IMG/VR virus record: IMGVR_UViG_3300043427_001127
Span: 1-64,000 of that record
DNA length: 64,000 nt
Reading direction: 5' to 3' (one strand)
Source of the DNA: a virus
Part shown: positions 1-64,000 of the stretch, piece by piece
Numbering within the stretch: the first letter of the stretch is position 1
Layout: the number at the start of each line of letters is the position of its first letter
Program-made: the position numbers and the translations under genes
The notes under the pieces: model-generated
What the model saw: the letters and a program-made list of their open reading frames with translations, nothing else
Told to the model about the DNA's origin: nothing
The model's database searches: none

Positions 1-36
1 GACCCTGTAGACTAACAGCATCGAAACGAACCGACC

Positions 37-186
37 ATGACCCGCCTGATCTTCCCCCTCGCTTCCCTCGCTCTCTGCCTCTGGGTTGGCGGCAACGCCC
101 TCTCTGCTGGTCTGCAGATCACCAAGGCACACGCCGACCGCCTCGCTGTGACAATGTGCCAAGTGTCCGAGACTGACTGCCGCTGA
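37..186 (+). CDS. 49-aa early micro-protein with hydrophobic N-terminus (not in ORF track)
   Basis: Read manually: MTRLIFPLASLALCLWVGGNALSAGLQITKAHADRLAVTMCQVSETDCR*. It fits exactly between repeat copies 1 and 2. Confidence 0.7.
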   Translation: MTRLIFPLASLALCLWVGGNALSAGLQITKAHADRLAVTMCQVSETDCR

Positions 187-229
187 CCCCCTGACCCTGT
201 AGACTAAGATCAATCAAACGAAACGACCC

Positions 230-382
230 ATGACCGACTTCGACACCTGCTTCACCGAGATCCAAGATGCCCCTGGTGAGATCTTCGACATGGACTTCGA
301 CGACCGCTGGGATGCCGACGACTTCGACCGCCGCCGTATGGAGCGTGACGGTTGGGCGACTGTCTGCTGGGATGGGCGCTGA
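230..382 (+). CDS. 50-aa highly acidic early micro-protein (not in ORF track)
   Basis: MTDFDTCFTEIQDAPGEIFDMDFDDRWDADDFDRRRMERDGWATVCWDGR*; lies between repeat copies 2 and 3; C-ending codon bias. Confidence 0.75.
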   Translation: MTDFDTCFTEIQDAPGEIFDMDFDDRWDADDFDRRRMERDGWATVCWDGR

Positions 383-431
383 GGCGCTGACCCTGTAGAC
401 TAAGATCAATCAACACCCCCCCCCCCCTACC

Positions 432-626
432 ATGCGCCTCTCCCCTGCTACCCGCCTCGCTGACCGCCAGACCGTCTGGGTCAGCTACCGCAACGATGGC
501 AGCGCCTGGAATCAGAACCCCTCTATGGTCTACCCCGTGGGCATCCCCGCCACCGTATGGGCGGCGCAGTTCGCTGAGGTGCATCATGATGAGGCAATCG
601 CCAAGATCCCCACGTTTGAGCACTGA
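432..626 (+). CDS. 64-aa early hypothetical protein
   Basis: ORF track; downstream of repeat copy 3; same codon style as the neighbouring micro-ORFs. Confidence 0.75.
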   Translation: MRLSPATRLADRQTVWVSYRNDGSAWNQNPSMVYPVGIPATVWAAQFAEVHHDEAIAKIPTFEH

Positions 627-659
627 CCCCCCCCCCCTACGGGGGCACCCCCTACAGAC

Positions 660-907
660 GACCCATCATCCTAGCACCATGCCATCACCCCTCAAGTGGA
701 AGCAAGCAGAGCGAGATCTGAGAGCGAGCGGCGCTGTGCTCAAGCGCACGACAGCATCGCATCAGATCTGGAATCACCCCGCCTGGCAGACTGATGTGAT
801 CTTGCCGACCCATGGCAGCAAGGGGCGCAGCACCATCAGCCCTGGCATGTCCGCCGTGGTTCGCAAGGCACTGGCCGCGGCGACTGCATGACCCACCATC
901 CTAGCAC
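660..907. repeat. 18-bp direct repeat gaccca(t/c)catcctagcac flanking the hicA-like gene
   Basis: Copies at 660-677 and 890-907 with one mismatch. The reverse complement contains GTGCTAGGAT (extended -10-like). Confidence 0.75.
679..891 (+). CDS. hicA: HicA-family (dsRBD-fold) mRNA interferase-like protein, 70 aa
   Basis: From ATG 679: MPSPLKWKQAERDLRASGAVLKRTTASHQIWNHPAWQTDVILPTHGSKGRSTISPGMSAVVRKALAAATA. Matches the HicA pattern (L...G....R..(G/A)SH....HP......VP.H....I..G....I.K). Confidence 0.75.
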   Translation: MPSPLKWKQAERDLRASGAVLKRTTASHQIWNHPAWQTDVILPTHGSKGRSTISPGMSAVVRKALAAATA

Positions 908-1051
908 AGTCGCACCTGAGGACAGTCCAACGGTGCGACGCCCGTGCGACGGGCGCGGCCGAGCGAAAACCCATAGATACTATAAACCTACAAAACTTTG
1001 AAAACGCTCGACCGATTACGCTTTCATTTTAAAATTTTTTCCCAGAAAAAA

Positions 1052-1204
1052 ATGCTCAAAAAACCTCACAGGACTCTAACAACTCAAACGACAAAAACAG
1101 AGGAACTCTCATACATTTGGATGACTTTGAAAGAACTCGTTAAGATCTTGACAACTCGCACGTCCCGTGCTAAGATTCAACCAGAAAACGACAACACGAT
1201 TTAA
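1052..1204 (+). CDS. Hypothetical protein, 50 aa
   Basis: In-frame ATG at 1052 within ORF 998..1204; MLKKPHRTLTTQTTKTEELSYIWMTLKELVKIL... Confidence 0.55.
   Translation: MLKKPHRTLTTQTTKTEELSYIWMTLKELVKILTTRTSRAKIQPENDNTI
1148..1176 (+). promoter_or_regulatory. Host sigma70-type (early) promoter
   Basis: TTGACA (1148-1153), 17-bp spacer, extended TGc and TAAGAT (1171-1176), 30 nt upstream of ATG 1207. Confidence 0.85.
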
Positions 1205-1206
1205 TC

Positions 1207-1647
1207 ATGAAAACACTCTCAGTACTTTTGAGTTTGGCGACTCTGCTGCCCTCTGCGTCCTTCGCAGGTCTTCTGCATCCTGGATACGAAACCTCCACCA
1301 GACCGAGTGGAGCTGTAATCACCGATAGAAACGGTGGTAAGTACAGAATCTCTCCTGGTGAAGGAAGTCTGCGTCATATCTACAATGCAGAAATGGCAGC
1401 AGGCAAACCCACAAGTCTCAGTTGGATTGAGCAAGAAGCGATTGGAGTCTTTCAGAAAGATCAAAAAATCGCTCAGTATCAGAGCACTGTACAATACCAA
1501 CCACCCTCGTTCTTTCAAGGATCCAGCGGTGCTCCGATCGTAGTTCCACCGACTGTGATTAATACTCCTGGTGCTGTACCCCGTGAATGCCGCAGAAAGA
1601 GCATTAGTCTATTTCTTTTCTTTGATCTGCGAAACGAAGATTGCTGA
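1207..1647 (+). CDS. Hypothetical exported protein with signal peptide
   Basis: MKTLSVLLSLATLLPSASFA is a typical signal peptide; lies downstream of the sigma70 promoter. Confidence 0.75.
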   Translation: MKTLSVLLSLATLLPSASFAGLLHPGYETSTRPSGAVITDRNGGKYRISPGEGSLRHIYNAEMAAGKPTSLSWIEQEAIGVFQKDQKIAQYQSTVQYQPPSFFQGSSGAPIVVPPTVINTPGAVPRECRRKSISLFLFFDLRNEDC

Positions 1648-1814
1648 TGGAAGGACTTAGAGCTGTGGTAGTATACCGACAAGAAGGAAAAATAGAATGC
1701 CACAGTACTCATGGCAGAGTTGTAATGTTATCATTCAGCTCTGTCGTTTTTCCTATGGTGATTAATCACATTCGCCTTAGAGTTTTACCTAGTGACATTT
1801 ACTGGGTTGAATAG
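1647..1814 (+). CDS. 55-aa hypothetical protein (not in ORF track)
   Basis: TGATG coupling at 1645-1649; MEGLRAVVVYRQEGKIECHSTHGRVVMLSFSSVVFPMVINHIRLRVLPSDIYWVE*; fills the gap between neighbours. Confidence 0.55.
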   Translation: MEGLRAVVVYRQEGKIECHSTHGRVVMLSFSSVVFPMVINHIRLRVLPSDIYWVE

Positions 1815-1844
1815 TGATATATAATGTAAACTGATTATATAACA

Positions 1845-2039
1845 ATGACTGCAAACGTTTACGAATCCACCGTAGAATACAACGAAGATTTCGGTGAATA
1901 TTATCTCACCATTCCCGACGAGCTTTTAGAGCATGTTGGTTGGGAAGAAGGTGATGTGCTAGAATGGCACATGAACAAAGATGGCACGGTCTTACTTGAA
2001 CGTGTCGATGAGTTTTTTGATGGAGAAGAAAATGAGTGA
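1845..2039 (+). CDS. AbrB/MazE/SpoVT-like swapped-hairpin DNA-binding protein
   Basis: YYLTIPDELLEHVGWEEGDVLEWHMNKDGTVLLERV matches the AbrB consensus (l.IP..l...lgw..GD.l......g.i.l). Confidence 0.75.
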   Translation: MTANVYESTVEYNEDFGEYYLTIPDELLEHVGWEEGDVLEWHMNKDGTVLLERVDEFFDGEENE

Positions 2040-2388
2040 ACCACTGAGAATGCAACAATCAAATACAAATCCATTAGCATATCGTTTAGTCGATAAGAAT
2101 GGTAACGTAGTCGAAGATAAAACTTTCGATAACTTTGATTCTCTTGCAGACTTTATGATGGAGCAAGCAGAAAAGTATTATCAAGGATTAGTCGATCCAG
2201 ACACTACTGTTGAAATGACAGCTTTTGACAATACTGGCAAAGTTTTATATCAAGATCAAGCAAGTTATACAAACAATGACACAGGAACAGGAACAGGAAC
2301 GCATCAAGAACTTGAGTCTATTCTCACAGAACTTGTTAACGAACGAACAGAAGATTCAGATAATGCAGCAGGGTTTGGAGAAACTTAA
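2032..2388 (+). CDS. Hypothetical protein
   Basis: ORF 1981..2388; probable start ATG 2032 (MSEPLRM) after GGAG. Confidence 0.65.
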   Translation: MSEPLRMQQSNTNPLAYRLVDKNGNVVEDKTFDNFDSLADFMMEQAEKYYQGLVDPDTTVEMTAFDNTGKVLYQDQASYTNNDTGTGTGTHQELESILTELVNERTEDSDNAAGFGET

Positions 2389-2539
2389 AGAGCGTGTTGC
2401 TTATTTGGAAGCAAGAATGGATAAGATTCCCGATCCTTTTGTGATTTATTACAAAGAACCAGGAAAAGAGGGGTATTCTAAGCTTAACGAAGCTTTGGAT
2501 AATCTTTATGCAGATTTAGAAAAGTTGAAAAATCAATGA
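2276..2539 (+). CDS. Hypothetical coiled-coil protein
   Basis: ORF 2225..2539; start uncertain (ATG 2276 or ~2363); ATGA overlap with the next gene. Confidence 0.6.
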   Translation: MTQEQEQERIKNLSLFSQNLLTNEQKIQIMQQGLEKLKERVAYLEARMDKIPDPFVIYYKEPGKEGYSKLNEALDNLYADLEKLKNQ

Positions 2540-3852
2540 CTGAAATAAATCCATTTAGGGGTACAAACTTTTTGTGCGCTGTTTATTCCTTTTTCGATTT
2601 TTCGTTGGCTGGTAGAATCTTACCTTTGTATGTTCCGAAAGAGATATTTACTGCGGCGTTTGCAACCTCGTTGAACTGGGCTCGTCTTGCTCTAACGTTT
2701 TTCGTAGATACGAGACAACTGAGACCTTTGGGACCGTTTGATGATTTAGAGAAGTGGTTAGAAAACAGGAAGTACTCCGACAATCCACTCATCCCGTATT
2801 TAAATACATACGACATTTTTGCCATTCCCATCACTTTCAGCCCAGATTTCTTTGAGCAACTTCAAGCAGCACCAAATCCTGCTGAAATATTTTCTGTTCG
2901 ATCCATATTTCTTGGTTGTGAGTTAGAATCTCCGATAAAAGGAAAGGATGATGACAATGCAACTGCATATCGTTATACAGATAGTAGAACTGGAAAATCT
3001 TACAAGAAAAAACCAAAGATAAACTACTCTGATTATTATGATGATGCTAAGTTGCTGTGGAAACCTGCATTATGCCAGGAACCTGCTGTTTTTGGTGTTT
3101 TACCCGTTCCAATGTCGGTTGTTGCCACTCTAGGTGGAGAAGTGATTTATCCGACTGCTCCAGCACCATCTTTGGGTCTGGAGTTTACATATTTCATTAC
3201 AGGTTATTTTACCGAAAGAAACTTTTTTGACCGAGAATGGATTACTGAGTGGGGAGTAATAACAGATGGCACTAGTTTACCGTATAGAATCAAGGTAGAT
3301 TGTTTTGGTGCATATTTCCAAGATCCGAATACTTACACAAATGCTGGAAACAAAGGTACTGATATTGCAGCAACTGAGTTGGAAGATAAACATTGGATTA
3401 AGTTTACCAGTTGGGATGTTGACGATTTTTACGAACCAGACTTCGGTAAAGCTACTTGGATTGATAATTCAAGAATCGAGAGATATGTACGAGGTGCCAC
3501 TAAAGTTTTACAATACAAACCTTCTGAGATCGGTAGTTTAAGATTCTATTTTTATTTCTACGTTGAAGCGGATGTTTACTCTCCCATCAGCATTATGGAT
3601 CATATCTGTCATCTGACAGTAAAATATAATAATAAGATTGCGGAAGAAAGAATAAAATACATGTATGCAGAAGAAGATGCAAATCAAAAGAGATGCCCAT
3701 TCTTAAATGAAGCTACTGTCATGCAGTTAACTGCGGAACATTACGGATTTCCGAACGTTGAGGCGTATCTGGAGTATAAATATGCCATAGGATCTAACTT
3801 TGGTGGCGGTTATCTTAACAATCCGCGCACCAATCCAAACCCAAATGTTTGA
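2536..3852 (+). CDS. Hypothetical protein, 438 aa
   Basis: Long ORF translationally coupled upstream; no recognisable family. Confidence 0.8.
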   Translation: MTEINPFRGTNFLCAVYSFFDFSLAGRILPLYVPKEIFTAAFATSLNWARLALTFFVDTRQLRPLGPFDDLEKWLENRKYSDNPLIPYLNTYDIFAIPITFSPDFFEQLQAAPNPAEIFSVRSIFLGCELESPIKGKDDDNATAYRYTDSRTGKSYKKKPKINYSDYYDDAKLLWKPALCQEPAVFGVLPVPMSVVATLGGEVIYPTAPAPSLGLEFTYFITGYFTERNFFDREWITEWGVITDGTSLPYRIKVDCFGAYFQDPNTYTNAGNKGTDIAATELEDKHWIKFTSWDVDDFYEPDFGKATWIDNSRIERYVRGATKVLQYKPSEIGSLRFYFYFYVEADVYSPISIMDHICHLTVKYNNKIAEERIKYMYAEEDANQKRCPFLNEATVMQLTAEHYGFPNVEAYLEYKYAIGSNFGGGYLNNPRTNPNPNV

Positions 3853-3877
3853 CATTTCAAGCAAAAGGCAGTAAAAT
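3849..3877 (+). promoter_or_regulatory. Sigma70-like promoter overlapping the PAAR start codon
   Basis: TTGACA 3849-3854, 17 bp, TAAAAT 3872-3877. Confidence 0.5.
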
Positions 3878-4316
3878 GGCAGTACCAGCAAAACTTACTC
3901 CCGCAAACCTCAATAACCACGCATCATTTATGCCAACTGGTCCAGAGTTAGCACCTGGAGTTGGGTATTCTGCGAATGTATTTCTAGAAAATCTACCCGC
4001 TATTCCTGCTGGCAGTCAGTATCTTCCTCACGATATACCTCCCGATATTATTAGTTGTCTCTTGAGACCACCACACAGAGATGAAGTGAGAGAAGGATGC
4101 CCTACTGTATGGGTAAATGGTCAACCAATGGCAAGAGTGGGTGACGGAATACAAGCACCTCTAGCATATCATCCATCTCCTCTTGCTCCTGCAGGGGTTT
4201 TAAGAGTTGGAGCATCAACAATACAAGTTGATAGTGGTCCTCCTATTCCTTATATTGGATGGCCATCTCTTCCTGTTCCTACTCCTCCTGGCAGAAAACC
4301 ACCAAGATTATGTTGA
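3876..4316 (+). CDS. PAAR-domain spike-tip protein (gp5.4-like)
   Basis: GCPTVWVNGQPMARVGD and SANVFLENLPA PAAR motifs with spaced His residues; upstream of gp25 as in T4-like cyanophages. Confidence 0.8.
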   Translation: MAVPAKLTPANLNNHASFMPTGPELAPGVGYSANVFLENLPAIPAGSQYLPHDIPPDIISCLLRPPHRDEVREGCPTVWVNGQPMARVGDGIQAPLAYHPSPLAPAGVLRVGASTIQVDSGPPIPYIGWPSLPVPTPPGRKPPRLC

Positions 4317-4341
4317 TTTGAAGTTTACATTTCATTTATTA

Positions 4342-4349
4342 AATAAATA
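4342..4349 (+). promoter_or_regulatory. T4-type late promoter variant AATAAATA
   Basis: Directly upstream of ATG 4355. Confidence 0.5.
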
Positions 4350-4354
4350 AGATT

Positions 4355-4501
4355 ATGGCAAAAGCACCTAGTTTTAATAAGTCTAGTTATGTTCCTGGCA
4401 AACCCAAGTGTACTCGCCAGGGTCGCTCAAAAAACACAAACCTAGCGGCATCCAGTCGCAACGGTCGCAAAAAACGCTACAGAGGACAAGGAAATGGCTA
4501 A
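4355..4501 (+). CDS. 48-aa small basic protein (not in ORF track)
   Basis: MAKAPSFNKSSYVPGKPKCTRQGRSKNTNLAASSRNGRKKRYRGQGNG*; resembles the K/R-rich YRGQG-ending proteins recalled near PAAR/gp25 in T4-like cyanophages. Confidence 0.75.
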   Translation: MAKAPSFNKSSYVPGKPKCTRQGRSKNTNLAASSRNGRKKRYRGQGNG

Positions 4502-4679
4502 AAGACGCGCAAGAAACGAAGACGGAACATTCGTTGCTGACGATCCAAATACCCCAGAAAACGAAGCATGGGAAGAAGTACCAGCAGGTGAGGCAGCTCC
4601 TAGGGTTTTTGGATGGGTTGCAGGTAGAAATGCGAACCGTCAGATTCACCCAGACACCAATCCAGAAGTACTAGGATGA
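4494..4679 (+). CDS. Phage hypothetical protein
   Basis: RARNEDGTFVADDPNTPENEAW motif; overlaps the previous stop. Confidence 0.7.
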   Translation: MAKRRARNEDGTFVADDPNTPENEAWEEVPAGEAAPRVFGWVAGRNANRQIHPDTNPEVLG

Positions 4680-4689
4680 GATAAGTTGC

Positions 4690-4914
4690 ATGTCTATGCT
4701 CCAACTTGACCCTCAAATACCCGTCTTGACCCCTAAAGGGTCGGGATGGGCATTTTTTTTAATCGATAGAAGTCAAGAACATGACCTAGAATGGGTAGTT
4801 TTCTTGGATGAAGGCGGATTTTGCTGGACTTTTCGCAATTCAGATGTTAGAATACAGAAAAATATGACCTTCGGGCGCGAAAATATTGAAAAATTCGGGA
4901 TAGCAACCCCGTAA
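4690..4914 (+). CDS. Phage hypothetical protein
   Basis: ORF track; LQLDPQIPVLTPKG...WVVFLD...CWTFRN. Confidence 0.75.
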   Translation: MSMLQLDPQIPVLTPKGSGWAFFLIDRSQEHDLEWVVFLDEGGFCWTFRNSDVRIQKNMTFGRENIEKFGIATP

Positions 4915-4947
4915 AAAGTTCTGTTTAACCTTTTTAGGAGAAAACAG

Positions 4948-5139
4948 ATGGCAAAATACCAAGTCGATAGAGACATTTCGTATATGAAAGAGAACTGGGG
5001 CACCACAAAGTTGATTACTGACTACGATTCTCTTTCGAAATCAGAAAAAAATAGAAAAAATGACCCCCCAGAGAATAGACTAGGAAAGCATTGTGGTGGC
5101 AAAGAGGGATTTGACGATTACGTGGAGTGGTGGGTATAA
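4948..5139 (+). CDS. Cyanophage hypothetical protein
   Basis: AGGAG RBS at 4936-4940; YMKENWGTTKLITDY. Confidence 0.75.
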   Translation: MAKYQVDRDISYMKENWGTTKLITDYDSLSKSEKNRKNDPPENRLGKHCGGKEGFDDYVEWWV

Positions 5140-5142
5140 ATA
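5135..5142 (+). promoter_or_regulatory. T4 late promoter TATAAATA
   Basis: Exact consensus upstream of gp25. Confidence 0.85.
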
Positions 5143-5164
5143 ATACTATAAATACCGTCTTTTT

Positions 5165-5560
5165 ATGCCAATCAGCAGAGGATTCCGAGATATTAATATT
5201 ACTTTCGGTAAGCATCCTGTTACTGATGATTTGCTCGTAGTAAAAGATTTCAATGCTATTAAAAACTCCATTACAAATCTTCTACTTACTGTGAGGGGTG
5301 AACGTTTTTTTAACCCAAACATAGGTAGTAAGATTTATGATTTGTTGTTTGAACCAATGGATTTTATTACGAGCGAATCTTTAAAATCAGAAATAAAGTA
5401 TACTATTCGTGCTTTTGAACCTAGAGTCAATCTAAAAAATGTTTTAGTTAACGAAGATTACGATAATAATGCGTATGACATTGAAATAGAATACTCTGTT
5501 ATTGGATTGCCAGAAAAAACCGATACTATACAGCTTACTCTAGAGAGAACAAGAGCATAA
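5165..5560 (+). CDS. g25: Baseplate wedge subunit gp25
   Basis: AIKNSITNLLLTVRGERFFNPNIGS...FEPRV GPW/gp25 motifs. Confidence 0.95.
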   Translation: MPISRGFRDINITFGKHPVTDDLLVVKDFNAIKNSITNLLLTVRGERFFNPNIGSKIYDLLFEPMDFITSESLKSEIKYTIRAFEPRVNLKNVLVNEDYDNNAYDIEIEYSVIGLPEKTDTIQLTLERTRA

Positions 5561-5561
5561 A

Positions 5562-7364
5562 ATGCCATACAATCAACTTACAAATCTAGATTATTTTGAA
5601 ATAAAAAGTGCTCTTAAAGATTATTTGAGAGCTAACTCGGATTTTACTGATTATGATTTTGAAGGGTCTGCATTAACGCATATTATTGACTTATTGGCGT
5701 ATAACACTTACTATACGGCATTTAATGCCAATATGGTTGCAAACGAGATGTTTCTCGATTCTGCCACTCTTCGTGATAATGTAGTTTCTCTAGCAAAACA
5801 GTTAGGGTATGTCCCCAGATCTGCTGTTTCATCAGCTTCTGCAGTTGACATCACGCTTTCTATATCAGGCGCAAATATCCCACAAAGCGTGACCTTCAAA
5901 AAAGGTTTAGCATTTCTAACTAATGTAGACGAAACTTTATATCAATACAATATTCTTGAAGATATAACTGCTCCAGTAAATAGTGAAAATAAAGTAGTTT
6001 TTTCGGATGTTAAAATTTACGAAGGTAGTTTAATAACAAACAAGTATCAGGTAGCAGATGAGAATATTACCATAACTTTATCAAACTCAGGAATAGATAT
6101 CAGTAGTTTGAGAGTTAGGGTATTTGAAAGTTCAAACTCAAGTACATTTGAGAAATATGTATTGACAGATAACATTTTAAATGTTTCTCCTACATCAACA
6201 GTCTTCTATGTGAACGAAATAGAAGATGAAAACTATAAAATAGTATTCGGGGATGGTGTGTTTGGCAAGAAACTTACCGTTGGGCAAGTAATCGAAGTTT
6301 CTTATTTGGTTTGTAATGGATCAGCAACAAATAATGCAACTAACTTTACTTTCAATGGTGTATTAGTTAATGCTGTAAATGGTTCTACTGCCTTTAGTTC
6401 TACTGTATCAAGTATTACCACTTTAGTTAAGTCTTTTGGTGGTAGTGACATAGAAAGTATTGATAGCATCAAGGTCAATGCTCCTGCTATGTATGGAACT
6501 CAGAATAGAGCAGTCACATCATCCGATTATACTTCCATTATAAGAAGAATATATCCAGCAGCAGCCGATGTTATTACATATGGAGGAGAAGAAGCGGATC
6601 CTCCAGAATACGGCAAAGTTAAAATAGCAATAAAACCAAAAAATATTTCTTTTCTGTCATCTTACTCAAAAAACATCATTATAAACGAGTTAAAAAAATA
6701 TTCAGTTGGTTCAGTTACTCCTGAAATAGTGGATCCTTCGATTATTTTCATTGAGTTAAATAGTAGAGTGTTTTATTCACCAAATGAAACTACTTTAACT
6801 CTAGACGATATAAAAACTAAAGTAATACAAAATATTTCTAGTTATAGTCTCTCTAGTGATACCGAAAAATTTGGAGGTAAGTTCAGATATAGTAGATTTT
6901 CCTCTGTTATCGATAACTCTGATAGATCTATCAAATCTAACCTAACTAGTATCAAAATGAGGAAGGATTTTTATCCATCATTAAATAATTCTACATATTA
7001 TGAACTGTGTTTCAGTAATCAGTTTGAATATGATCCAGAAACGCCAAGTATAGTCACTACTGGGTTTGTTGTGCAAAAATATCCATCATACATCTGTTAT
7101 TTGGAGGATAGAGACGGTGTTATTGTTCTATATCGATTAGATACCCAGACAAATAATAAAATAGTGCTGAACAGCAATCAAGGATCCGTTAACTATGTAA
7201 AAGGTGAAGTGAAAATAAACGATTTAACTATAATCCAAGGTTCTTTCCCAGATAATAAAATAGAGTTAAGAGTGATTCCTAAGTTTAATGATATCATAGC
7301 AAAAAGAGAAATCTTTTTAGATGTTGATATTGATAAAAGTACCATCACGGCTATTCAAGAGTAA
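5562..7364 (+). CDS. g6: Baseplate wedge subunit gp6
   Basis: FTDYDFEGS..LLAYNTYY..ANEMFLDSATLR..QNRAVT..DY..PPEYGKV motifs. Confidence 0.95.
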   Translation: MPYNQLTNLDYFEIKSALKDYLRANSDFTDYDFEGSALTHIIDLLAYNTYYTAFNANMVANEMFLDSATLRDNVVSLAKQLGYVPRSAVSSASAVDITLSISGANIPQSVTFKKGLAFLTNVDETLYQYNILEDITAPVNSENKVVFSDVKIYEGSLITNKYQVADENITITLSNSGIDISSLRVRVFESSNSSTFEKYVLTDNILNVSPTSTVFYVNEIEDENYKIVFGDGVFGKKLTVGQVIEVSYLVCNGSATNNATNFTFNGVLVNAVNGSTAFSSTVSSITTLVKSFGGSDIESIDSIKVNAPAMYGTQNRAVTSSDYTSIIRRIYPAAADVITYGGEEADPPEYGKVKIAIKPKNISFLSSYSKNIIINELKKYSVGSVTPEIVDPSIIFIELNSRVFYSPNETTLTLDDIKTKVIQNISSYSLSSDTEKFGGKFRYSRFSSVIDNSDRSIKSNLTSIKMRKDFYPSLNNSTYYELCFSNQFEYDPETPSIVTTGFVVQKYPSYICYLEDRDGVIVLYRLDTQTNNKIVLNSNQGSVNYVKGEVKINDLTIIQGSFPDNKIELRVIPKFNDIIAKREIFLDVDIDKSTITAIQE

Positions 7365-7368
7365 GTAA

Positions 7369-10300
7369 ATGAAATCAAAAGTACGCGGATTCTCGTATTT
7401 GGTAGATAATCAGCTACCATCTTTTATCAAAGACGAATATCCAAAATTTTCCAGTTTTCTTGAGAAATACTACGAATATCTTGATCTGCCAGGCAATCCT
7501 ATTGATATAATCAATAACTTGGCGAAGTATCGTGATGTTGATTCGTATGATCGCAACAGTTTAACTGAAGAAACTACTTTCGTATCATTATCTACTACAA
7601 ATAATAGCATAAGTATTACTGTAGAAGATGCATCTTCGTTTCCTAATGCAAATGGATATATTTTAATACAAGGAGAAGCAGTTTTTTACAAAGAAAGAGA
7701 AGGAAACGTATTTAAAGATTGTTACAGAAATATAAATGCAACCACAAAGTTAGGTGATCTTTACGAACCATCTACAACAACCAATATTTCTCCAGAAGAC
7801 TCTGGATCTAGTGACAGGGTGTTTACTGTTGGATCAGTTGTAAAAAATATTAGCAATCTATTTTTATTTGCTTTAGTTAAAAACTTTGAAAAGGAGTATC
7901 TCGGATCTTTTCCTGAATCTAGTTTAAAAAACACAGTAAATAAGAATATTTTAATCAAAAATATCAAAGATTTTTATAGAGTAAAAGGAACTGAAAAGTC
8001 TATTCAGTTTATTTTTAACTCTATTATTTCTCAGTCAGATTCTGACGTACCTAATGTATACTATCCAAAAGACTTTACATTTAAATCGTCAAATGGAACT
8101 TGGATAACAAAATACGGATTGAAGGTAAAATTAATCTCAGGAAATCCAGAAAATATTGTAGGTTCTAGATTAGTACAAAAATCCCCAGATAATAAGAAAA
8201 CGATAGCTTTTGGTGTTATCGATAACGTTATTGATATTGGAGAAACCTTTTACGAAATAATCTTATCCACTTCAACTATAGTTGGGGAGTTTGAGGTTGC
8301 TGCTCAAACTAAGTTAACAAAGGAACTATTAAGTACAGACACACAAATAGTTGATGTTTATTCAACTCTAGGATGGAATAACTTCGGCAGGTTTTATGTA
8401 AACGGGGAAGAAGTATCTTTTGATTCTAAAAACGTCAATCAGTTTACAGATATTGTAAGACAATCACCAGTTTATCATTCTGAAGGTAGTGAAGTATACA
8501 ATGAGGTAATAGTAACTGCTGAGTATGAAGGTGTTTCTGGCAATATCGAAACTTTAACTGCGATTCCACTAGGAGTTGTATACAACTTAAATGTTGGGAA
8601 AAATGTTCCATATTTAAAAGAAAATGATTTCATATCTGTTACAGAATCTGGTAGAAACATTTCAGATATTCAAATCATTGATAAAGAAACAAATTCTATT
8701 AGATGGAGATTGAACGAAAGTTTAGATAATCCATACTCAACTAATCCAAGTATCAATCAAGATTTAAATAGAGTATTGTCTGATGTTTCTGCTATTTTTG
8801 AAGATTCTCAGTATTTTTACATTACTTCTTCTGGTTATCCTTCTCATACTTTTGGAAAAGTTTCTTGGGACGTAGAACTATCAGATCAAAAACACCTAAA
8901 AATCATAAAAAGATCTCCTTCCGTTAGCACAAATGTAACCCAGATACAAGATAACGAAGTTGGAGTTTTATTAAATGGCGTAACAGTAAGAAGTCACAAA
9001 GACGACGAAAAAATTGTTTTTGGTGAGATACAAGAAATCACTGTAACTAGTCAGGGAAGAGGTTACTTAGATCCACCATATGTTCTAGTTGAGGACAGCA
9101 CAGGAGTTGGAGTAGCTAGTGCTGTTTCTGTTTTATCTGGAGAAGTAGTAGAAAGAGTAGAAGTACTGGAATCTGGATCTGCATTCTTTCCTCCAGTACC
9201 AACAGTAACTATTACTTCAGGTAGAAATGCCACTGCCTCGCCAGTTATCACAAATGGCAAAATAACATCAATAAGAATAGATAATCCTGGTGAATACTAT
9301 TCAACTCCCCCCAAAGTCATTATCAGAGATTTTTCTGGAAAAGGAAAAAATGCCGAATACATTTCGGAAATTTCTGATGATGGTAAAGTAATCAATCTAA
9401 AGCAAATCAAAGAAGGTAAAGATTATTCGCAAGAAGAAACTACTGTAACTTTAGAGGCGGTTGGATCTGGAGCAACGGGAGTTTCTAATGTTAGAACTTG
9501 GACAAGAAATAGATACTTAAAGTTTCAAAATAATCTAGACACTAGCAATGGGCATTATTTTTTAAACAATGCTGAAGGGATTGGATATGGATATTCTTAT
9601 CTAGCAAATCCAAAAGGATTGAGAGTTCAACTACAAGATAATCTAGACTCAAATTATGTCACTCCTACTATATTATCACATTCTCCTATCATAGGTTATG
9701 CTTATGATGGATATCCTATCTACGGACCATATGGATACTCAAATCCATTAGATCAGGAATCTTCTATACAAAGAATGACTAGTAGTTATTCTTTGAAAAA
9801 TTCAAGACCTCTTGGACCATCAACTATTGAGTATCCTTTGGGGTATTTTATTGAAGATTATCAATATATTCATAGATCTGGTTCATTAGATGAAAATAAT
9901 GGTAGATATTGCGTAACACCAGAATATCCACAAGGAACTTATGCATATTTTATTACTATTGATGCCCAGCAAAACCCATTATATCCATATATTCTTGGTG
10001 AAAATTTTTATGGTATACCTGTAGATTCAAACTACAAAAAAATAACCCAAAATGATATCCCAAGAAATATTAATAGAATAAAAACTGGAGAAACGCCAGA
10101 AAACGGCACGCCAATAATAGCCAAAGTAGAAGAAATCAACTCGGGATCTGTAGGTGGGATTACAGTAAAAGAATCTAATAACATTTTTAGTAATGGCAAT
10201 ACATTATATTTTGATTATCAAAATCAACCATATACTAAAGAAGTTTTTGCGTCAGTTAATGAGGTAGAAGGTAAAGATGTATTGTCTTTACATTCGGTTG

Positions 10301-13300
10301 AAAACAAGTGCTTACAAATATCGACAAAAAACACAGCGTATCTTTTTAAGAACAATCTACTTTATCAAGAAAACACAAATGCATATGGCACCATATTAGG
10401 TGATGTAACAAATGACACCAATATAGTATTAACTGATGTTTCTGGATCTTTTGATGACACTAATAAACTTTATAGTAATATAGTAGTTGCATCACTACTT
10501 TTAAATACCTCTTCGTTCTTTACTTCGGGTTCTGTAGTTACTTTATCTAATGGGAAGCAAGCTGGAGTAGAAAAGGTAGAAAACAATGCAATATTTTTGC
10601 CACAAAATCCTTTTGAGAATGGCGAAAGGATCATTTTCACCAAATCTTTCAGTAATGTCTTACAAGATACTCCATATTTTGTTATAAATGCAGAAGCGAC
10701 ATCTTTTAAAGTTTCTACTACACAGAATGGTGCGGCAGTAACTTTAACGCCGCTCAGTACTCCACCAGGATCTCTGGTTTTAAGTGAACAAGCAAAAGGA
10801 GAAGTTTTACAATCATTGCAGGGAGGAAACACTCTAATCGTTAAGGTGATACGCGGTGAGTTTATTGTTGATGATGAATATTTGATCAGAAGTTCTAATA
10901 TTTTTGATACTTCAAACTCGCAAGTATCCACTATTAGATATTTACACAATAATATAGAAATAACATTTTTGAATGACAAAATTGCAGTAGCAACAACAGA
11001 TGAAAATCATTTACTTACAGAGGGTGATCAAGTAAATGTTGACATAAATCCAGATGATAGCGAGAAAACAACGGAATATTATGTTAGAAGAAGAATATAC
11101 CAGAAAGTTAAGCTTCCTTCGTTAGTTATCGAAAAACAGTTAAAAGACAATGGCGTTGGTTCATTGAAGATCTTAAATGGCGGTGGATACTATGTTTATG
11201 ATCAACAAGGTAACGTATCGAATGTTGAGGGAGATTATGCAAATGGTGGAGATGCAACTTATAACAATATAGAACTTATTTTTGCAGATCAGAATCTATG
11301 TAGAAAACTGGATGGAAATATTATTATTGGCAATCCAAATAACCCAAATAATGCGAAAGCAACTATTAATGTCACTAATGGTATTGTAACATCATTTGCT
11401 ATTACTAGTAAAGGTAAGTTCTATAAAAAAGGTGATATACTAACAGTTAATGCATCTTCAATCGGAAGACAAGTCAACTCTAGTAATACTAGATCATTTT
11501 TAGCAGAGGTCGAGCACGTAGGATTCCACACTACAAATACTAAACTATTTTTAGACAATCTAGAATCGTTATCACAAAACAACTTACTTAAGATAAACGA
11601 TGAACTTGTGAAGATTACATCTATCAATGCAAATGAAGGATATGTGACGGTATCCAGAGCTCAAGAAAATACTATTGCCCAAAATCATTTTGATTTGGCA
11701 AAAGTAGTTGTTTATCAGTCTGGATTTTTACTACAAAAAGATTTTAAGATAGGAAATCAAACAGGATCTCCATATGTAAATGAATATGATAGAGAAAATG
11801 AAACTTTAGAAGTTTATTTTGATGTTGATTCGTCTCTCTTCAGCATAAAAAAACTGATGAGCAACATGACCTTTTTTGACCAAAGTTCTCCAGCAAAAGT
11901 TGTTACTGTTTCTGACATATTAGAGGATCCAAACTACAAGTTTGAGTTTTCTTTGGATAATCAAAATTGGTCAAAAAATCCAATCATAGATATACAAAGT
12001 TTTTACAAATACAAGTTTAATACTAATCACTACTCAATGATTGGTTCTTTTATAGATTTTTCGCCAAGTGGAAACTATAATATTATACCAAATAATGTAA
12101 CAAAGAATGATATTCTTCCTGGTTATCCTGGATCTTATATTGATATTAAAACTGGTTATGGAGAGCAGACTGAACCGTTGAATACTACCATAAAAAAACC
12201 TATTGAGTATGGAAACTATTTTTATTATGATAAATCGGGTCAGACTTCTCCTGATGGTGGTTATTTGAAAATAGTCTCAGATCCTTTACAGGGATCTAAA
12301 ACTATTTCATATGTCACTGACACCAGTTTTGTTTACAATGTAGATTCTTTGCCATTGTATGATGGATCTGGTGATATATCTTATACAACTACATCAAAGT
12401 CCGCTATTGGCAAAATAAAATCCGTTAATATAACAAATTCAGGATCTGGTTTTGTTGAGTTACCTTTAATAAAAGGTATTTCTCCAAATAAAGAGTATGA
12501 ATGTATAGTTGATGTTAACTGGAGTTCTGTAGGAAAAAATATAGCTTCTTTAATAATACTAAATGCTGGACAAAACTACATTCATCCAATCGCAATCGTT
12601 ACTGACGGTGATGGAAGATTTGCAGAATTTGATGTTAAGACTGATCAAAATGGATCTATTGTTTCAATCACTGTGATCAATAAAGGATCTGGTTACACAT
12701 ATAAACCAACTGTTAAGATTATTGAAACTGGTGTAGAACTTTATCCCTATAGTGATACCATAGGCACATTAAAATCGATTAAACTGATAGATAATGGAAA
12801 AGGTTATAACAATGATTTATCTATCTCAAGATCTTTTTACACTCCCACATTTCTAATATTAGAAGATTTTACTGGCGACTTTTTAGAAGGAGAAATAATC
12901 TCTCAGTATGTTGGAGATATAGAAGTTGCTAAAGGAAAAGTATTAAAGTATGGGTGGAGAGAAAGGTCAAATATTCTAAAGATTGATGTTATTTCTGGAG
13001 TTTTTAATGAAAATCAAACTATTGTTGGTTCTATTAAAAAAAGTGAAGGATCTGTAAAATCGGTGTTGAGAGGATTTTTATATCCTAATATAAAATCATA
13101 TTATGATAATCTAGGATATTATTCTTCTGATAGGTCTAAACTCGGGTCTTTATCTCAAAGATTGGCAGATTCTTATTTCTATCAAGACTATTCTTATGTT
13201 ATTGAGTCGGACACCCAAGTTAATGATTGGCGAAATGTAATAAAAGAAACTACTCATCCAGCTGGATTTGTGTCATTCGGTGAAGTTAATATTCGCTCAA

Positions 13301-16300
13301 TCGCCAGTGTAGAATCCCCCCAAAAATCAACATTCAGCACAGTTAGACTACTTCAACTATGGGATGATGAATCTAGCGATAGAATAGTAACAGTACAAAG
13401 TACAACTGTTAAAATAACCGAAACTATCGCAATAACTAGGGATTCAAATGTTATGCGAGGAAAGGGGTCGATATTACCCTTAGAATATGATAGTGCAGAA
13501 ACTATATCATATGATTTTTACCTGGATCCCCCATTCAACGGTTATTTTGACAGCAATGGAAATCGAGCTGGTACAAAAACTTTTACTATGAAATTGAAGA
13601 GTTCTAATCTTCCATTGAATGTATCAAATGTCAATAACTTGATTATAACTTTAGATGGTATTTTACAGGAACCAAATATTGCTTATACAGTTTCTGGAAC
13701 ACAAATAATATTCTCACAAGCTCCGCTTGGCAATAGAAGTGTTTTTGGTGATCCTATATCATCAGCGGAATATGTTGAAGGAGTTGATACAAAAGCTCAA
13801 TCTTTCATAGGAAGATATGTTGGATTTAAGGATACAACATTAAATACAGAATATTTCAGAAAAATAAAAAACATCAACGATCAATTTGATGGCGTAAAAT
13901 ATGAGTTTGAGTTGTATTACGAAGATGATACTCCCGTGGTACTAAGTTCAAATGATAATCTTTTTGTTTCTCTAGATGGTGTTCTTCAAGTTCCAGGATT
14001 AACTCCATTAATACCTTTATATAAATCATATTATATTAATAGAACTGTCACACCAAACACTTTAGTATTCACAGAAGCTCCAAAAATAGAAGAAGAAATA
14101 CCACAATCATTTTTTGCATATAGAGTTAGTAGTTACATTTCTTTAGATATTGATAGATATCTAATACCAATCAAAAAAACTGGACCTTTCATTTTAAGAT
14201 CCGTTTTAAATCGAAAGAGTGTTTTTATAGACGACGAAAGAAGTCTATTCGTATTTGTAGACAATGTTTTACAGAGAAGAAACAAATCATATTTTATAAA
14301 TGGTTCTTCTATAACATTTTCAGAGGATTTGCAAGAAAATGCTAAAATAGATATTTTCTATCTTTACGGTAGAGATTATGCAAAGTTTGCAACTGCTTTT
14401 GGATTTGAAGATACACCATTTTTAAACAGATATAACATAACAGTAAGTCAGTTTCAAATAAACCTGAACTACGGTTATGGAGAATATGTGAACTGCGTTG
14501 TAGATGCGGTTGACGATTCGTTTAATGTTTTAGCAAGTGCTAGATTAATAAAAGTTAGCAAAGAAAACACGAACTATGTTTTAACAGTAGAATCTGCTAT
14601 AAACAGAAAAATAAAGTTTGGTGATAATCTAATAGTTAGACAAATCAGAACTAACTTCGGAAATACTGATGTTTATATAGCTGATTTTAAAGTATTGTCA
14701 GTAGAAGATTTCAAGGAAAATGACGATACTATTGATATTATTAATAAAATCAAACCAGGGTGGTTAATAGGTACTTCTCGCAACCAAATTTATGATGACA
14801 ACATTGAACTGAATGATTTGATTAAAATAGATGGTGAAGAAGAATATCGCACTATTCGTTCGATACCGACTGAAGCTTTCAAAACTCAATATAGAGATTT
14901 TGATGATGTAAACAATAACTATTATGCCAAGTTTGAAGTATCTTCTTATAATAATCCTCAGAAAGGGGAAGGTTTGTTAGTAATAGCAAATGTAAATACT
15001 GACGAAGATTCTGATACCTATGGACAAATAACATCTTTAACTTGGAATAAAAAAGATTATGATGAATATGTACAAACCGATATTTTTCCACAACCAAATG
15101 CGTATGGATATGAAGATTGTCCAGAGATTGTTTTCATTCCACAACCAGTAAAAGATGATGGTGGTAGTATAATATCTCCAGCTCAAGGTGGTGGTGCTAA
15201 GGCATATGCTATTATGCATAATGGAGAAATAATTGATATTGTCTTACTATCGGGAGGAAGTGATTATTTAACTTCGCCAAAAACTTACATATCATATGGA
15301 TATGACATAGTAAAATCTAGTGAAAATTTGACAAATACATATACCAGTCTTTCCATAAGTCCCTTTGTTTCCACTGGTATAAATCTATTCCAACAAATAA
15401 CGGTAAATATTCCTACATTAACGGTAAACAAATACAACACATCTATTCCATTTGTATCTCCATTATCTTCTGACTACCAACATATAGAATATATTTTCCC
15501 AGAAACAAAGAGTGCTGGTGATGATTTTGGTTGGAAAGAAACCAAAATAAACATTATCATGAATCTCAGTGCCAATATGTCTTCATTTAGTGATATAAAA
15601 TCTATAATCAGAATACATTTAGAAACGCCATTACAAAATGTAGAATCTATTTCTACATTAGAACATTCTTCTGTAAAAACTGCTTATGTGGAAAGTGGAG
15701 TTGTAGATTCTTATGGAGATGAAGATTATTTTGGAAGATATGGGCAACAACAACTTGGATCTCCTCTCGGATATTATGATTTTAATGGACTGCAGTTTGC
15801 AGACGTTGGGTTTAACAATGCATCTGCTTTGACAATAGAAATGTTATCTAATTTTTATCCTAATCTAACAATCGGTGATTTTGAAATAAAATCAGAATCA
15901 AACTATACTCAATCTAAAGATTATTGGAACATTGGAAGAAATAGTGTTACGGAATATGGAGCATTGTTGGATATTGGAATCGATTCTGATGATGATGTTA
16001 TTTACATTTCTGGGGATGTTACAGCGGAGCATTGGCCAACCAAACCCTTCGCATCAAGTGGAGTTTTGTTAATAGGAGATGAGTTGGTTTATTATTCCAG
16101 CAAGTTAACCGATCGTTTTCTTGATGTTATACGTGGAATAAATGGTACAGCAGCACAAACACACGATGCGGGATCTTATTTGAGAACAACAACTGTTCCT
16201 ATTGATGTATTGTTCCCAGTTGTGATTGATTCTGTTCTATATAATGTATATTCTTATGTTTATGTCAATCCTGGAAGATTTTTGGACATAGAAGAACCAA

Positions 16301-16338
16301 TAGTATTGACAAGAACAGGAACTTTTACATTAGAATAG
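7369..16338 (+). CDS. g7: Baseplate wedge initiator gp7-like giant protein (2989 aa) with YHYH domain
   Basis: Position between g6 and g8; LIKNIKDFYRVKGT and DSYFYQDYSYVI...HPAGF gp7 motifs; HSPIIGYAYDGYPIYGPYG and LDENNGR (YHYH). Confidence 0.85.
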   Translation: MKSKVRGFSYLVDNQLPSFIKDEYPKFSSFLEKYYEYLDLPGNPIDIINNLAKYRDVDSYDRNSLTEETTFVSLSTTNNSISITVEDASSFPNANGYILIQGEAVFYKEREGNVFKDCYRNINATTKLGDLYEPSTTTNISPEDSGSSDRVFTVGSVVKNISNLFLFALVKNFEKEYLGSFPESSLKNTVNKNILIKNIKDFYRVKGTEKSIQFIFNSIISQSDSDVPNVYYPKDFTFKSSNGTWITKYGLKVKLISGNPENIVGSRLVQKSPDNKKTIAFGVIDNVIDIGETFYEIILSTSTIVGEFEVAAQTKLTKELLSTDTQIVDVYSTLGWNNFGRFYVNGEEVSFDSKNVNQFTDIVRQSPVYHSEGSEVYNEVIVTAEYEGVSGNIETLTAIPLGVVYNLNVGKNVPYLKENDFISVTESGRNISDIQIIDKETNSIRWRLNESLDNPYSTNPSINQDLNRVLSDVSAIFEDSQYFYITSSGYPSHTFGKVSWDVELSDQKHLKIIKRSPSVSTNVTQIQDNEVGVLLNGVTVRSHKDDEKIVFGEIQEITVTSQGRGYLDPPYVLVEDSTGVGVASAVSVLSGEVVERVEVLESGSAFFPPVPTVTITSGRNATASPVITNGKITSIRIDNPGEYYSTPPKVIIRDFSGKGKNAEYISEISDDGKVINLKQIKEGKDYSQEETTVTLEAVGSGATGVSNVRTWTRNRYLKFQNNLDTSNGHYFLNNAEGIGYGYSYLANPKGLRVQLQDNLDSNYVTPTILSHSPIIGYAYDGYPIYGPYGYSNPLDQESSIQRMTSSYSLKNSRPLGPSTIEYPLGYFIEDYQYIHRSGSLDENNGRYCVTPEYPQGTYAYFITIDAQQNPLYPYILGENFYGIPVDSNYKKITQNDIPRNINRIKTGETPENGTPIIAKVEEINSGSVGGITVKESNNIFSNGNTLYFDYQNQPYTKEVFASVNEVEGKDVLSLHSVENKCLQISTKNTAYLFKNNLLYQENTNAYGTILGDVTNDTNIVLTDVSGSFDDTNKLYSNIVVASLLLNTSSFFTSGSVVTLSNGKQAGVEKVENNAIFLPQNPFENGERIIFTKSFSNVLQDTPYFVINAEATSFKVSTTQNGAAVTLTPLSTPPGSLVLSEQAKGEVLQSLQGGNTLIVKVIRGEFIVDDEYLIRSSNIFDTSNSQVSTIRYLHNNIEITFLNDKIAVATTDENHLLTEGDQVNVDINPDDSEKTTEYYVRRRIYQKVKLPSLVIEKQLKDNGVGSLKILNGGGYYVYDQQGNVSNVEGDYANGGDATYNNIELIFADQNLCRKLDGNIIIGNPNNPNNAKATINVTNGIVTSFAITSKGKFYKKGDILTVNASSIGRQVNSSNTRSFLAEVEHVGFHTTNTKLFLDNLESLSQNNLLKINDELVKITSINANEGYVTVSRAQENTIAQNHFDLAKVVVYQSGFLLQKDFKIGNQTGSPYVNEYDRENETLEVYFDVDSSLFSIKKLMSNMTFFDQSSPAKVVTVSDILEDPNYKFEFSLDNQNWSKNPIIDIQSFYKYKFNTNHYSMIGSFIDFSPSGNYNIIPNNVTKNDILPGYPGSYIDIKTGYGEQTEPLNTTIKKPIEYGNYFYYDKSGQTSPDGGYLKIVSDPLQGSKTISYVTDTSFVYNVDSLPLYDGSGDISYTTTSKSAIGKIKSVNITNSGSGFVELPLIKGISPNKEYECIVDVNWSSVGKNIASLIILNAGQNYIHPIAIVTDGDGRFAEFDVKTDQNGSIVSITVINKGSGYTYKPTVKIIETGVELYPYSDTIGTLKSIKLIDNGKGYNNDLSISRSFYTPTFLILEDFTGDFLEGEIISQYVGDIEVAKGKVLKYGWRERSNILKIDVISGVFNENQTIVGSIKKSEGSVKSVLRGFLYPNIKSYYDNLGYYSSDRSKLGSLSQRLADSYFYQDYSYVIESDTQVNDWRNVIKETTHPAGFVSFGEVNIRSIASVESPQKSTFSTVRLLQLWDDESSDRIVTVQSTTVKITETIAITRDSNVMRGKGSILPLEYDSAETISYDFYLDPPFNGYFDSNGNRAGTKTFTMKLKSSNLPLNVSNVNNLIITLDGILQEPNIAYTVSGTQIIFSQAPLGNRSVFGDPISSAEYVEGVDTKAQSFIGRYVGFKDTTLNTEYFRKIKNINDQFDGVKYEFELYYEDDTPVVLSSNDNLFVSLDGVLQVPGLTPLIPLYKSYYINRTVTPNTLVFTEAPKIEEEIPQSFFAYRVSSYISLDIDRYLIPIKKTGPFILRSVLNRKSVFIDDERSLFVFVDNVLQRRNKSYFINGSSITFSEDLQENAKIDIFYLYGRDYAKFATAFGFEDTPFLNRYNITVSQFQINLNYGYGEYVNCVVDAVDDSFNVLASARLIKVSKENTNYVLTVESAINRKIKFGDNLIVRQIRTNFGNTDVYIADFKVLSVEDFKENDDTIDIINKIKPGWLIGTSRNQIYDDNIELNDLIKIDGEEEYRTIRSIPTEAFKTQYRDFDDVNNNYYAKFEVSSYNNPQKGEGLLVIANVNTDEDSDTYGQITSLTWNKKDYDEYVQTDIFPQPNAYGYEDCPEIVFIPQPVKDDGGSIISPAQGGGAKAYAIMHNGEIIDIVLLSGGSDYLTSPKTYISYGYDIVKSSENLTNTYTSLSISPFVSTGINLFQQITVNIPTLTVNKYNTSIPFVSPLSSDYQHIEYIFPETKSAGDDFGWKETKINIIMNLSANMSSFSDIKSIIRIHLETPLQNVESISTLEHSSVKTAYVESGVVDSYGDEDYFGRYGQQQLGSPLGYYDFNGLQFADVGFNNASALTIEMLSNFYPNLTIGDFEIKSESNYTQSKDYWNIGRNSVTEYGALLDIGIDSDDDVIYISGDVTAEHWPTKPFASSGVLLIGDELVYYSSKLTDRFLDVIRGINGTAAQTHDAGSYLRTTTVPIDVLFPVVIDSVLYNVYSYVYVNPGRFLDIEEPIVLTRTGTFTLE

Positions 16339-16341
16339 TGG

Positions 16342-16355
16342 TATAAATATAAATA
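16342..16355 (+). promoter_or_regulatory. Two overlapping late promoters TATAAATATAAATA
   Basis: Consensus at 16342-16349 and 16348-16355 before g8. Confidence 0.85.
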
Positions 16356-16390
16356 TACCGAATCTAACAACCTACGGGATCTAGTAACAA

Positions 16391-18157
16391 ATGGCACCTA
16401 TTATTTCTGATAAGTTTAGAATATTTAACGCAAAACAATTTTTAGAATCTTTATCAGAAGGATCTACAGATTCATCTTCTGACCGTTCTAAGATGTATTT
16501 CTTTTTGGGTAGACCAGAAAGATGGTATTCTTACTTAGAAATCTATTCTCAAAACTCTTCTGCTTTTCAGGTAAATGAGTTTGTTTATGTCCAAGGAGTT
16601 ACTCCTGGATTATCTAATGCAGTATTTAAGGCAAGAGTCGCTGCAGTTTATGATAATAGCTTGTTACTCTATAACGTAGGACCAACGGTTAATGCTGTTC
16701 CAGTAAACGGTGCTACTTTGATTGGTGACACTTCTGGCGCTCAATGCAAAACTGGCGTATATCGTTTTGCAACTGATGAGATTCCAGTTGTTCCATACGA
16801 CAACCAAGAAGACAAATATACGGTATATGACGATATGATTGCTATGAAGAGGATTACTTCTTCATACGGCAGACCTGTGATCAGAAGATACGATTGGGAT
16901 CCCATCGTAAATCCTGTTTTTGACATTTGGAGACCAGATTATTCGGTAAGAACTCCATCTTCTACTGGAGTTACTGCACTAAAAGATGCAAAATATTTCT
17001 GCAGAAACAGACATTATGAAGTCTTTATTTGTTTAAAAAATGGCAATGGTGCTAACGTAACTTACGAACCCAAAACAAATAGTTTCCTACAAACAGGAGA
17101 AGGAACATATAGCACTTCTACTGGCGTATATACAGAACCAAACGGTAACTATTCTTGGAAATATCTATACACTATTCCCACTGATGATGTTATTCGCTTC
17201 CTTTCAACTGATTTCATGCCAATCGTTGATTATGCAGGACCAGCAGCAGTAGATGGATCTATCTTTACAGTTTTAATCAGAGATCCTGGATCTGCTTGGC
17301 CTCCTTCATCTGTTTTCTACTCACCTATTAGAGGTGATGGATCAGGTGGCAAAGTAAAAATCACAACAAATGGATCTGGTTCGATTTCTGCAGTTGATGT
17401 AGTCGCTGCTGGAAGTGATTACTCCTATGCAAGTGTAATCATTGACCCAGCGTTTATCTATACCTCCCAAGATCTCTCTACGTTAGCTACTGGTGTTACA
17501 AACGTTCAAGGAGATTTAGATGTTATTATTCCACCTCAAGGCGGTCATGGTGCCGATTTAATCAATGAGTTAAACTCCAAGAGAGTAATGCTCAATGTTC
17601 GTTTAACATATGCAGAAGGACAGGGAGATTTCCCTGTTGACAATGACTTCAGAAGAATCGGTATTGTTGCAGATCCAAAGGTCTATCAGTCATCTTCTGC
17701 TCTATTGGCAGATACTGCACAATGTCTTTACGCCGTCAAGTTGCAGAATGTTTCTGGAAACTTCGTTCAGGATGAAGTCATTCAACAAACAGTAAGCGGT
17801 GGAACTGCATACGGTACAGTCGTTTCTTGGACCACCGACGAGAATAGCACTACATCTGGTGTGTTAAAATACTTCCAGAGTTCTGATTACCACAGAGATT
17901 CAACTGGTGTGGTGAGAAAATTTGCCTCTAATGGGTCAAATGCTGTTTCTGCTCCCGTAGAACTAGGTGGATCTGGCATTTCAGGAACGGTTGACACATC
18001 ATTTGATACTGATGTGTTGGGAATAAACTTTGAGAATGGTCTTGCTCTGCCAGAGGTTCAACCTCGTTCAGGTGAGATTCTATATCTAGAAAACAGAAGA
18101 ACTATTTCTAGAGCCCCAGATCAGATTGAAGACATTAAGTTAGTAATTGAGTTTTGA
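16391..18157 (+). CDS. g8: Baseplate wedge subunit gp8
   Basis: IISDKFRIFNA...WKYLYTIP...FLSTDFMP...NDFRRIG...ENR..I.RA.DQ.EDIKLVIEF. Confidence 0.92.
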   Translation: MAPIISDKFRIFNAKQFLESLSEGSTDSSSDRSKMYFFLGRPERWYSYLEIYSQNSSAFQVNEFVYVQGVTPGLSNAVFKARVAAVYDNSLLLYNVGPTVNAVPVNGATLIGDTSGAQCKTGVYRFATDEIPVVPYDNQEDKYTVYDDMIAMKRITSSYGRPVIRRYDWDPIVNPVFDIWRPDYSVRTPSSTGVTALKDAKYFCRNRHYEVFICLKNGNGANVTYEPKTNSFLQTGEGTYSTSTGVYTEPNGNYSWKYLYTIPTDDVIRFLSTDFMPIVDYAGPAAVDGSIFTVLIRDPGSAWPPSSVFYSPIRGDGSGGKVKITTNGSGSISAVDVVAAGSDYSYASVIIDPAFIYTSQDLSTLATGVTNVQGDLDVIIPPQGGHGADLINELNSKRVMLNVRLTYAEGQGDFPVDNDFRRIGIVADPKVYQSSSALLADTAQCLYAVKLQNVSGNFVQDEVIQQTVSGGTAYGTVVSWTTDENSTTSGVLKYFQSSDYHRDSTGVVRKFASNGSNAVSAPVELGGSGISGTVDTSFDTDVLGINFENGLALPEVQPRSGEILYLENRRTISRAPDQIEDIKLVIEF

Positions 18158-18199
18158 TTTATCATTTTACATATAACATAATCAGTAGAAGTTTGTACA

Positions 18200-21100
18200 A
18201 TGCTCCAAAATATTAATCTCAACAATAAAGTATATAATGACGATTTTGATCCAGAAAAGGGTTTTTATAGAGTCTTGTTTAGACCAGGATACTCTATTCA
18301 AACCAGAGAGTTAAATAATCTACAATCCATATTACAAAATCAAATTGAAAGTTTTGGTAGACATATTTTCAAACAAGGAGATCTCGTAGTACCAGGAGAA
18401 GTATCGTATAATAACAGATTAAACTATGTTAAGTTGTCTTCTGTTTCTGAAGTAGCTGTTAATGTAAATGGAGTTATTTCATTTCAAAAATATGATATTT
18501 CTCTACTACGAAACTTTACTCTCACTGGAACAACATCTGGAGTACAAGCTACAGTTATTGCTACGGGGTATGGCAATGATTTGGAATCGGATATTCTTTA
18601 TGTGAAATATTTAAATAGTGGTAATAGTAGAAACGAAGAAACTTTCAGACAAGGAGAAACTCTGGAAGTTGTCGGATTATCTGACAGTCCTACTTTGGTC
18701 GTTGGAACAGATGGAAGTGCATTACCAAATCGTATTAGTATTTTAGACTATGATACCAAAAAAACTACAGAGATAGATAGTCCTGCTATGGGATTTGCAT
18801 CTGCTGTACAAGTGCAACAAGGTGTTTATTTTGTAAATGGTTTTTTTGTCACTAACTCAGAACAATTAGTCGTAGTAGATAAGTATTACAACTCTCCATC
18901 TGTAAAAGTTGGATTTATTATTGAAGAATCTGTCATAACTCCAAATGAAGATCCATCTTTATATGATAATGCTCGTGGATTCTCAAACGAATCCGCTCCT
19001 GGAGCTCATCGTGTAAAAATAGATTTAGTTCTCAAAACATATGATTATGATTCAGATTTAGATTCTAACTTTATTCAGTTAGTTTCTATTAAAAATGGCA
19101 ATATTGAAAGGTTAGTAAAACCCGCAGATTACAGTCTAATCGAAGAAACTTTAGCAAGAAGAACTTTTGACGAATCTGGAGATTATGTCGTAGAAAATTT
19201 TCCAGTTGATTTAAGAGAGTATTACAAGAAAGATAATAACGATGGTATCTATCCATTAAACTCTGAGACTGGATTAGTTAATGGTCCAACCGATCCAGAA
19301 ACTAATGAAGAAATAACTAGAACAGTAGATGAGGCTTCTAGATTAATGGTTGCTGGCATTGGGGCTGGAAAAGCATATGTTAAAGGATATGAAATCGTAA
19401 ATAAAAATACAAAATATATTGAAGTTAGTAAAGCAAGAGATACCTTAAAAAAAGAAGACAATAGAATAAAAATCAATCCATTATCTTCGTATAAGATTAC
19501 TAACGTTTACAATAGCATACCTCTAAACTCTGAGGGGGAAGATTTAACTGGATACCCAACAATTTATCTAAACTCAGTTTTTAATGATGGTAGTCTAGGA
19601 TTTAACTCAACCGAGTCCATAACAGACGGCGAAGAAGAAAAGCAAACTTTAATCCGCAGAGGAAAATACTTTACTCCAGATAAAGGAGTAATGACAGTAT
19701 ATCTAAAAAAAGAGCACCCTGTTGTAGGATTTCCAAACAACGGTGATTTTGGTCTTGTTGGAGGCAATTTTGAAAAGTTTTGGTATATCCAATCAAAGCA
19801 AACAACTGCTACAGATACTTTAGTTGGTAGCGTAGAACTTTTATCATATGCGATTGTAGCAAGACCAGATATTGCTGATTCAGTTGATGAAAATGGAGAA
19901 TACAATCAGTTATTCCTTGAGTTGACTATTGCTGGAAACAAGAGTGATCTACAACTATTGATCAAGGAATATGACGAATCTGACACCACTAAAAGAAGAA
20001 GATTTTTCTTAACAGAGTCTGAGGCAAGGCAATATTCTTTCCAAACCACAACTCCACAAACTATATTTGCATATGGATATGTAGTTGATTACAATCCAGT
20101 TATTACTCCTGTCATTGGTGTAGCTAAGCCAAAAGATTTTAAATTTGTTAAAAGTGGAGTTGGATTCAATCCAGATAGTGATATTATTCTTTCTAAAGGA
20201 AGATCATCCGCTAATGGTGGATTAACATCAATCCTAGTAACCAATGGTGGCAACAACTATTCATCTTCAAATCCACCAACCGTAGTGTTTACTGGTGGTG
20301 GTGGAGTCAATGCACAAGGAACTCCTATTATTGTTGATGGCAAAATAATATCCATAAACATAACAAATCCTGGATCTGGATATATCACTGCTCCCACAAT
20401 ATCATTCACGGGAACAACAGGATCTGGAGCTACTGCAGTCGCGCTATTGTCGCAACCTACTTATAATACTACTTTCCAGTTATCTTACTTCAATCCAGTA
20501 TTTTTTACAAAAATAGTAGTTGATACTCCTATAACACCAACAGTTTTCATTCCAGGAAAATATGTAACTGGATTGAGTAGTAATGCATATGGTATTATCG
20601 AAGGATCTTCTTCGTATGGATTATCCTCTGTAAATACTTTATTTGTGAGGACATTATCTGGGCAGTTTGTTCCTGGAGAAACTATAACTGATGAAATAGG
20701 AAACTCCAGAAGAATCGCCAGAGAAAATACTCTTTCGCATATTATTGTCAATGAAAGAGGCGGCGGATATTCTACAACATCAACTGTTTTGCTAAATGGA
20801 GTTTCATACAGTGATTCTGCTATTAAAATCAATGTTCTAGGTAGTAGCATTTATAAAATCGATATTTTAGACAGAAATCTCGTTTCGGAAACCTTTAATG
20901 CTCCACCAACAATAAGTGTTAACTCTGCGACATCACCAACTACTTTTGCCAGACTAACACCAGTTTTATACAGAAATACTGTTGTAAACTATTCCGCAGA
21001 AAATGTAAAATCGATTCATTCTACGTTTGGCGTAGGAAATAGTAATATTTTTACATGTGATGTTGTTAATCAAGATTCAGAATATTTTACTTCAAAAATC

Positions 21101-24100
21101 TTAACAGATTTTACATTCTTTGGAAGTAAAGGATTACAATATCTAGAATGTTCTGGTTTTTCTGGAGATCCATCAAAAGATTTGATTCAAGGTGATATTA
21201 TTCAATACACAGATTCAAATAATAAACTAGTACGTTCTATTGTTCAATACGTAACTAATCCAGGAAGTTTGGTTAGATCTAGAGTATATTTGGATGGTGT
21301 TCTGTTAGATAATGTCACTGCTTCAAATGTCATAAGAATCAGACCAAAAATCGTAAACGCTACAGATTCTTCGCTAATCATACCAACAGGATCAAAGAAT
21401 CTAAAGTCTATTGAAGAAACTTCTGCAGACTCCAAAATTAAATATTATTTCAGAAGAGATTTTGTCACAACTGCTTCTACTTCTGGCGGTGGTATTACAT
21501 TTGCTGCTCAGTTACCATTTGGAACCCAAAGATTTGTATCTTTTTCTCCCGAAGCATTTATCATAACAGTATTAGATAAAAAAGGTGCAACTACAGTAGA
21601 AACTGGAGATATCATTTATCTAACTAGTAGTCAGGTAACTATTGCAAACTCAACTGACGATAGTACAGGATTGACTGCTGGTAGCGTTACTATTACGTTG
21701 CCATTAAACTTTTTTGGCACCACTACAAACTTCCCCAAACTAAAGTTAACTGCTACCATAGAAGTTTCAAAAGCAAGAGCGAGATTAAAAACTGCGATCA
21801 AAAATAAGAGAGTTGTTATAGCTACTCCTGGCGATAAAGTTATACCAATAAGAGGATATGATTATGATTCCGACAGCAACGATATTCTCAGTTATTCTGA
21901 TGTTTACAAGTTAAGCAAGATATTTGAAGGATCTATTGCTTCTCCACCATCTGTAGATTCTGCAGGAAATCTAGTTTCTGGAACTGATGTTACTGAAAGA
22001 TATATTTTTGATGACGGACAAAGAGATACTTTCTATGATGTTTCCAGAATAATCTTAAAATCTGGATTTGAAGCTCCTTCTGGGCAGTTATTAGTAACCT
22101 TTGATTATTTTGAGCATTCCCAAGGAGATTTCTGTACGATTGATTCTTATTCTCATGAATCTGGTTTGCCATTAGATGAGATTCCATACTTCAACTCATC
22201 TGTATATGGAAGAGTAGCACTAAGGGATATTATTGATTTTAGACCTAAAGTTGATAGTACTGCTATTATATCTGGTTATCAAGATACTTCTCTATTATCT
22301 GTTCAAGATGCCACGAGTTTTATTCAATCGGGTGGGATTATTTCTAGCACTCCTGCTATAGATTCCAATATTGAATACACCATATCGTTCAATACAAATC
22401 AGTATCTCGATAGAATCGATGGTGTCTTCTTGAACAAAAAAGGATCTTTCTTCGTGAAAGAAGGAAACTCGTCTTTAAATCCATCAAAACCATCGGATGT
22501 GGAAGATTCGATTCCTTTATACTATGTTTATATTCCTGCTTATACATTATCACCAAAAGACGTTCGCATTATTCCAGTAGATAATCGTCGCTATACGATG
22601 AGAGATATTGGGAAGTTAGAGAAAAGAATCGAAAGATTAGAAGAATACACCCTTCTCAGTATGCTTGAACAACAAGCATTAAACATGCAAATCAAAGATG
22701 ATTTAGGATTAGATAGATTTAAGAGTGGATTTGCAGTAGATAATTTCCAAAATCACTCTTTTGGAAATGTTTCTTCTTCATCATACAAATGTTCTATTGA
22801 TACTCAACAATCTGTTTTAAGACCAACTTCAAGAGAAGTTTCGTTGAAGTTAGGAGAAGTGTTCACCAGAGAAGATCAGAGAAAAACAAACGGTTACAAA
22901 AAATCTGGCAACATTTTAACTTTAGATTATAGTGAACTTTCGTTTATATCAAACTCATTTGCAACTACAACTACAAACATCAATCCATTTGTAGTTCTTC
23001 AATATGTTGGAGATGCTTTCATTTCTCCATCTGTTGATCAATGGTACGATGAAAGATCCAAACCAATCATTTTAGACAATGATTCAAAAATATTCTCGGT
23101 ATTTTATTCTAAATCTGATCCTAGATTTGGATATGAAAGTATATACAACAACTTTATAGTCAACTGGATTGGTGCTCAAAGAGTATTCTTCACCACAAGT
23201 GCTTTGTCTTCTTTGAGTAGCGAGACATCTTTAGCAAATACAGTATCTGCTACGATTGCAACTTCATCAAATATCAGTCCACAAAACAATGAATCTGGCA
23301 GAGGAACTGGAAGCACTTATATACAACCTATCTGCAGATCAAATGCAGTGTATTTTGTTCTACAAAGAATGAAACCCAATACACAGTTCTATGTTTTCAT
23401 GGATAACAAAAACATAGACAGATGGGTAGCGCAAGATTACACTTTCACTGGAATAGCTGGAAATAGTGTAGGACCATTTACGAACTTAAATACCTCTAGC
23501 ATTACTACAGACGAAAACGGAAATGCTAGTGGATTAATCGTAATACCAAATGGATTACCACCACAACCATTATCTTTATGGGGAGGTTCATTAGATAGCA
23601 TTACTTATGATACATCTGAGCAATCTGGAGTCTTAAACTCCCTGAAGTTTACAACAGGAATAAAAACAATCAGATTCACAACTAATCAGCAAGGGAAAAA
23701 TGATACTTCAGTAGATTCCTACACTGAAGTAAACTACTATGCTACTGGTTCTTTACCTCAACAGCCATCATCCATCGTTTCGACATATCCTGCCAAGTTT
23801 AGATCAGATGAAGGAGTGCAAACTATAGATGGAGCATCAGTAAAACCAAATCCTATTTCTCAGTCATTTAAGATTGAAAATACTCCTGGTGGAGTATTTG
23901 TTACTGGAATTGATTTGTTCTTTAATAAAAAAAGTAACAACATTCCAGTAAAAGTTTATTTAACTAATATTGAATCTGGAAAACCAGGAAACTATATCAT
24001 TCCTGGCACAGAATCTGTACTTCTACCAGATACATACATTAAAATATACACTAATGGTGTATTAAAACTGACGAAGGATGAAAACGCTGTTGGATCCGAA

Positions 24101-26641
24101 TCTGGTGCTTCTGGTCCTCTAAAAACAATCATCGATAGAAATGGAGCTGAACTTCCAGTAGATACACAAAATAGATTCACACTAAGCAATGATCAGGTTT
24201 ATACGCTGGTTCTATCAAATCATAACGGTACTGAATATAAGCAAAACGAAAAACTAACTTTTGCTTCTTTGAGTGCTTTCAATGCCGCATCTAACACAGA
24301 TTTAAATGTTACTATCGCAAAAGATTCTGGAAGAATAACTGGTCTTTATATTAAAAATATGGGTTCTGGTTATGAAACTGCAAACATAACTATTGAAAGT
24401 CCTCAGTTGCCTGGAGAATCTGTATCCACTGGATCCGTCAAAGTTTACTCAGGAAATATTTTTGATGCTTCATTGATCGTAAATGGATCTGGATATACCG
24501 AAGCACCTTCAGTTATCATCACAGGAAGCGGGACATCGCCCAGTGGGGCGGTGATAGAATCTATTTTGACAATAGATACCCCCGCTATTCGCATGGGTGT
24601 TGCTACCGATCCTGGATCTTCTGTGGCAACAGATTCAACCACTCCAACTAGATTTAAATTTGAAAATCCAGTTTACTTGCAAAATAACACGGAATATGCT
24701 TTTGTTGTAGAAAGTGATTCCATCGAATATTCGATATGGACTTCTGAGTTGGGTGGAATAGAAGTTTCAACAAATTCAGCAGTTACATCACAACCATTGC
24801 TAGGATCAGTATTCCGTTCTCAAAATATTGATAGTTGGGTGGAAGATATTTTTGAAGATATTAAGTTTACTTTGTATAGAGCTCAGTTTGATACTTCAAA
24901 GAGTGGCATTATCGAACTCACAAATGAAGATTTGGGTTATGAGTTATTAGATTCAAGTCCTATAGAAACAGACTCTTCTGCATCTACAAATGCAACTTCG
25001 CAACTGTTTAAAAATAATAAATCAATAGTCAAGATTAATCATAGACATAATGGTTTTGAAGGTAGTGGAAAATCTTATGTATCATTTAAAAATGCTTCCA
25101 CTATTGCTGGCATTTCCGATGATTACTTAAATAATAGTTATTTCCAAGTTTATAACAGTGGTGTAAACTTCTATAATATTAAATCTGAAATACCTGCCAC
25201 ATCTTCATTAGTTGGTGGTGGTTCGGTAGTAAAATGTACTCATAATAAAAAGTTTGAGAAGGCATATCCTCAAGTTGGATTCTTGTCTTTTGATAACACA
25301 GAAATAGTATCAAAGATAAAAACAACAAATATTGTTCCTGTCGATTCTTCTTCTGTAACCTATACCACATATTCTCAATCACCAGAAGATGATGGATATG
25401 AAAAGACTTTCTTGAATGAAGAGCATTACTTTGACAATCAAAAAGTTGTCATGTCTAGATTAAATGAGTTGAAGAATAGTTCTGTGGAAGATAGATCTTT
25501 ATCATATAAGATCGAAATGTCTTCTGAATCTTCTTTCTTATCCCCTGTAATCGATCTTCGTCTATGTTCTGTAAAACTTGTAAATAACATTATTGAAAAT
25601 CCAACTGGTTATGAAGATAGATATGGCAGAAGAGATCAAGTTTTAAAGTTCTATCCTGTATATAGATTCCAAGTTGTTTCTAGCGACCCCATTTCTATAG
25701 ATGTCGGAAATCCATCAGTCCCAGCGATTGTTACTGGATTTACTAGCAAAGCTGTTGGTACTATTGTCAAATATGATGCTGGTCAGTTGTATGTAAAAAT
25801 GTCAACCGACACATTGTTCCAACCATCAGAAACATTGATCTTCAGAAATGATCCAAACAATACATCAATTTTAGTAGGATCTTCTTCCCCCATCGAAGTT
25901 TCCCCAACTTTTGTTGTAGATACTGATATTGTTGTTATTGAAAAAACTGATGTATCGAAAAAATATTCTGGATTAATCCAAGGAAAAATCATTAGATGGG
26001 ATGCATCGAAAAAAGAACTAACTGTAGCAAACAATAAAAAACCATTAAATAATAACTATACTGCATCTGCTACATTTGGCACTATTTACGCAAGAAAAGA
26101 TACGGCAATAGCAACTCAAGAAGCAGATATTTTTAGAGTAGGAGATTTAATCTCATACCAAGGAATAGTTTCTGGAACTGAAGCATATTATGAAATAAAA
26201 GAAGTTTCTTACACACCTGGCGTTCTATTTGTACCAGATACTTCCAGTAGCAACACATCGTCACTGGCAGAATACACTACTAAAGAAATAGTAATCGAAA
26301 ATGCTTCTACATCAGTAGATGTAAGATTAACTGCAAATGTATTCAACTCCGATGATATTTTAGTCTTCTATAAGACAAAAGATATATCTTCCCAATATAA
26401 CTTTGATGATCTAGATTGGATTCCATTCAATCAAACTGGAAAACCAGATGTTCCTGTTTTAGCTTCTTCGGAAAACACAACTGCTCCTTACTTAGAATCT
26501 CAATCTTCCTATAAAGAATATAAGTATAGTGTATCTGCATTAAATGAGTTTTCTTCTTATGGTATAAAAATTGTAATGAGAAGTTCTCAACCAGTTTTTG
26601 TGCCAAAGATTCAAGATATAAGAATCGTTGCTTCGTACTAA
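18200..26641 (+). CDS. VrlC-like / DUF4815 virion structural protein (2813 aa)
   Basis: YNDDFD..KGFYRVLFRPG..IQ.RELN.LQSILQNQIE; RRYTMRDIGKLEKRIERLE; DRFKSGFAVDNF; follows g8 as in cyanomyoviruses. Confidence 0.88.
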   Translation: MLQNINLNNKVYNDDFDPEKGFYRVLFRPGYSIQTRELNNLQSILQNQIESFGRHIFKQGDLVVPGEVSYNNRLNYVKLSSVSEVAVNVNGVISFQKYDISLLRNFTLTGTTSGVQATVIATGYGNDLESDILYVKYLNSGNSRNEETFRQGETLEVVGLSDSPTLVVGTDGSALPNRISILDYDTKKTTEIDSPAMGFASAVQVQQGVYFVNGFFVTNSEQLVVVDKYYNSPSVKVGFIIEESVITPNEDPSLYDNARGFSNESAPGAHRVKIDLVLKTYDYDSDLDSNFIQLVSIKNGNIERLVKPADYSLIEETLARRTFDESGDYVVENFPVDLREYYKKDNNDGIYPLNSETGLVNGPTDPETNEEITRTVDEASRLMVAGIGAGKAYVKGYEIVNKNTKYIEVSKARDTLKKEDNRIKINPLSSYKITNVYNSIPLNSEGEDLTGYPTIYLNSVFNDGSLGFNSTESITDGEEEKQTLIRRGKYFTPDKGVMTVYLKKEHPVVGFPNNGDFGLVGGNFEKFWYIQSKQTTATDTLVGSVELLSYAIVARPDIADSVDENGEYNQLFLELTIAGNKSDLQLLIKEYDESDTTKRRRFFLTESEARQYSFQTTTPQTIFAYGYVVDYNPVITPVIGVAKPKDFKFVKSGVGFNPDSDIILSKGRSSANGGLTSILVTNGGNNYSSSNPPTVVFTGGGGVNAQGTPIIVDGKIISINITNPGSGYITAPTISFTGTTGSGATAVALLSQPTYNTTFQLSYFNPVFFTKIVVDTPITPTVFIPGKYVTGLSSNAYGIIEGSSSYGLSSVNTLFVRTLSGQFVPGETITDEIGNSRRIARENTLSHIIVNERGGGYSTTSTVLLNGVSYSDSAIKINVLGSSIYKIDILDRNLVSETFNAPPTISVNSATSPTTFARLTPVLYRNTVVNYSAENVKSIHSTFGVGNSNIFTCDVVNQDSEYFTSKILTDFTFFGSKGLQYLECSGFSGDPSKDLIQGDIIQYTDSNNKLVRSIVQYVTNPGSLVRSRVYLDGVLLDNVTASNVIRIRPKIVNATDSSLIIPTGSKNLKSIEETSADSKIKYYFRRDFVTTASTSGGGITFAAQLPFGTQRFVSFSPEAFIITVLDKKGATTVETGDIIYLTSSQVTIANSTDDSTGLTAGSVTITLPLNFFGTTTNFPKLKLTATIEVSKARARLKTAIKNKRVVIATPGDKVIPIRGYDYDSDSNDILSYSDVYKLSKIFEGSIASPPSVDSAGNLVSGTDVTERYIFDDGQRDTFYDVSRIILKSGFEAPSGQLLVTFDYFEHSQGDFCTIDSYSHESGLPLDEIPYFNSSVYGRVALRDIIDFRPKVDSTAIISGYQDTSLLSVQDATSFIQSGGIISSTPAIDSNIEYTISFNTNQYLDRIDGVFLNKKGSFFVKEGNSSLNPSKPSDVEDSIPLYYVYIPAYTLSPKDVRIIPVDNRRYTMRDIGKLEKRIERLEEYTLLSMLEQQALNMQIKDDLGLDRFKSGFAVDNFQNHSFGNVSSSSYKCSIDTQQSVLRPTSREVSLKLGEVFTREDQRKTNGYKKSGNILTLDYSELSFISNSFATTTTNINPFVVLQYVGDAFISPSVDQWYDERSKPIILDNDSKIFSVFYSKSDPRFGYESIYNNFIVNWIGAQRVFFTTSALSSLSSETSLANTVSATIATSSNISPQNNESGRGTGSTYIQPICRSNAVYFVLQRMKPNTQFYVFMDNKNIDRWVAQDYTFTGIAGNSVGPFTNLNTSSITTDENGNASGLIVIPNGLPPQPLSLWGGSLDSITYDTSEQSGVLNSLKFTTGIKTIRFTTNQQGKNDTSVDSYTEVNYYATGSLPQQPSSIVSTYPAKFRSDEGVQTIDGASVKPNPISQSFKIENTPGGVFVTGIDLFFNKKSNNIPVKVYLTNIESGKPGNYIIPGTESVLLPDTYIKIYTNGVLKLTKDENAVGSESGASGPLKTIIDRNGAELPVDTQNRFTLSNDQVYTLVLSNHNGTEYKQNEKLTFASLSAFNAASNTDLNVTIAKDSGRITGLYIKNMGSGYETANITIESPQLPGESVSTGSVKVYSGNIFDASLIVNGSGYTEAPSVIITGSGTSPSGAVIESILTIDTPAIRMGVATDPGSSVATDSTTPTRFKFENPVYLQNNTEYAFVVESDSIEYSIWTSELGGIEVSTNSAVTSQPLLGSVFRSQNIDSWVEDIFEDIKFTLYRAQFDTSKSGIIELTNEDLGYELLDSSPIETDSSASTNATSQLFKNNKSIVKINHRHNGFEGSGKSYVSFKNASTIAGISDDYLNNSYFQVYNSGVNFYNIKSEIPATSSLVGGGSVVKCTHNKKFEKAYPQVGFLSFDNTEIVSKIKTTNIVPVDSSSVTYTTYSQSPEDDGYEKTFLNEEHYFDNQKVVMSRLNELKNSSVEDRSLSYKIEMSSESSFLSPVIDLRLCSVKLVNNIIENPTGYEDRYGRRDQVLKFYPVYRFQVVSSDPISIDVGNPSVPAIVTGFTSKAVGTIVKYDAGQLYVKMSTDTLFQPSETLIFRNDPNNTSILVGSSSPIEVSPTFVVDTDIVVIEKTDVSKKYSGLIQGKIIRWDASKKELTVANNKKPLNNNYTASATFGTIYARKDTAIATQEADIFRVGDLISYQGIVSGTEAYYEIKEVSYTPGVLFVPDTSSSNTSSLAEYTTKEIVIENASTSVDVRLTANVFNSDDILVFYKTKDISSQYNFDDLDWIPFNQTGKPDVPVLASSENTTAPYLESQSSYKEYKYSVSALNEFSSYGIKIVMRSSQPVFVPKIQDIRIVASY

Positions 26642-26643
26642 AA

Positions 26644-26865
26644 ATGAAAGATTATATTCCTGTAGAGGGTTATGACAACCTTTATCGTGACAGGCATACA
26701 GGAGCGATTATAAATACTGATAAAGAAGTATTTGAACAGTCTAGACGTATCAGAAGAAATAATCTGAATCTTTCTCAGATGAACTCTGATATTGAGGTAT
26801 TGAAAAATGAAATGCTAGAAATAAAATCCCTTCTACGAGAGTTTATAAAAGAACATGGCACTTAG
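26644..26865 (+). CDS. Small conserved cyanophage protein with coiled-coil C-terminus
   Basis: VEGYDNLYRD..TGAIIN motif. Confidence 0.8.
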   Translation: MKDYIPVEGYDNLYRDRHTGAIINTDKEVFEQSRRIRRNNLNLSQMNSDIEVLKNEMLEIKSLLREFIKEHGT

Positions 26866-29800
26866 AGAAGTCTTAAAAAACTATACGTTTGAGCAGCAAC
26901 GTCAAGTAATCAATGATATAGGTGGAGATATTGGTGATCTCAGTTTACTAACTACTGCTCAAACTGATATAGTATCGGCTATCAACGCCATTGGAAATTC
27001 TCTCGATCCTACATCGGGATTATTTTTGAATGGACCAACCGATCCAGAAAATACAACTGGAACTAATGGTGACTTTTATTTAAATATTGTAACTGAAGAA
27101 CTATTTGGTCCAAAAGAAAATAATGTTTGGCCAACAGAACCAATAAACTTTAAAGGTCTTTTATTCGGAGAAACAAATCCAACTCCTTCGGATGGTGTTC
27201 TGGGTAGTTTTTACATCAAAACAACTACACAGGATTTGTTTGGTCCTAAGACAGAAACTGGTTGGGATCTAGCTGCTATTTCATTATCACCCCAACTTCT
27301 TTCTGGATCAGGAGAACCAAGTTCTTCTTTAGGCAAAAACAACGACTATTATCTTGATTTAACTTCAAGAGATTTATACGGTCCAAAAACAGAAGGTGAT
27401 TGGGCAGAACCTATTTCATTGTCGGAACAGTTCTTATCTGGATCAGGAGCTCCTCTTAGCACTGTAGGAAAAATAAACGATTTCTATATCGATACTACAT
27501 CTAGAAATCTTTACGGACCAAAAACCTCTGGTGGGTGGGGCATTCCTATTCCCCTTAGTGAAGAAGAAGTTGGCACAGTTATTTTTGTAAACAGAAATGG
27601 TAGTGATGATAGAAATGGATTATCGGTAAGAAACTCAGTAAAAACTTTAAAAAAGGCATGTGAGATCGCTAGAAATACTAATGGTAACGTTACTATTAGA
27701 ATGTTCTCTGGAGAGTATTATGAAGATAATCCTATCTATGTTCCCAAAGGTACATCTATAGTTGGAGATAACCTAAGAGAAACTATTGTTAGACCTCTAA
27801 ATGATGGGGAAGATTTTCTTTGGGTAACGAGTGGATCTTATATCAACTACCTTGTTTTTAGAGATAACTATGGTGATGTTTCAAATCCATCAGACGCATC
27901 AAGAGGTGTTGGTGTTTTAAACACAGGAGCTGATAGAGAAATAAGTCCCACAGAAACAGTAATCAACTTATTTCCAGGTCACACACTTAAAAGAGTTGAT
28001 GGCATATTTAAAGATGGAGCAAATATTTTAACTTTCCGTCGTCAAGAAATCATTGATTATGCTTTCAATCAAATGGTTTTGGAATATCCAGATCTAGTTA
28101 TTCCAGATGGTATAGATCAAGGTGGAGACGCAACATGTAAAAGAGATATTGGTTATTTTATTGATGGATTGATCAACGATCTAAAATATGGTGGTAACAT
28201 GCATTCGATCGATGTTGGTCAGTCTTATTTCGATGCTTTAGGAAATTTAGATCACATTGTCGGTGAGTTTGAAGAAACTAAATATGCTTTCAATAGAGCT
28301 TCGTTTGCTGCCAAAGCATATGTTCAGGACGCCGCAACAGTTAATAATAATCCAGAGTTTGTGGAAGATTATGGTACTATTATTGAAGGAGATTGCTCCA
28401 ATGTTGTAACTAATATTGATAACTTAACTTCTATAGTCATATCTATTCTTGACGGAAATGATGCACCCAGAATCAATCCTGGTCCAGGATATGTTCTAGT
28501 GAATCAAGAATGGATGGAAGTTGACGATCTAGATGGAAATGTTCTTACCATCAAAACAAGAAACATAAACAACCCGATTACAGGCGAACAAGCACTTGTA
28601 GAACCTGCTAGACACATTAGTGGTTCTGTTATTACACAGGGCGCAAGAACATGGAGATATGCTGTAGCATATCCAGATCAAGATGGTATTGTTTGTAAAG
28701 GCAGAGTTTCTTTGCAAACCAGCACGCCTATTGTAACGGGAACTAATACTAAGTTCACCGAACAATGTTTTGCTGGCGGTTTCATTAGATTTGATGATCT
28801 AGATTCTAATCCATCAAATGATACTACATATAAAATTTTATCGGTAACGAATGACACTCAACTAGTATTGGTAACCACACCCACAGCAAACTTAAGTGCC
28901 AGAAAGTTTAGATTTATTCCACCAAAAGAAAGAATTTTCTTATCTCCATACACCCAAAACTGCTCTGCTATTTCTGTTTTAGGAGACAGTTATAGTGAAG
29001 TCATCAATGGCGTAGAAACTTATGATGCTAGCAAAACTAGAGCTGGCGGCATATTAGTCGATGGAGATCAACTAGAACCAAATACTCCCATCAAATCTAT
29101 GGTGTGTGATGCTTTCACACAAGTTGTTTCTGGTGGCATCGGTTTCCACTTAAAAAATGATGGATATGCACAGTTGGTTTCGGTGTTTGAAGTTTTTGAA
29201 GATGTTGGTGTACTTTGTGAAAGTGGAGCATACACATCTATCACAAACTCAGCAACTAACTTCGGTAATGAAGGTCTAAAAGCTATTGGATATAGTAACA
29301 ATCCATATCCATTCTTTATTGGTAACGTTTCTGAGATCAATAATCTTACCAAGACAAACTTTAACTCTGTTCCTTCTAATATTATTACATCAACTTTTGA
29401 AGAAGAAAACACAAAAGTTAGAATGTTTGTTAAAGTGTCTTCTGTAGATATTGGTAAGTTTGAGCCCAATCAATCATTAAACATTGATTCGCATATACTC
29501 CCCAATCCAGCAAGCAGTGCCGCTATAACATCACTGCAATCATATATCAATGGAACTACTCTAGAAGTTAACAGAATAGTATTATCTGATAATATTGTAG
29601 AAATATTATTAGACATTTCATGGAACTCTGCATATGAGACTTTAAATGGAAGTCAAACAGGGGAAGTAACAGTTACTGGCGGCGCAACTTACACAGAAAT
29701 AGAAATAACTGGATTTGACGCAAAAGCACTTCCAAACTATGTCATTAAGTTTCCTACCATAAATCTACCACCACACCCAAGTGGTGTCGAATATGTCGTA

Positions 29801-31939
29801 GATATTGTAAGTAGATTTGAGGAAGATACAGATATTACTGTTCTCACCACCCAACCTAAAATACCAGATTCTGATTTAGGTTTGATTGTAAGTAATACTG
29901 CTATTCAACTACGAGCTCCATCCACAGTAAACAGTTCGGGGCACACATTTGAATATGTTGGTGCTGGTATCAACTATACTGCTTTACCTCAAAACGGTGG
30001 CAGATCTAGAGCAGAGTTCCAATCGGTAGAATCTTCTAGTGGAAAATCGTATGTAAGTGCCACTGATCAAGATGGTAACTTCTTTGTTGGACCTTTCTTC
30101 CGAGTAGATTTAAGAACTGGTAAAGCTACTTTTAGCGGAGCAGTTGCTCTTGGCGTTCTTGATGAACTACAGTTAAAAGCATCCCCAGGTGTTCCAATCT
30201 ATGAGTTCTCTACAGATGACACTTTAGGTGGTGGAACTGGTTCAAAAAATACTGCTCTACCAACACAGAAAGCAGTAAGAGATTACATCAACAAACCTTC
30301 GGTATTAGGAAATCTTATTGGATTAAATAAAACAACCAGTCGTGCTCCTGGTCAACTTGTTCTCCTGGATAGCAACGGAAGAATCAACTCAGAGTTGTTA
30401 CCACCTGCAAATCCAGTAAACGTTTTTACAGTAGCAAACGAAGCAGAAAGACTAGCATTAACAATCGCAATACCTGGAGATGTTGCATATCAGACCGACA
30501 CAGAAATAGCTTATATTCTTCTTGATGAACCAGCAAACAATCCAGATAACTGGAATGTATTCAGTGGTACTAACATTAATGCCAACAATATTGTTTCTGG
30601 CATTATTTCTCCAGCAAGACTTGGAACTGGCATTGCAAACGAGTCGGTATTTTTATCTGGTATCAGTAAGTATTCTCCAGTAACACAGGGTCTTATTCCA
30701 TCAACTAACTCCCCAGTTCTTATAAGTGGAAACAGATTAAATGTTTTAAAAACAGGAAGTACAAAAAATGTCAGTTCCGCTACGTGGAATGGCACCACAT
30801 TAAAAGCAACAGTAACTACAACCACTGCACATGGATTGACAAATAATCAATGGGTGGAAGTGGAAGCTATCTTCCCATATGGTTATAATGGATTTTTCCA
30901 AGTTACTGTAACAACACCAACTTCATTTACATATGATTTAGCATCAGATCCAGGAGAATATGTCTCAGAAGGATTTGTGACATCTGGCGTTAGATATGAT
31001 GCTGGTTTTACAGAACTTGATGTAAGAAGATCTAGTTTCTTTAGTGGGCAGACATCTGGAAGCAGTGATGTAGGTGTAGTTAAATATGATTGGAGGACGT
31101 TTGAGATTGATCCTGCATCAGTCTTAGCACTACGAGAAAAAGGTGTCACTCTAGGAAAACTAGAAAATATTAAGAGAAGAACATTACTTGGAAATAATGA
31201 GTTCCCAACTTTATCAAACGACGAAGGAAACGTTCTTGAACTAGGATTAGGTGAAGATGTAGAACAAGTTACAGTTTTTAATGTATCCTTATTAAACGGT
31301 CAGTATAGAATAGTTGATAGAATCATTGATAAAGATCTAGGAACGTTACCGACCTTACAGTTAGTTCCTGGAAAATCTTATAAGTTAAATCTGTCTGTTG
31401 CAGGTGAACCATTCTTTATTACAACCGAACCCAAAGATATTTTAGAACCCCTAGAAACTGCACCATCATCAAACTACACAGATGGGGTAAGAGTAACTAA
31501 CAGGGAATCTGGTATTTTATATTTTACTGTTCCGTTTGATGCTCCAAGCATTCTATATTATCAGTCTGGAAATACTGCAGATAACTACGGTATTATTGTT
31601 GTTAGTTCATACGAAGAGCCTGGACTTTCTTTTGTTTCTTCTTTTGCTCCATATGCTATTGATTCTTTTGAAAAGAATAAAACTAATACCTGCAAATATT
31701 TGATTCAAGTTACAGAAAATGAAGGCACTACTATTAGAGTGCATTCAACAGAAATCATGTTAGTTCATGATAATATTGATGTTCTTTTAACTGAGTATGC
31801 AACTCTAGTTAGTGATGTTTATCTTGGTTCTTTCAGTGCCGAAATAAATAATAATGATGTTAGATTATTGTTCACTGCAAATAATCTACTATCAAATCCA
31901 AACCTCAAGATTAAAGTTATAAAAACACAAATGTTTTGA
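26855..31939 (+). CDS. Tail fibre/tailspike-like structural protein (1694 aa)
   Basis: N-terminal TFEQQR motif; four G..GDFY...LYGPK...W repeats; beta-helix-type entry (VIFVNRNGSD...SGEYYED.PI.VP..SIVGDNLR); C-terminal KYLIQV...EIMLVHD..EYA module. Confidence 0.75.
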   Translation: MALREVLKNYTFEQQRQVINDIGGDIGDLSLLTTAQTDIVSAINAIGNSLDPTSGLFLNGPTDPENTTGTNGDFYLNIVTEELFGPKENNVWPTEPINFKGLLFGETNPTPSDGVLGSFYIKTTTQDLFGPKTETGWDLAAISLSPQLLSGSGEPSSSLGKNNDYYLDLTSRDLYGPKTEGDWAEPISLSEQFLSGSGAPLSTVGKINDFYIDTTSRNLYGPKTSGGWGIPIPLSEEEVGTVIFVNRNGSDDRNGLSVRNSVKTLKKACEIARNTNGNVTIRMFSGEYYEDNPIYVPKGTSIVGDNLRETIVRPLNDGEDFLWVTSGSYINYLVFRDNYGDVSNPSDASRGVGVLNTGADREISPTETVINLFPGHTLKRVDGIFKDGANILTFRRQEIIDYAFNQMVLEYPDLVIPDGIDQGGDATCKRDIGYFIDGLINDLKYGGNMHSIDVGQSYFDALGNLDHIVGEFEETKYAFNRASFAAKAYVQDAATVNNNPEFVEDYGTIIEGDCSNVVTNIDNLTSIVISILDGNDAPRINPGPGYVLVNQEWMEVDDLDGNVLTIKTRNINNPITGEQALVEPARHISGSVITQGARTWRYAVAYPDQDGIVCKGRVSLQTSTPIVTGTNTKFTEQCFAGGFIRFDDLDSNPSNDTTYKILSVTNDTQLVLVTTPTANLSARKFRFIPPKERIFLSPYTQNCSAISVLGDSYSEVINGVETYDASKTRAGGILVDGDQLEPNTPIKSMVCDAFTQVVSGGIGFHLKNDGYAQLVSVFEVFEDVGVLCESGAYTSITNSATNFGNEGLKAIGYSNNPYPFFIGNVSEINNLTKTNFNSVPSNIITSTFEEENTKVRMFVKVSSVDIGKFEPNQSLNIDSHILPNPASSAAITSLQSYINGTTLEVNRIVLSDNIVEILLDISWNSAYETLNGSQTGEVTVTGGATYTEIEITGFDAKALPNYVIKFPTINLPPHPSGVEYVVDIVSRFEEDTDITVLTTQPKIPDSDLGLIVSNTAIQLRAPSTVNSSGHTFEYVGAGINYTALPQNGGRSRAEFQSVESSSGKSYVSATDQDGNFFVGPFFRVDLRTGKATFSGAVALGVLDELQLKASPGVPIYEFSTDDTLGGGTGSKNTALPTQKAVRDYINKPSVLGNLIGLNKTTSRAPGQLVLLDSNGRINSELLPPANPVNVFTVANEAERLALTIAIPGDVAYQTDTEIAYILLDEPANNPDNWNVFSGTNINANNIVSGIISPARLGTGIANESVFLSGISKYSPVTQGLIPSTNSPVLISGNRLNVLKTGSTKNVSSATWNGTTLKATVTTTTAHGLTNNQWVEVEAIFPYGYNGFFQVTVTTPTSFTYDLASDPGEYVSEGFVTSGVRYDAGFTELDVRRSSFFSGQTSGSSDVGVVKYDWRTFEIDPASVLALREKGVTLGKLENIKRRTLLGNNEFPTLSNDEGNVLELGLGEDVEQVTVFNVSLLNGQYRIVDRIIDKDLGTLPTLQLVPGKSYKLNLSVAGEPFFITTEPKDILEPLETAPSSNYTDGVRVTNRESGILYFTVPFDAPSILYYQSGNTADNYGIIVVSSYEEPGLSFVSSFAPYAIDSFEKNKTNTCKYLIQVTENEGTTIRVHSTEIMLVHDNIDVLLTEYATLVSDVYLGSFSAEINNNDVRLLFTANNLLSNPNLKIKVIKTQMF

Positions 31940-31947
31940 TTAGATTT

Positions 31948-32142
31948 ATGGAAAACGTTATTATTAGTACAAAACAAAACTTTGAAAATCAGATTAAAGA
32001 AGTTGACGAAAAAATTGAAACTCTTCAATCTGATTTAGAAAAACTCAAAGAGTATAAACTCAAACTGCAAGGCGGATTGGAAACCTTAGAGATTATTATT
32101 AAAGAAACCACAAATACAGAGGAAACAACCTCAGAGGATTAA
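31948..32142 (+). CDS. Small coiled-coil protein
   Basis: ATG 31948 in ORF 31936..32142; EYKLKLQGGLETLE. Confidence 0.75.
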   Translation: MENVIISTKQNFENQIKEVDEKIETLQSDLEKLKEYKLKLQGGLETLEIIIKETTNTEETTSED

Positions 32143-32477
32143 TGTCTGCATATTCTATTAATCTACCCGTAGAAAAAAACGCAAACTTCGACACCACATT
32201 AACTATTGCCGATGAAGACAATGGATTGCCTTTAAATCTTACTGGATTTACTGCGGAGGCAAAGATGAAACGTTCTTTTGCGTCCACCACATCTCATGCC
32301 ATGAGTGTAGAGTTTGTTGATAGATTATCTGGTGTTATTAGATTATCTTTGACCCCGCAACAGTCATCAGTCCTGACCGCAAAAAGATATGTTTATGATG
32401 TTGTAATAACTTCTCCTTCTGGAGTTAAAACTAGAGTTGTTGAAGGCATTGTAGAAGTTTCTCCAGGAGTAACCTAA
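32142..32477 (+). CDS. Virion structural adaptor (BppU N-terminal-like Ig fold)
   Basis: PLNLTGFTAEAKMKR...G.IRLSLT..Q...L...RYVYDV......RVVEGIVEVSPGVT. Confidence 0.75.
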   Translation: MSAYSINLPVEKNANFDTTLTIADEDNGLPLNLTGFTAEAKMKRSFASTTSHAMSVEFVDRLSGVIRLSLTPQQSSVLTAKRYVYDVVITSPSGVKTRVVEGIVEVSPGVT

Positions 32478-33169
32478 TGGCAGACTATAGAGTTACGGTA
32501 GGGGGAAGAAAACAATATAAGGTAGGAATCAGTTATCAGATTCCTTCTAAATCATTACAATATCTAAATGAGATACTAGACGATTTTAGTGGAGAGTTTG
32601 ATGATAACAATACCTCCTTCTTATTAAAGTTAGAAGGCGAACCCTACTACCCTATAAATGAACAACAAATTTTAGTATCATTGAATAATATTATTTTAGA
32701 ACCAAAAGTTGATTATCAAATCACTGGAAATACTATTGTCTTTACTACACCACCACCACAAGGTTCCGAGTTTTTCTGTGTTGCTATGGCAACTACAGCA
32801 GATTTAACCAGAACTATTAACTTTATTATCGAAGCTGGTTCTGGTGATATGACTCCTGGAATAAAAGGTCAAGTTACATTAGATATTACTGGTACTATAG
32901 ATTCTTGGACAGTCATTGCCGACCAACCTGGATATGCTTTATTGGACATAAAAAAATGTTCATATCAAAACTATCCGTTAATGACATCCATAACAGGTAC
33001 AGAAAAACCATACATAGGAAGTCCTAATAATCCAACAGAAACAAAGAGAAAAGACGAAGATTTATCTACCTGGGACCGCTTATTAAATGCTGGAGATATT
33101 TTACAATATGAGATTGTTGCTGCTTCAAATGTTAAACGATTATTAGTTGCATTAAAGGTTCATTTGTGA
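32477..33169 (+). CDS. Virion structural protein
   Basis: LDD..FD....F.L...LVSLN....EP..DY...G..I.F..PP module, also present in gp7, plus a C-terminal beta domain. Confidence 0.75.
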   Translation: MADYRVTVGGRKQYKVGISYQIPSKSLQYLNEILDDFSGEFDDNNTSFLLKLEGEPYYPINEQQILVSLNNIILEPKVDYQITGNTIVFTTPPPQGSEFFCVAMATTADLTRTINFIIEAGSGDMTPGIKGQVTLDITGTIDSWTVIADQPGYALLDIKKCSYQNYPLMTSITGTEKPYIGSPNNPTETKRKDEDLSTWDRLLNAGDILQYEIVAASNVKRLLVALKVHL

Positions 33170-33198
33170 TAAATACATGTATGCAACTTTGCTATTCT

Positions 33199-33231
33199 TA
33201 TAAATAAAAGAAAAAGAGAAATCCCTGGAGG
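33199..33231 (+). promoter_or_regulatory. Late promoter TATAAATA and strong RBS GGAGG
   Basis: TATAAATA 33199-33206; second ATAAATA 33169-33175; GGAGG 33227-33231. Confidence 0.85.
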
Positions 33232-33239
33232 AAATTTAA

Positions 33240-34319
33240 ATGGCACTTCTAGTTCCAAATATTGGTGAATTAGACTCACTACGTTATCTCATCAACCAAA
33301 GCAATCACGTTGCTGATAGAGAAGATACCGCACCTAGAGATCTTGTTTTAAAACTATTTTCATCGGACACAACTCCTGCTGAGAATGATGTACCTTCTCA
33401 GTCTGCCTATTACGAGCCTTATCAGAATGATGGCAGCTTTGGTTACGGTTCAGCTATTGAGACTGGTTACCCAACTTGCGTCAACAACCGCACAGAAGCT
33501 CGTTACGATTACGATTCGCAGTATGGTATTCTTCTAAACGGTTCACGTTGGGGAATCACCCAATCAGGCGGAACTACAACTGCTACCTATCCCGAGCAAA
33601 CCTTTACTTTCACTGGTGCTGCTGGTAACGTTTATGGTTACTACATCACCCGCGCCAACAACATGCCACTAGCACTTCAAGGTGTTCTTGATGCTGCTAC
33701 TGCTTCAGCTGGCACTACAATCACTAAGGGTGAAGCAGGTGCTGCTGGCACTAAGGATTGTATCGGTCTGATCAACACCAACTTCATCACCGTTCCTACC
33801 ACTGCTAACAGTGCTTCATTCGGTGGTGTAGATGACCTAACTATCGGCATGATTGCTGGTGGTAACGCTGCTATCCCAGCAAACACTAAGGTTATCGGTA
33901 TTGAGAGAACCACTACAACTGATTCTCCTTACAACGGTCACAGAGTATACCTAAGCGCAAACCTAACCGCTAACATTCAGGACGCTACCGATCCTACTGT
34001 TGAGTTTTCATTCGGTAAGGTTGTAACTGATGTTGCACACCAACTACAGCCTGGTGACGTAATCTATATTGCTGGTGGTACTTCAACTACTGGCGGTACT
34101 GTTGCTGCTAACACATATACTGTTTACAAAGTAAACTCAACAACTGAGTTCACAACTACACCAGCACTTCTAACCTCGGGTGGCACTGCTTTCACTGGCA
34201 ACAGTGACGTAACTCTCTACAGCGCAATCATGTACGCTGAGAGATTCACAAACGGTCCTTACGAGATTCAGAACAACGGTGACCAGATTAAGATCACCCT
34301 CAACATCAGCCTCGACTGA
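33240..34319 (+). CDS. Highly expressed structural protein, putative major fibre/appendage subunit (359 aa)
   Basis: Own promoter, RBS and terminator; strong TAC/AAC/TTC/ATC/GGT codon bias; LVLKLF..DTTP...YPEQTFTF...YGYYI...AERF...GDQIKITLNISLD core. Confidence 0.7.
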   Translation: MALLVPNIGELDSLRYLINQSNHVADREDTAPRDLVLKLFSSDTTPAENDVPSQSAYYEPYQNDGSFGYGSAIETGYPTCVNNRTEARYDYDSQYGILLNGSRWGITQSGGTTTATYPEQTFTFTGAAGNVYGYYITRANNMPLALQGVLDAATASAGTTITKGEAGAAGTKDCIGLINTNFITVPTTANSASFGGVDDLTIGMIAGGNAAIPANTKVIGIERTTTTDSPYNGHRVYLSANLTANIQDATDPTVEFSFGKVVTDVAHQLQPGDVIYIAGGTSTTGGTVAANTYTVYKVNSTTEFTTTPALLTSGGTAFTGNSDVTLYSAIMYAERFTNGPYEIQNNGDQIKITLNISLD

Positions 34320-34354
34320 TATCTCCTAGAAAAGAATACTTTTCTATATTATTT

Positions 34355-34385
34355 GGGGATTGCTGCCTTGGCAATCCCCTTTTTT
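34355..34385 (+). terminator. Rho-independent terminator
   Basis: GGGGATTGC-tgccttg-GCAATCCCC-TTTTTT; preceded by a second hairpin TAGAAAAG-aata-CTTTTCTA (34327-34346). Confidence 0.9.
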
Positions 34386-34408
34386 ACTAAAAGAGGGCTT
34401 GGTAATAC

Positions 34409-37400
34409 ATGGCGTCATACGTTTACGATAGTAACGACAGTTATCCTTTTTCCTCAGTAGATAATGGGTTTGTCTACGTCAGACCCGCGACATCTACTGA
34501 GGATTTTGGTGCTATTAACGTATCTGCCACTTCACAAGAATCATATGCAGAAATAACAGTAAAGCAAAACAACGATACTGCGTTTGGTTTTGCTACTGTA
34601 AATGGTACTGCAAAGTACTATAAACCTAAAAAATATTCTTACTCATCATCTTCTGATAATCTCTTCGCTGAAGAAGATAATGGGTTAATAACTAATGCAA
34701 AGACTTCAACGGATGATTACGGTACTCTAACAGCTGAAGATGGCATAAGCGTTAGAGAAGACAGGTATCGTATTGATGTAAGTCAAACCATCTTGGCAAT
34801 GGAGCCAGGATACACATATTCATCAGCATCTGCTCTAGTAGCGTTTGTAGAAAAAACAGATGCTTCTACTTTGTTATTATCAATCTATGGCGGTTCTTCG
34901 TTAACTGGAGTTACTGCTGCTATTTCTAAAGTTGCTATTGCTTGGGTTGGTAATGGAACTCCATTTGAGATTGGTGGGTCTGCTAATGAGATTGTAAAAG
35001 CATTCTCAACAGTCGGAACTTCTGGTCCGCTCCGATTGGATGTCGCCTCAACAGAGGCGCATATCAGAAGCTATGACTTTGAAAATGTACTGCCATTCAA
35101 CATAGTTGATTATGGTTCTCTTGGTTTAGTATCAAACCCTGATATTGATTTTGGGTTTGTGTCTCAACCAAATGCTGGGGGGGAAAAGGATTACGGGCTG
35201 ATCGTAAATGATTCTGAAGAAACGCCATTTGGTCTCTACGAAACAAATGGTATAGGTTTAGAATCTTTCAGCAAGCAAACACCAGCAGAAACAGTACCAT
35301 TTACATTAAGTGGCGAAGTTGTTCTACCTCTTGCTGTAAGCATCAAAGGTGTTGGATCTGTAAACCTCAGTGGTGCAGCAGTTGAGAAGAATACCGAAGA
35401 TTATGTAGGAACAGGTAACCTATTCAATACCTCTGGTGCTGCCGAAGTATTTGGCGCAAACCCACCAGAAGACTTCTCGCTATTTGATATTACTGGTAGT
35501 GCAGCAGAAAAGAATACTGAAAGATATATTGGAAATAGTATCGTTTCTATTACATTATCGACTTCTTCTAATAAAATAAACACTAATAGTTTTATTGGTG
35601 TATCTATATCAGGTTCTGGTACTGGTGTAGGCGCTAACGGTGGATTTAATATTGGCAGTCACTTTAAATTTGATGGAGTTGGTGCGAGAAGATTAGATTT
35701 ACAACCTTTGAATGTTGGATCATATAACACTATCCAGTTCACTGCCATTCGTGGAAATGACAATAACGGGGGAGAAGATCCCGATACATCCACAGAAAGT
35801 TTAGTTCTTCAGTATAGTATTAATAATGGTAATACATTTACAAATGTTGGAAATATTGTTACATATAACGATGCGTCATTCAACAACTTAAAAAGTGTAT
35901 CTTTAGTAATACCAAATGATGCCAAAACATCTTCAACAATTTTTAGGATTTCTCAGTCTTCTTCTAGTGGTACTGGATTTGATAACTACGGCATAACCGA
36001 AATATCATTATTATCATCTCCACCAACAAGTATAGTATTCTCCAATGGATATACTAACCTGAAGTTCACCAGTGGTGCTGGAGAAACCACGCAACTCTTC
36101 GCTCTAAGCGGTTCTGGGGTGGAGAAGAACACCGAAGACTATGTAGGTACTGGAAGCACCTCAATCAGCGTTGTGAGCGTTGAGAAGAACACTGAGACGT
36201 ATGTAGCAGAACTAGCAGGAAATGTCACAGATCTATTCGCTTCCTACGGCGATCTGACGGCAGTAACAGAGTCTGAAGATTATGGTCTCATCACGCAGTC
36301 TGCAACTAATGTAGATTATCGCTATCTCTCTAGTGATTACTATGATATTAACGGTGCTGCCGTTGAGAAGTTTATTGCACAAACACCAGAAAATACCCAG
36401 CTCTTTACATTCTCTGGTGCTGGCGTAGAGAAGTTCACAAGTCAAGGTGGAGAGACAACTCAACTATTCCAGTTCACTGGAGCAGCGATAGAGAAGAATA
36501 CTGAAGACTATGTTGCTTCTGGTACATTCTCTACATTCTCTGGTGCTGCAGAGTCTGTAACTTACCGCTACAGCTTTGATTCGTTCATCCCATTCACCGA
36601 GTTTGACTACGGCAGTGTTACTCAATCACCAACAAACGACATTGATCTTGGTAGTGTCAGTGCTCCTAATACAGGTGGCGAAAAAGATTATGGTTCAATC
36701 ACATTTATTAATGAAGTAGTCCCTTATGGATTGTGGACTACATCTGGATTTGCTATTGAACTGTTTAGCAAGAATATTGTTGACAATGGCGGTACAATCA
36801 CCCTCAGTGGCGAAGTTGTTCTACCTCTCGCAGTAAGTATTATCGGTGTTGGATCTGTAAATCTCACTGGATCTGCTGTAGAGAAGAATACAGAATCTTA
36901 TGTAGGTATTGGTAATCTCTTTAACACTTCTGGTGCAGCTGAAGCATTTGGTGCTAATCCGTCCGAAGACTTCTCGCTATATGACATTAGCGGAACAGCA
37001 ACAGAGAAGTTCAGAGCAAATCCACCAGAAGACTTTGCTCAGTTTACTCTTTCTGGTGCGTACAGCAACCTCAAGTTCACCACTCAAGGTGGGGAAACAA
37101 CTCAACTCTTTAGTATTTCTGGTGCAGCTGTAGAGAAGAACAGAGAGTCTTATGTTGGTACTGGTAGCACTTCTATTGATGTTACTAAGGTTGAGAAGAA
37201 CACTGAGTCTTACACAGTTGCTCAAGCATCTATTCATGTTCTCTCTGATTATGGTGATCTCAGAGAGTCTGCTGGATCTACAGAAGACTTTGGATTAATC
37301 ACATCTGCTGCTACTGAGTTTGAGACTGCTGGTAGCGTAGTAAGAGATTACCTCAAGCTATTTGGTTATGCGGTAGAAAAACTTGTTGCTCAGACACCAG

Positions 37401-40400
37401 AGAATACACAACTATTTGATACTAATGGTACTGCGGTTGAGAAGTTTGTTGCTCAAACACCAGAACAAACAGTAACCTTTACATATACTGGCAGCAGTGT
37501 AGAGAAGAATACTGAGTCTTATGTTGGTACTGGTCAGGCAACATTAGATGTATTCTCAGAACTCAGAAAACTCATACCAGCATATGTTGGATTTGGTTTC
37601 GCTTTCACAACCAATGGTTCTGCAGAAGCGTTTGGTGCAAACCCACCAGAGAATACACAACTATTCCAAGTATCTGGTGCTGCTATAGTCAAGGTCAATC
37701 CAAAATGGAATGGTTCGGGTACTATCAATATTGATATTACATCGGTTGAGAAGCACACCGAATCCTATGTTGGCACAGGTACTCTATTTGAGTTCATTGA
37801 TTCGGATGAAAGCAGAACCTATGTCTATGATCTAAACGACGTAGTACCGTTCCTAGATGTTGATTATGGTTCTATCAGTGCTGCCGCATTTATAGAGATT
37901 GATTATGGTACTGTTGCTGGTGCATTCTCTGGTGGCGAAGTAGATTATGGCACAGTAATCTTCACCGAATCTGTACTACCATTCGGTTCAATCAACCTAA
38001 GTGGTGCTGCGATTGAAGCATTCTCTCCAAATACCCCAGAGAATACTCAGATCTTTGTTATCTCGGGCGCAGCTGTTGAGAAGAATACGGAATCTTACGT
38101 TGGTGTTGGAACTGAATCTATTACTGGTAGTGCAGTTGAGAAGAACACCGAAGATTATATTGGTGTTGGCAATCTCTTCAATGCTTCTGGTGCAGCAGAA
38201 TCTACTGGTGCCAACCCACCAGAAAATATCCAACTCTTCGCTACTAGTGGCAATGCAGTTGAGAAGTTCAGAGCGAACCCACCAGAAGATTTTGCACAGT
38301 TTATATTCTCTGGTGTTGCGGTAGAGAAGTTTACTACTCAAGGTGGCGAAGATACTCAGCTCTTTACTCTCAGTGGATCTGCAGTTGAAAGGAATACTGA
38401 ATCTTATGTTGGTACTGGAACTCTATTTGAGATTGTTGATAAGATTGAAAGTAGAACGTATGACTACACTGTATCTCAATCCAATCTACTAAGTGTAGAT
38501 GATTATGGATTGATTACTGATGCCATTACTTCTTCCGAAGATTATGGCACTGTTGACATAGCATTCACACAAACTGAATCATATGGTGCAGTAGACTTTG
38601 ATTTCTTATTCCTAAGAGGAACTGCCTCAGAATCTTTTGGAGAAGGATTATATACTGCTTCTGGTACTATTACTATCAGTGGTTTTGGCAAGGTACGCGA
38701 GATTCCACGTTGGGTCAGCAAGGATGGCACAATCACTATCAGTGGCACTGGTACAGTACCTGTATCCGTTGCTGAAATCGGATCTGGTAATCTATTTACA
38801 TCATCTGGTGCTGCTGAAGTATTTGGTGCGAACCCACCAGAAAATATTCAGCTATTCCAAACAAGCGGAACAGCAACAGAGAAGTTCAGAGCAAACCCAC
38901 CAGAAGACTTTGCTCAGTTTACATTCTCTGGTGTTGCTATCGAGTCTGCTGGATTCAATCCACCAGAGAATACACAAAATATTTCCGTAACTGGTGTTGC
39001 TGTTGATGTAACTTCTGTATCTGAGATTGGCACTGGATCTCTATTCACTGCATTTGGTGCTGCTGAAGTATTTGGTGCAAATCCACCAGAATCCACACAA
39101 CTCTTTGTCTACTCAGGTGTTGCTACCGAGAAGAACACAGAGTCTTATATTGGCGCAGGAACAACTGAGATTGACGTTACACACACAATGCGTTTCGTTC
39201 CAAACTGGATCGGTAATGGAACAATCAATATTGATGTCGAATCTACTGAAAAGAATACCGAATCTTATGTTGGTTCTGGTAACGCATTCACATTTATTGA
39301 TTCTGAAGAGAGAAGAACTTACGATTACACAGTTGAAACTGTCGAAGTTGTCAATGAGTATAGAAATCTTATTAAGGATGCTACAACATCCACAGAAGAT
39401 TATGGTCTGATTTCTTCTATTGCCAGTGAGTTTATTGATAACGGCACTACAGTAAGAAACTACATTGAGATTATTCCAACTTCTATTGTTCGCTCAACTC
39501 CCAGAGAGATTGCTTCTGGTTCTCTATTTGCAACATCTGGTGCTGCAGAAGTCTTTGGAGTCAACCCACCAGAGAATACACAGCTATTCACATACACTGG
39601 TGCTGCTTCTGACATCAAGCACACTGAGTCCTGGGTCGGTACTGGATCTCAAACTCTCACAGGTGAAGGTGACGAAGATCTCGTCAAGTCCTTCGTTGGA
39701 TCTGGTGTTCTCGTTAGCATCAGTGGATCAATCTTCTTCATTGGTTACTTCCCATATACTGATTATATTACATTCTTCACATCTGGTGCTGCTTCTTATA
39801 AGGAAGTCAACGCCTTCAATGGAACTGGCACAACAACCACATCTGGTTCTGCTGTAGTTACAAACACAGAATCTTATGTCGGTACTGGATCTCTATTCGG
39901 ATTTAGTGGTGCTGCTGAGTCTGTAACTTATGTTTACAATATTGATGTTGTTATCGGATTTAATGAAGTTGATTATGAGTTTGTTACTGAGATTCCATCT
40001 ATTGACATTGATTATGGATCTGTCGCTCTACCACCAACTAGCGGCATATTTGATTATGGATATATTCGTTACGAAGAAACTATTATTGGTGCGACAGGTC
40101 AGTTTACTTTCGGTGGTTCTGCAGTTGAAAGCAACACAGAAAGATACATTGGTACTGGCAGCACTTCTATTGATGTATTCTCAACCGAAAGAAACACAGA
40201 AAGCTTCAACGGTTCTGGTAACCTATTCACCGCATCTGGATCTGCTGAAGTATTCGGCGCTAATCCCCCAGAAAACACTCAACTCTTCTCTGTATCTGGC
40301 GTTGGCAATACTAGAGAGATTGCAGTCTACACAGCATCTGCATCTGGCACAACCACTCTCAGTGGAGCAGCGGTTGAGAGAAATACCGAAGATTATGTTG

Positions 40401-43400
40401 GTGATAATCCAATCTTTACGATTGATGTATTCTCCACAGAGAAGAACACTGAAGCATTTGCTGGCACAGGAACAGAGACACTCAGCGGTGTTGGCGCAGA
40501 GAAGAACACCGAGTCCTACGTTGGAACTGGCACCTTCTCTGTTCTGTCTGGCGCAGTGGAAGCATTTGGTGCTAATCCACCAGAGAACACTCAACTATTC
40601 ACTTACACTGGAGCTGCTACAGAGAAGAACACTGAGTCTTATGTTGGTGTTGGAACTGAATCTATTACTGGAACAGCAGTTGAAAAGAACACCGAAGCAT
40701 TCGTTGGTTCTGGCACAGAGACTTTAAGTGGTGCTGGTATTTACAATACCACCGAAGTTTACATCGGTACTGGTGTTGTTTCTACAATCTCTGGTGCTGC
40801 TGAAGCATTTGGTGCCAACCCACCAGAAGATATTACACTATTCACCTACACTGGAGCTGCGGTAGAGAAGAACACCGAGTCCTACGTTGGCACAGGATCC
40901 ACAACTGCAAGCGGTGTCTGTGTAGAGAAGAATACGGAAGCGTTTGTTGGATCTGGTTCCTTATCCACTGTTTCTGGTGCGGCAGAATCTTTCACTGTCA
41001 ATCCACCAGAAAATACACACCTCTTCGTCTCTTCTGGTGTCGCAGAAACTAGAGTTATCTATCTCTACAGATTTGAAACAGACGGTCAAGGAACATACAC
41101 AATCTCCGTATCTCATGTTGAGAGAAATACAGAAGCATATGTTGGTACTGGTTCTACCACTGCTTCTGGTGTTGCCATTGAGAAGAACACAGAGACATTC
41201 ACTGGATCTGGCGAACTCTTCACATTCAATGGTGCTGCAGAAAGCAGAACAATCAACCCAGAAGAAGACGTTGTTCTCTACACCTTTGTTGGTACAGCAA
41301 CCGAGAAGAACACAGAATCTTGGGTTGGTACTGGAACAGAGACACTATCTGGTACTGCAAAAGAAAAGAATACAGAAGTATATGTTGGCACTGGAACTAC
41401 CACTGCTTCTGGTATTGCTGCGGAGAAGAACACCGAAGTTTACATCGGTACTGGTTCTGTTTCTACTCTATCTGGGGCTGCAGAAGCATTCGGTGTCAAT
41501 CCACCAGAGAATACACATCTATTCGTTTACTCTGGTGCTGCCACAGAAAGAAATACAGAGGCATATGTCGGTACGGGCACAGAGACACTCAGCGGCACAG
41601 CAGTAGAGAAGAATACAGAGTCCTATGTTGGCACTGGATTTATCACTGCTCTATCTGGTGCAGCGGAAGCATTCTCCGCTCAGACACCAGAGAATACGAT
41701 TCTCTTCACATTCTCTAGCTCTGCTGCTGAAGCATTCGTTGCTCAACCACCAGAAGACTTTGCTCAACTTACATTCTCTGGTTTCATCACAGAGAGAAAT
41801 ACAGAAGCACACTTTGGTACTGGCACTGCAACTCTCAGCGGCACGGCAGTTGAGAAGAACACTGAAGCATACAACGGCACAGGAACTCTCACTGCTTCTG
41901 GTGTTGGACTCGAAGCATTTGCGTGGGCAAACTACAACGGAACTGGCTCTCTATTTGCTATCAGTGGTGCTGCAGAGGCATTTGGTGCAAACCCACCAGA
42001 AGATACCTCACTCTTCACCTTCACTGGATTCTCTGTTGTTCTCAATACATACAGCGAAGTTGGCACTGGCACAGAGTTTGTTACTGGCACTGCGATTGAG
42101 AAGAATACAGAATCCTACGTTGGCACTGGTCAACTCTTCAACTACGATGGTTCCGCAGAAAGCAGAACAATCAACCCAGAAGAAAATACTATACTGTACA
42201 CATTTGTCGGATCAGCAGAAGAATCCTTCACCACTCAAGTCGATGAAACGACGCAAATCTTTACTATTAGTGGATCAGCTGTCGAAAGAAACACAGAAAC
42301 ATATTATGGATATGAACAGTATATTACTGGCGGATCTGCTGTTGTTATAGCATACAGATCATATATTGCATCTGGTTCTCTATTTGCAACATCTGGTGCC
42401 GCAGAAGTATTTGGTGTAAATCCACCAGAAAACACACAGATCTTTACTTACAGTGGTGTTGGATTTGAAAGCACAACTAATGTTTACTATCCAGAAGGAT
42501 ACATTTATATCGATATTGATTCTGTTGTCACGGAGACAAAAACATATACTGGTTCTGGTTCTATCTCCAACTTCAGTGGTGCTGCCGAATCTACTGGAGC
42601 AAATCCACCAGAAAATATCCAGCTATTTGTTTACTCTGGTTCTGCTACCGAGAAGAACACCGAATCTTATGTCGGTCTATGTGACATCTCTGTTGATGTA
42701 TTCTCTGTTGAGAGAAATACCGAAACATACGATGCGACTGGAACAGCAACCCTCACTGGCACTGCAGACCAGAGCAATACAGAATCTTATGTAGCATCTG
42801 GCTCGCTATTTGCTATCAGTGGTGCTGCCGAGGCATTCGGTGTCAACCCACCAGAAGATACAGTTCTTTACACATTCACTGGTGCTGCAACAGAGAAGAA
42901 TACAGAATCCTACGAGGGTTCTGGTTCACTTTACAATGTAGGAAGTGGTGCTATCACCAGAGCAGTTGCTATCAACAACACCATTTACGTTACTATCACT
43001 GGTGATTCTGGTGATGCGAGAGCAAGAGTATTTGTTGCTTCTGGCACAGCAACTCTATCTGGCACTGGTGCAGAAAGTTACACTCGTGCTACTTACATTG
43101 CTACTGGCACAGAAACTATTTCTGGAGCAGCAACAGAAAGAAACACAGAATCTTATGTTGGTTCTGGTTCTCTATTTGGTTTCAGTGGTGCTGCAGAATC
43201 CACGGCAGTCGTTCCAACCAGCAATATCTTTGCAACATTCTCTGGTTCTGCTGGTATTGTCAGAACAAATATTGTCATTGGAGATGGCACACTATTCGCG
43301 TTTGATGGTGCTGCTGAGTCTGTTGGAAGAAGACCAGAAAATGATACTGTTCTATTTACAACTAGTGGAGAATCTCAGATTCTATGGAATCCTTTCCGCC

Positions 43401-43429
43401 CACCAAGAAGTTACGTCACCATTATCTAA
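34409..43429 (+). CDS. 3006-aa repetitive structural protein (20/21-aa repeats, DYG blocks, reelin-like insert)
   Basis: Repeats EKNTESYVGTG and SGAAEAFGANPPENTQLF throughout. Confidence 0.85.
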   Translation: MASYVYDSNDSYPFSSVDNGFVYVRPATSTEDFGAINVSATSQESYAEITVKQNNDTAFGFATVNGTAKYYKPKKYSYSSSSDNLFAEEDNGLITNAKTSTDDYGTLTAEDGISVREDRYRIDVSQTILAMEPGYTYSSASALVAFVEKTDASTLLLSIYGGSSLTGVTAAISKVAIAWVGNGTPFEIGGSANEIVKAFSTVGTSGPLRLDVASTEAHIRSYDFENVLPFNIVDYGSLGLVSNPDIDFGFVSQPNAGGEKDYGLIVNDSEETPFGLYETNGIGLESFSKQTPAETVPFTLSGEVVLPLAVSIKGVGSVNLSGAAVEKNTEDYVGTGNLFNTSGAAEVFGANPPEDFSLFDITGSAAEKNTERYIGNSIVSITLSTSSNKINTNSFIGVSISGSGTGVGANGGFNIGSHFKFDGVGARRLDLQPLNVGSYNTIQFTAIRGNDNNGGEDPDTSTESLVLQYSINNGNTFTNVGNIVTYNDASFNNLKSVSLVIPNDAKTSSTIFRISQSSSSGTGFDNYGITEISLLSSPPTSIVFSNGYTNLKFTSGAGETTQLFALSGSGVEKNTEDYVGTGSTSISVVSVEKNTETYVAELAGNVTDLFASYGDLTAVTESEDYGLITQSATNVDYRYLSSDYYDINGAAVEKFIAQTPENTQLFTFSGAGVEKFTSQGGETTQLFQFTGAAIEKNTEDYVASGTFSTFSGAAESVTYRYSFDSFIPFTEFDYGSVTQSPTNDIDLGSVSAPNTGGEKDYGSITFINEVVPYGLWTTSGFAIELFSKNIVDNGGTITLSGEVVLPLAVSIIGVGSVNLTGSAVEKNTESYVGIGNLFNTSGAAEAFGANPSEDFSLYDISGTATEKFRANPPEDFAQFTLSGAYSNLKFTTQGGETTQLFSISGAAVEKNRESYVGTGSTSIDVTKVEKNTESYTVAQASIHVLSDYGDLRESAGSTEDFGLITSAATEFETAGSVVRDYLKLFGYAVEKLVAQTPENTQLFDTNGTAVEKFVAQTPEQTVTFTYTGSSVEKNTESYVGTGQATLDVFSELRKLIPAYVGFGFAFTTNGSAEAFGANPPENTQLFQVSGAAIVKVNPKWNGSGTINIDITSVEKHTESYVGTGTLFEFIDSDESRTYVYDLNDVVPFLDVDYGSISAAAFIEIDYGTVAGAFSGGEVDYGTVIFTESVLPFGSINLSGAAIEAFSPNTPENTQIFVISGAAVEKNTESYVGVGTESITGSAVEKNTEDYIGVGNLFNASGAAESTGANPPENIQLFATSGNAVEKFRANPPEDFAQFIFSGVAVEKFTTQGGEDTQLFTLSGSAVERNTESYVGTGTLFEIVDKIESRTYDYTVSQSNLLSVDDYGLITDAITSSEDYGTVDIAFTQTESYGAVDFDFLFLRGTASESFGEGLYTASGTITISGFGKVREIPRWVSKDGTITISGTGTVPVSVAEIGSGNLFTSSGAAEVFGANPPENIQLFQTSGTATEKFRANPPEDFAQFTFSGVAIESAGFNPPENTQNISVTGVAVDVTSVSEIGTGSLFTAFGAAEVFGANPPESTQLFVYSGVATEKNTESYIGAGTTEIDVTHTMRFVPNWIGNGTINIDVESTEKNTESYVGSGNAFTFIDSEERRTYDYTVETVEVVNEYRNLIKDATTSTEDYGLISSIASEFIDNGTTVRNYIEIIPTSIVRSTPREIASGSLFATSGAAEVFGVNPPENTQLFTYTGAASDIKHTESWVGTGSQTLTGEGDEDLVKSFVGSGVLVSISGSIFFIGYFPYTDYITFFTSGAASYKEVNAFNGTGTTTTSGSAVVTNTESYVGTGSLFGFSGAAESVTYVYNIDVVIGFNEVDYEFVTEIPSIDIDYGSVALPPTSGIFDYGYIRYEETIIGATGQFTFGGSAVESNTERYIGTGSTSIDVFSTERNTESFNGSGNLFTASGSAEVFGANPPENTQLFSVSGVGNTREIAVYTASASGTTTLSGAAVERNTEDYVGDNPIFTIDVFSTEKNTEAFAGTGTETLSGVGAEKNTESYVGTGTFSVLSGAVEAFGANPPENTQLFTYTGAATEKNTESYVGVGTESITGTAVEKNTEAFVGSGTETLSGAGIYNTTEVYIGTGVVSTISGAAEAFGANPPEDITLFTYTGAAVEKNTESYVGTGSTTASGVCVEKNTEAFVGSGSLSTVSGAAESFTVNPPENTHLFVSSGVAETRVIYLYRFETDGQGTYTISVSHVERNTEAYVGTGSTTASGVAIEKNTETFTGSGELFTFNGAAESRTINPEEDVVLYTFVGTATEKNTESWVGTGTETLSGTAKEKNTEVYVGTGTTTASGIAAEKNTEVYIGTGSVSTLSGAAEAFGVNPPENTHLFVYSGAATERNTEAYVGTGTETLSGTAVEKNTESYVGTGFITALSGAAEAFSAQTPENTILFTFSSSAAEAFVAQPPEDFAQLTFSGFITERNTEAHFGTGTATLSGTAVEKNTEAYNGTGTLTASGVGLEAFAWANYNGTGSLFAISGAAEAFGANPPEDTSLFTFTGFSVVLNTYSEVGTGTEFVTGTAIEKNTESYVGTGQLFNYDGSAESRTINPEENTILYTFVGSAEESFTTQVDETTQIFTISGSAVERNTETYYGYEQYITGGSAVVIAYRSYIASGSLFATSGAAEVFGVNPPENTQIFTYSGVGFESTTNVYYPEGYIYIDIDSVVTETKTYTGSGSISNFSGAAESTGANPPENIQLFVYSGSATEKNTESYVGLCDISVDVFSVERNTETYDATGTATLTGTADQSNTESYVASGSLFAISGAAEAFGVNPPEDTVLYTFTGAATEKNTESYEGSGSLYNVGSGAITRAVAINNTIYVTITGDSGDARARVFVASGTATLSGTGAESYTRATYIATGTETISGAATERNTESYVGSGSLFGFSGAAESTAVVPTSNIFATFSGSAGIVRTNIVIGDGTLFAFDGAAESVGRRPENDTVLFTTSGESQILWNPFRPPRSYVTII

Positions 43430-43432
43430 TCT

Positions 43433-43440
43433 TATAAATA
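43433..43440 (+). promoter_or_regulatory. Late promoter TATAAATA
   Basis: Exact consensus before ORF 43471. Confidence 0.85.
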
Positions 43441-43470
43441 AGAAAAGAAAGCACTAGGATAGGTATCTCC

Positions 43471-43659
43471 ATGACTACTAGAGTCAAACTAAGAAGAGGA
43501 ACTACCGCTGAGCACGCTGCTTTTACTGGAGCGGAAGCGGAAATCACATTTGATACGGATAAAAGTACTGTAATCATGCACGATGGAGTAACTCAAGGAG
43601 GATTTGAAGTAGCAAAGCAGAGTACCTCACTTGCCCTGTCAATCGCCCTAGGTGGTTAA
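43471..43659 (+). CDS. Stand-alone Mtd_N-like (major tropism determinant N-terminal) domain protein, 62 aa
   Basis: LRRGTTAEHAAFTGAEAEITFDTDK....HDGVTQGG. Confidence 0.75.
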   Translation: MTTRVKLRRGTTAEHAAFTGAEAEITFDTDKSTVIMHDGVTQGGFEVAKQSTSLALSIALGG

Positions 43660-43688
43660 TCAGTAAAAAATATTCAGAGATATAAAAA

Positions 43689-46600
43689 ATGGCAAAACGT
43701 TTAGTATTTAAATCTACATTTTCCCCTTCAACCAATGAAGTAACTATTGAGGGAAATATTCGTAGAAGAAGACTTCTTCTCATCACTAATGTAAGTAAAA
43801 ATATTATTATCTACAACTTTGCTGAACCAACCCTAGGTGCAACAACATTTAGTTTTGATCCAGTAGAAGAAGAGACAACAATCACTCTGGTGAAAGATTG
43901 TTCTGCTATGGATGAAGATGACACTCTTCAGATCTTCTACGAAGAAGATGCCGTAGCATTTGAACCAGACGAAGCATATACTGACCCTGTATCAAAGTTC
44001 AGAATCTCTGAAGCTCAGACTCTGATTGACACGGACTTTGAATATGGTCTTCAGTCAACCAAGTGGGAAACGATTGAAATGTTAAACAACATTCCATCGT
44101 TCTTTAGTAGAAGTGGCGACACTCCATTGGTTGTGACAGAAGTTGCTGTAACTAACGATAACGATACGATTATCGTAACAGCTCCTTCACATGGTCTTTC
44201 TGTAGGTACTCCACTTGACGTTCGTGGTCTTAGTGTAACTACACTAGAAGGTAGCTACATTATCAAAAACGTACTAGACACAGATAGATTCACATTTGTT
44301 GCCAGAGAGAAAGCAACATTTACTGGATCTGTTTTTGGTTCATATACAACTATTACTCCTGGACAGTTTTATCAAGGTTCTCAAGTTCCTTATAAATCTA
44401 TTTTTACTGATGCGGTAAACCCATCAACCATTACGATTGAAACTCCATATCCATCTGGGTTTGTTAATGGAGCTGCATTCTATCTAACTAACACCATTGC
44501 TCTCAGTAACATTTCATTTGATGCTACTCTGGTCGATATCACTGATACCTTGACAACAACTGCAACTGTTAACCCAACAGGAACACAGTCTATTGGAACA
44601 TTAGATTCTTATAATGTAACTATTTGGGATAAGCAAGGATTATCTGGTGTTTCAAATACCAAAGCATTTACTAGTGACGCTGTTGATGCAACAACAAATA
44701 ATATTACACTAACTGCACACGGATTCTCTGATAACCAAGCAGTAGTTATTTTTCCTGCGTCTGGTGCTACAATGCCTGGCGGTGTAACAGGTGGTCGTGC
44801 ATATGTTCTCAGAACTATTGACGCCAATACTTTCTATCTAACAAGATACTGGAGTTCAACAACTAAAGTAGATATTACTTCTCAAGGTAGTGGACAGTTT
44901 GCTATTGTTAGAGCGCATGGTGTAAGAAGCATCAACTATAGCAACGATCAAATCAAGTTCTTTGATAATCCTGGATGGGCTAGTTCACAGAGATTTGTTT
45001 ACTACAGAGGTGATCAAAGCCCTGCTCTCATTCAGCAATCATCTGCTGGTACTACTGGTCCTGCTGATGCTGTTGGCACTATCGCAGACTGGTATACTGC
45101 GGATTCAGCAAACTTAACCAGTACATATTTTGTTACTGGTGGTGCTTCTGCAGATTGGACCATCAACTCAACTTCAACTGGTGCATATAATGTTACTGAA
45201 GGTCCACTTCTAGCAATCAACTCACTCAGAAAAGAGTTTGGTTCATTTAGTGGAACTGGAAGTATTAGCGGAACAACACTAACTATTTCTTCTGTTACTG
45301 ATGGTCGCTTAGCTATTGGAAGCGTTCTATTTGGCGGTACTCCTGCGATTACAGCTAGCACCAGAATCACTGCTTTCGGAACTGGAACTGGTGGGATTGG
45401 AACATACACCGTCAACAACAGTCAAACTACTTCTGGCACGATTACTGGCAACTTACAGTATGAACCAGATTCTCTTGGCGTTACTATTTTAAATGCAACT
45501 TCTCGCAAGGGAACTCAACATGGTGGATCAAACAGTGGCATTGCCCTTGTAACACCAAACATGATTTCTGGTAACTTTATTAACTTTGGCTCTGGTACTT
45601 CTGTATTTACCGATGGTACTGGTGTCGCAGTTATTCCTCTTCCAGGAACAACTCTACCTACTGGTCTAGTTGCTGGCAGAGCATATGCCATCAGAACCAC
45701 TGGAGTTGCTAGTGCTACACCAGCAGCTCCTGCTCTTACATTAGTACAAAACGGAACAACTGCACAAACACTATCTGGTTTCAGTGGACCTGGATTCCTA
45801 CTCGTTGCTGGTATGGTTATTAACTCAGTTGCATCTGGTAGTGCTACCATTACCATGCAAGGTACTGATGTTAACAACAACAACGCTGGTAGAGGATTCT
45901 TAATTAACGGAAACCTTGACCAAAAGTTTGTTTACTATAGAGGTCCATCACTAAACGTTCTATCTTCAACTGGTAACGTATTCCAAGGTGCGGAAGCAAA
46001 CACTGCTCAATGGTATAATAGTGCTGTAAGTAGTACATTTATTGGATCTGTAAGTACAACAAACGCAAGTGCTACAATCACAGTTAGTGGATCACCAACT
46101 GCAATCACAGGAACTTTAGAAATCGGTTCTGCTATTTCTGGTCCTGGTATTCCTAATGGAGCATTTATTCTTGCCTTCGGAACTGGTACTGGTGGTGCTG
46201 GAACATATACAATGAGTGCAGCAGCTACTTCTACAACCAGTGGTGTAATCACTGCAGTAAATACTACCTTAGGAACTACTTATTTCTCCAGGTCTTATCC
46301 AGCTGCTACTACAATGACTCTTGCGACGACAAGAGGTGGTACAGCATTTACATTCAGTGCTGCTTACACATTTGCAGCTGGTGGTCAGATTCACCTACTT
46401 GTTCCTTATCGTTCACTTGAAACTGCTTCCACTATTTTCCACGCAAATCATGGATACAGTGATAACGATGTTGTAAGATACGATGCCAATGGAAACACTG
46501 CTATTCCTGGTCTCACAACAAATACTGATTACTTCGTAAGACGCTATGATGCCAACAGATATGGTCTATCACTAGCATCTAATGGTGTTAGAATAAACCT

Positions 46601-49600
46601 GACCGATTTTGGAGCACAAAACGTTAATACTCACAGCTTCTCACAAACAAGTGGTATTCATGCGTTTGTTCCATACGCAGAATATGCAGCAAGAAACCTC
46701 ATCAACTTCTCGTCAGCACATGGATTTGTTGACAATGATATTGTCACATATTCAAATGGTGGCGGAACATCTATTCAAGGTCTAACTCAGTTCTCTGGCA
46801 TTAACATCAGCGCGATCTCATCTACATCATCTAACTTTACTGTAACCACAAGTGCTTCAACTTGGGCAGTTGGTGAAGGTATTGTAATCTCTGGTGTAAC
46901 TCCATCCGCATATAACGGAAGCTGGACGATTGCCTCAACTAACGGGACTACATCATTTACAGTTACATCAACAGCAAACCCTGGAACTGGTTCGGCATTT
47001 GGAACTGCAACTAAGGGTTACTATGTTGACTTGAGTTCCCCAACTAAGTTTGGTCTCAAAACAACTTCTATTGGCAACCGTTTAGACCTTGAAAGTTTTG
47101 GTACTGGTTCTGCTCATGTCTTCACTAAGACTATTACCAACCCAACTGCCGATACTATCTTCAAGGCAAACCACGGTCTAGTACCTGGCACAGAACTTGT
47201 TTATGATGACGGTGGCAATACCACAATCGGCGGTTTAACTGACCTTCAAACGTATTATGTAAAGGAAGTTATTGGATTAGATAGATTTACTCTATCAGCA
47301 TCTTCAGGTGGAACTAGAATCAACTTATCTTCCACTGGTACTGGAACACAATCATTAAATATTCAGACTGCTGGATCTTTTGACGGCGCTTACACTGTAT
47401 CTAACGTTGTTTCACCAACTCAATATACATTTGGTGTTTCTGCTCAGATTCCAAAGATTCAAAGATCTTTAAATCCAACAACTCAGTTGAACACAACCAC
47501 TGATGTATTTACTATTACCAACCACCGTTTTGCAACTGGTACTGCTATTGAGTATAGCAATAATGGAAATACATCCATCGGAAACTTAACAAATAATGAT
47601 ACTTATTATATCATTAGACTTGATAAAGATACATTCAAGTTAGCAGATACTTACGAGAATGCTCTTGCTGGTTCAGCAAGAGACATTACTGGTGTTGGTA
47701 CTGGAACTTCACATGTCTTCACCTCATTTAGTGTTGTAGGTGAAGTTGCTGGTGCTGGTACTGTAGATATTAGTAGTGGTCTGGCAACTGTTACTGGAAC
47801 AAATACCACATTCCTATCAACATTCCGTGTTGGTGATACTATCATCATCAATCTAGGAACAGGTTCTGTACTTGCTTCTGAGATTATTGCTATCAAGTCC
47901 AACACATCTCTAACGATTGCAGATGCTGCTGCTTCTACTTTAACTGGATTAACATATCTGATTCCTTCTGGTCTCTATGTGCGTCCTGGTTGCTTCAGCC
48001 TACACAGACCATTTGACGGTGGTGTTGAAATCAACGCTGGATACGGTGCTGACTCACAAATCATTCGTCAGACACGTAGATACTTCCGTTACCAGTCAGG
48101 TAAAGGTTTAGCATGTCAGTTCGCTATTAACTTCAACCCATCTATTGAGATTCAGTCAATCACAGCAAGTGGTAGCGTTGCTACGGTAACTACACTTCTT
48201 CCACACGGTCTGATTGCCAACAAGGCATTCACTGTTGCCGAAGCAGAAGTTAGCTCGGGTGTAAACTACTACAACGGAACTTTCCCAGTTCAGAGTGTTC
48301 CTTCTTTGACCACATTTACTTACGTTATGGATGGAGAACCATCTGACACTTCGGCAAACGGATTCCCCAAACTACAAGTTAGAAACTGGAATGGTTCTGC
48401 TATTCGTTGTGGTATGTTTGACACCCAGAATGGTATGTTCTGGGAGTATGATGGCACAACTCTATATGCAGTAAGAAGAAATAGCACTCAGCAGATTGCT
48501 GGTACTATCAATGCCACCAAAAACAGTCCAGTTATTTCAGGTCAAGGTACTCGTTTCCTTGAGCAGTTATCTCCTGGTGACTACGTTGTAATCAGAGGTC
48601 AATCATATAAGATTACCAATATTGCTTCAAACAGTACAATGTATGTTTCCCCTTCTTATAAGGGAGTTACAACAACTCGTGCGATTATCACAAAAACTAT
48701 TGACGTTAAAGTTCCTCAGAATCAGTTTAGCATTGATCCTTGCGATGGCACTGGTCCAACAGGATATCTTTTAGACATCGGTAGGATTCAGATGGCCTAC
48801 ATTGACTACTCATGGTATGGTGCAGGTAAGATTCGTTTCGGATTCAAGGATCAGAACGGTCATGTTAAGTACATGCACGAGTTCAAGCACAACAACAAAG
48901 AGTATGAAGCGTACCTACGTTCAGGTAACATGCCAGCTCGTTATGAGGTTATTAACACTGGTGTTCCCGCTTTCGCTCCTTCTCTAGCACACTGGGGTAC
49001 TACCATTCAAATGGATGGTAAGTATGACGATGATGGTTCATACCTCTTTACTGGTTCTTCATCACTACTATCGTTCTCTGGTAGTTCAACAACTACAACT
49101 GGTACTGCTGGAAACTATACTTATGTAAACACTGATGGTTCTACTACATCCATCCCAACAACTTCAACTAGCACATCTACCATCCCCACAACCAGTGTTG
49201 ACCTTGTTAACAACAGGATCACTTTAGCAAATGCTTCGTCATTATTCTCCAACGGTTCTATTATTCAATACCAAAACGGTGGTGGTGCAAATATTGGCGG
49301 ATTAACTTCTGGTTCTTATTATTTTGTAAGGAACGTAACGTCAACCAACTTCCAGCTCTCATTAACATCAACTGGTTCTATTATTGACTTGAATACAACA
49401 CAAGGAAACAACGCTCAGTTCTTCCGCTACAACTTCCGTTATAACGTAACTCTGACATCTGTTCCTGGTTATGGAAGCAGAATCATTCACCGATTCAGAA
49501 CTGATGCTTCTGGTTTCGCTGCGATTGGTTCGGTTTCATTCGGTACTCAAATCAGTTCAACCGCTATTGCGGCAGTAACTGCTTTAGCTGGCGGGCAAGC

Positions 49601-50273
49601 AAGGATTTTCCGTGTTCTCAACACTGGTGGTGGTAGTGCTGATATTGACTTCTTCTTCACTGCTACAGCAGCTGCACAGAATACCAACCCACCAGGAACA
49701 ACTGGTTTCATCGCTGCTTCTACATCATCGGCACTAGCGCATACAGTTGGTACGGATACTCCGATTCCTTCATTGATTCCGATGATTTCTGTTCGTCTTG
49801 CTCCTTCTGTTGATAGTGGTCTCATTGGTAACGTTGGTGTGAGAGATATCATCAACCGAATGCAACTTGCTCTACAAACAGTTGGTACACTCACAACCCA
49901 CGATATTGAGATTCGCCTCATTCTAAATGGCGCATTGAGTCAATACAACTGGCAGAATGTAGGAAGACCTTCATTGTGTCAATATATTTCACACCAAAAC
50001 GATGATACTGTGGTTGGTGGTACGACCGTGTTTACCTTCCGTGCTTCTGGTGGTTCTACTGAGGCAAGTGGTAAGAAACTATCTAACGTGTTTAACCAAG
50101 ATATTGATAACCTACTATCGCTAGGTAACTCAGTCCTCGGCGGTGATGGTGTATTCCCTGACGGACCAGACGTTCTAACGGTTGCCGTTGCTCCTCTGAA
50201 CGTCTCTGGTATTACGGTTAACTCACCACTATCCCTATCGTCAAGAATCACTTGGTCTGAATCACAGGCATAA
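43689..50273 (+). CDS. Large modular virion structural protein (2194 aa)
   Basis: [29 protein letters not shown] and IDYSWYGAG core motifs plus many HG..G....Y...GLT..YYV beta modules. Confidence 0.8.
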
Positions 50274-50274
50274 T

Positions 50275-50282
50275 CATAAATA
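50275..50282 (+). promoter_or_regulatory. Late promoter variant CATAAATA
   Basis: Intergenic, before ORF 50306. Confidence 0.6.
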
Positions 50283-50305
50283 TCTAATAAAGGTAACACA
50301 GAAAA

Positions 50306-51928
50306 ATGACGAAAGAAGTTCAGTTTAGAAGGGGGACTACAACTCAGCATAGCACCTTTACGGGTGCTCTTGCTGAGGTAACTGTTGATACTGATAAAAA
50401 GGTTGTCGTAGTACACGATGGCGTGACTGCTGGTGGGCAGGAAATGGTTGGTAGAACCGCTACACAAACCCTAACAAATAAAACACTCACCTCACCCGCC
50501 ATCAATGGTGGAACAATCAATAATGCTTCTGTTGGAGCTACCACCAGAAGCAGCGGTGCTTTCACCACCCTAGATGCAAATGGCAACGTTATCCTCGGAA
50601 GCGATTCTTCGGATACTGTTACTATTAACGGCATTGTAAATAGTAACCTCGTTCTCGGAACTGGAGTTCAGATTCAGGGACCAGGAACACTTGTTATTGA
50701 TCCAGCTACAGTTGGAGATGACACTGGTACAGTTCAAATCAAAGGTAACCTAGAAGTTCTCGGAACTACTACTACCATTGACTCAACTACAGTAACATTC
50801 AATGATCCTTTGATTGTTTTGGGTGATGGTCAGACAACTTCCGCTACTGTTGATACTGGCGGTTTTACTTTAGGAACTACTGGTATTAGTATTCAATATA
50901 ATCATGCTAACAGTAGATTTAACTGTACCGAAGATTTTCATCTTGCTAATGGAAAGGCTTATGAAATCAATGGCACTGTAGTTCTTTCTTCATCTGCAGT
51001 TTTAGGCAAAACAATCGGCGGTACGAACACAGGTGATATTGTTTCTATTGATGGCACTCAAACACTGTCTGGCAAAACCTTAACTGCACCTAGATTTGTT
51101 GATACTGGATTCATTGCAGATAGTAATGGCAATGAACTTTTAGAGTTTGGTGTAACTGCCAATGCTGTTAATGAAGTTAAGATTACCAACGCTGCAACTG
51201 GAACTACTGGTCCACTGATTCAATCTTTTGGAGAAACTAACGTTGATTTGAGATTGTCTGGTAATGGAACAGGTGATATTGTTATCGTCAATGATAGTGC
51301 TTTAAAACCACTGGCAGGTACAACATCTAAAGCTCCAATCCAGTTTACTGTAGGTTCTTTGTTGACAACCGCAACAGCGGGTGCGTTTGAGTATGACGGC
51401 ACACAGTTTTATTTGACGAATGCAGATACTGCTAACGGCAAAAAGTATGTAGAGACATTAAATAGATATCAAGTAACAGCAAACAATACTGCTATTACTG
51501 GTACTGCTATTATTGATGCATTCCCTGCAACAAGTAGTTTTCCTTTCCTTGCTGGTGCATACTATGAGATTGAATATCACATGTATTGGATTCGCACCAC
51601 TACTGCTGGTACACATACATACACATTAGTCAGCACACAAAACTGGCAATATGCTGCATTAAGTTCTCAAGGTTTACAAAACGCTGGTGTGGTTGGTCAA
51701 CATGTCAGTTCTTCCAACGCAGCTTCATTAGCACTTCCAGCATCTGCTTCAATGGCGATTGGTAACCATTACCATGTTGTGAAGTCTTATTTCTTAGCAA
51801 ACGCAACTACTGCTGGAAATATTCGCTTGCGTGTCACTTCTTCTGCTAACGGTATTACACTGCAGAGAGGCAGTTTCTACACTGTAAGAAGATTGCCTGC
51901 TGGAAGTATTGGAACTTTTGTTGCGTGA
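50306..51928 (+). CDS. Tail fibre protein with Mtd_N-like N-terminus (540 aa)
   Basis: VQFRRGTT.QH..FTGA..EVTVDTDK....HDG.TAGG; QTLTNKTL and GNLEVLGTTTTI fibre motifs. Confidence 0.8.
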   Translation: MTKEVQFRRGTTTQHSTFTGALAEVTVDTDKKVVVVHDGVTAGGQEMVGRTATQTLTNKTLTSPAINGGTINNASVGATTRSSGAFTTLDANGNVILGSDSSDTVTINGIVNSNLVLGTGVQIQGPGTLVIDPATVGDDTGTVQIKGNLEVLGTTTTIDSTTVTFNDPLIVLGDGQTTSATVDTGGFTLGTTGISIQYNHANSRFNCTEDFHLANGKAYEINGTVVLSSSAVLGKTIGGTNTGDIVSIDGTQTLSGKTLTAPRFVDTGFIADSNGNELLEFGVTANAVNEVKITNAATGTTGPLIQSFGETNVDLRLSGNGTGDIVIVNDSALKPLAGTTSKAPIQFTVGSLLTTATAGAFEYDGTQFYLTNADTANGKKYVETLNRYQVTANNTAITGTAIIDAFPATSSFPFLAGAYYEIEYHMYWIRTTTAGTHTYTLVSTQNWQYAALSSQGLQNAGVVGQHVSSSNAASLALPASASMAIGNHYHVVKSYFLANATTAGNIRLRVTSSANGITLQRGSFYTVRRLPAGSIGTFVA

Positions 51929-51947
51929 TATTTTTCACATATTTTTC

Positions 51948-51975
51948 AATCCCTCCTCGCGGAGGGATTTTTTTT
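51948..51975 (+). terminator. Rho-independent terminator abutting late promoter TATAAATA (51975-51982)
   Basis: AATCCCTCC-tcgc-GGAGGGATT followed by a T-run. Confidence 0.9.
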
Positions 51976-52019
51976 ATAAATATCTATGAAACCTTATGTG
52001 GGGGGGAAAGTGAACCTTC

Positions 52020-52709
52020 ATGACGCTAGAAAATAAAAATTTTTCGGTTAAAAATGGTTTATCCATTATCAATACTGAGGTTATCAGTATTGACCGAAAG
52101 CTAAGAAATCTCACATTTGATAGCGCAGATTCTAATACGTTAAAGTTAAGTGGCAATCAACTTGTCGCTACTGCTGGTTCTGCAACCATTACCATACCAA
52201 ACTCTACTGATACTTTAGTAGCAAGAAATACCACGGATACTCTAAAGAATAAAACTTTAGACGATTTTTATGCCATTGGCACAATGATCGTAAACGGTTC
52301 TGGTGGTAACGAGGGACAAATCCTGAAAGCTACTGGCGATGGGATGACGTGGGCAGACACATTTAATGGTCTTCCTAGATATGTTCCATATGATTCTGAT
52401 TTTAATGCAGAATCACAAGGATTATATTTGGTAGATACATCAGATAATACTATAGAAATAACTTTACCAGATACTAGTGCAATTGATCCTTCTACAGGAT
52501 TGCCTGTGGTAGAAGATGGAGAAGGTATTGAGTTTATTGATGCTAAAGGAACTTGGGGTATAAATTTTGTAAGATTGATTCCCGCAAATAGTTCTGCTTC
52601 TTTTATTAACTTAGCAAACATTGAAGATAATGAATATGTTTTTGATTTATCTAACGCTATTGTTAGAGTAGTTTGGGATGGTCAATATTGGAGAGTATTC
52701 CCAAGATAG
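52020..52709 (+). CDS. Short fibre/baseplate-associated protein
   Basis: NFSVKNGL start; TDTLKNKTL; C-terminal YLVDTS...ITLP...G..I.FID..G.W domain. Confidence 0.75.
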   Translation: MTLENKNFSVKNGLSIINTEVISIDRKLRNLTFDSADSNTLKLSGNQLVATAGSATITIPNSTDTLVARNTTDTLKNKTLDDFYAIGTMIVNGSGGNEGQILKATGDGMTWADTFNGLPRYVPYDSDFNAESQGLYLVDTSDNTIEITLPDTSAIDPSTGLPVVEDGEGIEFIDAKGTWGINFVRLIPANSSASFINLANIEDNEYVFDLSNAIVRVVWDGQYWRVFPR

Positions 52710-52720
52710 GAGAAAAATAA

Positions 52721-53380
52721 ATGGCACTATATTTAAGTAGTGATTTATCTGGTTCTGGTAGTAGCAGCGGCGGTGGTGGAAGTGGAGATATTAGTAGTGT
52801 AATAAGAACCACTACTAGTTGGTATTTTCATGCACTTAGAAGAGATTCTGAAGGTATGTTGTATTACAATACACTAAGACCCACAGATGAAGGAACCATT
52901 GATGTTTTCAACGAAGAAAACACACAGTTGTCTGATTTACTTGATGGAGTAGATAATGTTGACGCAAAAGCACCTGTTCTTAGACTGAAACTTATTACAG
53001 GAGGAACTAAGTTAGCGTCAGAAGCAAATGAAACATATGTAGTTAATGGATTAGTATCCAATAAAAAAGGAAAAAATTTATCAGTTTCTATAACAAGAGA
53101 TTCTGATGGGGTTATTAGTGACATTAATGTAACTAATGGTGGCGAAGATTTTGGCGTGGGTGATGAGATTATTGTTTCTTCCACTTTTATAAAAGAAGAA
53201 TCATCTCAATCAGATTTACATTTATATGTTGATGAGTTGGTAAAAACATATTCAAACTCCCCATCTGATAAATATCAACAGTATAGATTTGATGCGAGAA
53301 AAATCTCTTACTATATCGATGATCAAGGTTATTTGGTTGCCAAGTTCGGAAACCATGATTATTCACAATCACCACGTTAA
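52721..53380 (+). CDS. Virion structural protein
   Basis: GGAG RBS; FHALRRD..GMLYY and DKYQQYRFD...YYID..GYLV motifs. Confidence 0.7.
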   Translation: MALYLSSDLSGSGSSSGGGGSGDISSVIRTTTSWYFHALRRDSEGMLYYNTLRPTDEGTIDVFNEENTQLSDLLDGVDNVDAKAPVLRLKLITGGTKLASEANETYVVNGLVSNKKGKNLSVSITRDSDGVISDINVTNGGEDFGVGDEIIVSSTFIKEESSQSDLHLYVDELVKTYSNSPSDKYQQYRFDARKISYYIDDQGYLVAKFGNHDYSQSPR

Positions 53381-53397
53381 TCTCAGGAAGTATAAAA

Positions 53398-56300
53398 ATG
53401 GCTGAATTTAGATTAGGTAGACTAAAGTTCAACTGGACTGGCGAATGGCAACCAAACCGCGCCTATGTTCTGGACGATATTATCTCATTCAGAGGTAATA
53501 CTTACGTTTGTGTGGTTAACCACACTTCTACTGGTTCAGTAGAGCAATGGGAAGATGTTGATCTCAACGCAAGTACACCAAGATGGGAACTATATGTTCC
53601 TGGTATTAGAAATGCTGGTTCTTGGCAACCAAATACTTTCTACGCTAAAAATGATCTTGTGCGTTATGGTGGCAATATTTACATTTGTAAAGACAACCAC
53701 ACTTCACCATCCGACCAAAATCTTTTTTACCTAACAAACTTTGCTGGTAACTGGGATCTTTTTTATAACGGCACAGAAAACAAAGGAACTTGGCAGCAAA
53801 ACACTTGGTATAAAGTCAATGATCTTGTTAAGTATGGAAACAATATTTACCTATGCAATCTAGGTCATACTTCAACGACAGCATTTGATATTACTAAGTT
53901 TACTCTTTACTTAGAATCAGTAAAGTTTGAAGATAGTTGGGATTCGAGTACGGAATATCAACCTGGGGACATCGTTCTTTTTGGTGGTTATTCATATACC
54001 GCAAAAACTATTAATACTGACAAACAACCAAACAACTATGTTAGCACCGATTGGGAAGTAATCAGTATTGGTTTTGATTCAAAAGGTGTTTATAATCCAG
54101 CAACCATTTACGTTCCTGGGGATGTAGTTCGTTTTGGTGGAAACACATTCGTTAAAATGCTTACGAGTGTAGCGGGGATTGCTCCAAATGAATCAGGAGA
54201 TGGTGCGTTAAAATGGAGTTTAATCTCGGAAGGTTTATCTTATAAAGGTGATTGGGATGACCAAACAACATATCAAAAGAACGATGTAATCACCCTAGCT
54301 TCTAGTACTTATGTAAGCATTGCTTACAATAACTTAGGAAGAGATCCTGGAACCAATGATGCAGATGGATTCTGGTCTGTAGTTGCGAGGGGCGATGAAG
54401 AAAGTACAATCACAACAAAAGGTGATCTTCTCTACAGAGCGAATGCTACCAACGCAAGATTGCCCATAGGAGATCCTGGTCAGATTCTCTATGCTACAGA
54501 AAATGGTATTCCTGGGTGGGGTAATGCAAAAACCAGAAAAGTTTATTTTGTAAACTTAGATGGCGTTGATGATTTTTCTGATGGTTATGGCGGTTCTATT
54601 GGAAGAGCTTTTAGAACAGTTAAGTACGCCACTCAGATTGCTGCACAAGAAGGTTGTGACGAACAGAACCCAGCAACGATTTATGTAAAAGCTGGTGTAT
54701 ACGACGAAGAGTGTCCTATTACGGTTCCACCATATTGTTCTGTTGTTGGTGACGACAGTAGAGGAACTATTATCGAGCCAGGTCCAGGTTTAAGTAAGAT
54801 TCAAAGATTAATCATTGATTCAACATGTTTATTAAAGCCAGGAGATACACTGACTGTTGATACATTAGCAGGGGCAACCAGAACTGCAAGAGTTCTTCAC
54901 TTTGCTGATACTGACGCTACCCCCGTGGGCAGCGGAGAATCAAATCGCAAAAAAATGGTTTATGTTGAAACCATTGCTGGTGGTCCTATTATCGATACAG
55001 ATACTTTCTTAAACGGTACTGATTTAGGAACAGCACCTGAAGTAAATATCATTTCTGTTGAAAATCTAAATAACACCAAAGCAACTCTATTCTTCCTTTC
55101 GGAAGGTGTGATGCTCAAGGATCTTGTATTCAACAACCCAGACCCCGATGCTGGTTTTGTTATGCCAGATACAACTGGATTGACAATCGAGGAAGAAATA
55201 ACAAACAAACTTGCTGATATCACACAATGTCAGGTTGGGTTCGTTTTCTGGAGAATCAATCCATTCCTGGTATCACAGAATATTATTAAGAGTCCTTATA
55301 TTTACAGTTGTGCGGCATACTCATTTAAAGGTGTTGGCGCTATTGTAGATGGTTCTGTCAATGAAGGAAAAGATCACCCATCTCACTTTGCTTCTGGTCA
55401 CCAAAGCTTACTATTTGGCAACGTAACACAGTTCCCAGAAATGGGTGTTGCGATTTGGTGTAAGGACAATGGAAACTCAGAAATTGTTTCTTGCTTTACT
55501 TACTACGCTCATATTGGTTATGCTTGCTCTGGTGGTGCTCGTATGCGCTCTCTCGGTGGAAACAACTCTTGGGGTAACTATGGTTGTTCTGCAAGAGGAT
55601 TTGACCCAACCGAGATTCCACTTGAAGCAACTATTCGTGGCACAGAATTAAACTTCTATAATGATGCCACAACAGCAGTTGCGACAGCGACTGTTAATGG
55701 TAACTTAGTACTAGGAACTATTGCTCAATCTGGAAAGATTAATGGAGATTTCCAAGTAGGTTCTATTATTTCTAACGAAGGATCGGCAAATAATACTAGT
55801 ATTACTGGTGTTGTAGGAAATGGAACAACTGCCACTGTTTCATTTGCCACTAAACCATTTAATCCTTATGTAGTTGGTAAGCAAATTACAATCAGTGGTG
55901 TATCCAATAGTGCTTTTAATGGCACATTTACTGTTACTGGTATTGTTGGCACAGATGGTGTTATTACTGGTGTGCAGTTTGCATCCACTACTACTGCTAC
56001 TTTAGGTGCTGGTGGTACTGTTAGACCTGCATTGGGTAAGGCAAGAGTTCTTTATGTTCTCGCTGGAAATGATTATACTAAAGTTCTTATCGAACCAATC
56101 ACAGGATTTATCGGTGACGGTCAAAGATGTGCTCAGATTACAGGATCAGATCCAAACAATCCACCTCCAGTAAATATTCCAGAAGCATCTACTGTTATTG
56201 AAAATAGCGAGTTCCCATCCACATCTCCAAGTGAAAGTGCTGCAAACAGAGCAACAAGAGGTGCTAAGTTTGCTGTTATTAATCTACCAGAAAAACCAAA

Positions 56301-58713
56301 GATTACTAGTGCAGTAACATTTTCTGATAGTGTTGATGGTATTAACTATGTTATTCAAGAAATTGAAAACTACAGTGATGGTCCATCAGCTACATTTAAA
56401 GTTCTTGACGTAACAAGAACAGCAAGTTTAGAAAATACTGTAGTAACTATTCCTATTGCCAAAACTGGAACATTTCCAACTGGTGTTAATAGACCCGCTG
56501 AAACACATGTAGGTGGAACTGATATTACACTGTATAGTTTATTGACAGGAACAAATAATCAAGTTCTTATTGATAATCCTGGTCAGTTATTAACTTCAAC
56601 TTCAGCAACTAACATTAATATTTTAAATCCAGAAAGAGTAACAGCAGCTCTTGCTACATACAATACTGCATCAACAACTCTTTATCTACTAGTAGGTAAT
56701 GAGTTAATGCTACCAACAGCAGTTGTAGATGATCAGTTTAATAGCTATGTAACTGTTGTAAGAGCACAAGAGGGAACTATTGCCCAAGAGCACGCCGACC
56801 AAGACTCACCAAACTTTCCACAAAACGCTGTAGTTAGATTTGTAGTTAAATACACTCCAGTAACTACATTAAGACAAGACTCAACAAATCTTTCTAACGT
56901 TCTTTCATACAGTTCTTTAACTGGAAATGGTGGTCTTCCTGTATTCTCATTCACAGACCAAGAAGGAGTAGCAACGAAAACAATTAATGAAAATGATTTT
57001 ATTAAGATCGACAATGAGTTTTTCAGAGTAGATCTGAAGACTTCAACTAATCCTGGAACCGCAATCTTAACATTCTTCCCCGTTAAGTCTGTGTCGGAAG
57101 GAAGTGGCAATCGTCTTCAGATTCGTTATCGTTACAGTCAGATTCGTCTAACTGGTCACGACATGCTTGAGATTGGCACTGGTGGTATTGCTACAACCAA
57201 CTTCCCAGATGAACCTACTATCAGACCAGATGAAACCAAAGAAACCAACTTCATCGCTCCAGCTAGAATTTATTATGTAACTACCAACCAAGATGGTAAC
57301 TTCAAGGTAGGACAGTTCTTCAAGATTGACCAGGCAACTGGTAGATCTACAATCGATGCATCCGCTTTTGACTTGACTGGACTATCAAACCTACAGTTTG
57401 CTTTAGCCGATGGAACTAAGGTTGGCGTTGAAGTCACCAAGTTTGATGCTGATGCCACTTTAGGTGGTTCTGAAAGTAGCGATTCTTTCGTTCCCACGCA
57501 AAAAGCAGTTAAAACATATGTTGACAGTAACTTTATTAGTTCAAACCAAGATATTACAGTTGGTTCTGAAGCCGTAAATAAAAACTTAACAGTAAATGGA
57601 AACAGTACTGTTAGTGGTGATATGATTATTGGTGGAAGTTTACAAGTTAGCGGAACGACAACCAGTATCAACACCACTGAACTAATCGTGGAAGATGTAA
57701 ACGTCATTCTTGCTGGTGGAAACGTCACTGGTGATTCTGCTATTCAGGGTGCTGGTTTGACTATCAAAGGAACCACAGATAAAACTATATCATATGATGG
57801 TTCTTCAACTACTGGTAGATTTAATATTAGTGAAAACCTTTTACTTGCTCCTGGAAAATATATTGCTTCGAAACCAGCAGCTACCGATGGAACAGGTGCT
57901 CTAGCAACTGAAGAAATCATGATCGATACTAATGTCAGTGGTTCCACTGGTATTGGTTTAGTATTCCCAACCATTTCCCAGTTGGATATCGGCAACGCAT
58001 CAACTGCTTTAACTATCGGTGCTACAACAGGAACGACTACAGTAAGAAATAGTTTGATTGTCCCTGCTGGTACTACCACATTAGCTCCTCTTAGATTCAC
58101 ACCAACAGCAGCAGCACTATTAACACTTCCACTTCAAGGTGGTTTTGAATATAACCAGATTGCTTTCTATGCTTCTGCGACTACTGAAGGTGGAAGAGGT
58201 ATTATCCTCGCGCCACAAATCTTAAGAGCTGCTGCTGACTTCGCTCAGACTGGAACCACAAACACAGTCAGAAACGTATTCTCAGGAACAACTCAGGATG
58301 CCGCTCCATTAAGAGCAAATACATTATACAGATTTAGAGGTTGTTATTATTTTGCTAAATCAACTACCACAAGTGGTACTTGGAACCTGCTGTTTACATT
58401 CTCAAATGCTCCAACCAACTTTAGATATAACTCAATAGGAGCAAATGGACCTTCTACAACTGCATTGTTCTTCCAAAATACAACTGCAACTGGATCAACT
58501 GCTGTTACTCAAGCAGTAACTGTCACAACTGATTGTGCGATAAGATTTGAAGGTTACTTCGTATCAAACGCAACAACTGGCGGAACATTAACTCCTCAGT
58601 TTAACAAGAGTGATACTGCTAACGCAACTGTAAATACTCGCACCAACTCATACTTTGAGATTCAAGCTATGGGTCCAGCTAACCCATCGATTATTGCTGG
58701 TACTTGGAGTTGA
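53398..58713 (+). CDS. Tail fibre/tailspike protein with N-terminal W-x-Y carbohydrate-binding-like repeats (1771 aa)
   Basis: MAEFRLGRLKFNW.G.W; six W.....Y..nD.V..gG..Y.C...H repeats; beta-helix-like core; fibre C-terminus. Confidence 0.8.
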   Translation: MAEFRLGRLKFNWTGEWQPNRAYVLDDIISFRGNTYVCVVNHTSTGSVEQWEDVDLNASTPRWELYVPGIRNAGSWQPNTFYAKNDLVRYGGNIYICKDNHTSPSDQNLFYLTNFAGNWDLFYNGTENKGTWQQNTWYKVNDLVKYGNNIYLCNLGHTSTTAFDITKFTLYLESVKFEDSWDSSTEYQPGDIVLFGGYSYTAKTINTDKQPNNYVSTDWEVISIGFDSKGVYNPATIYVPGDVVRFGGNTFVKMLTSVAGIAPNESGDGALKWSLISEGLSYKGDWDDQTTYQKNDVITLASSTYVSIAYNNLGRDPGTNDADGFWSVVARGDEESTITTKGDLLYRANATNARLPIGDPGQILYATENGIPGWGNAKTRKVYFVNLDGVDDFSDGYGGSIGRAFRTVKYATQIAAQEGCDEQNPATIYVKAGVYDEECPITVPPYCSVVGDDSRGTIIEPGPGLSKIQRLIIDSTCLLKPGDTLTVDTLAGATRTARVLHFADTDATPVGSGESNRKKMVYVETIAGGPIIDTDTFLNGTDLGTAPEVNIISVENLNNTKATLFFLSEGVMLKDLVFNNPDPDAGFVMPDTTGLTIEEEITNKLADITQCQVGFVFWRINPFLVSQNIIKSPYIYSCAAYSFKGVGAIVDGSVNEGKDHPSHFASGHQSLLFGNVTQFPEMGVAIWCKDNGNSEIVSCFTYYAHIGYACSGGARMRSLGGNNSWGNYGCSARGFDPTEIPLEATIRGTELNFYNDATTAVATATVNGNLVLGTIAQSGKINGDFQVGSIISNEGSANNTSITGVVGNGTTATVSFATKPFNPYVVGKQITISGVSNSAFNGTFTVTGIVGTDGVITGVQFASTTTATLGAGGTVRPALGKARVLYVLAGNDYTKVLIEPITGFIGDGQRCAQITGSDPNNPPPVNIPEASTVIENSEFPSTSPSESAANRATRGAKFAVINLPEKPKITSAVTFSDSVDGINYVIQEIENYSDGPSATFKVLDVTRTASLENTVVTIPIAKTGTFPTGVNRPAETHVGGTDITLYSLLTGTNNQVLIDNPGQLLTSTSATNINILNPERVTAALATYNTASTTLYLLVGNELMLPTAVVDDQFNSYVTVVRAQEGTIAQEHADQDSPNFPQNAVVRFVVKYTPVTTLRQDSTNLSNVLSYSSLTGNGGLPVFSFTDQEGVATKTINENDFIKIDNEFFRVDLKTSTNPGTAILTFFPVKSVSEGSGNRLQIRYRYSQIRLTGHDMLEIGTGGIATTNFPDEPTIRPDETKETNFIAPARIYYVTTNQDGNFKVGQFFKIDQATGRSTIDASAFDLTGLSNLQFALADGTKVGVEVTKFDADATLGGSESSDSFVPTQKAVKTYVDSNFISSNQDITVGSEAVNKNLTVNGNSTVSGDMIIGGSLQVSGTTTSINTTELIVEDVNVILAGGNVTGDSAIQGAGLTIKGTTDKTISYDGSSTTGRFNISENLLLAPGKYIASKPAATDGTGALATEEIMIDTNVSGSTGIGLVFPTISQLDIGNASTALTIGATTGTTTVRNSLIVPAGTTTLAPLRFTPTAAALLTLPLQGGFEYNQIAFYASATTEGGRGIILAPQILRAAADFAQTGTTNTVRNVFSGTTQDAAPLRANTLYRFRGCYYFAKSTTTSGTWNLLFTFSNAPTNFRYNSIGANGPSTTALFFQNTTATGSTAVTQAVTVTTDCAIRFEGYFVSNATTGGTLTPQFNKSDTANATVNTRTNSYFEIQAMGPANPSIIAGTWS

Positions 58714-58731
58714 TAAATAAATAACATGATT

Positions 58732-58766
58732 TATAAATACCTCTAGGAAACTAGAGGTATTTTTTT
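58732..58766 (+). terminator. Terminator hairpin overlapping late promoter TATAAATA (58732-58739) and the g13 RBS
   Basis: AAATACCTCTAG-gaaa-CTAGAGGTATTT + TTTT, then ATG 58767. Confidence 0.85.
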
Positions 58767-59591
58767 ATGGCTAAACCAGCCACAAGAGAAGAGTTAAAAG
58801 AGTATTGCCTCAGAAAACTTGGTGCTCCTATATTAGAAATCAACGTAGATGATGATCAACTAGAAGATCTAATCGATGATGCTTTGCAGTATTTTAATGA
58901 ACGTCATTTTGACGGCATGGAAAAACTTTATCTAAAACATAAGTTTACTGCAGAAGAACTGGAAAGATTTAGAGAAGGCAATACTATTCACACATCAGAA
59001 GATGGCAGTGAGTGGGAAGAGAGAAATAACTATATTGAACTTCCAGATCATATCATTGGAATCGAGAGAGTATTTTCTTTATCAATGACAGCTCTTCGTT
59101 CTGACTTTTTTGGTTTTGGAAACCAATATTTTCTAATGGACATGTTTTCTTTGAACTCTGGATATTCTCTGGGTAATGTTGACCTAGTTAACTATTACAT
59201 GTTTAAACAATATTTTGAAACTTTGGACATGGTTTTAAACAGTGGGGCGATTATTCAATGTCGTTTCACAAAAAGAAACGGAAAACTTTTTATTGATTAC
59301 AATCCAAAAGTTTTACAAGAAGATAACTATTTCATTGTTGAATGTCATCGTCTTTTAAATCCAACTGATTCTCCAAAGATATGGAATGATTGGTTTTTGA
59401 AAAGATATGTCACTGCACTATTCAAGAAACAGTGGGGGCAAAATCTAATCAAGTTTAACAATGTTCAACTTCCTGGTGGCGTTCAAATCAACGGTCGTCA
59501 AATTTTTGAAGATGCTATCAGAGAAATAGATGAAATCGAATCTAAGATGATTAGCGACTACGAACTTCCACCTCTCGATGCAATAGGATAA
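58767..59591 (+). CDS. g13: Neck protein gp13
   Basis: ELKEYCLRKLGAPILEINVDDDQ...HFDG...KQWGQNLIKF..VQLPGG. Confidence 0.95.
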   Translation: MAKPATREELKEYCLRKLGAPILEINVDDDQLEDLIDDALQYFNERHFDGMEKLYLKHKFTAEELERFREGNTIHTSEDGSEWEERNNYIELPDHIIGIERVFSLSMTALRSDFFGFGNQYFLMDMFSLNSGYSLGNVDLVNYYMFKQYFETLDMVLNSGAIIQCRFTKRNGKLFIDYNPKVLQEDNYFIVECHRLLNPTDSPKIWNDWFLKRYVTALFKKQWGQNLIKFNNVQLPGGVQINGRQIFEDAIREIDEIESKMISDYELPPLDAIG

Positions 59592-59592
59592 T

Positions 59593-60492
59593 ATGTCTAA
59601 GAGCGTATATTTTCCACAATACGGTGGTGTAAATACCGAACAGAATCTGGTACAAGATTTGGTAGACGAACAAATACACCTGTTTGGTATGGATATTTTT
59701 TATGTTCCAAAAGAAATGTTGATTGATAGATCACTTAATGATGTTATTTTAAATGAGTTTAAAGAAGCTCATCTGATAGAAATGATGCTAATCAATGTAG
59801 AAGGTTTTGGTGGATCTGGTGCTGTTGCCATGAGCAAGTTTGGATTGAAACTTTCGGATGAAGTTACATTTGCTGTATCAAAAAGAAAGTGGTCTCTTAA
59901 ACCAGATTTAATGAGTTCCACCAGTGTTCCTGGTAGACCTAATGAAGGTGATTTATTGTATGTTCCAATGACTAAAAACATCTATGAAATCAAGTTTGTA
60001 GAAAGAGAAGTTCCTTTTTATCAGTTAGGTAAAAACTATATCTTTGCCCTAACTTGTGAGTTGTTAGAAAATGCCGACAACATGTTTGATACTGGCAACC
60101 CAGAAATAGATGATCCAAAAAAAGAAAACTATGTATTTCCAGTTTATTTAAAAACTGGTGGTGTTGGCAACTACACGATTGGCGAAGAAGTTGAACAAAC
60201 ATACATAGTAGATGGTACTGCTGTTATGGTAAAAGCAACAGTTGCTGCATGGAATGCGCCATCTAGAAAACTAGATTTAACTTATGTTAATGGTGTGTTC
60301 AGACAAAATGAAGAACTCATAGGAGTAGATAGTGGTGCATCTTGGGAAGTAGATACATTCTCTACGATTGATTTTGAGATTGATGATTTTGATAATGCAC
60401 AGAATAAATATTACGAAGACAAAGCCGATGAGATTCTTGACTTTAGTGAAGGAAATCCATTTGGTGAATTTGGAGATATGGGAGTATTCTAA
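59593..60492 (+). CDS. g14: Neck protein gp14
   Basis: EQNLVQDLVDEQI..FG; SKFGL; RPNEGDLLY.P; FYQLGK; DFSEGNPFG. Confidence 0.95.
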   Translation: MSKSVYFPQYGGVNTEQNLVQDLVDEQIHLFGMDIFYVPKEMLIDRSLNDVILNEFKEAHLIEMMLINVEGFGGSGAVAMSKFGLKLSDEVTFAVSKRKWSLKPDLMSSTSVPGRPNEGDLLYVPMTKNIYEIKFVEREVPFYQLGKNYIFALTCELLENADNMFDTGNPEIDDPKKENYVFPVYLKTGGVGNYTIGEEVEQTYIVDGTAVMVKATVAAWNAPSRKLDLTYVNGVFRQNEELIGVDSGASWEVDTFSTIDFEIDDFDNAQNKYYEDKADEILDFSEGNPFGEFGDMGVF

Positions 60493-61289
60493 TGTTAGGT
60501 CAGTATTATTATCACGAGATTATAAAGAAAAACGTCAAAGCATTTGGCACACTTTTTAATAATATTCAAATTGTTAAACGTGATCCAGATACAGGAGAAG
60601 TTATACGTCAAGAAAAAGTTCCTCTCGCGTATGGTCCTAAGAGTAAGTTTCTAGCTCGTTTAGAACAGGATCCAAACACAGAAAGAAAAGTCAGCGTTAC
60701 TATGCCTCGCATCTCATTTGAGATGACTGACATTACATATGACGCCCAAAGAAAAACTTCACCTATTCAAAAATATAAAGTAAATGATGATGGAGAGAAT
60801 GTAAAAGTTCAGTTTATGCCTGTTCCATATAATCTTCGTTTTGAACTAGGTATTCTATCAAAAACTCAGGATGATGCTCTACAGATTCTAGAGCAGATTC
60901 TACCATTTTTTCAACCATCATTCAACGTTACTGTTATGATGATTCCAGAAATGGAAGAGAAAAAAGATTTACCAGTTATTTTAAATGGCATTTCATATGA
61001 AGATGACTATGAAGATGATATGATGAGAAGAAGAAGTATAACATATACTTTAGATTTCACATTAAAAACTTACATGTACGGTCCAGTTACTGATGCCGCT
61101 ATCATCAGAAAAGCAACGGTATTTGAAAGTCTCGGTGATTACCAAGAGCATAGAAGGATTCTTCGTTATGACGTGGAAGCGTCAGCACTAGAAGATAAAA
61201 ATAATGATGGTGTTGTTGATAACTTAGATGATCAACTATTAATGCCAGACGATGACTTTGGATTTAATGAAGGTATTGAACTACTATGA
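60492..61289 (+). CDS. g15: Tail sheath stabiliser/terminator gp15
   Basis: FGTLFNNI..KVPLAYGPK.KFLARL; PVPYN; QILEQILPFFQP. Confidence 0.95.
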   Translation: MLGQYYYHEIIKKNVKAFGTLFNNIQIVKRDPDTGEVIRQEKVPLAYGPKSKFLARLEQDPNTERKVSVTMPRISFEMTDITYDAQRKTSPIQKYKVNDDGENVKVQFMPVPYNLRFELGILSKTQDDALQILEQILPFFQPSFNVTVMMIPEMEEKKDLPVILNGISYEDDYEDDMMRRRSITYTLDFTLKTYMYGPVTDAAIIRKATVFESLGDYQEHRRILRYDVEASALEDKNNDGVVDNLDDQLLMPDDDFGFNEGIELL

Positions 61290-61693
61290 GCAAGTTTGAA
61301 GATAACATGGAAGAGATTTTTGATATAGCACCGATTGAACAAACAACTGAAATGATTACACAAGCAAACAGTGAAGTCAGTGTTGATGCCAACAAGGATT
61401 ATGAATACACCAGGGGTGAGCTGTATAGACTCATATCACAGGGTCAGGAGGCGGTGCAAGGTGCCTTAGAGGTCGCGCAGGAGTCGGGGCACCCTAGAGC
61501 GTATGAGGTCGCTGTGAACGCTATGAAGCAGGTCTCAGACATGACTGATAAGTTGATCGACCTCCAACACAAGATGAAAAATCTAGGTAAAGAAGATAAA
61601 AAATCAACACCAACCACAGTCAATAACACAATGTTTATTGGCACCACGGCAGATCTTCAAAAGATGATTAAAGATGCTGCCAAGAATAAATAG
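61286..61693 (+). CDS. g16: Terminase small subunit gp16
   Basis: DYEYTRG.LY.LI..GQEA...AQES.HPRAYEV...FIGTTADLQKM. Confidence 0.93.
   Translation: MSKFEDNMEEIFDIAPIEQTTEMITQANSEVSVDANKDYEYTRGELYRLISQGQEAVQGALEVAQESGHPRAYEVAVNAMKQVSDMTDKLIDLQHKMKNLGKEDKKSTPTTVNNTMFIGTTADLQKMIKDAAKNK
61685..61692 (+). promoter_or_regulatory. Late promoter variant AATAAATA
   Basis: At the g16 stop, upstream of ORF 61713. Confidence 0.55.
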
Positions 61694-61712
61694 AAAATAA
61701 ACGGTAAATAAG

Positions 61713-61991
61713 ATGAGGATTAAGATTCTTGCTGAAGCGGAAACGCTTACAACAACTCCAAGTGATATTAGTAAAGCAACCGATGTGTATCTTTACAACA
61801 CACATTCAGATTTAACCGCAGAAGCTTCAACCAGAACAGTTTCTCTATATGAATCAGATGGCACTACGGTGGTTGGTAGTTTTGCTTTAACTGTTGGCAT
61901 TCCTGTTATTATTAATAAAGATGCTGCTCAAAAGATTAAAGTTGACAGCACTGATAATGTCTCAGCTACTAAAGTTGCGTACCTAGGATAA
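61713..61991 (+). CDS. Hypothetical (likely virion) protein
   Basis: ORF track; TAATG coupling to the next gene. Confidence 0.7.
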   Translation: MRIKILAEAETLTTTPSDISKATDVYLYNTHSDLTAEASTRTVSLYESDGTTVVGSFALTVGIPVIINKDAAQKIKVDSTDNVSATKVAYLG

Positions 61992-63385
61992 TGGCACAGT
62001 ATAGTAAGCATTACGAAGATTTTCTACCACAGGAAAAAACAAATTTTGAAGTAGTTATGCTTGCCGATAACTTCGGCAATCTTACTGCTGGTACTGGTTC
62101 TACAGCTTCCGATGCTTTCGGTAGATCGAGGACTTCTAGTTTATTTACTCTCGGTGATTACAAGCACATCTATGCTGTTGATCCAAACTTCTTAGATAAG
62201 TTGGAGAATGGTGGCACTATTACGTTCCCAACAAATCAAGCAATGGGAACATTGGCAACATCTTCAAACCCTGCTTCTCGTGCTGTTCATCAATCAAAAT
62301 TTTACCACCATTATCAGCCAGGTAAATCTCAACTGATTTTTAGTTCCATTACTTTCGGTTACGCTCAGCAGAATGTAACTAAAAGAACTGGATACTTTGA
62401 TGACAGAGATGGTATCTACTTTGAGCAAGTTGGTGGTCCTACTTCTAACGGCACAGATAATGGCACACTAAACTTCGTGATTCGTTCTTATGTTAGTGGT
62501 AGTGTTAGTGAAGCGAATGTAGGGGATTACAAGAGAAGAGTTCCACAATCAGAATGGAACATTGATCCTTGTGATGGAACTGGTCCTTCCAAGTTTAATA
62601 TCAATACTTCAAAAACTCAACTCATTTATATTGACTTTCAGTGGCTTGGAGTTGGTAGGGTTCGTTGTGGATTTGTTCATAATGGACAAATTGTTTTGGC
62701 ACACGAATATTACCACTCAAACGTACTTGACGAAGTTTATATTTCAAGTCCCAATCTACCTGTAAGATGTGAGATTAAAAATACTGGATCTACATCAGGT
62801 GGTTCAATGAAGCAAGTTTGTGCCACTGTAATGTCTGAAGGTGGATATATTGAAAGTGGTATTGACTGGTCAACAAACTCTGGTTCTGCTAGAACTACAT
62901 CTACTACTGCTGGAACAAGATTACCTCTTTTGGCAATCCGTTTAAAAAATACTTTCCAAGGTTATCCAAATAGAATCACAGTAAGACCAAACAATATTAG
63001 CATGTATGTGTCTACTAGTGATGTTTATTATGAGTTAATTAAAGTACCTAATGTTTCTGCGTTGGCAACAACAGATGTTGGTGGTCTTGTATGGACTCCT
63101 GTTGATGATAGTAGCGGTGTTGAGTATTGTAGAAATGCCACGTCATTTGCTGTTGGAGCTAACTTAGATGTCTTTGCTTCTGGTATTGTTGTAGCAGGAA
63201 ACTCACAAAACTCATTATCCCCAGTTAATTCTGGTGAACTTACATCAGCAAAGAAAAATACTATTGTTCAAAATTTTGATTCAACTGATTCAGAGATATT
63301 CATTGTATCTATACGAACAATTGTTTCTACTGGCAATAACACTGCTAGTGCTGCTGCTACTCTACAATGGAGGGAGATTTACTAA
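61991..63385 (+). CDS. Virion structural protein, compact paralogue of the 43689 protein core
   Basis: [28 protein letters not shown] and IDFQWLGVG motifs. Confidence 0.75.
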   Translation: MAQYSKHYEDFLPQEKTNFEVVMLADNFGNLTAGTGSTASDAFGRSRTSSLFTLGDYKHIYAVDPNFLDKLENGGTITFPTNQAMGTLATSSNPASRAVHQSKFYHHYQPGKSQLIFSSITFGYAQQNVTKRTGYFDDRDGIYFEQVGGPTSNGTDNGTLNFVIRSYVSGSVSEANVGDYKRRVPQSEWNIDPCDGTGPSKFNINTSKTQLIYIDFQWLGVGRVRCGFVHNGQIVLAHEYYHSNVLDEVYISSPNLPVRCEIKNTGSTSGGSMKQVCATVMSEGGYIESGIDWSTNSGSARTTSTTAGTRLPLLAIRLKNTFQGYPNRITVRPNNISMYVSTSDVYYELIKVPNVSALATTDVGGLVWTPVDDSSGVEYCRNATSFAVGANLDVFASGIVVAGNSQNSLSPVNSGELTSAKKNTIVQNFDSTDSEIFIVSIRTIVSTGNNTASAAATLQWREIY

Positions 63386-64000
63386 TGAAAAAGAAAGTTC
63401 CTACAGAAAAAAAAATCGCTAAGAAGCATGGCGTGTCTGTTGAAACTATTATCAAACAGGCAGAAGTTGGTTCAACTGTAGAACGCGAGCATGTGACTAC
63501 CCACGAGGAAGCATATGGTATTGCACTTCAGCATTTAGATGAGTTCCCAGATTACTATACTCACTTACTTAAGATGGAAAAAGAACTAAAGGCACAACAC
63601 AAAAAGAAAAGAACCGTTAAGGAGATGCGAGAGATTTGCGAAAATCATATCGCTATCGCTATGGGTAAAGAGATGGATGATGAAGGTAACATGATTCTAT
63701 CTCAACTAGATCAACTTGAGATGCATTGCAAGAGACTTAGAGAAGTTATCAAGTCTCCAACCATGCAAGTCCCAGCATGGGTTCAATCTAAGGTGACTCT
63801 TGCTACAGACTACATGGATGCAGCTGCAAACTATATGTCCAGCAAGAATGAGGAAACTGAAAAAAAGTCTCTAGGCGAGTCGGCATGGACTCGCAAGGAA
63901 GGTCAAAATAAAAACGGTGGACTCAACGAGAAAGGACGTAAATCCTATGAACGTGAGAATCCTGGAAGCGACCTTAAAGCACCTTCAAAGAAGGTTGGAA
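63385..64000 (+). CDS. Partial multi-domain hypothetical protein (DUF5661-like + DUF6321-like), truncated by window end
   Basis: Read manually from ATG 63385: MKKKVPTEKKIAKKHGV...VEREH...IALQHLDEFPDYYTHL.KME...AWVQSKVTLA.DY...AWTRKEGQNKNGGLNEKGRKSYERENPGSDLK; open to the window end. Confidence 0.7.
   Translation, partial: MKKKVPTEKKIAKKHGVSVETIIKQAEVGSTVEREHVTTHEEAYGIALQHLDEFPDYYTHLLKMEKELKAQHKKKRTVKEMREICENHIAIAMGKEMDDEGNMILSQLDQLEMHCKRLREVIKSPTMQVPAWVQSKVTLATDYMDAAANYMSSKNEETEKKSLGESAWTRKEGQNKNGGLNEKGRKSYERENPGSDLKAPSKKVG

Follow-up and report, generated by a model that had tools for sequence, protein, structure and literature searches.

In the solved chain-like fibres of bacteriophages, dimers of a bead protein dock by β-strand augmentation on a periodic rope protein (PMC13730344). 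The nozzle-rope protein gp39 of the Pseudomonas podophage A1002 carries 11 dimers of gp40/gp41, the fibre-dock rope holding them on ∼226–268 residues (PMC13730344). Each dimer forms an augmented β-sheet with the ∼300 Å rope, at ∼20–24 rope residues per dimer (PMC13730344). The bead of Fiber I of the Ralstonia podophage GP4 is gp80, which is present as 10 chains in PDB entry 8JOU.

To our knowledge, a small number of short-tailed phages are the only ones in which beads-on-a-rope fibres have been seen, and those fibres are small. T4-like cyanophages rank with the commonest viruses of the sea; most of their giant repeat proteins carry no annotation or a wrong one. Here we describe a pair of adjacent genes, P0001 and P0002, in a 64,000-nucleotide stretch of viral DNA (the window). 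On balance we favour, with modest confidence, the reading that their products form a two-protein, chain-like virion fibre of a T4-like cyanomyovirus, a scaled-up version of the beads-on-a-rope design. If this is true, two large families whose function is unknown would gain one.

Organisation of the locus

The window covers the baseplate and fibre module of a T4-like cyanomyovirus (gp6, gp7, gp8 ... gp13, gp14, gp15), and the P0001/P0002 pair sits between gp8 and gp13, amid fibre genes (Table 1). Nine loci were compared: those of S-SCSM2R, S-SSM7, S-CAM1, S-CAM3 and Sf-FS3, three metagenome contigs and the window. Three small genes lie upstream of the pair in the same order in every locus examined; PHROG matches liken the 111-residue product to an L-shaped-tail-fibre assembly protein and identify the 230-residue product as a 'virion structural protein'.

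Table 1. Coordinates of the features discussed, numbered from the first letter of the window.
Feature	Position	Strand	Basis
Three small genes (68, 111 and 230 aa)	31936..33169	+	PHROG matches phrog_580, phrog_1084/3304, phrog_10330
T4-type late promoter TATAAATA of the P0001 (359-aa) gene	33199..33206	+	motif
GGAGG ribosome-binding site, 8 nt upstream of the P0001 ATG	33227..33231	+	motif
P0001, 359 aa, candidate bead subunit	33240..34319	+	phrog_10467; AF2 model; fold, feature and profile evidence
A+T-rich hairpin ahead of the terminator	34327..34346	+	minimum-energy fold, z -2.9
Intrinsic terminator, 11-pair stem (6 G-C) at 34355-34379 followed by T6	34355..34385	+	best terminator-like site in 26000-45000
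P0002, 3006 aa, candidate rope	34409..43429	+	phrog_11522; motif spacing, unit HMM, autocorrelation
Reelin subrepeat-B-like domain inserted in P0002 (residues 416-533)	35654..36007	+	Pfam PF21471, E 2.5e-15
Nearly unbroken run of 20/21-aa units, P0002 residues ~1902-3006	40112..43426	+	motif spacing, unit HMM
C-terminal tail conserved among the giant proteins, consensus P-x-R-[ST]-[YF]-x-[TW]-I-I	43397..43426	+	alignment of nine C-termini
Next late promoter, from which a new transcription unit starts (Mtd_N gene, 62 aa; second gene, 2194 aa)	43433..43440	+	

The octamer TATAAATA occurs ten times on the + strand of the window and never on the − strand. Since nine of the ten copies are intergenic and lie 18–146 nt ahead of a gene start, they behave as real T4-type late promoters. 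The copy ahead of P0001 and the GGAGG element that follows it agree with an earlier note on this DNA, which had assigned the gene a consensus late promoter and ribosome-binding site. A promoter of this type stands at the same distance from the small gene in the eight relatives, one of which has GATAAATA.

The same note had described a double-hairpin terminator behind P0001. Both hairpins are present here, but only the G+C-rich one has a counterpart at that position in each of the nine loci; the A+T-rich one is not conserved in the relatives, and the term 'double hairpin' is therefore valid for this phage only. From the T-run of the terminator to the P0002 ATG the gap is 23 nt (24 by the earlier count). 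No late-promoter-like octamer was found in the 400 nt ahead of that ATG, even allowing one mismatch, as expected from the claim that P0002 follows the terminator with no promoter of its own.

The note also attributed a strong high-expression codon bias to P0001. By its effective number of codons (40.5) the gene does not stand out. Its third-position usage (C 0.29, A 0.20; seventh of 121 ORFs in the 171.6-kb genome) is similar to that of the major capsid gene gp23 (C 0.30, A 0.18). The corresponding value of P0002 is 0.20.

P0002 is a periodic protein of 20/21-residue units

P0002 matches a PHROG family of unknown function at E 1.6e-233, in 17 stretches. It contains E[KR]NTE 36 times and [NQ][PT]PE 25 times, at spacings of exactly 20 and 21 residues, and both motif types are variants of one unit beginning S-G-A-A-x-E. 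The strict 60/63-nt period reported earlier is this spacing read in nucleotides, the examples at 40441, 40501, 40621 and 40681 being residues 2011, 2031, 2072 and 2092. Autocorrelation peaks fall at 20, 21, 41, 61 and 81–82 residues. An HMM of the unit detects 61 copies with scores of at least 2, and 80 without a score limit; shuffled sequences yield none. The real count is therefore ∼60–80, lower than the ∼100 first estimated. A chain-like fibre calls for periodic docking segments, and P0002 has at least 61 periodic units of 20/21 residues. They are broken up by non-repeat modules in the first two thirds of the protein, and within this genome they occur in P0002 only.

P0002 is predicted to be all-β. 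A 481-residue repeat stretch was predicted to form β-hairpins without settling confidently into an independent fold (pLDDT 33), which counts as weak evidence. The conserved tail of the P0002 family may be an anchor.

As a tape measure protein, P0002 was rejected on its all-β prediction, its fibre-module position and the lack of a match to any tape-measure family in Pfam or PHROGs. A strict ruler, with P0002 lying inside a P0001 polymer and setting its length, would share with a chain-like fibre the many-to-one logic and the periodic scaffold. We consider it scarcely credible, as P0002 is predicted to be β-structured rather than helical and is interrupted by globular domains, the Reelin-like one among them, the pair lies between gp8 and gp13 and not in the tail-tube/tape-measure position, and structure searches with the P0001 model returned no significant match to a tube protein.

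P0001 has a core that may resemble known bead subunits

P0001 matches a PHROG family of unknown function at E 1.3e-109. Its AF2 model (pLDDT 74, pTM 0.76) contains a putative gp80-like core, approximately residues 1–140 and 330–359, into which β-barrel domains are inserted at ∼147–330; these inserts are variable. When 1.84 billion proteins were searched with the P0001 profile, many proteins of ∼135 residues matched its N-terminal, middle (95–140) and C-terminal (302–332) parts, and hhalign joined the two families with a probability of 100 (E 2e-39). P0001 is an expanded form of a ∼135-residue phage protein family.

Three kinds of comparison, each weak alone, point to a resemblance between the P0001 core and the beads GP4 gp80 and A1002 gp41, and suggest homology. 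The first is fold. Among 48,161 PDB representatives, the P0001 model comes closest to 8jou_a, which is GP4 gp80 (Z 7.3, rmsd 4.5, 111 of 136 residues), at a Z that unrelated folds often reach; Foldseek against the PDB gave no match at E 0.001 or better. P0001 also superimposes with a TM-score of 0.66–0.72 on a 194-residue ESM Atlas cluster, 15% of whose members carry PF23140. The second is language-model features: of the 30 Atlas clusters nearest to P0001, PF23140 Gp80 is found in 14 (score 0.95, 194 shared features).

The third is sequence. PF23140 (Gp80, podophage GP4 fiber I protein) has a gathering cut-off of 27 bits, which GP4 gp80 clears with 140 bits. Neither P0001 nor any of its 30 aligned relatives was matched by PF23140 even at E 10, and by sequence they lie outside the family; P0282, one of the ∼135-residue relatives, scores 22.6 bits (E 1.5e-4), below the cut-off. 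Nothing was found by hhalign when the P0001 and ∼135-residue families were compared with gp80 or a gp80 alignment. Among 177,635 PDB sequences, the best hit of the ∼135-residue family profile (positions 5–110, E 0.4) is a 171-residue chain of 26la/44nx, identified by its length and entry as the A1002 bead subunit gp41 (PMC13730344).

Alternatively, P0001 could act only during assembly, as a chaperone or other non-structural factor that is absent from the finished virion and whose surplus keeps the β-repeats of P0002, prone to aggregation, in solution. Fibre chaperone genes commonly adjoin fibre genes, T4 gp38 and gp57A being established cases; the 111-residue neighbour resembles a fibre assembly protein, and no fold was confidently predicted for the P0002 repeats by themselves. 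We give this explanation little credence. The P0001 core appears to resemble bead proteins of virions, and the variable surface inserts suggest exposure to selection on the particle. Fibre chaperones, moreover, are usually encoded 3′ of the fibre gene and usually have neither capsid-like codon usage nor their own promoter and terminator.

The gene pair is conserved across cyanophage genera

The order P0001-family gene, G+C-rich hairpin with T-run, P0002-family gene was found in 9/9 loci, from several genera, with a late promoter ahead of the small gene and none between the terminator and the big gene in each. Neighbouring, co-inherited bead and rope genes are expected of a chain-like fibre, and the two stood together in every locus examined. 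The giant proteins are homologous (blastp 1e-13 to 1e-95) and 1369–3772 residues long; six of the nine have strong autocorrelation peaks at 20/21/41/81–84 residues, and those of S-SSM7, S-SCSM2R and Sf-FS3 only weak 20- or 21-residue peaks. Metagenome clusters number >900 for the P0001 family and >330 for the P0002 family.

Among the proteins that mass spectrometry identified in purified S-SCSM2R virions, according to the text of that phage's paper, is ORF111, a P0002 homologue by blastp (PMC12801897). There the protein is labelled 'TolB' and a structural role is judged unlikely (PMC12801897). The main text of the paper makes no mention of the bead homologue ORF110, and thick fibres are not mentioned in the published electron microscopy text for S-SCSM2R.

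Unrelated phages, too, have the 20-residue period in genes close to a gp80-like one. In GP4 the gene immediately 3′ of gp80 encodes gp79, a candidate rope, which has this period (0.204 vs a median of 0.095), as does the mycobacteriophage Melc17 'minor tail protein' adjoining a gp80-like gene (0/200 shuffles). In two metagenomic phages it is found in proteins encoded two genes downstream of a ∼135-residue gene (0.273 and 0.144; 0/200 shuffles). The P0002 period matches both that of GP4 gp79 and the residues-per-dimer figure of A1002 gp39 (PMC13730344). No clear neighbour with this period was found for the gp80-like or ∼135-residue gene in a T4-like marine contig, Psychrobacillus phage PVJ1 or Roseobacter phage CRP-5, and unit HMMs of the cyanophage rope and the other 20-residue-period proteins gave no cross-matches. 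A period of this kind beside gp80-like genes offers a simple sequence signature by which chain-like fibres could be sought genome-wide.

These data bear on the most serious rival, that P0001 and P0002 are independent virion proteins: P0002 a self-sufficient, probably trimeric β-fibre or adhesin, and P0001 a separate abundant component (a decoration protein, or gp80-like dimers elsewhere), with adjacency and terminator reflecting expression levels only. Many giant repeat proteins lie side by side in the fibre modules of T4-like cyanophages, P0001 fails PF23140 membership by sequence, some gp80-like genes have no periodic neighbour, and phage VP1 has bead dimers for which no rope was identified (PMC13730344). 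Strict adjacency with the same terminator layout at nine loci from several genera, recurrence of the period beside gp80-like genes of unrelated phages and confinement of the units to P0002 in this genome all speak against independence, which we regard as unlikely, though far from negligible.

A proposed beads-on-a-rope fibre

In the two-protein fibre that we favour, the rope would consist of P0002, a long polypeptide held for the most part in extended β-strand form, in which each 20/21-residue unit would offer a docking strand. The beads would be P0001 molecules, the gp80-like core of each docking on rope units by β-sheet augmentation, probably as dimers, and its inserted β-barrel domains (∼190 residues) pointing outwards as multivalent adhesion modules. 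We infer the binding of P0001 to P0002, their stoichiometry, the read-through of the terminator and which end of the rope is anchored. Transcription would set the copy ratio: the late promoter at 33199 would drive P0001, the terminator would halt most transcripts, leaving rope scarce and bead abundant, and P0002 would be made only by read-through, from the 33199 promoter and one upstream. With 60–80 units per rope, the bead:rope ratio would be ∼60–80:1, or about twice that if one dimer sits on each unit. Such an excess of bead fits the capsid-gene-like codon usage of P0001.

Comparative evidence supports the main elements of the earlier proposal, namely an abundant subunit, a rare periodic scaffold, strand complementation and a non-T4 appendage. 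Its analogy to tail tube and tape measure does not hold; a rope is the better fit to an all-β protein from a fibre module with a homologue in virions.

A fibre of this kind would bring to myoviruses, enlarged 6–16 times, a design known from three podophages, and would form a highly multivalent, length-programmable host-adhesion organ in which variable bead inserts could shape host range. Tentatively, gp80-like beads on 20-residue-period ropes might be a general fibre principle in podo-, sipho- and myoviruses. The present, abundant group of marine cyanomyoviruses would then be the extreme case, with ropes of 1369–3772 residues and up to ∼80 docking units, a bead comparable to the major capsid protein in particle abundance, hundreds of variable adhesion domains, and a bead:rope ratio set by conserved terminator read-through.

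Comparison with known systems

GP4 Fiber I (PDB 8JOU, PF23140) likewise combines a small bead protein with a separately encoded rope, and its bead gene lies directly 5′ of the periodic gene, as in P0001/P0002. GP4 is a podophage, however, and not a T4-like myovirus; its fibre has five dimers against 30–80 predicted here, its bead has 140 residues against 359 with a ∼190-residue insert, and gp80 and P0001 share no significant sequence match. P0001 is 2.5 times larger than the solved beads, so that its packing at a 20-residue pitch is hypothetical, a point against the chain-like reading. In A1002 the bead and rope genes also adjoin. Its rope shares a polypeptide with a nozzle domain and winds around the tail tube, whereas P0002 would be a stand-alone rope of 3006 residues with interspersed globular modules, and it uses two bead proteins where the present locus has one bead gene.

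Chaperone-usher pili provide a conceptual parallel only: there too a strand from another polypeptide completes the incomplete β-sheet of a subunit. The pilus donor strand comes from the next subunit, that proposed here from a separate periodic rope, and no homology is implied. In the tail tube with its tape measure, one long protein sets the length of a many-subunit assembly, as P0002 would. A tape measure is a helical protein housed within the tube, and its gene adjoins those of the tail chaperones. P0002 is predicted to be all-β and is encoded among fibre genes; judging from GP4 and A1002, its decoration would be external.

Genome setting and transcription signals of the gene pair

The source IMG/VR record is 171,625 bp long, of which the window represents bases 1–64000. 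From gene order and family matches, the window belongs to a T4-like cyanomyovirus and covers its module of baseplate, fibre and neck genes: after gp6, gp7 and gp8 homologues come giant proteins of 2989, 2813, 1694, 3006, 2194 and 1771 aa, and then homologues of gp13, gp14 and gp15. The 359-aa gene product P0001, the candidate bead subunit, is 55–59% identical to its counterparts in the nearest isolates, the Synechococcus phages S-SCSM2R, S-SSM7 and Sf-FS3. The G+C content is 0.52 at window positions 1–2000 versus 0.31–0.46 across the remaining window, and third-position C is likewise high in an ORF at 496–891; a host origin or recent acquisition of positions 1–2000 is possible. Both a 62-aa protein (43471–43659) and a 540-aa fibre protein (50306–51928) start with an Mtd_N domain (PF18454, E ~1e-15). 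The 62-aa protein is stand-alone, and a small Mtd_N gene also lies 3′ of the rope gene in relatives.

Features of the P0001/P0002 gene pair in the window
Feature	Position	Strand	Basis
Late promoter TATAAATA	33199	+	Sequence match, upstream of P0001 gene
GGAGG ribosome-binding site	33227	+	Upstream of P0001 gene
P0001 gene	33240–34319	+	ORF, 359 aa
Hairpin + T6 terminator	34355–34379 (hairpin)	+	Top terminator-like site in region
P0002 gene	34409–43429	+	ORF, 3006 aa

TATAAATA occurs ten times on the plus strand of the window and never on the minus strand, and nine of the ten copies are intergenic, directly upstream of genes. This restriction to one strand and placement just 5′ of genes indicate that it is a real late promoter. 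The promoter, ribosome-binding site and gene positions read from the sequence in the earlier note were all confirmed. The terminator that it placed ahead of the gene for P0002, the 3006-aa repeat protein and candidate rope, is the strongest candidate of the region, and its description of that gene as promoterless also held, no late-promoter-like octamer being found upstream even with one mismatch allowed. As to the strong codon bias claimed for P0001, the gene ranks 7th among 121 ORFs for C-ending codons, with usage resembling that of the capsid gene gp23; its effective number of codons lies in the ordinary range.

A conserved cassette in nine loci

The window was compared with five isolates, which come from different genera, and with three contigs from metagenomes. 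All nine loci share a gene order in which three small genes (~67, 111 and 235 aa) precede a P0001-family gene (335–475 aa) and then a giant gene (1369–3772 aa). In each of them a late promoter lies 35–50 nt 5′ of the P0001-family gene and a G+C-rich hairpin with a T-run lies 3′ of it; the giant gene starts shortly 3′ of this terminator, and the interval between the two contains no late-promoter-like octamer in any of the nine loci. The P0001/P0002 gene pair, on this comparison of sequences, forms a conserved cassette. By blastp (1e-13 to 1e-95) the giant proteins are homologous, and they share a conserved C-terminal tail, P-x-R-[ST]-[YF]-x-[TW]-I-I. Strong autocorrelation peaks at 20, 21, 41 and 81–84 residues are present in six of the nine; the peaks are weak in the three shortest ropes (S-SSM7, S-SCSM2R and Sf-FS3). 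Marine metagenomes contain at least 915 clusters of the P0001 family and at least 339 of the P0002 family.

The S-SCSM2R homologue of P0002, labelled 'TolB' in GenBank, was found in purified virions (PMC12801897), and 'TolB' and the 'large exoproteins' were held in the same paper to be probably non-structural (PMC12801897). GenBank labels the bead homologue of this phage 'tail fiber rope protein' and a 230-aa neighbour 'tail adaptor protein' (20001–25240). These labels, together with that of the rope homologue, look misassigned.

The repeats of P0002

The strict repeat period that the earlier note had described in P0002 was reproduced in both position and spacing, which is exactly 20 or 21 residues, and both types of motif are versions of a single unit. 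With a unit HMM, 61 units reached a score of ≥2 and as many as 80 were detected when no score limit was set; shuffled sequence yielded none. In the first two thirds of the protein, short unit runs alternate with non-repeat modules, among them a Reelin-subrepeat-B-like domain; residues ~1900–3006 are nearly pure repeat. The repeat profile had no match in the PDB. Modelled alone, the repeat region adopted no confident fold (pLDDT 33), which fits a rope and also an obligate oligomer. The repeats may instead form a β-solenoid, although the pLDDT of the monomer model is 33.

P0001 and the beads of chain-like fibres

No Pfam match was obtained for P0001, and its PHROGs match is a family of unknown function. 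The AF2 model is all-β (pLDDT 74, pTM 0.76), with an N-terminus that is disordered yet highly conserved. In an exhaustive profile search, many phage proteins of ~135 aa matched P0001 in its N-terminal, middle and C-terminal parts, and the two families aligned profile to profile with a probability of 100 and an E value of 2e-39. From the three-part match and this score, P0001 is a ~135-aa protein of this family expanded by insertions of ~50 and ~190 aa. A 131-aa ORF outside the window (G000:C1:126109–126501) matches P0001 over three short stretches (E 1e-15) and may be a paralogue of its inserted β-barrel module.

Among 48,161 PDB representatives, the top structural match of P0001 was 8jou_a (Z 7.3), identified as gp80 of phage GP4, of which the entry contains ten chains. 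Pfam PF23140 (Gp80) is carried by 14 of the 30 ESM Atlas clusters nearest to P0001, and a 194-aa Atlas cluster with PF23140 in 15% of its members compared with P0001 at a TM of 0.66–0.72. One member of the ~135-aa family matches PF23140 at E 1.5e-4, under the cut-off. The top match of the ~135-aa profile among 177,635 PDB sequences was the 171-aa chain of 26la and 44nx (E 0.4), in an alignment spanning most of the length; since length and entry agree, this chain is taken to be gp41 of phage A1002 (PMC13730344). Four partly independent leads, each weak alone, thus link the core of P0001 to bead subunits of solved chain-like fibres, and their agreement carries weight. It is improbable that P0001 serves as an assembly factor instead.

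By the formal criterion, P0001 was not assigned to PF23140. Neither the P0001 family nor the ~135-aa family gave a significant hhalign match to gp80 or the gp80 alignment. With Foldseek, P0001 had no PDB match at E 0.001 or better, and its hits among viral models were limited to the S-CAM3 homologue and some weak rows. Searching the PDB by phmmer and by profile, with P0001 and its family as queries, returned no relevant match. A Hoc-like capsid decoration protein was set aside, as P0001 had no Ig-like or Hoc match and its gene shows close linkage with the repeat gene, not with head genes.

A putative bead-and-rope fibre

On balance, P0001 and P0002 probably build a chain-like fibre, with P0002 as the rope and P0001 as the bead. 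The comparative evidence largely supports the logic of subunit and scaffold proposed in the earlier note, with a rope in place of its tape measure; that P0002 is a true internal ruler is very hard to credit. Late transcription from 33199 would end mostly at 34385, and read-through of the terminator would supply a small amount of 9-kb rope message. The 60–80 units would hold ~60–160 beads per rope, at one monomer or one dimer per unit, and the repeat part would be ~80–220 nm long if the A1002 pitch of ~27 Å per dimer applies. An uncontrolled complex prediction for two copies of P0001 and four units (P0002 residues 2011–2092) gave scores of 0.25 and 0.02, both under the required mark, and weighs neither for nor against the fibre. 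Two independent virion proteins, encoded side by side in a conserved cassette, are a rather unlikely alternative.

The inserted β-barrel domains of the P0001 family vary between relatives. In the bead-and-rope fibre these variable domains would be displayed many times over, an arrangement suited to avid host binding. By analogy, the conserved C-terminal tail of the giant proteins may be an anchor, because the anchoring domains of A1002 are likewise C-terminal. If the bead-and-rope reading is true, abundant marine myoviruses carry a chain-like fibre enlarged 6- to 16-fold.

Comparison with known chain-like fibres

In GP4, the 325-aa product of the gene directly downstream of gp80 shows a period of 20 residues across ~220 residues (0.204 versus a median of 0.095). 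The same period occurs in a 'minor tail protein' encoded directly upstream of a gp80-like gene in mycobacteriophage Melc17 (0/200 shuffles), and in two metagenomic phages in proteins encoded two genes downstream of a ~135-aa gene (0.273 and 0.144; 0/200 shuffles). Three further gp80-like or ~135-aa gene contexts had no clear 20-aa-period neighbour, so that the association is frequent, not universal. The unit HMM of the cyanophage rope did not cross-match with those of the other 20-aa-period proteins in either direction. The period beside gp80-like genes suggests a general sequence signature for chain-like fibres.

GP4 gp79 is a candidate for the published rope; no PDB sequence entry was found for gp78 or gp79. 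Just past its 20-aa repeats, gp79 (L006 27948–28925, minus strand) has V-P-R-S-Y-R-V-I-Y, which resembles, possibly by chance, the conserved tail at the C-terminus of the giant cyanophage proteins (in the window, P-P-R-S-Y-V-T-I-I). The Melc17 minor tail protein (L018, 2789–4369) has ~7–8 units of 20 aa, and in a tblastn search GP4 gp80 had matches in 492 phage records, mycobacteriophages accounting for 412; chain-like fibres may, judging from these repeats and matches, also occur on siphophages. On a contig of a T4-like marine myovirus (L016), a 142-aa protein of the ~135-aa family is encoded between homologues of gp13 and gp15 (6001–6429), and no gene with a 20-aa period occurs within 6 kb; from this position, the bead may here be used at the neck and without a rope.

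In the GP4 fibre, five gp80 dimers are strung along a separately encoded rope protein. The A1002 fibre contains 11 gp40/gp41 dimers, each in an augmented β-sheet with a ~300 Å rope segment, and the rope segment carrying the dimers comprises ~226–268 residues (PMC13730344). The A1002 rope thus provides ~20–24 residues per dimer, and the period of P0002 is the same.
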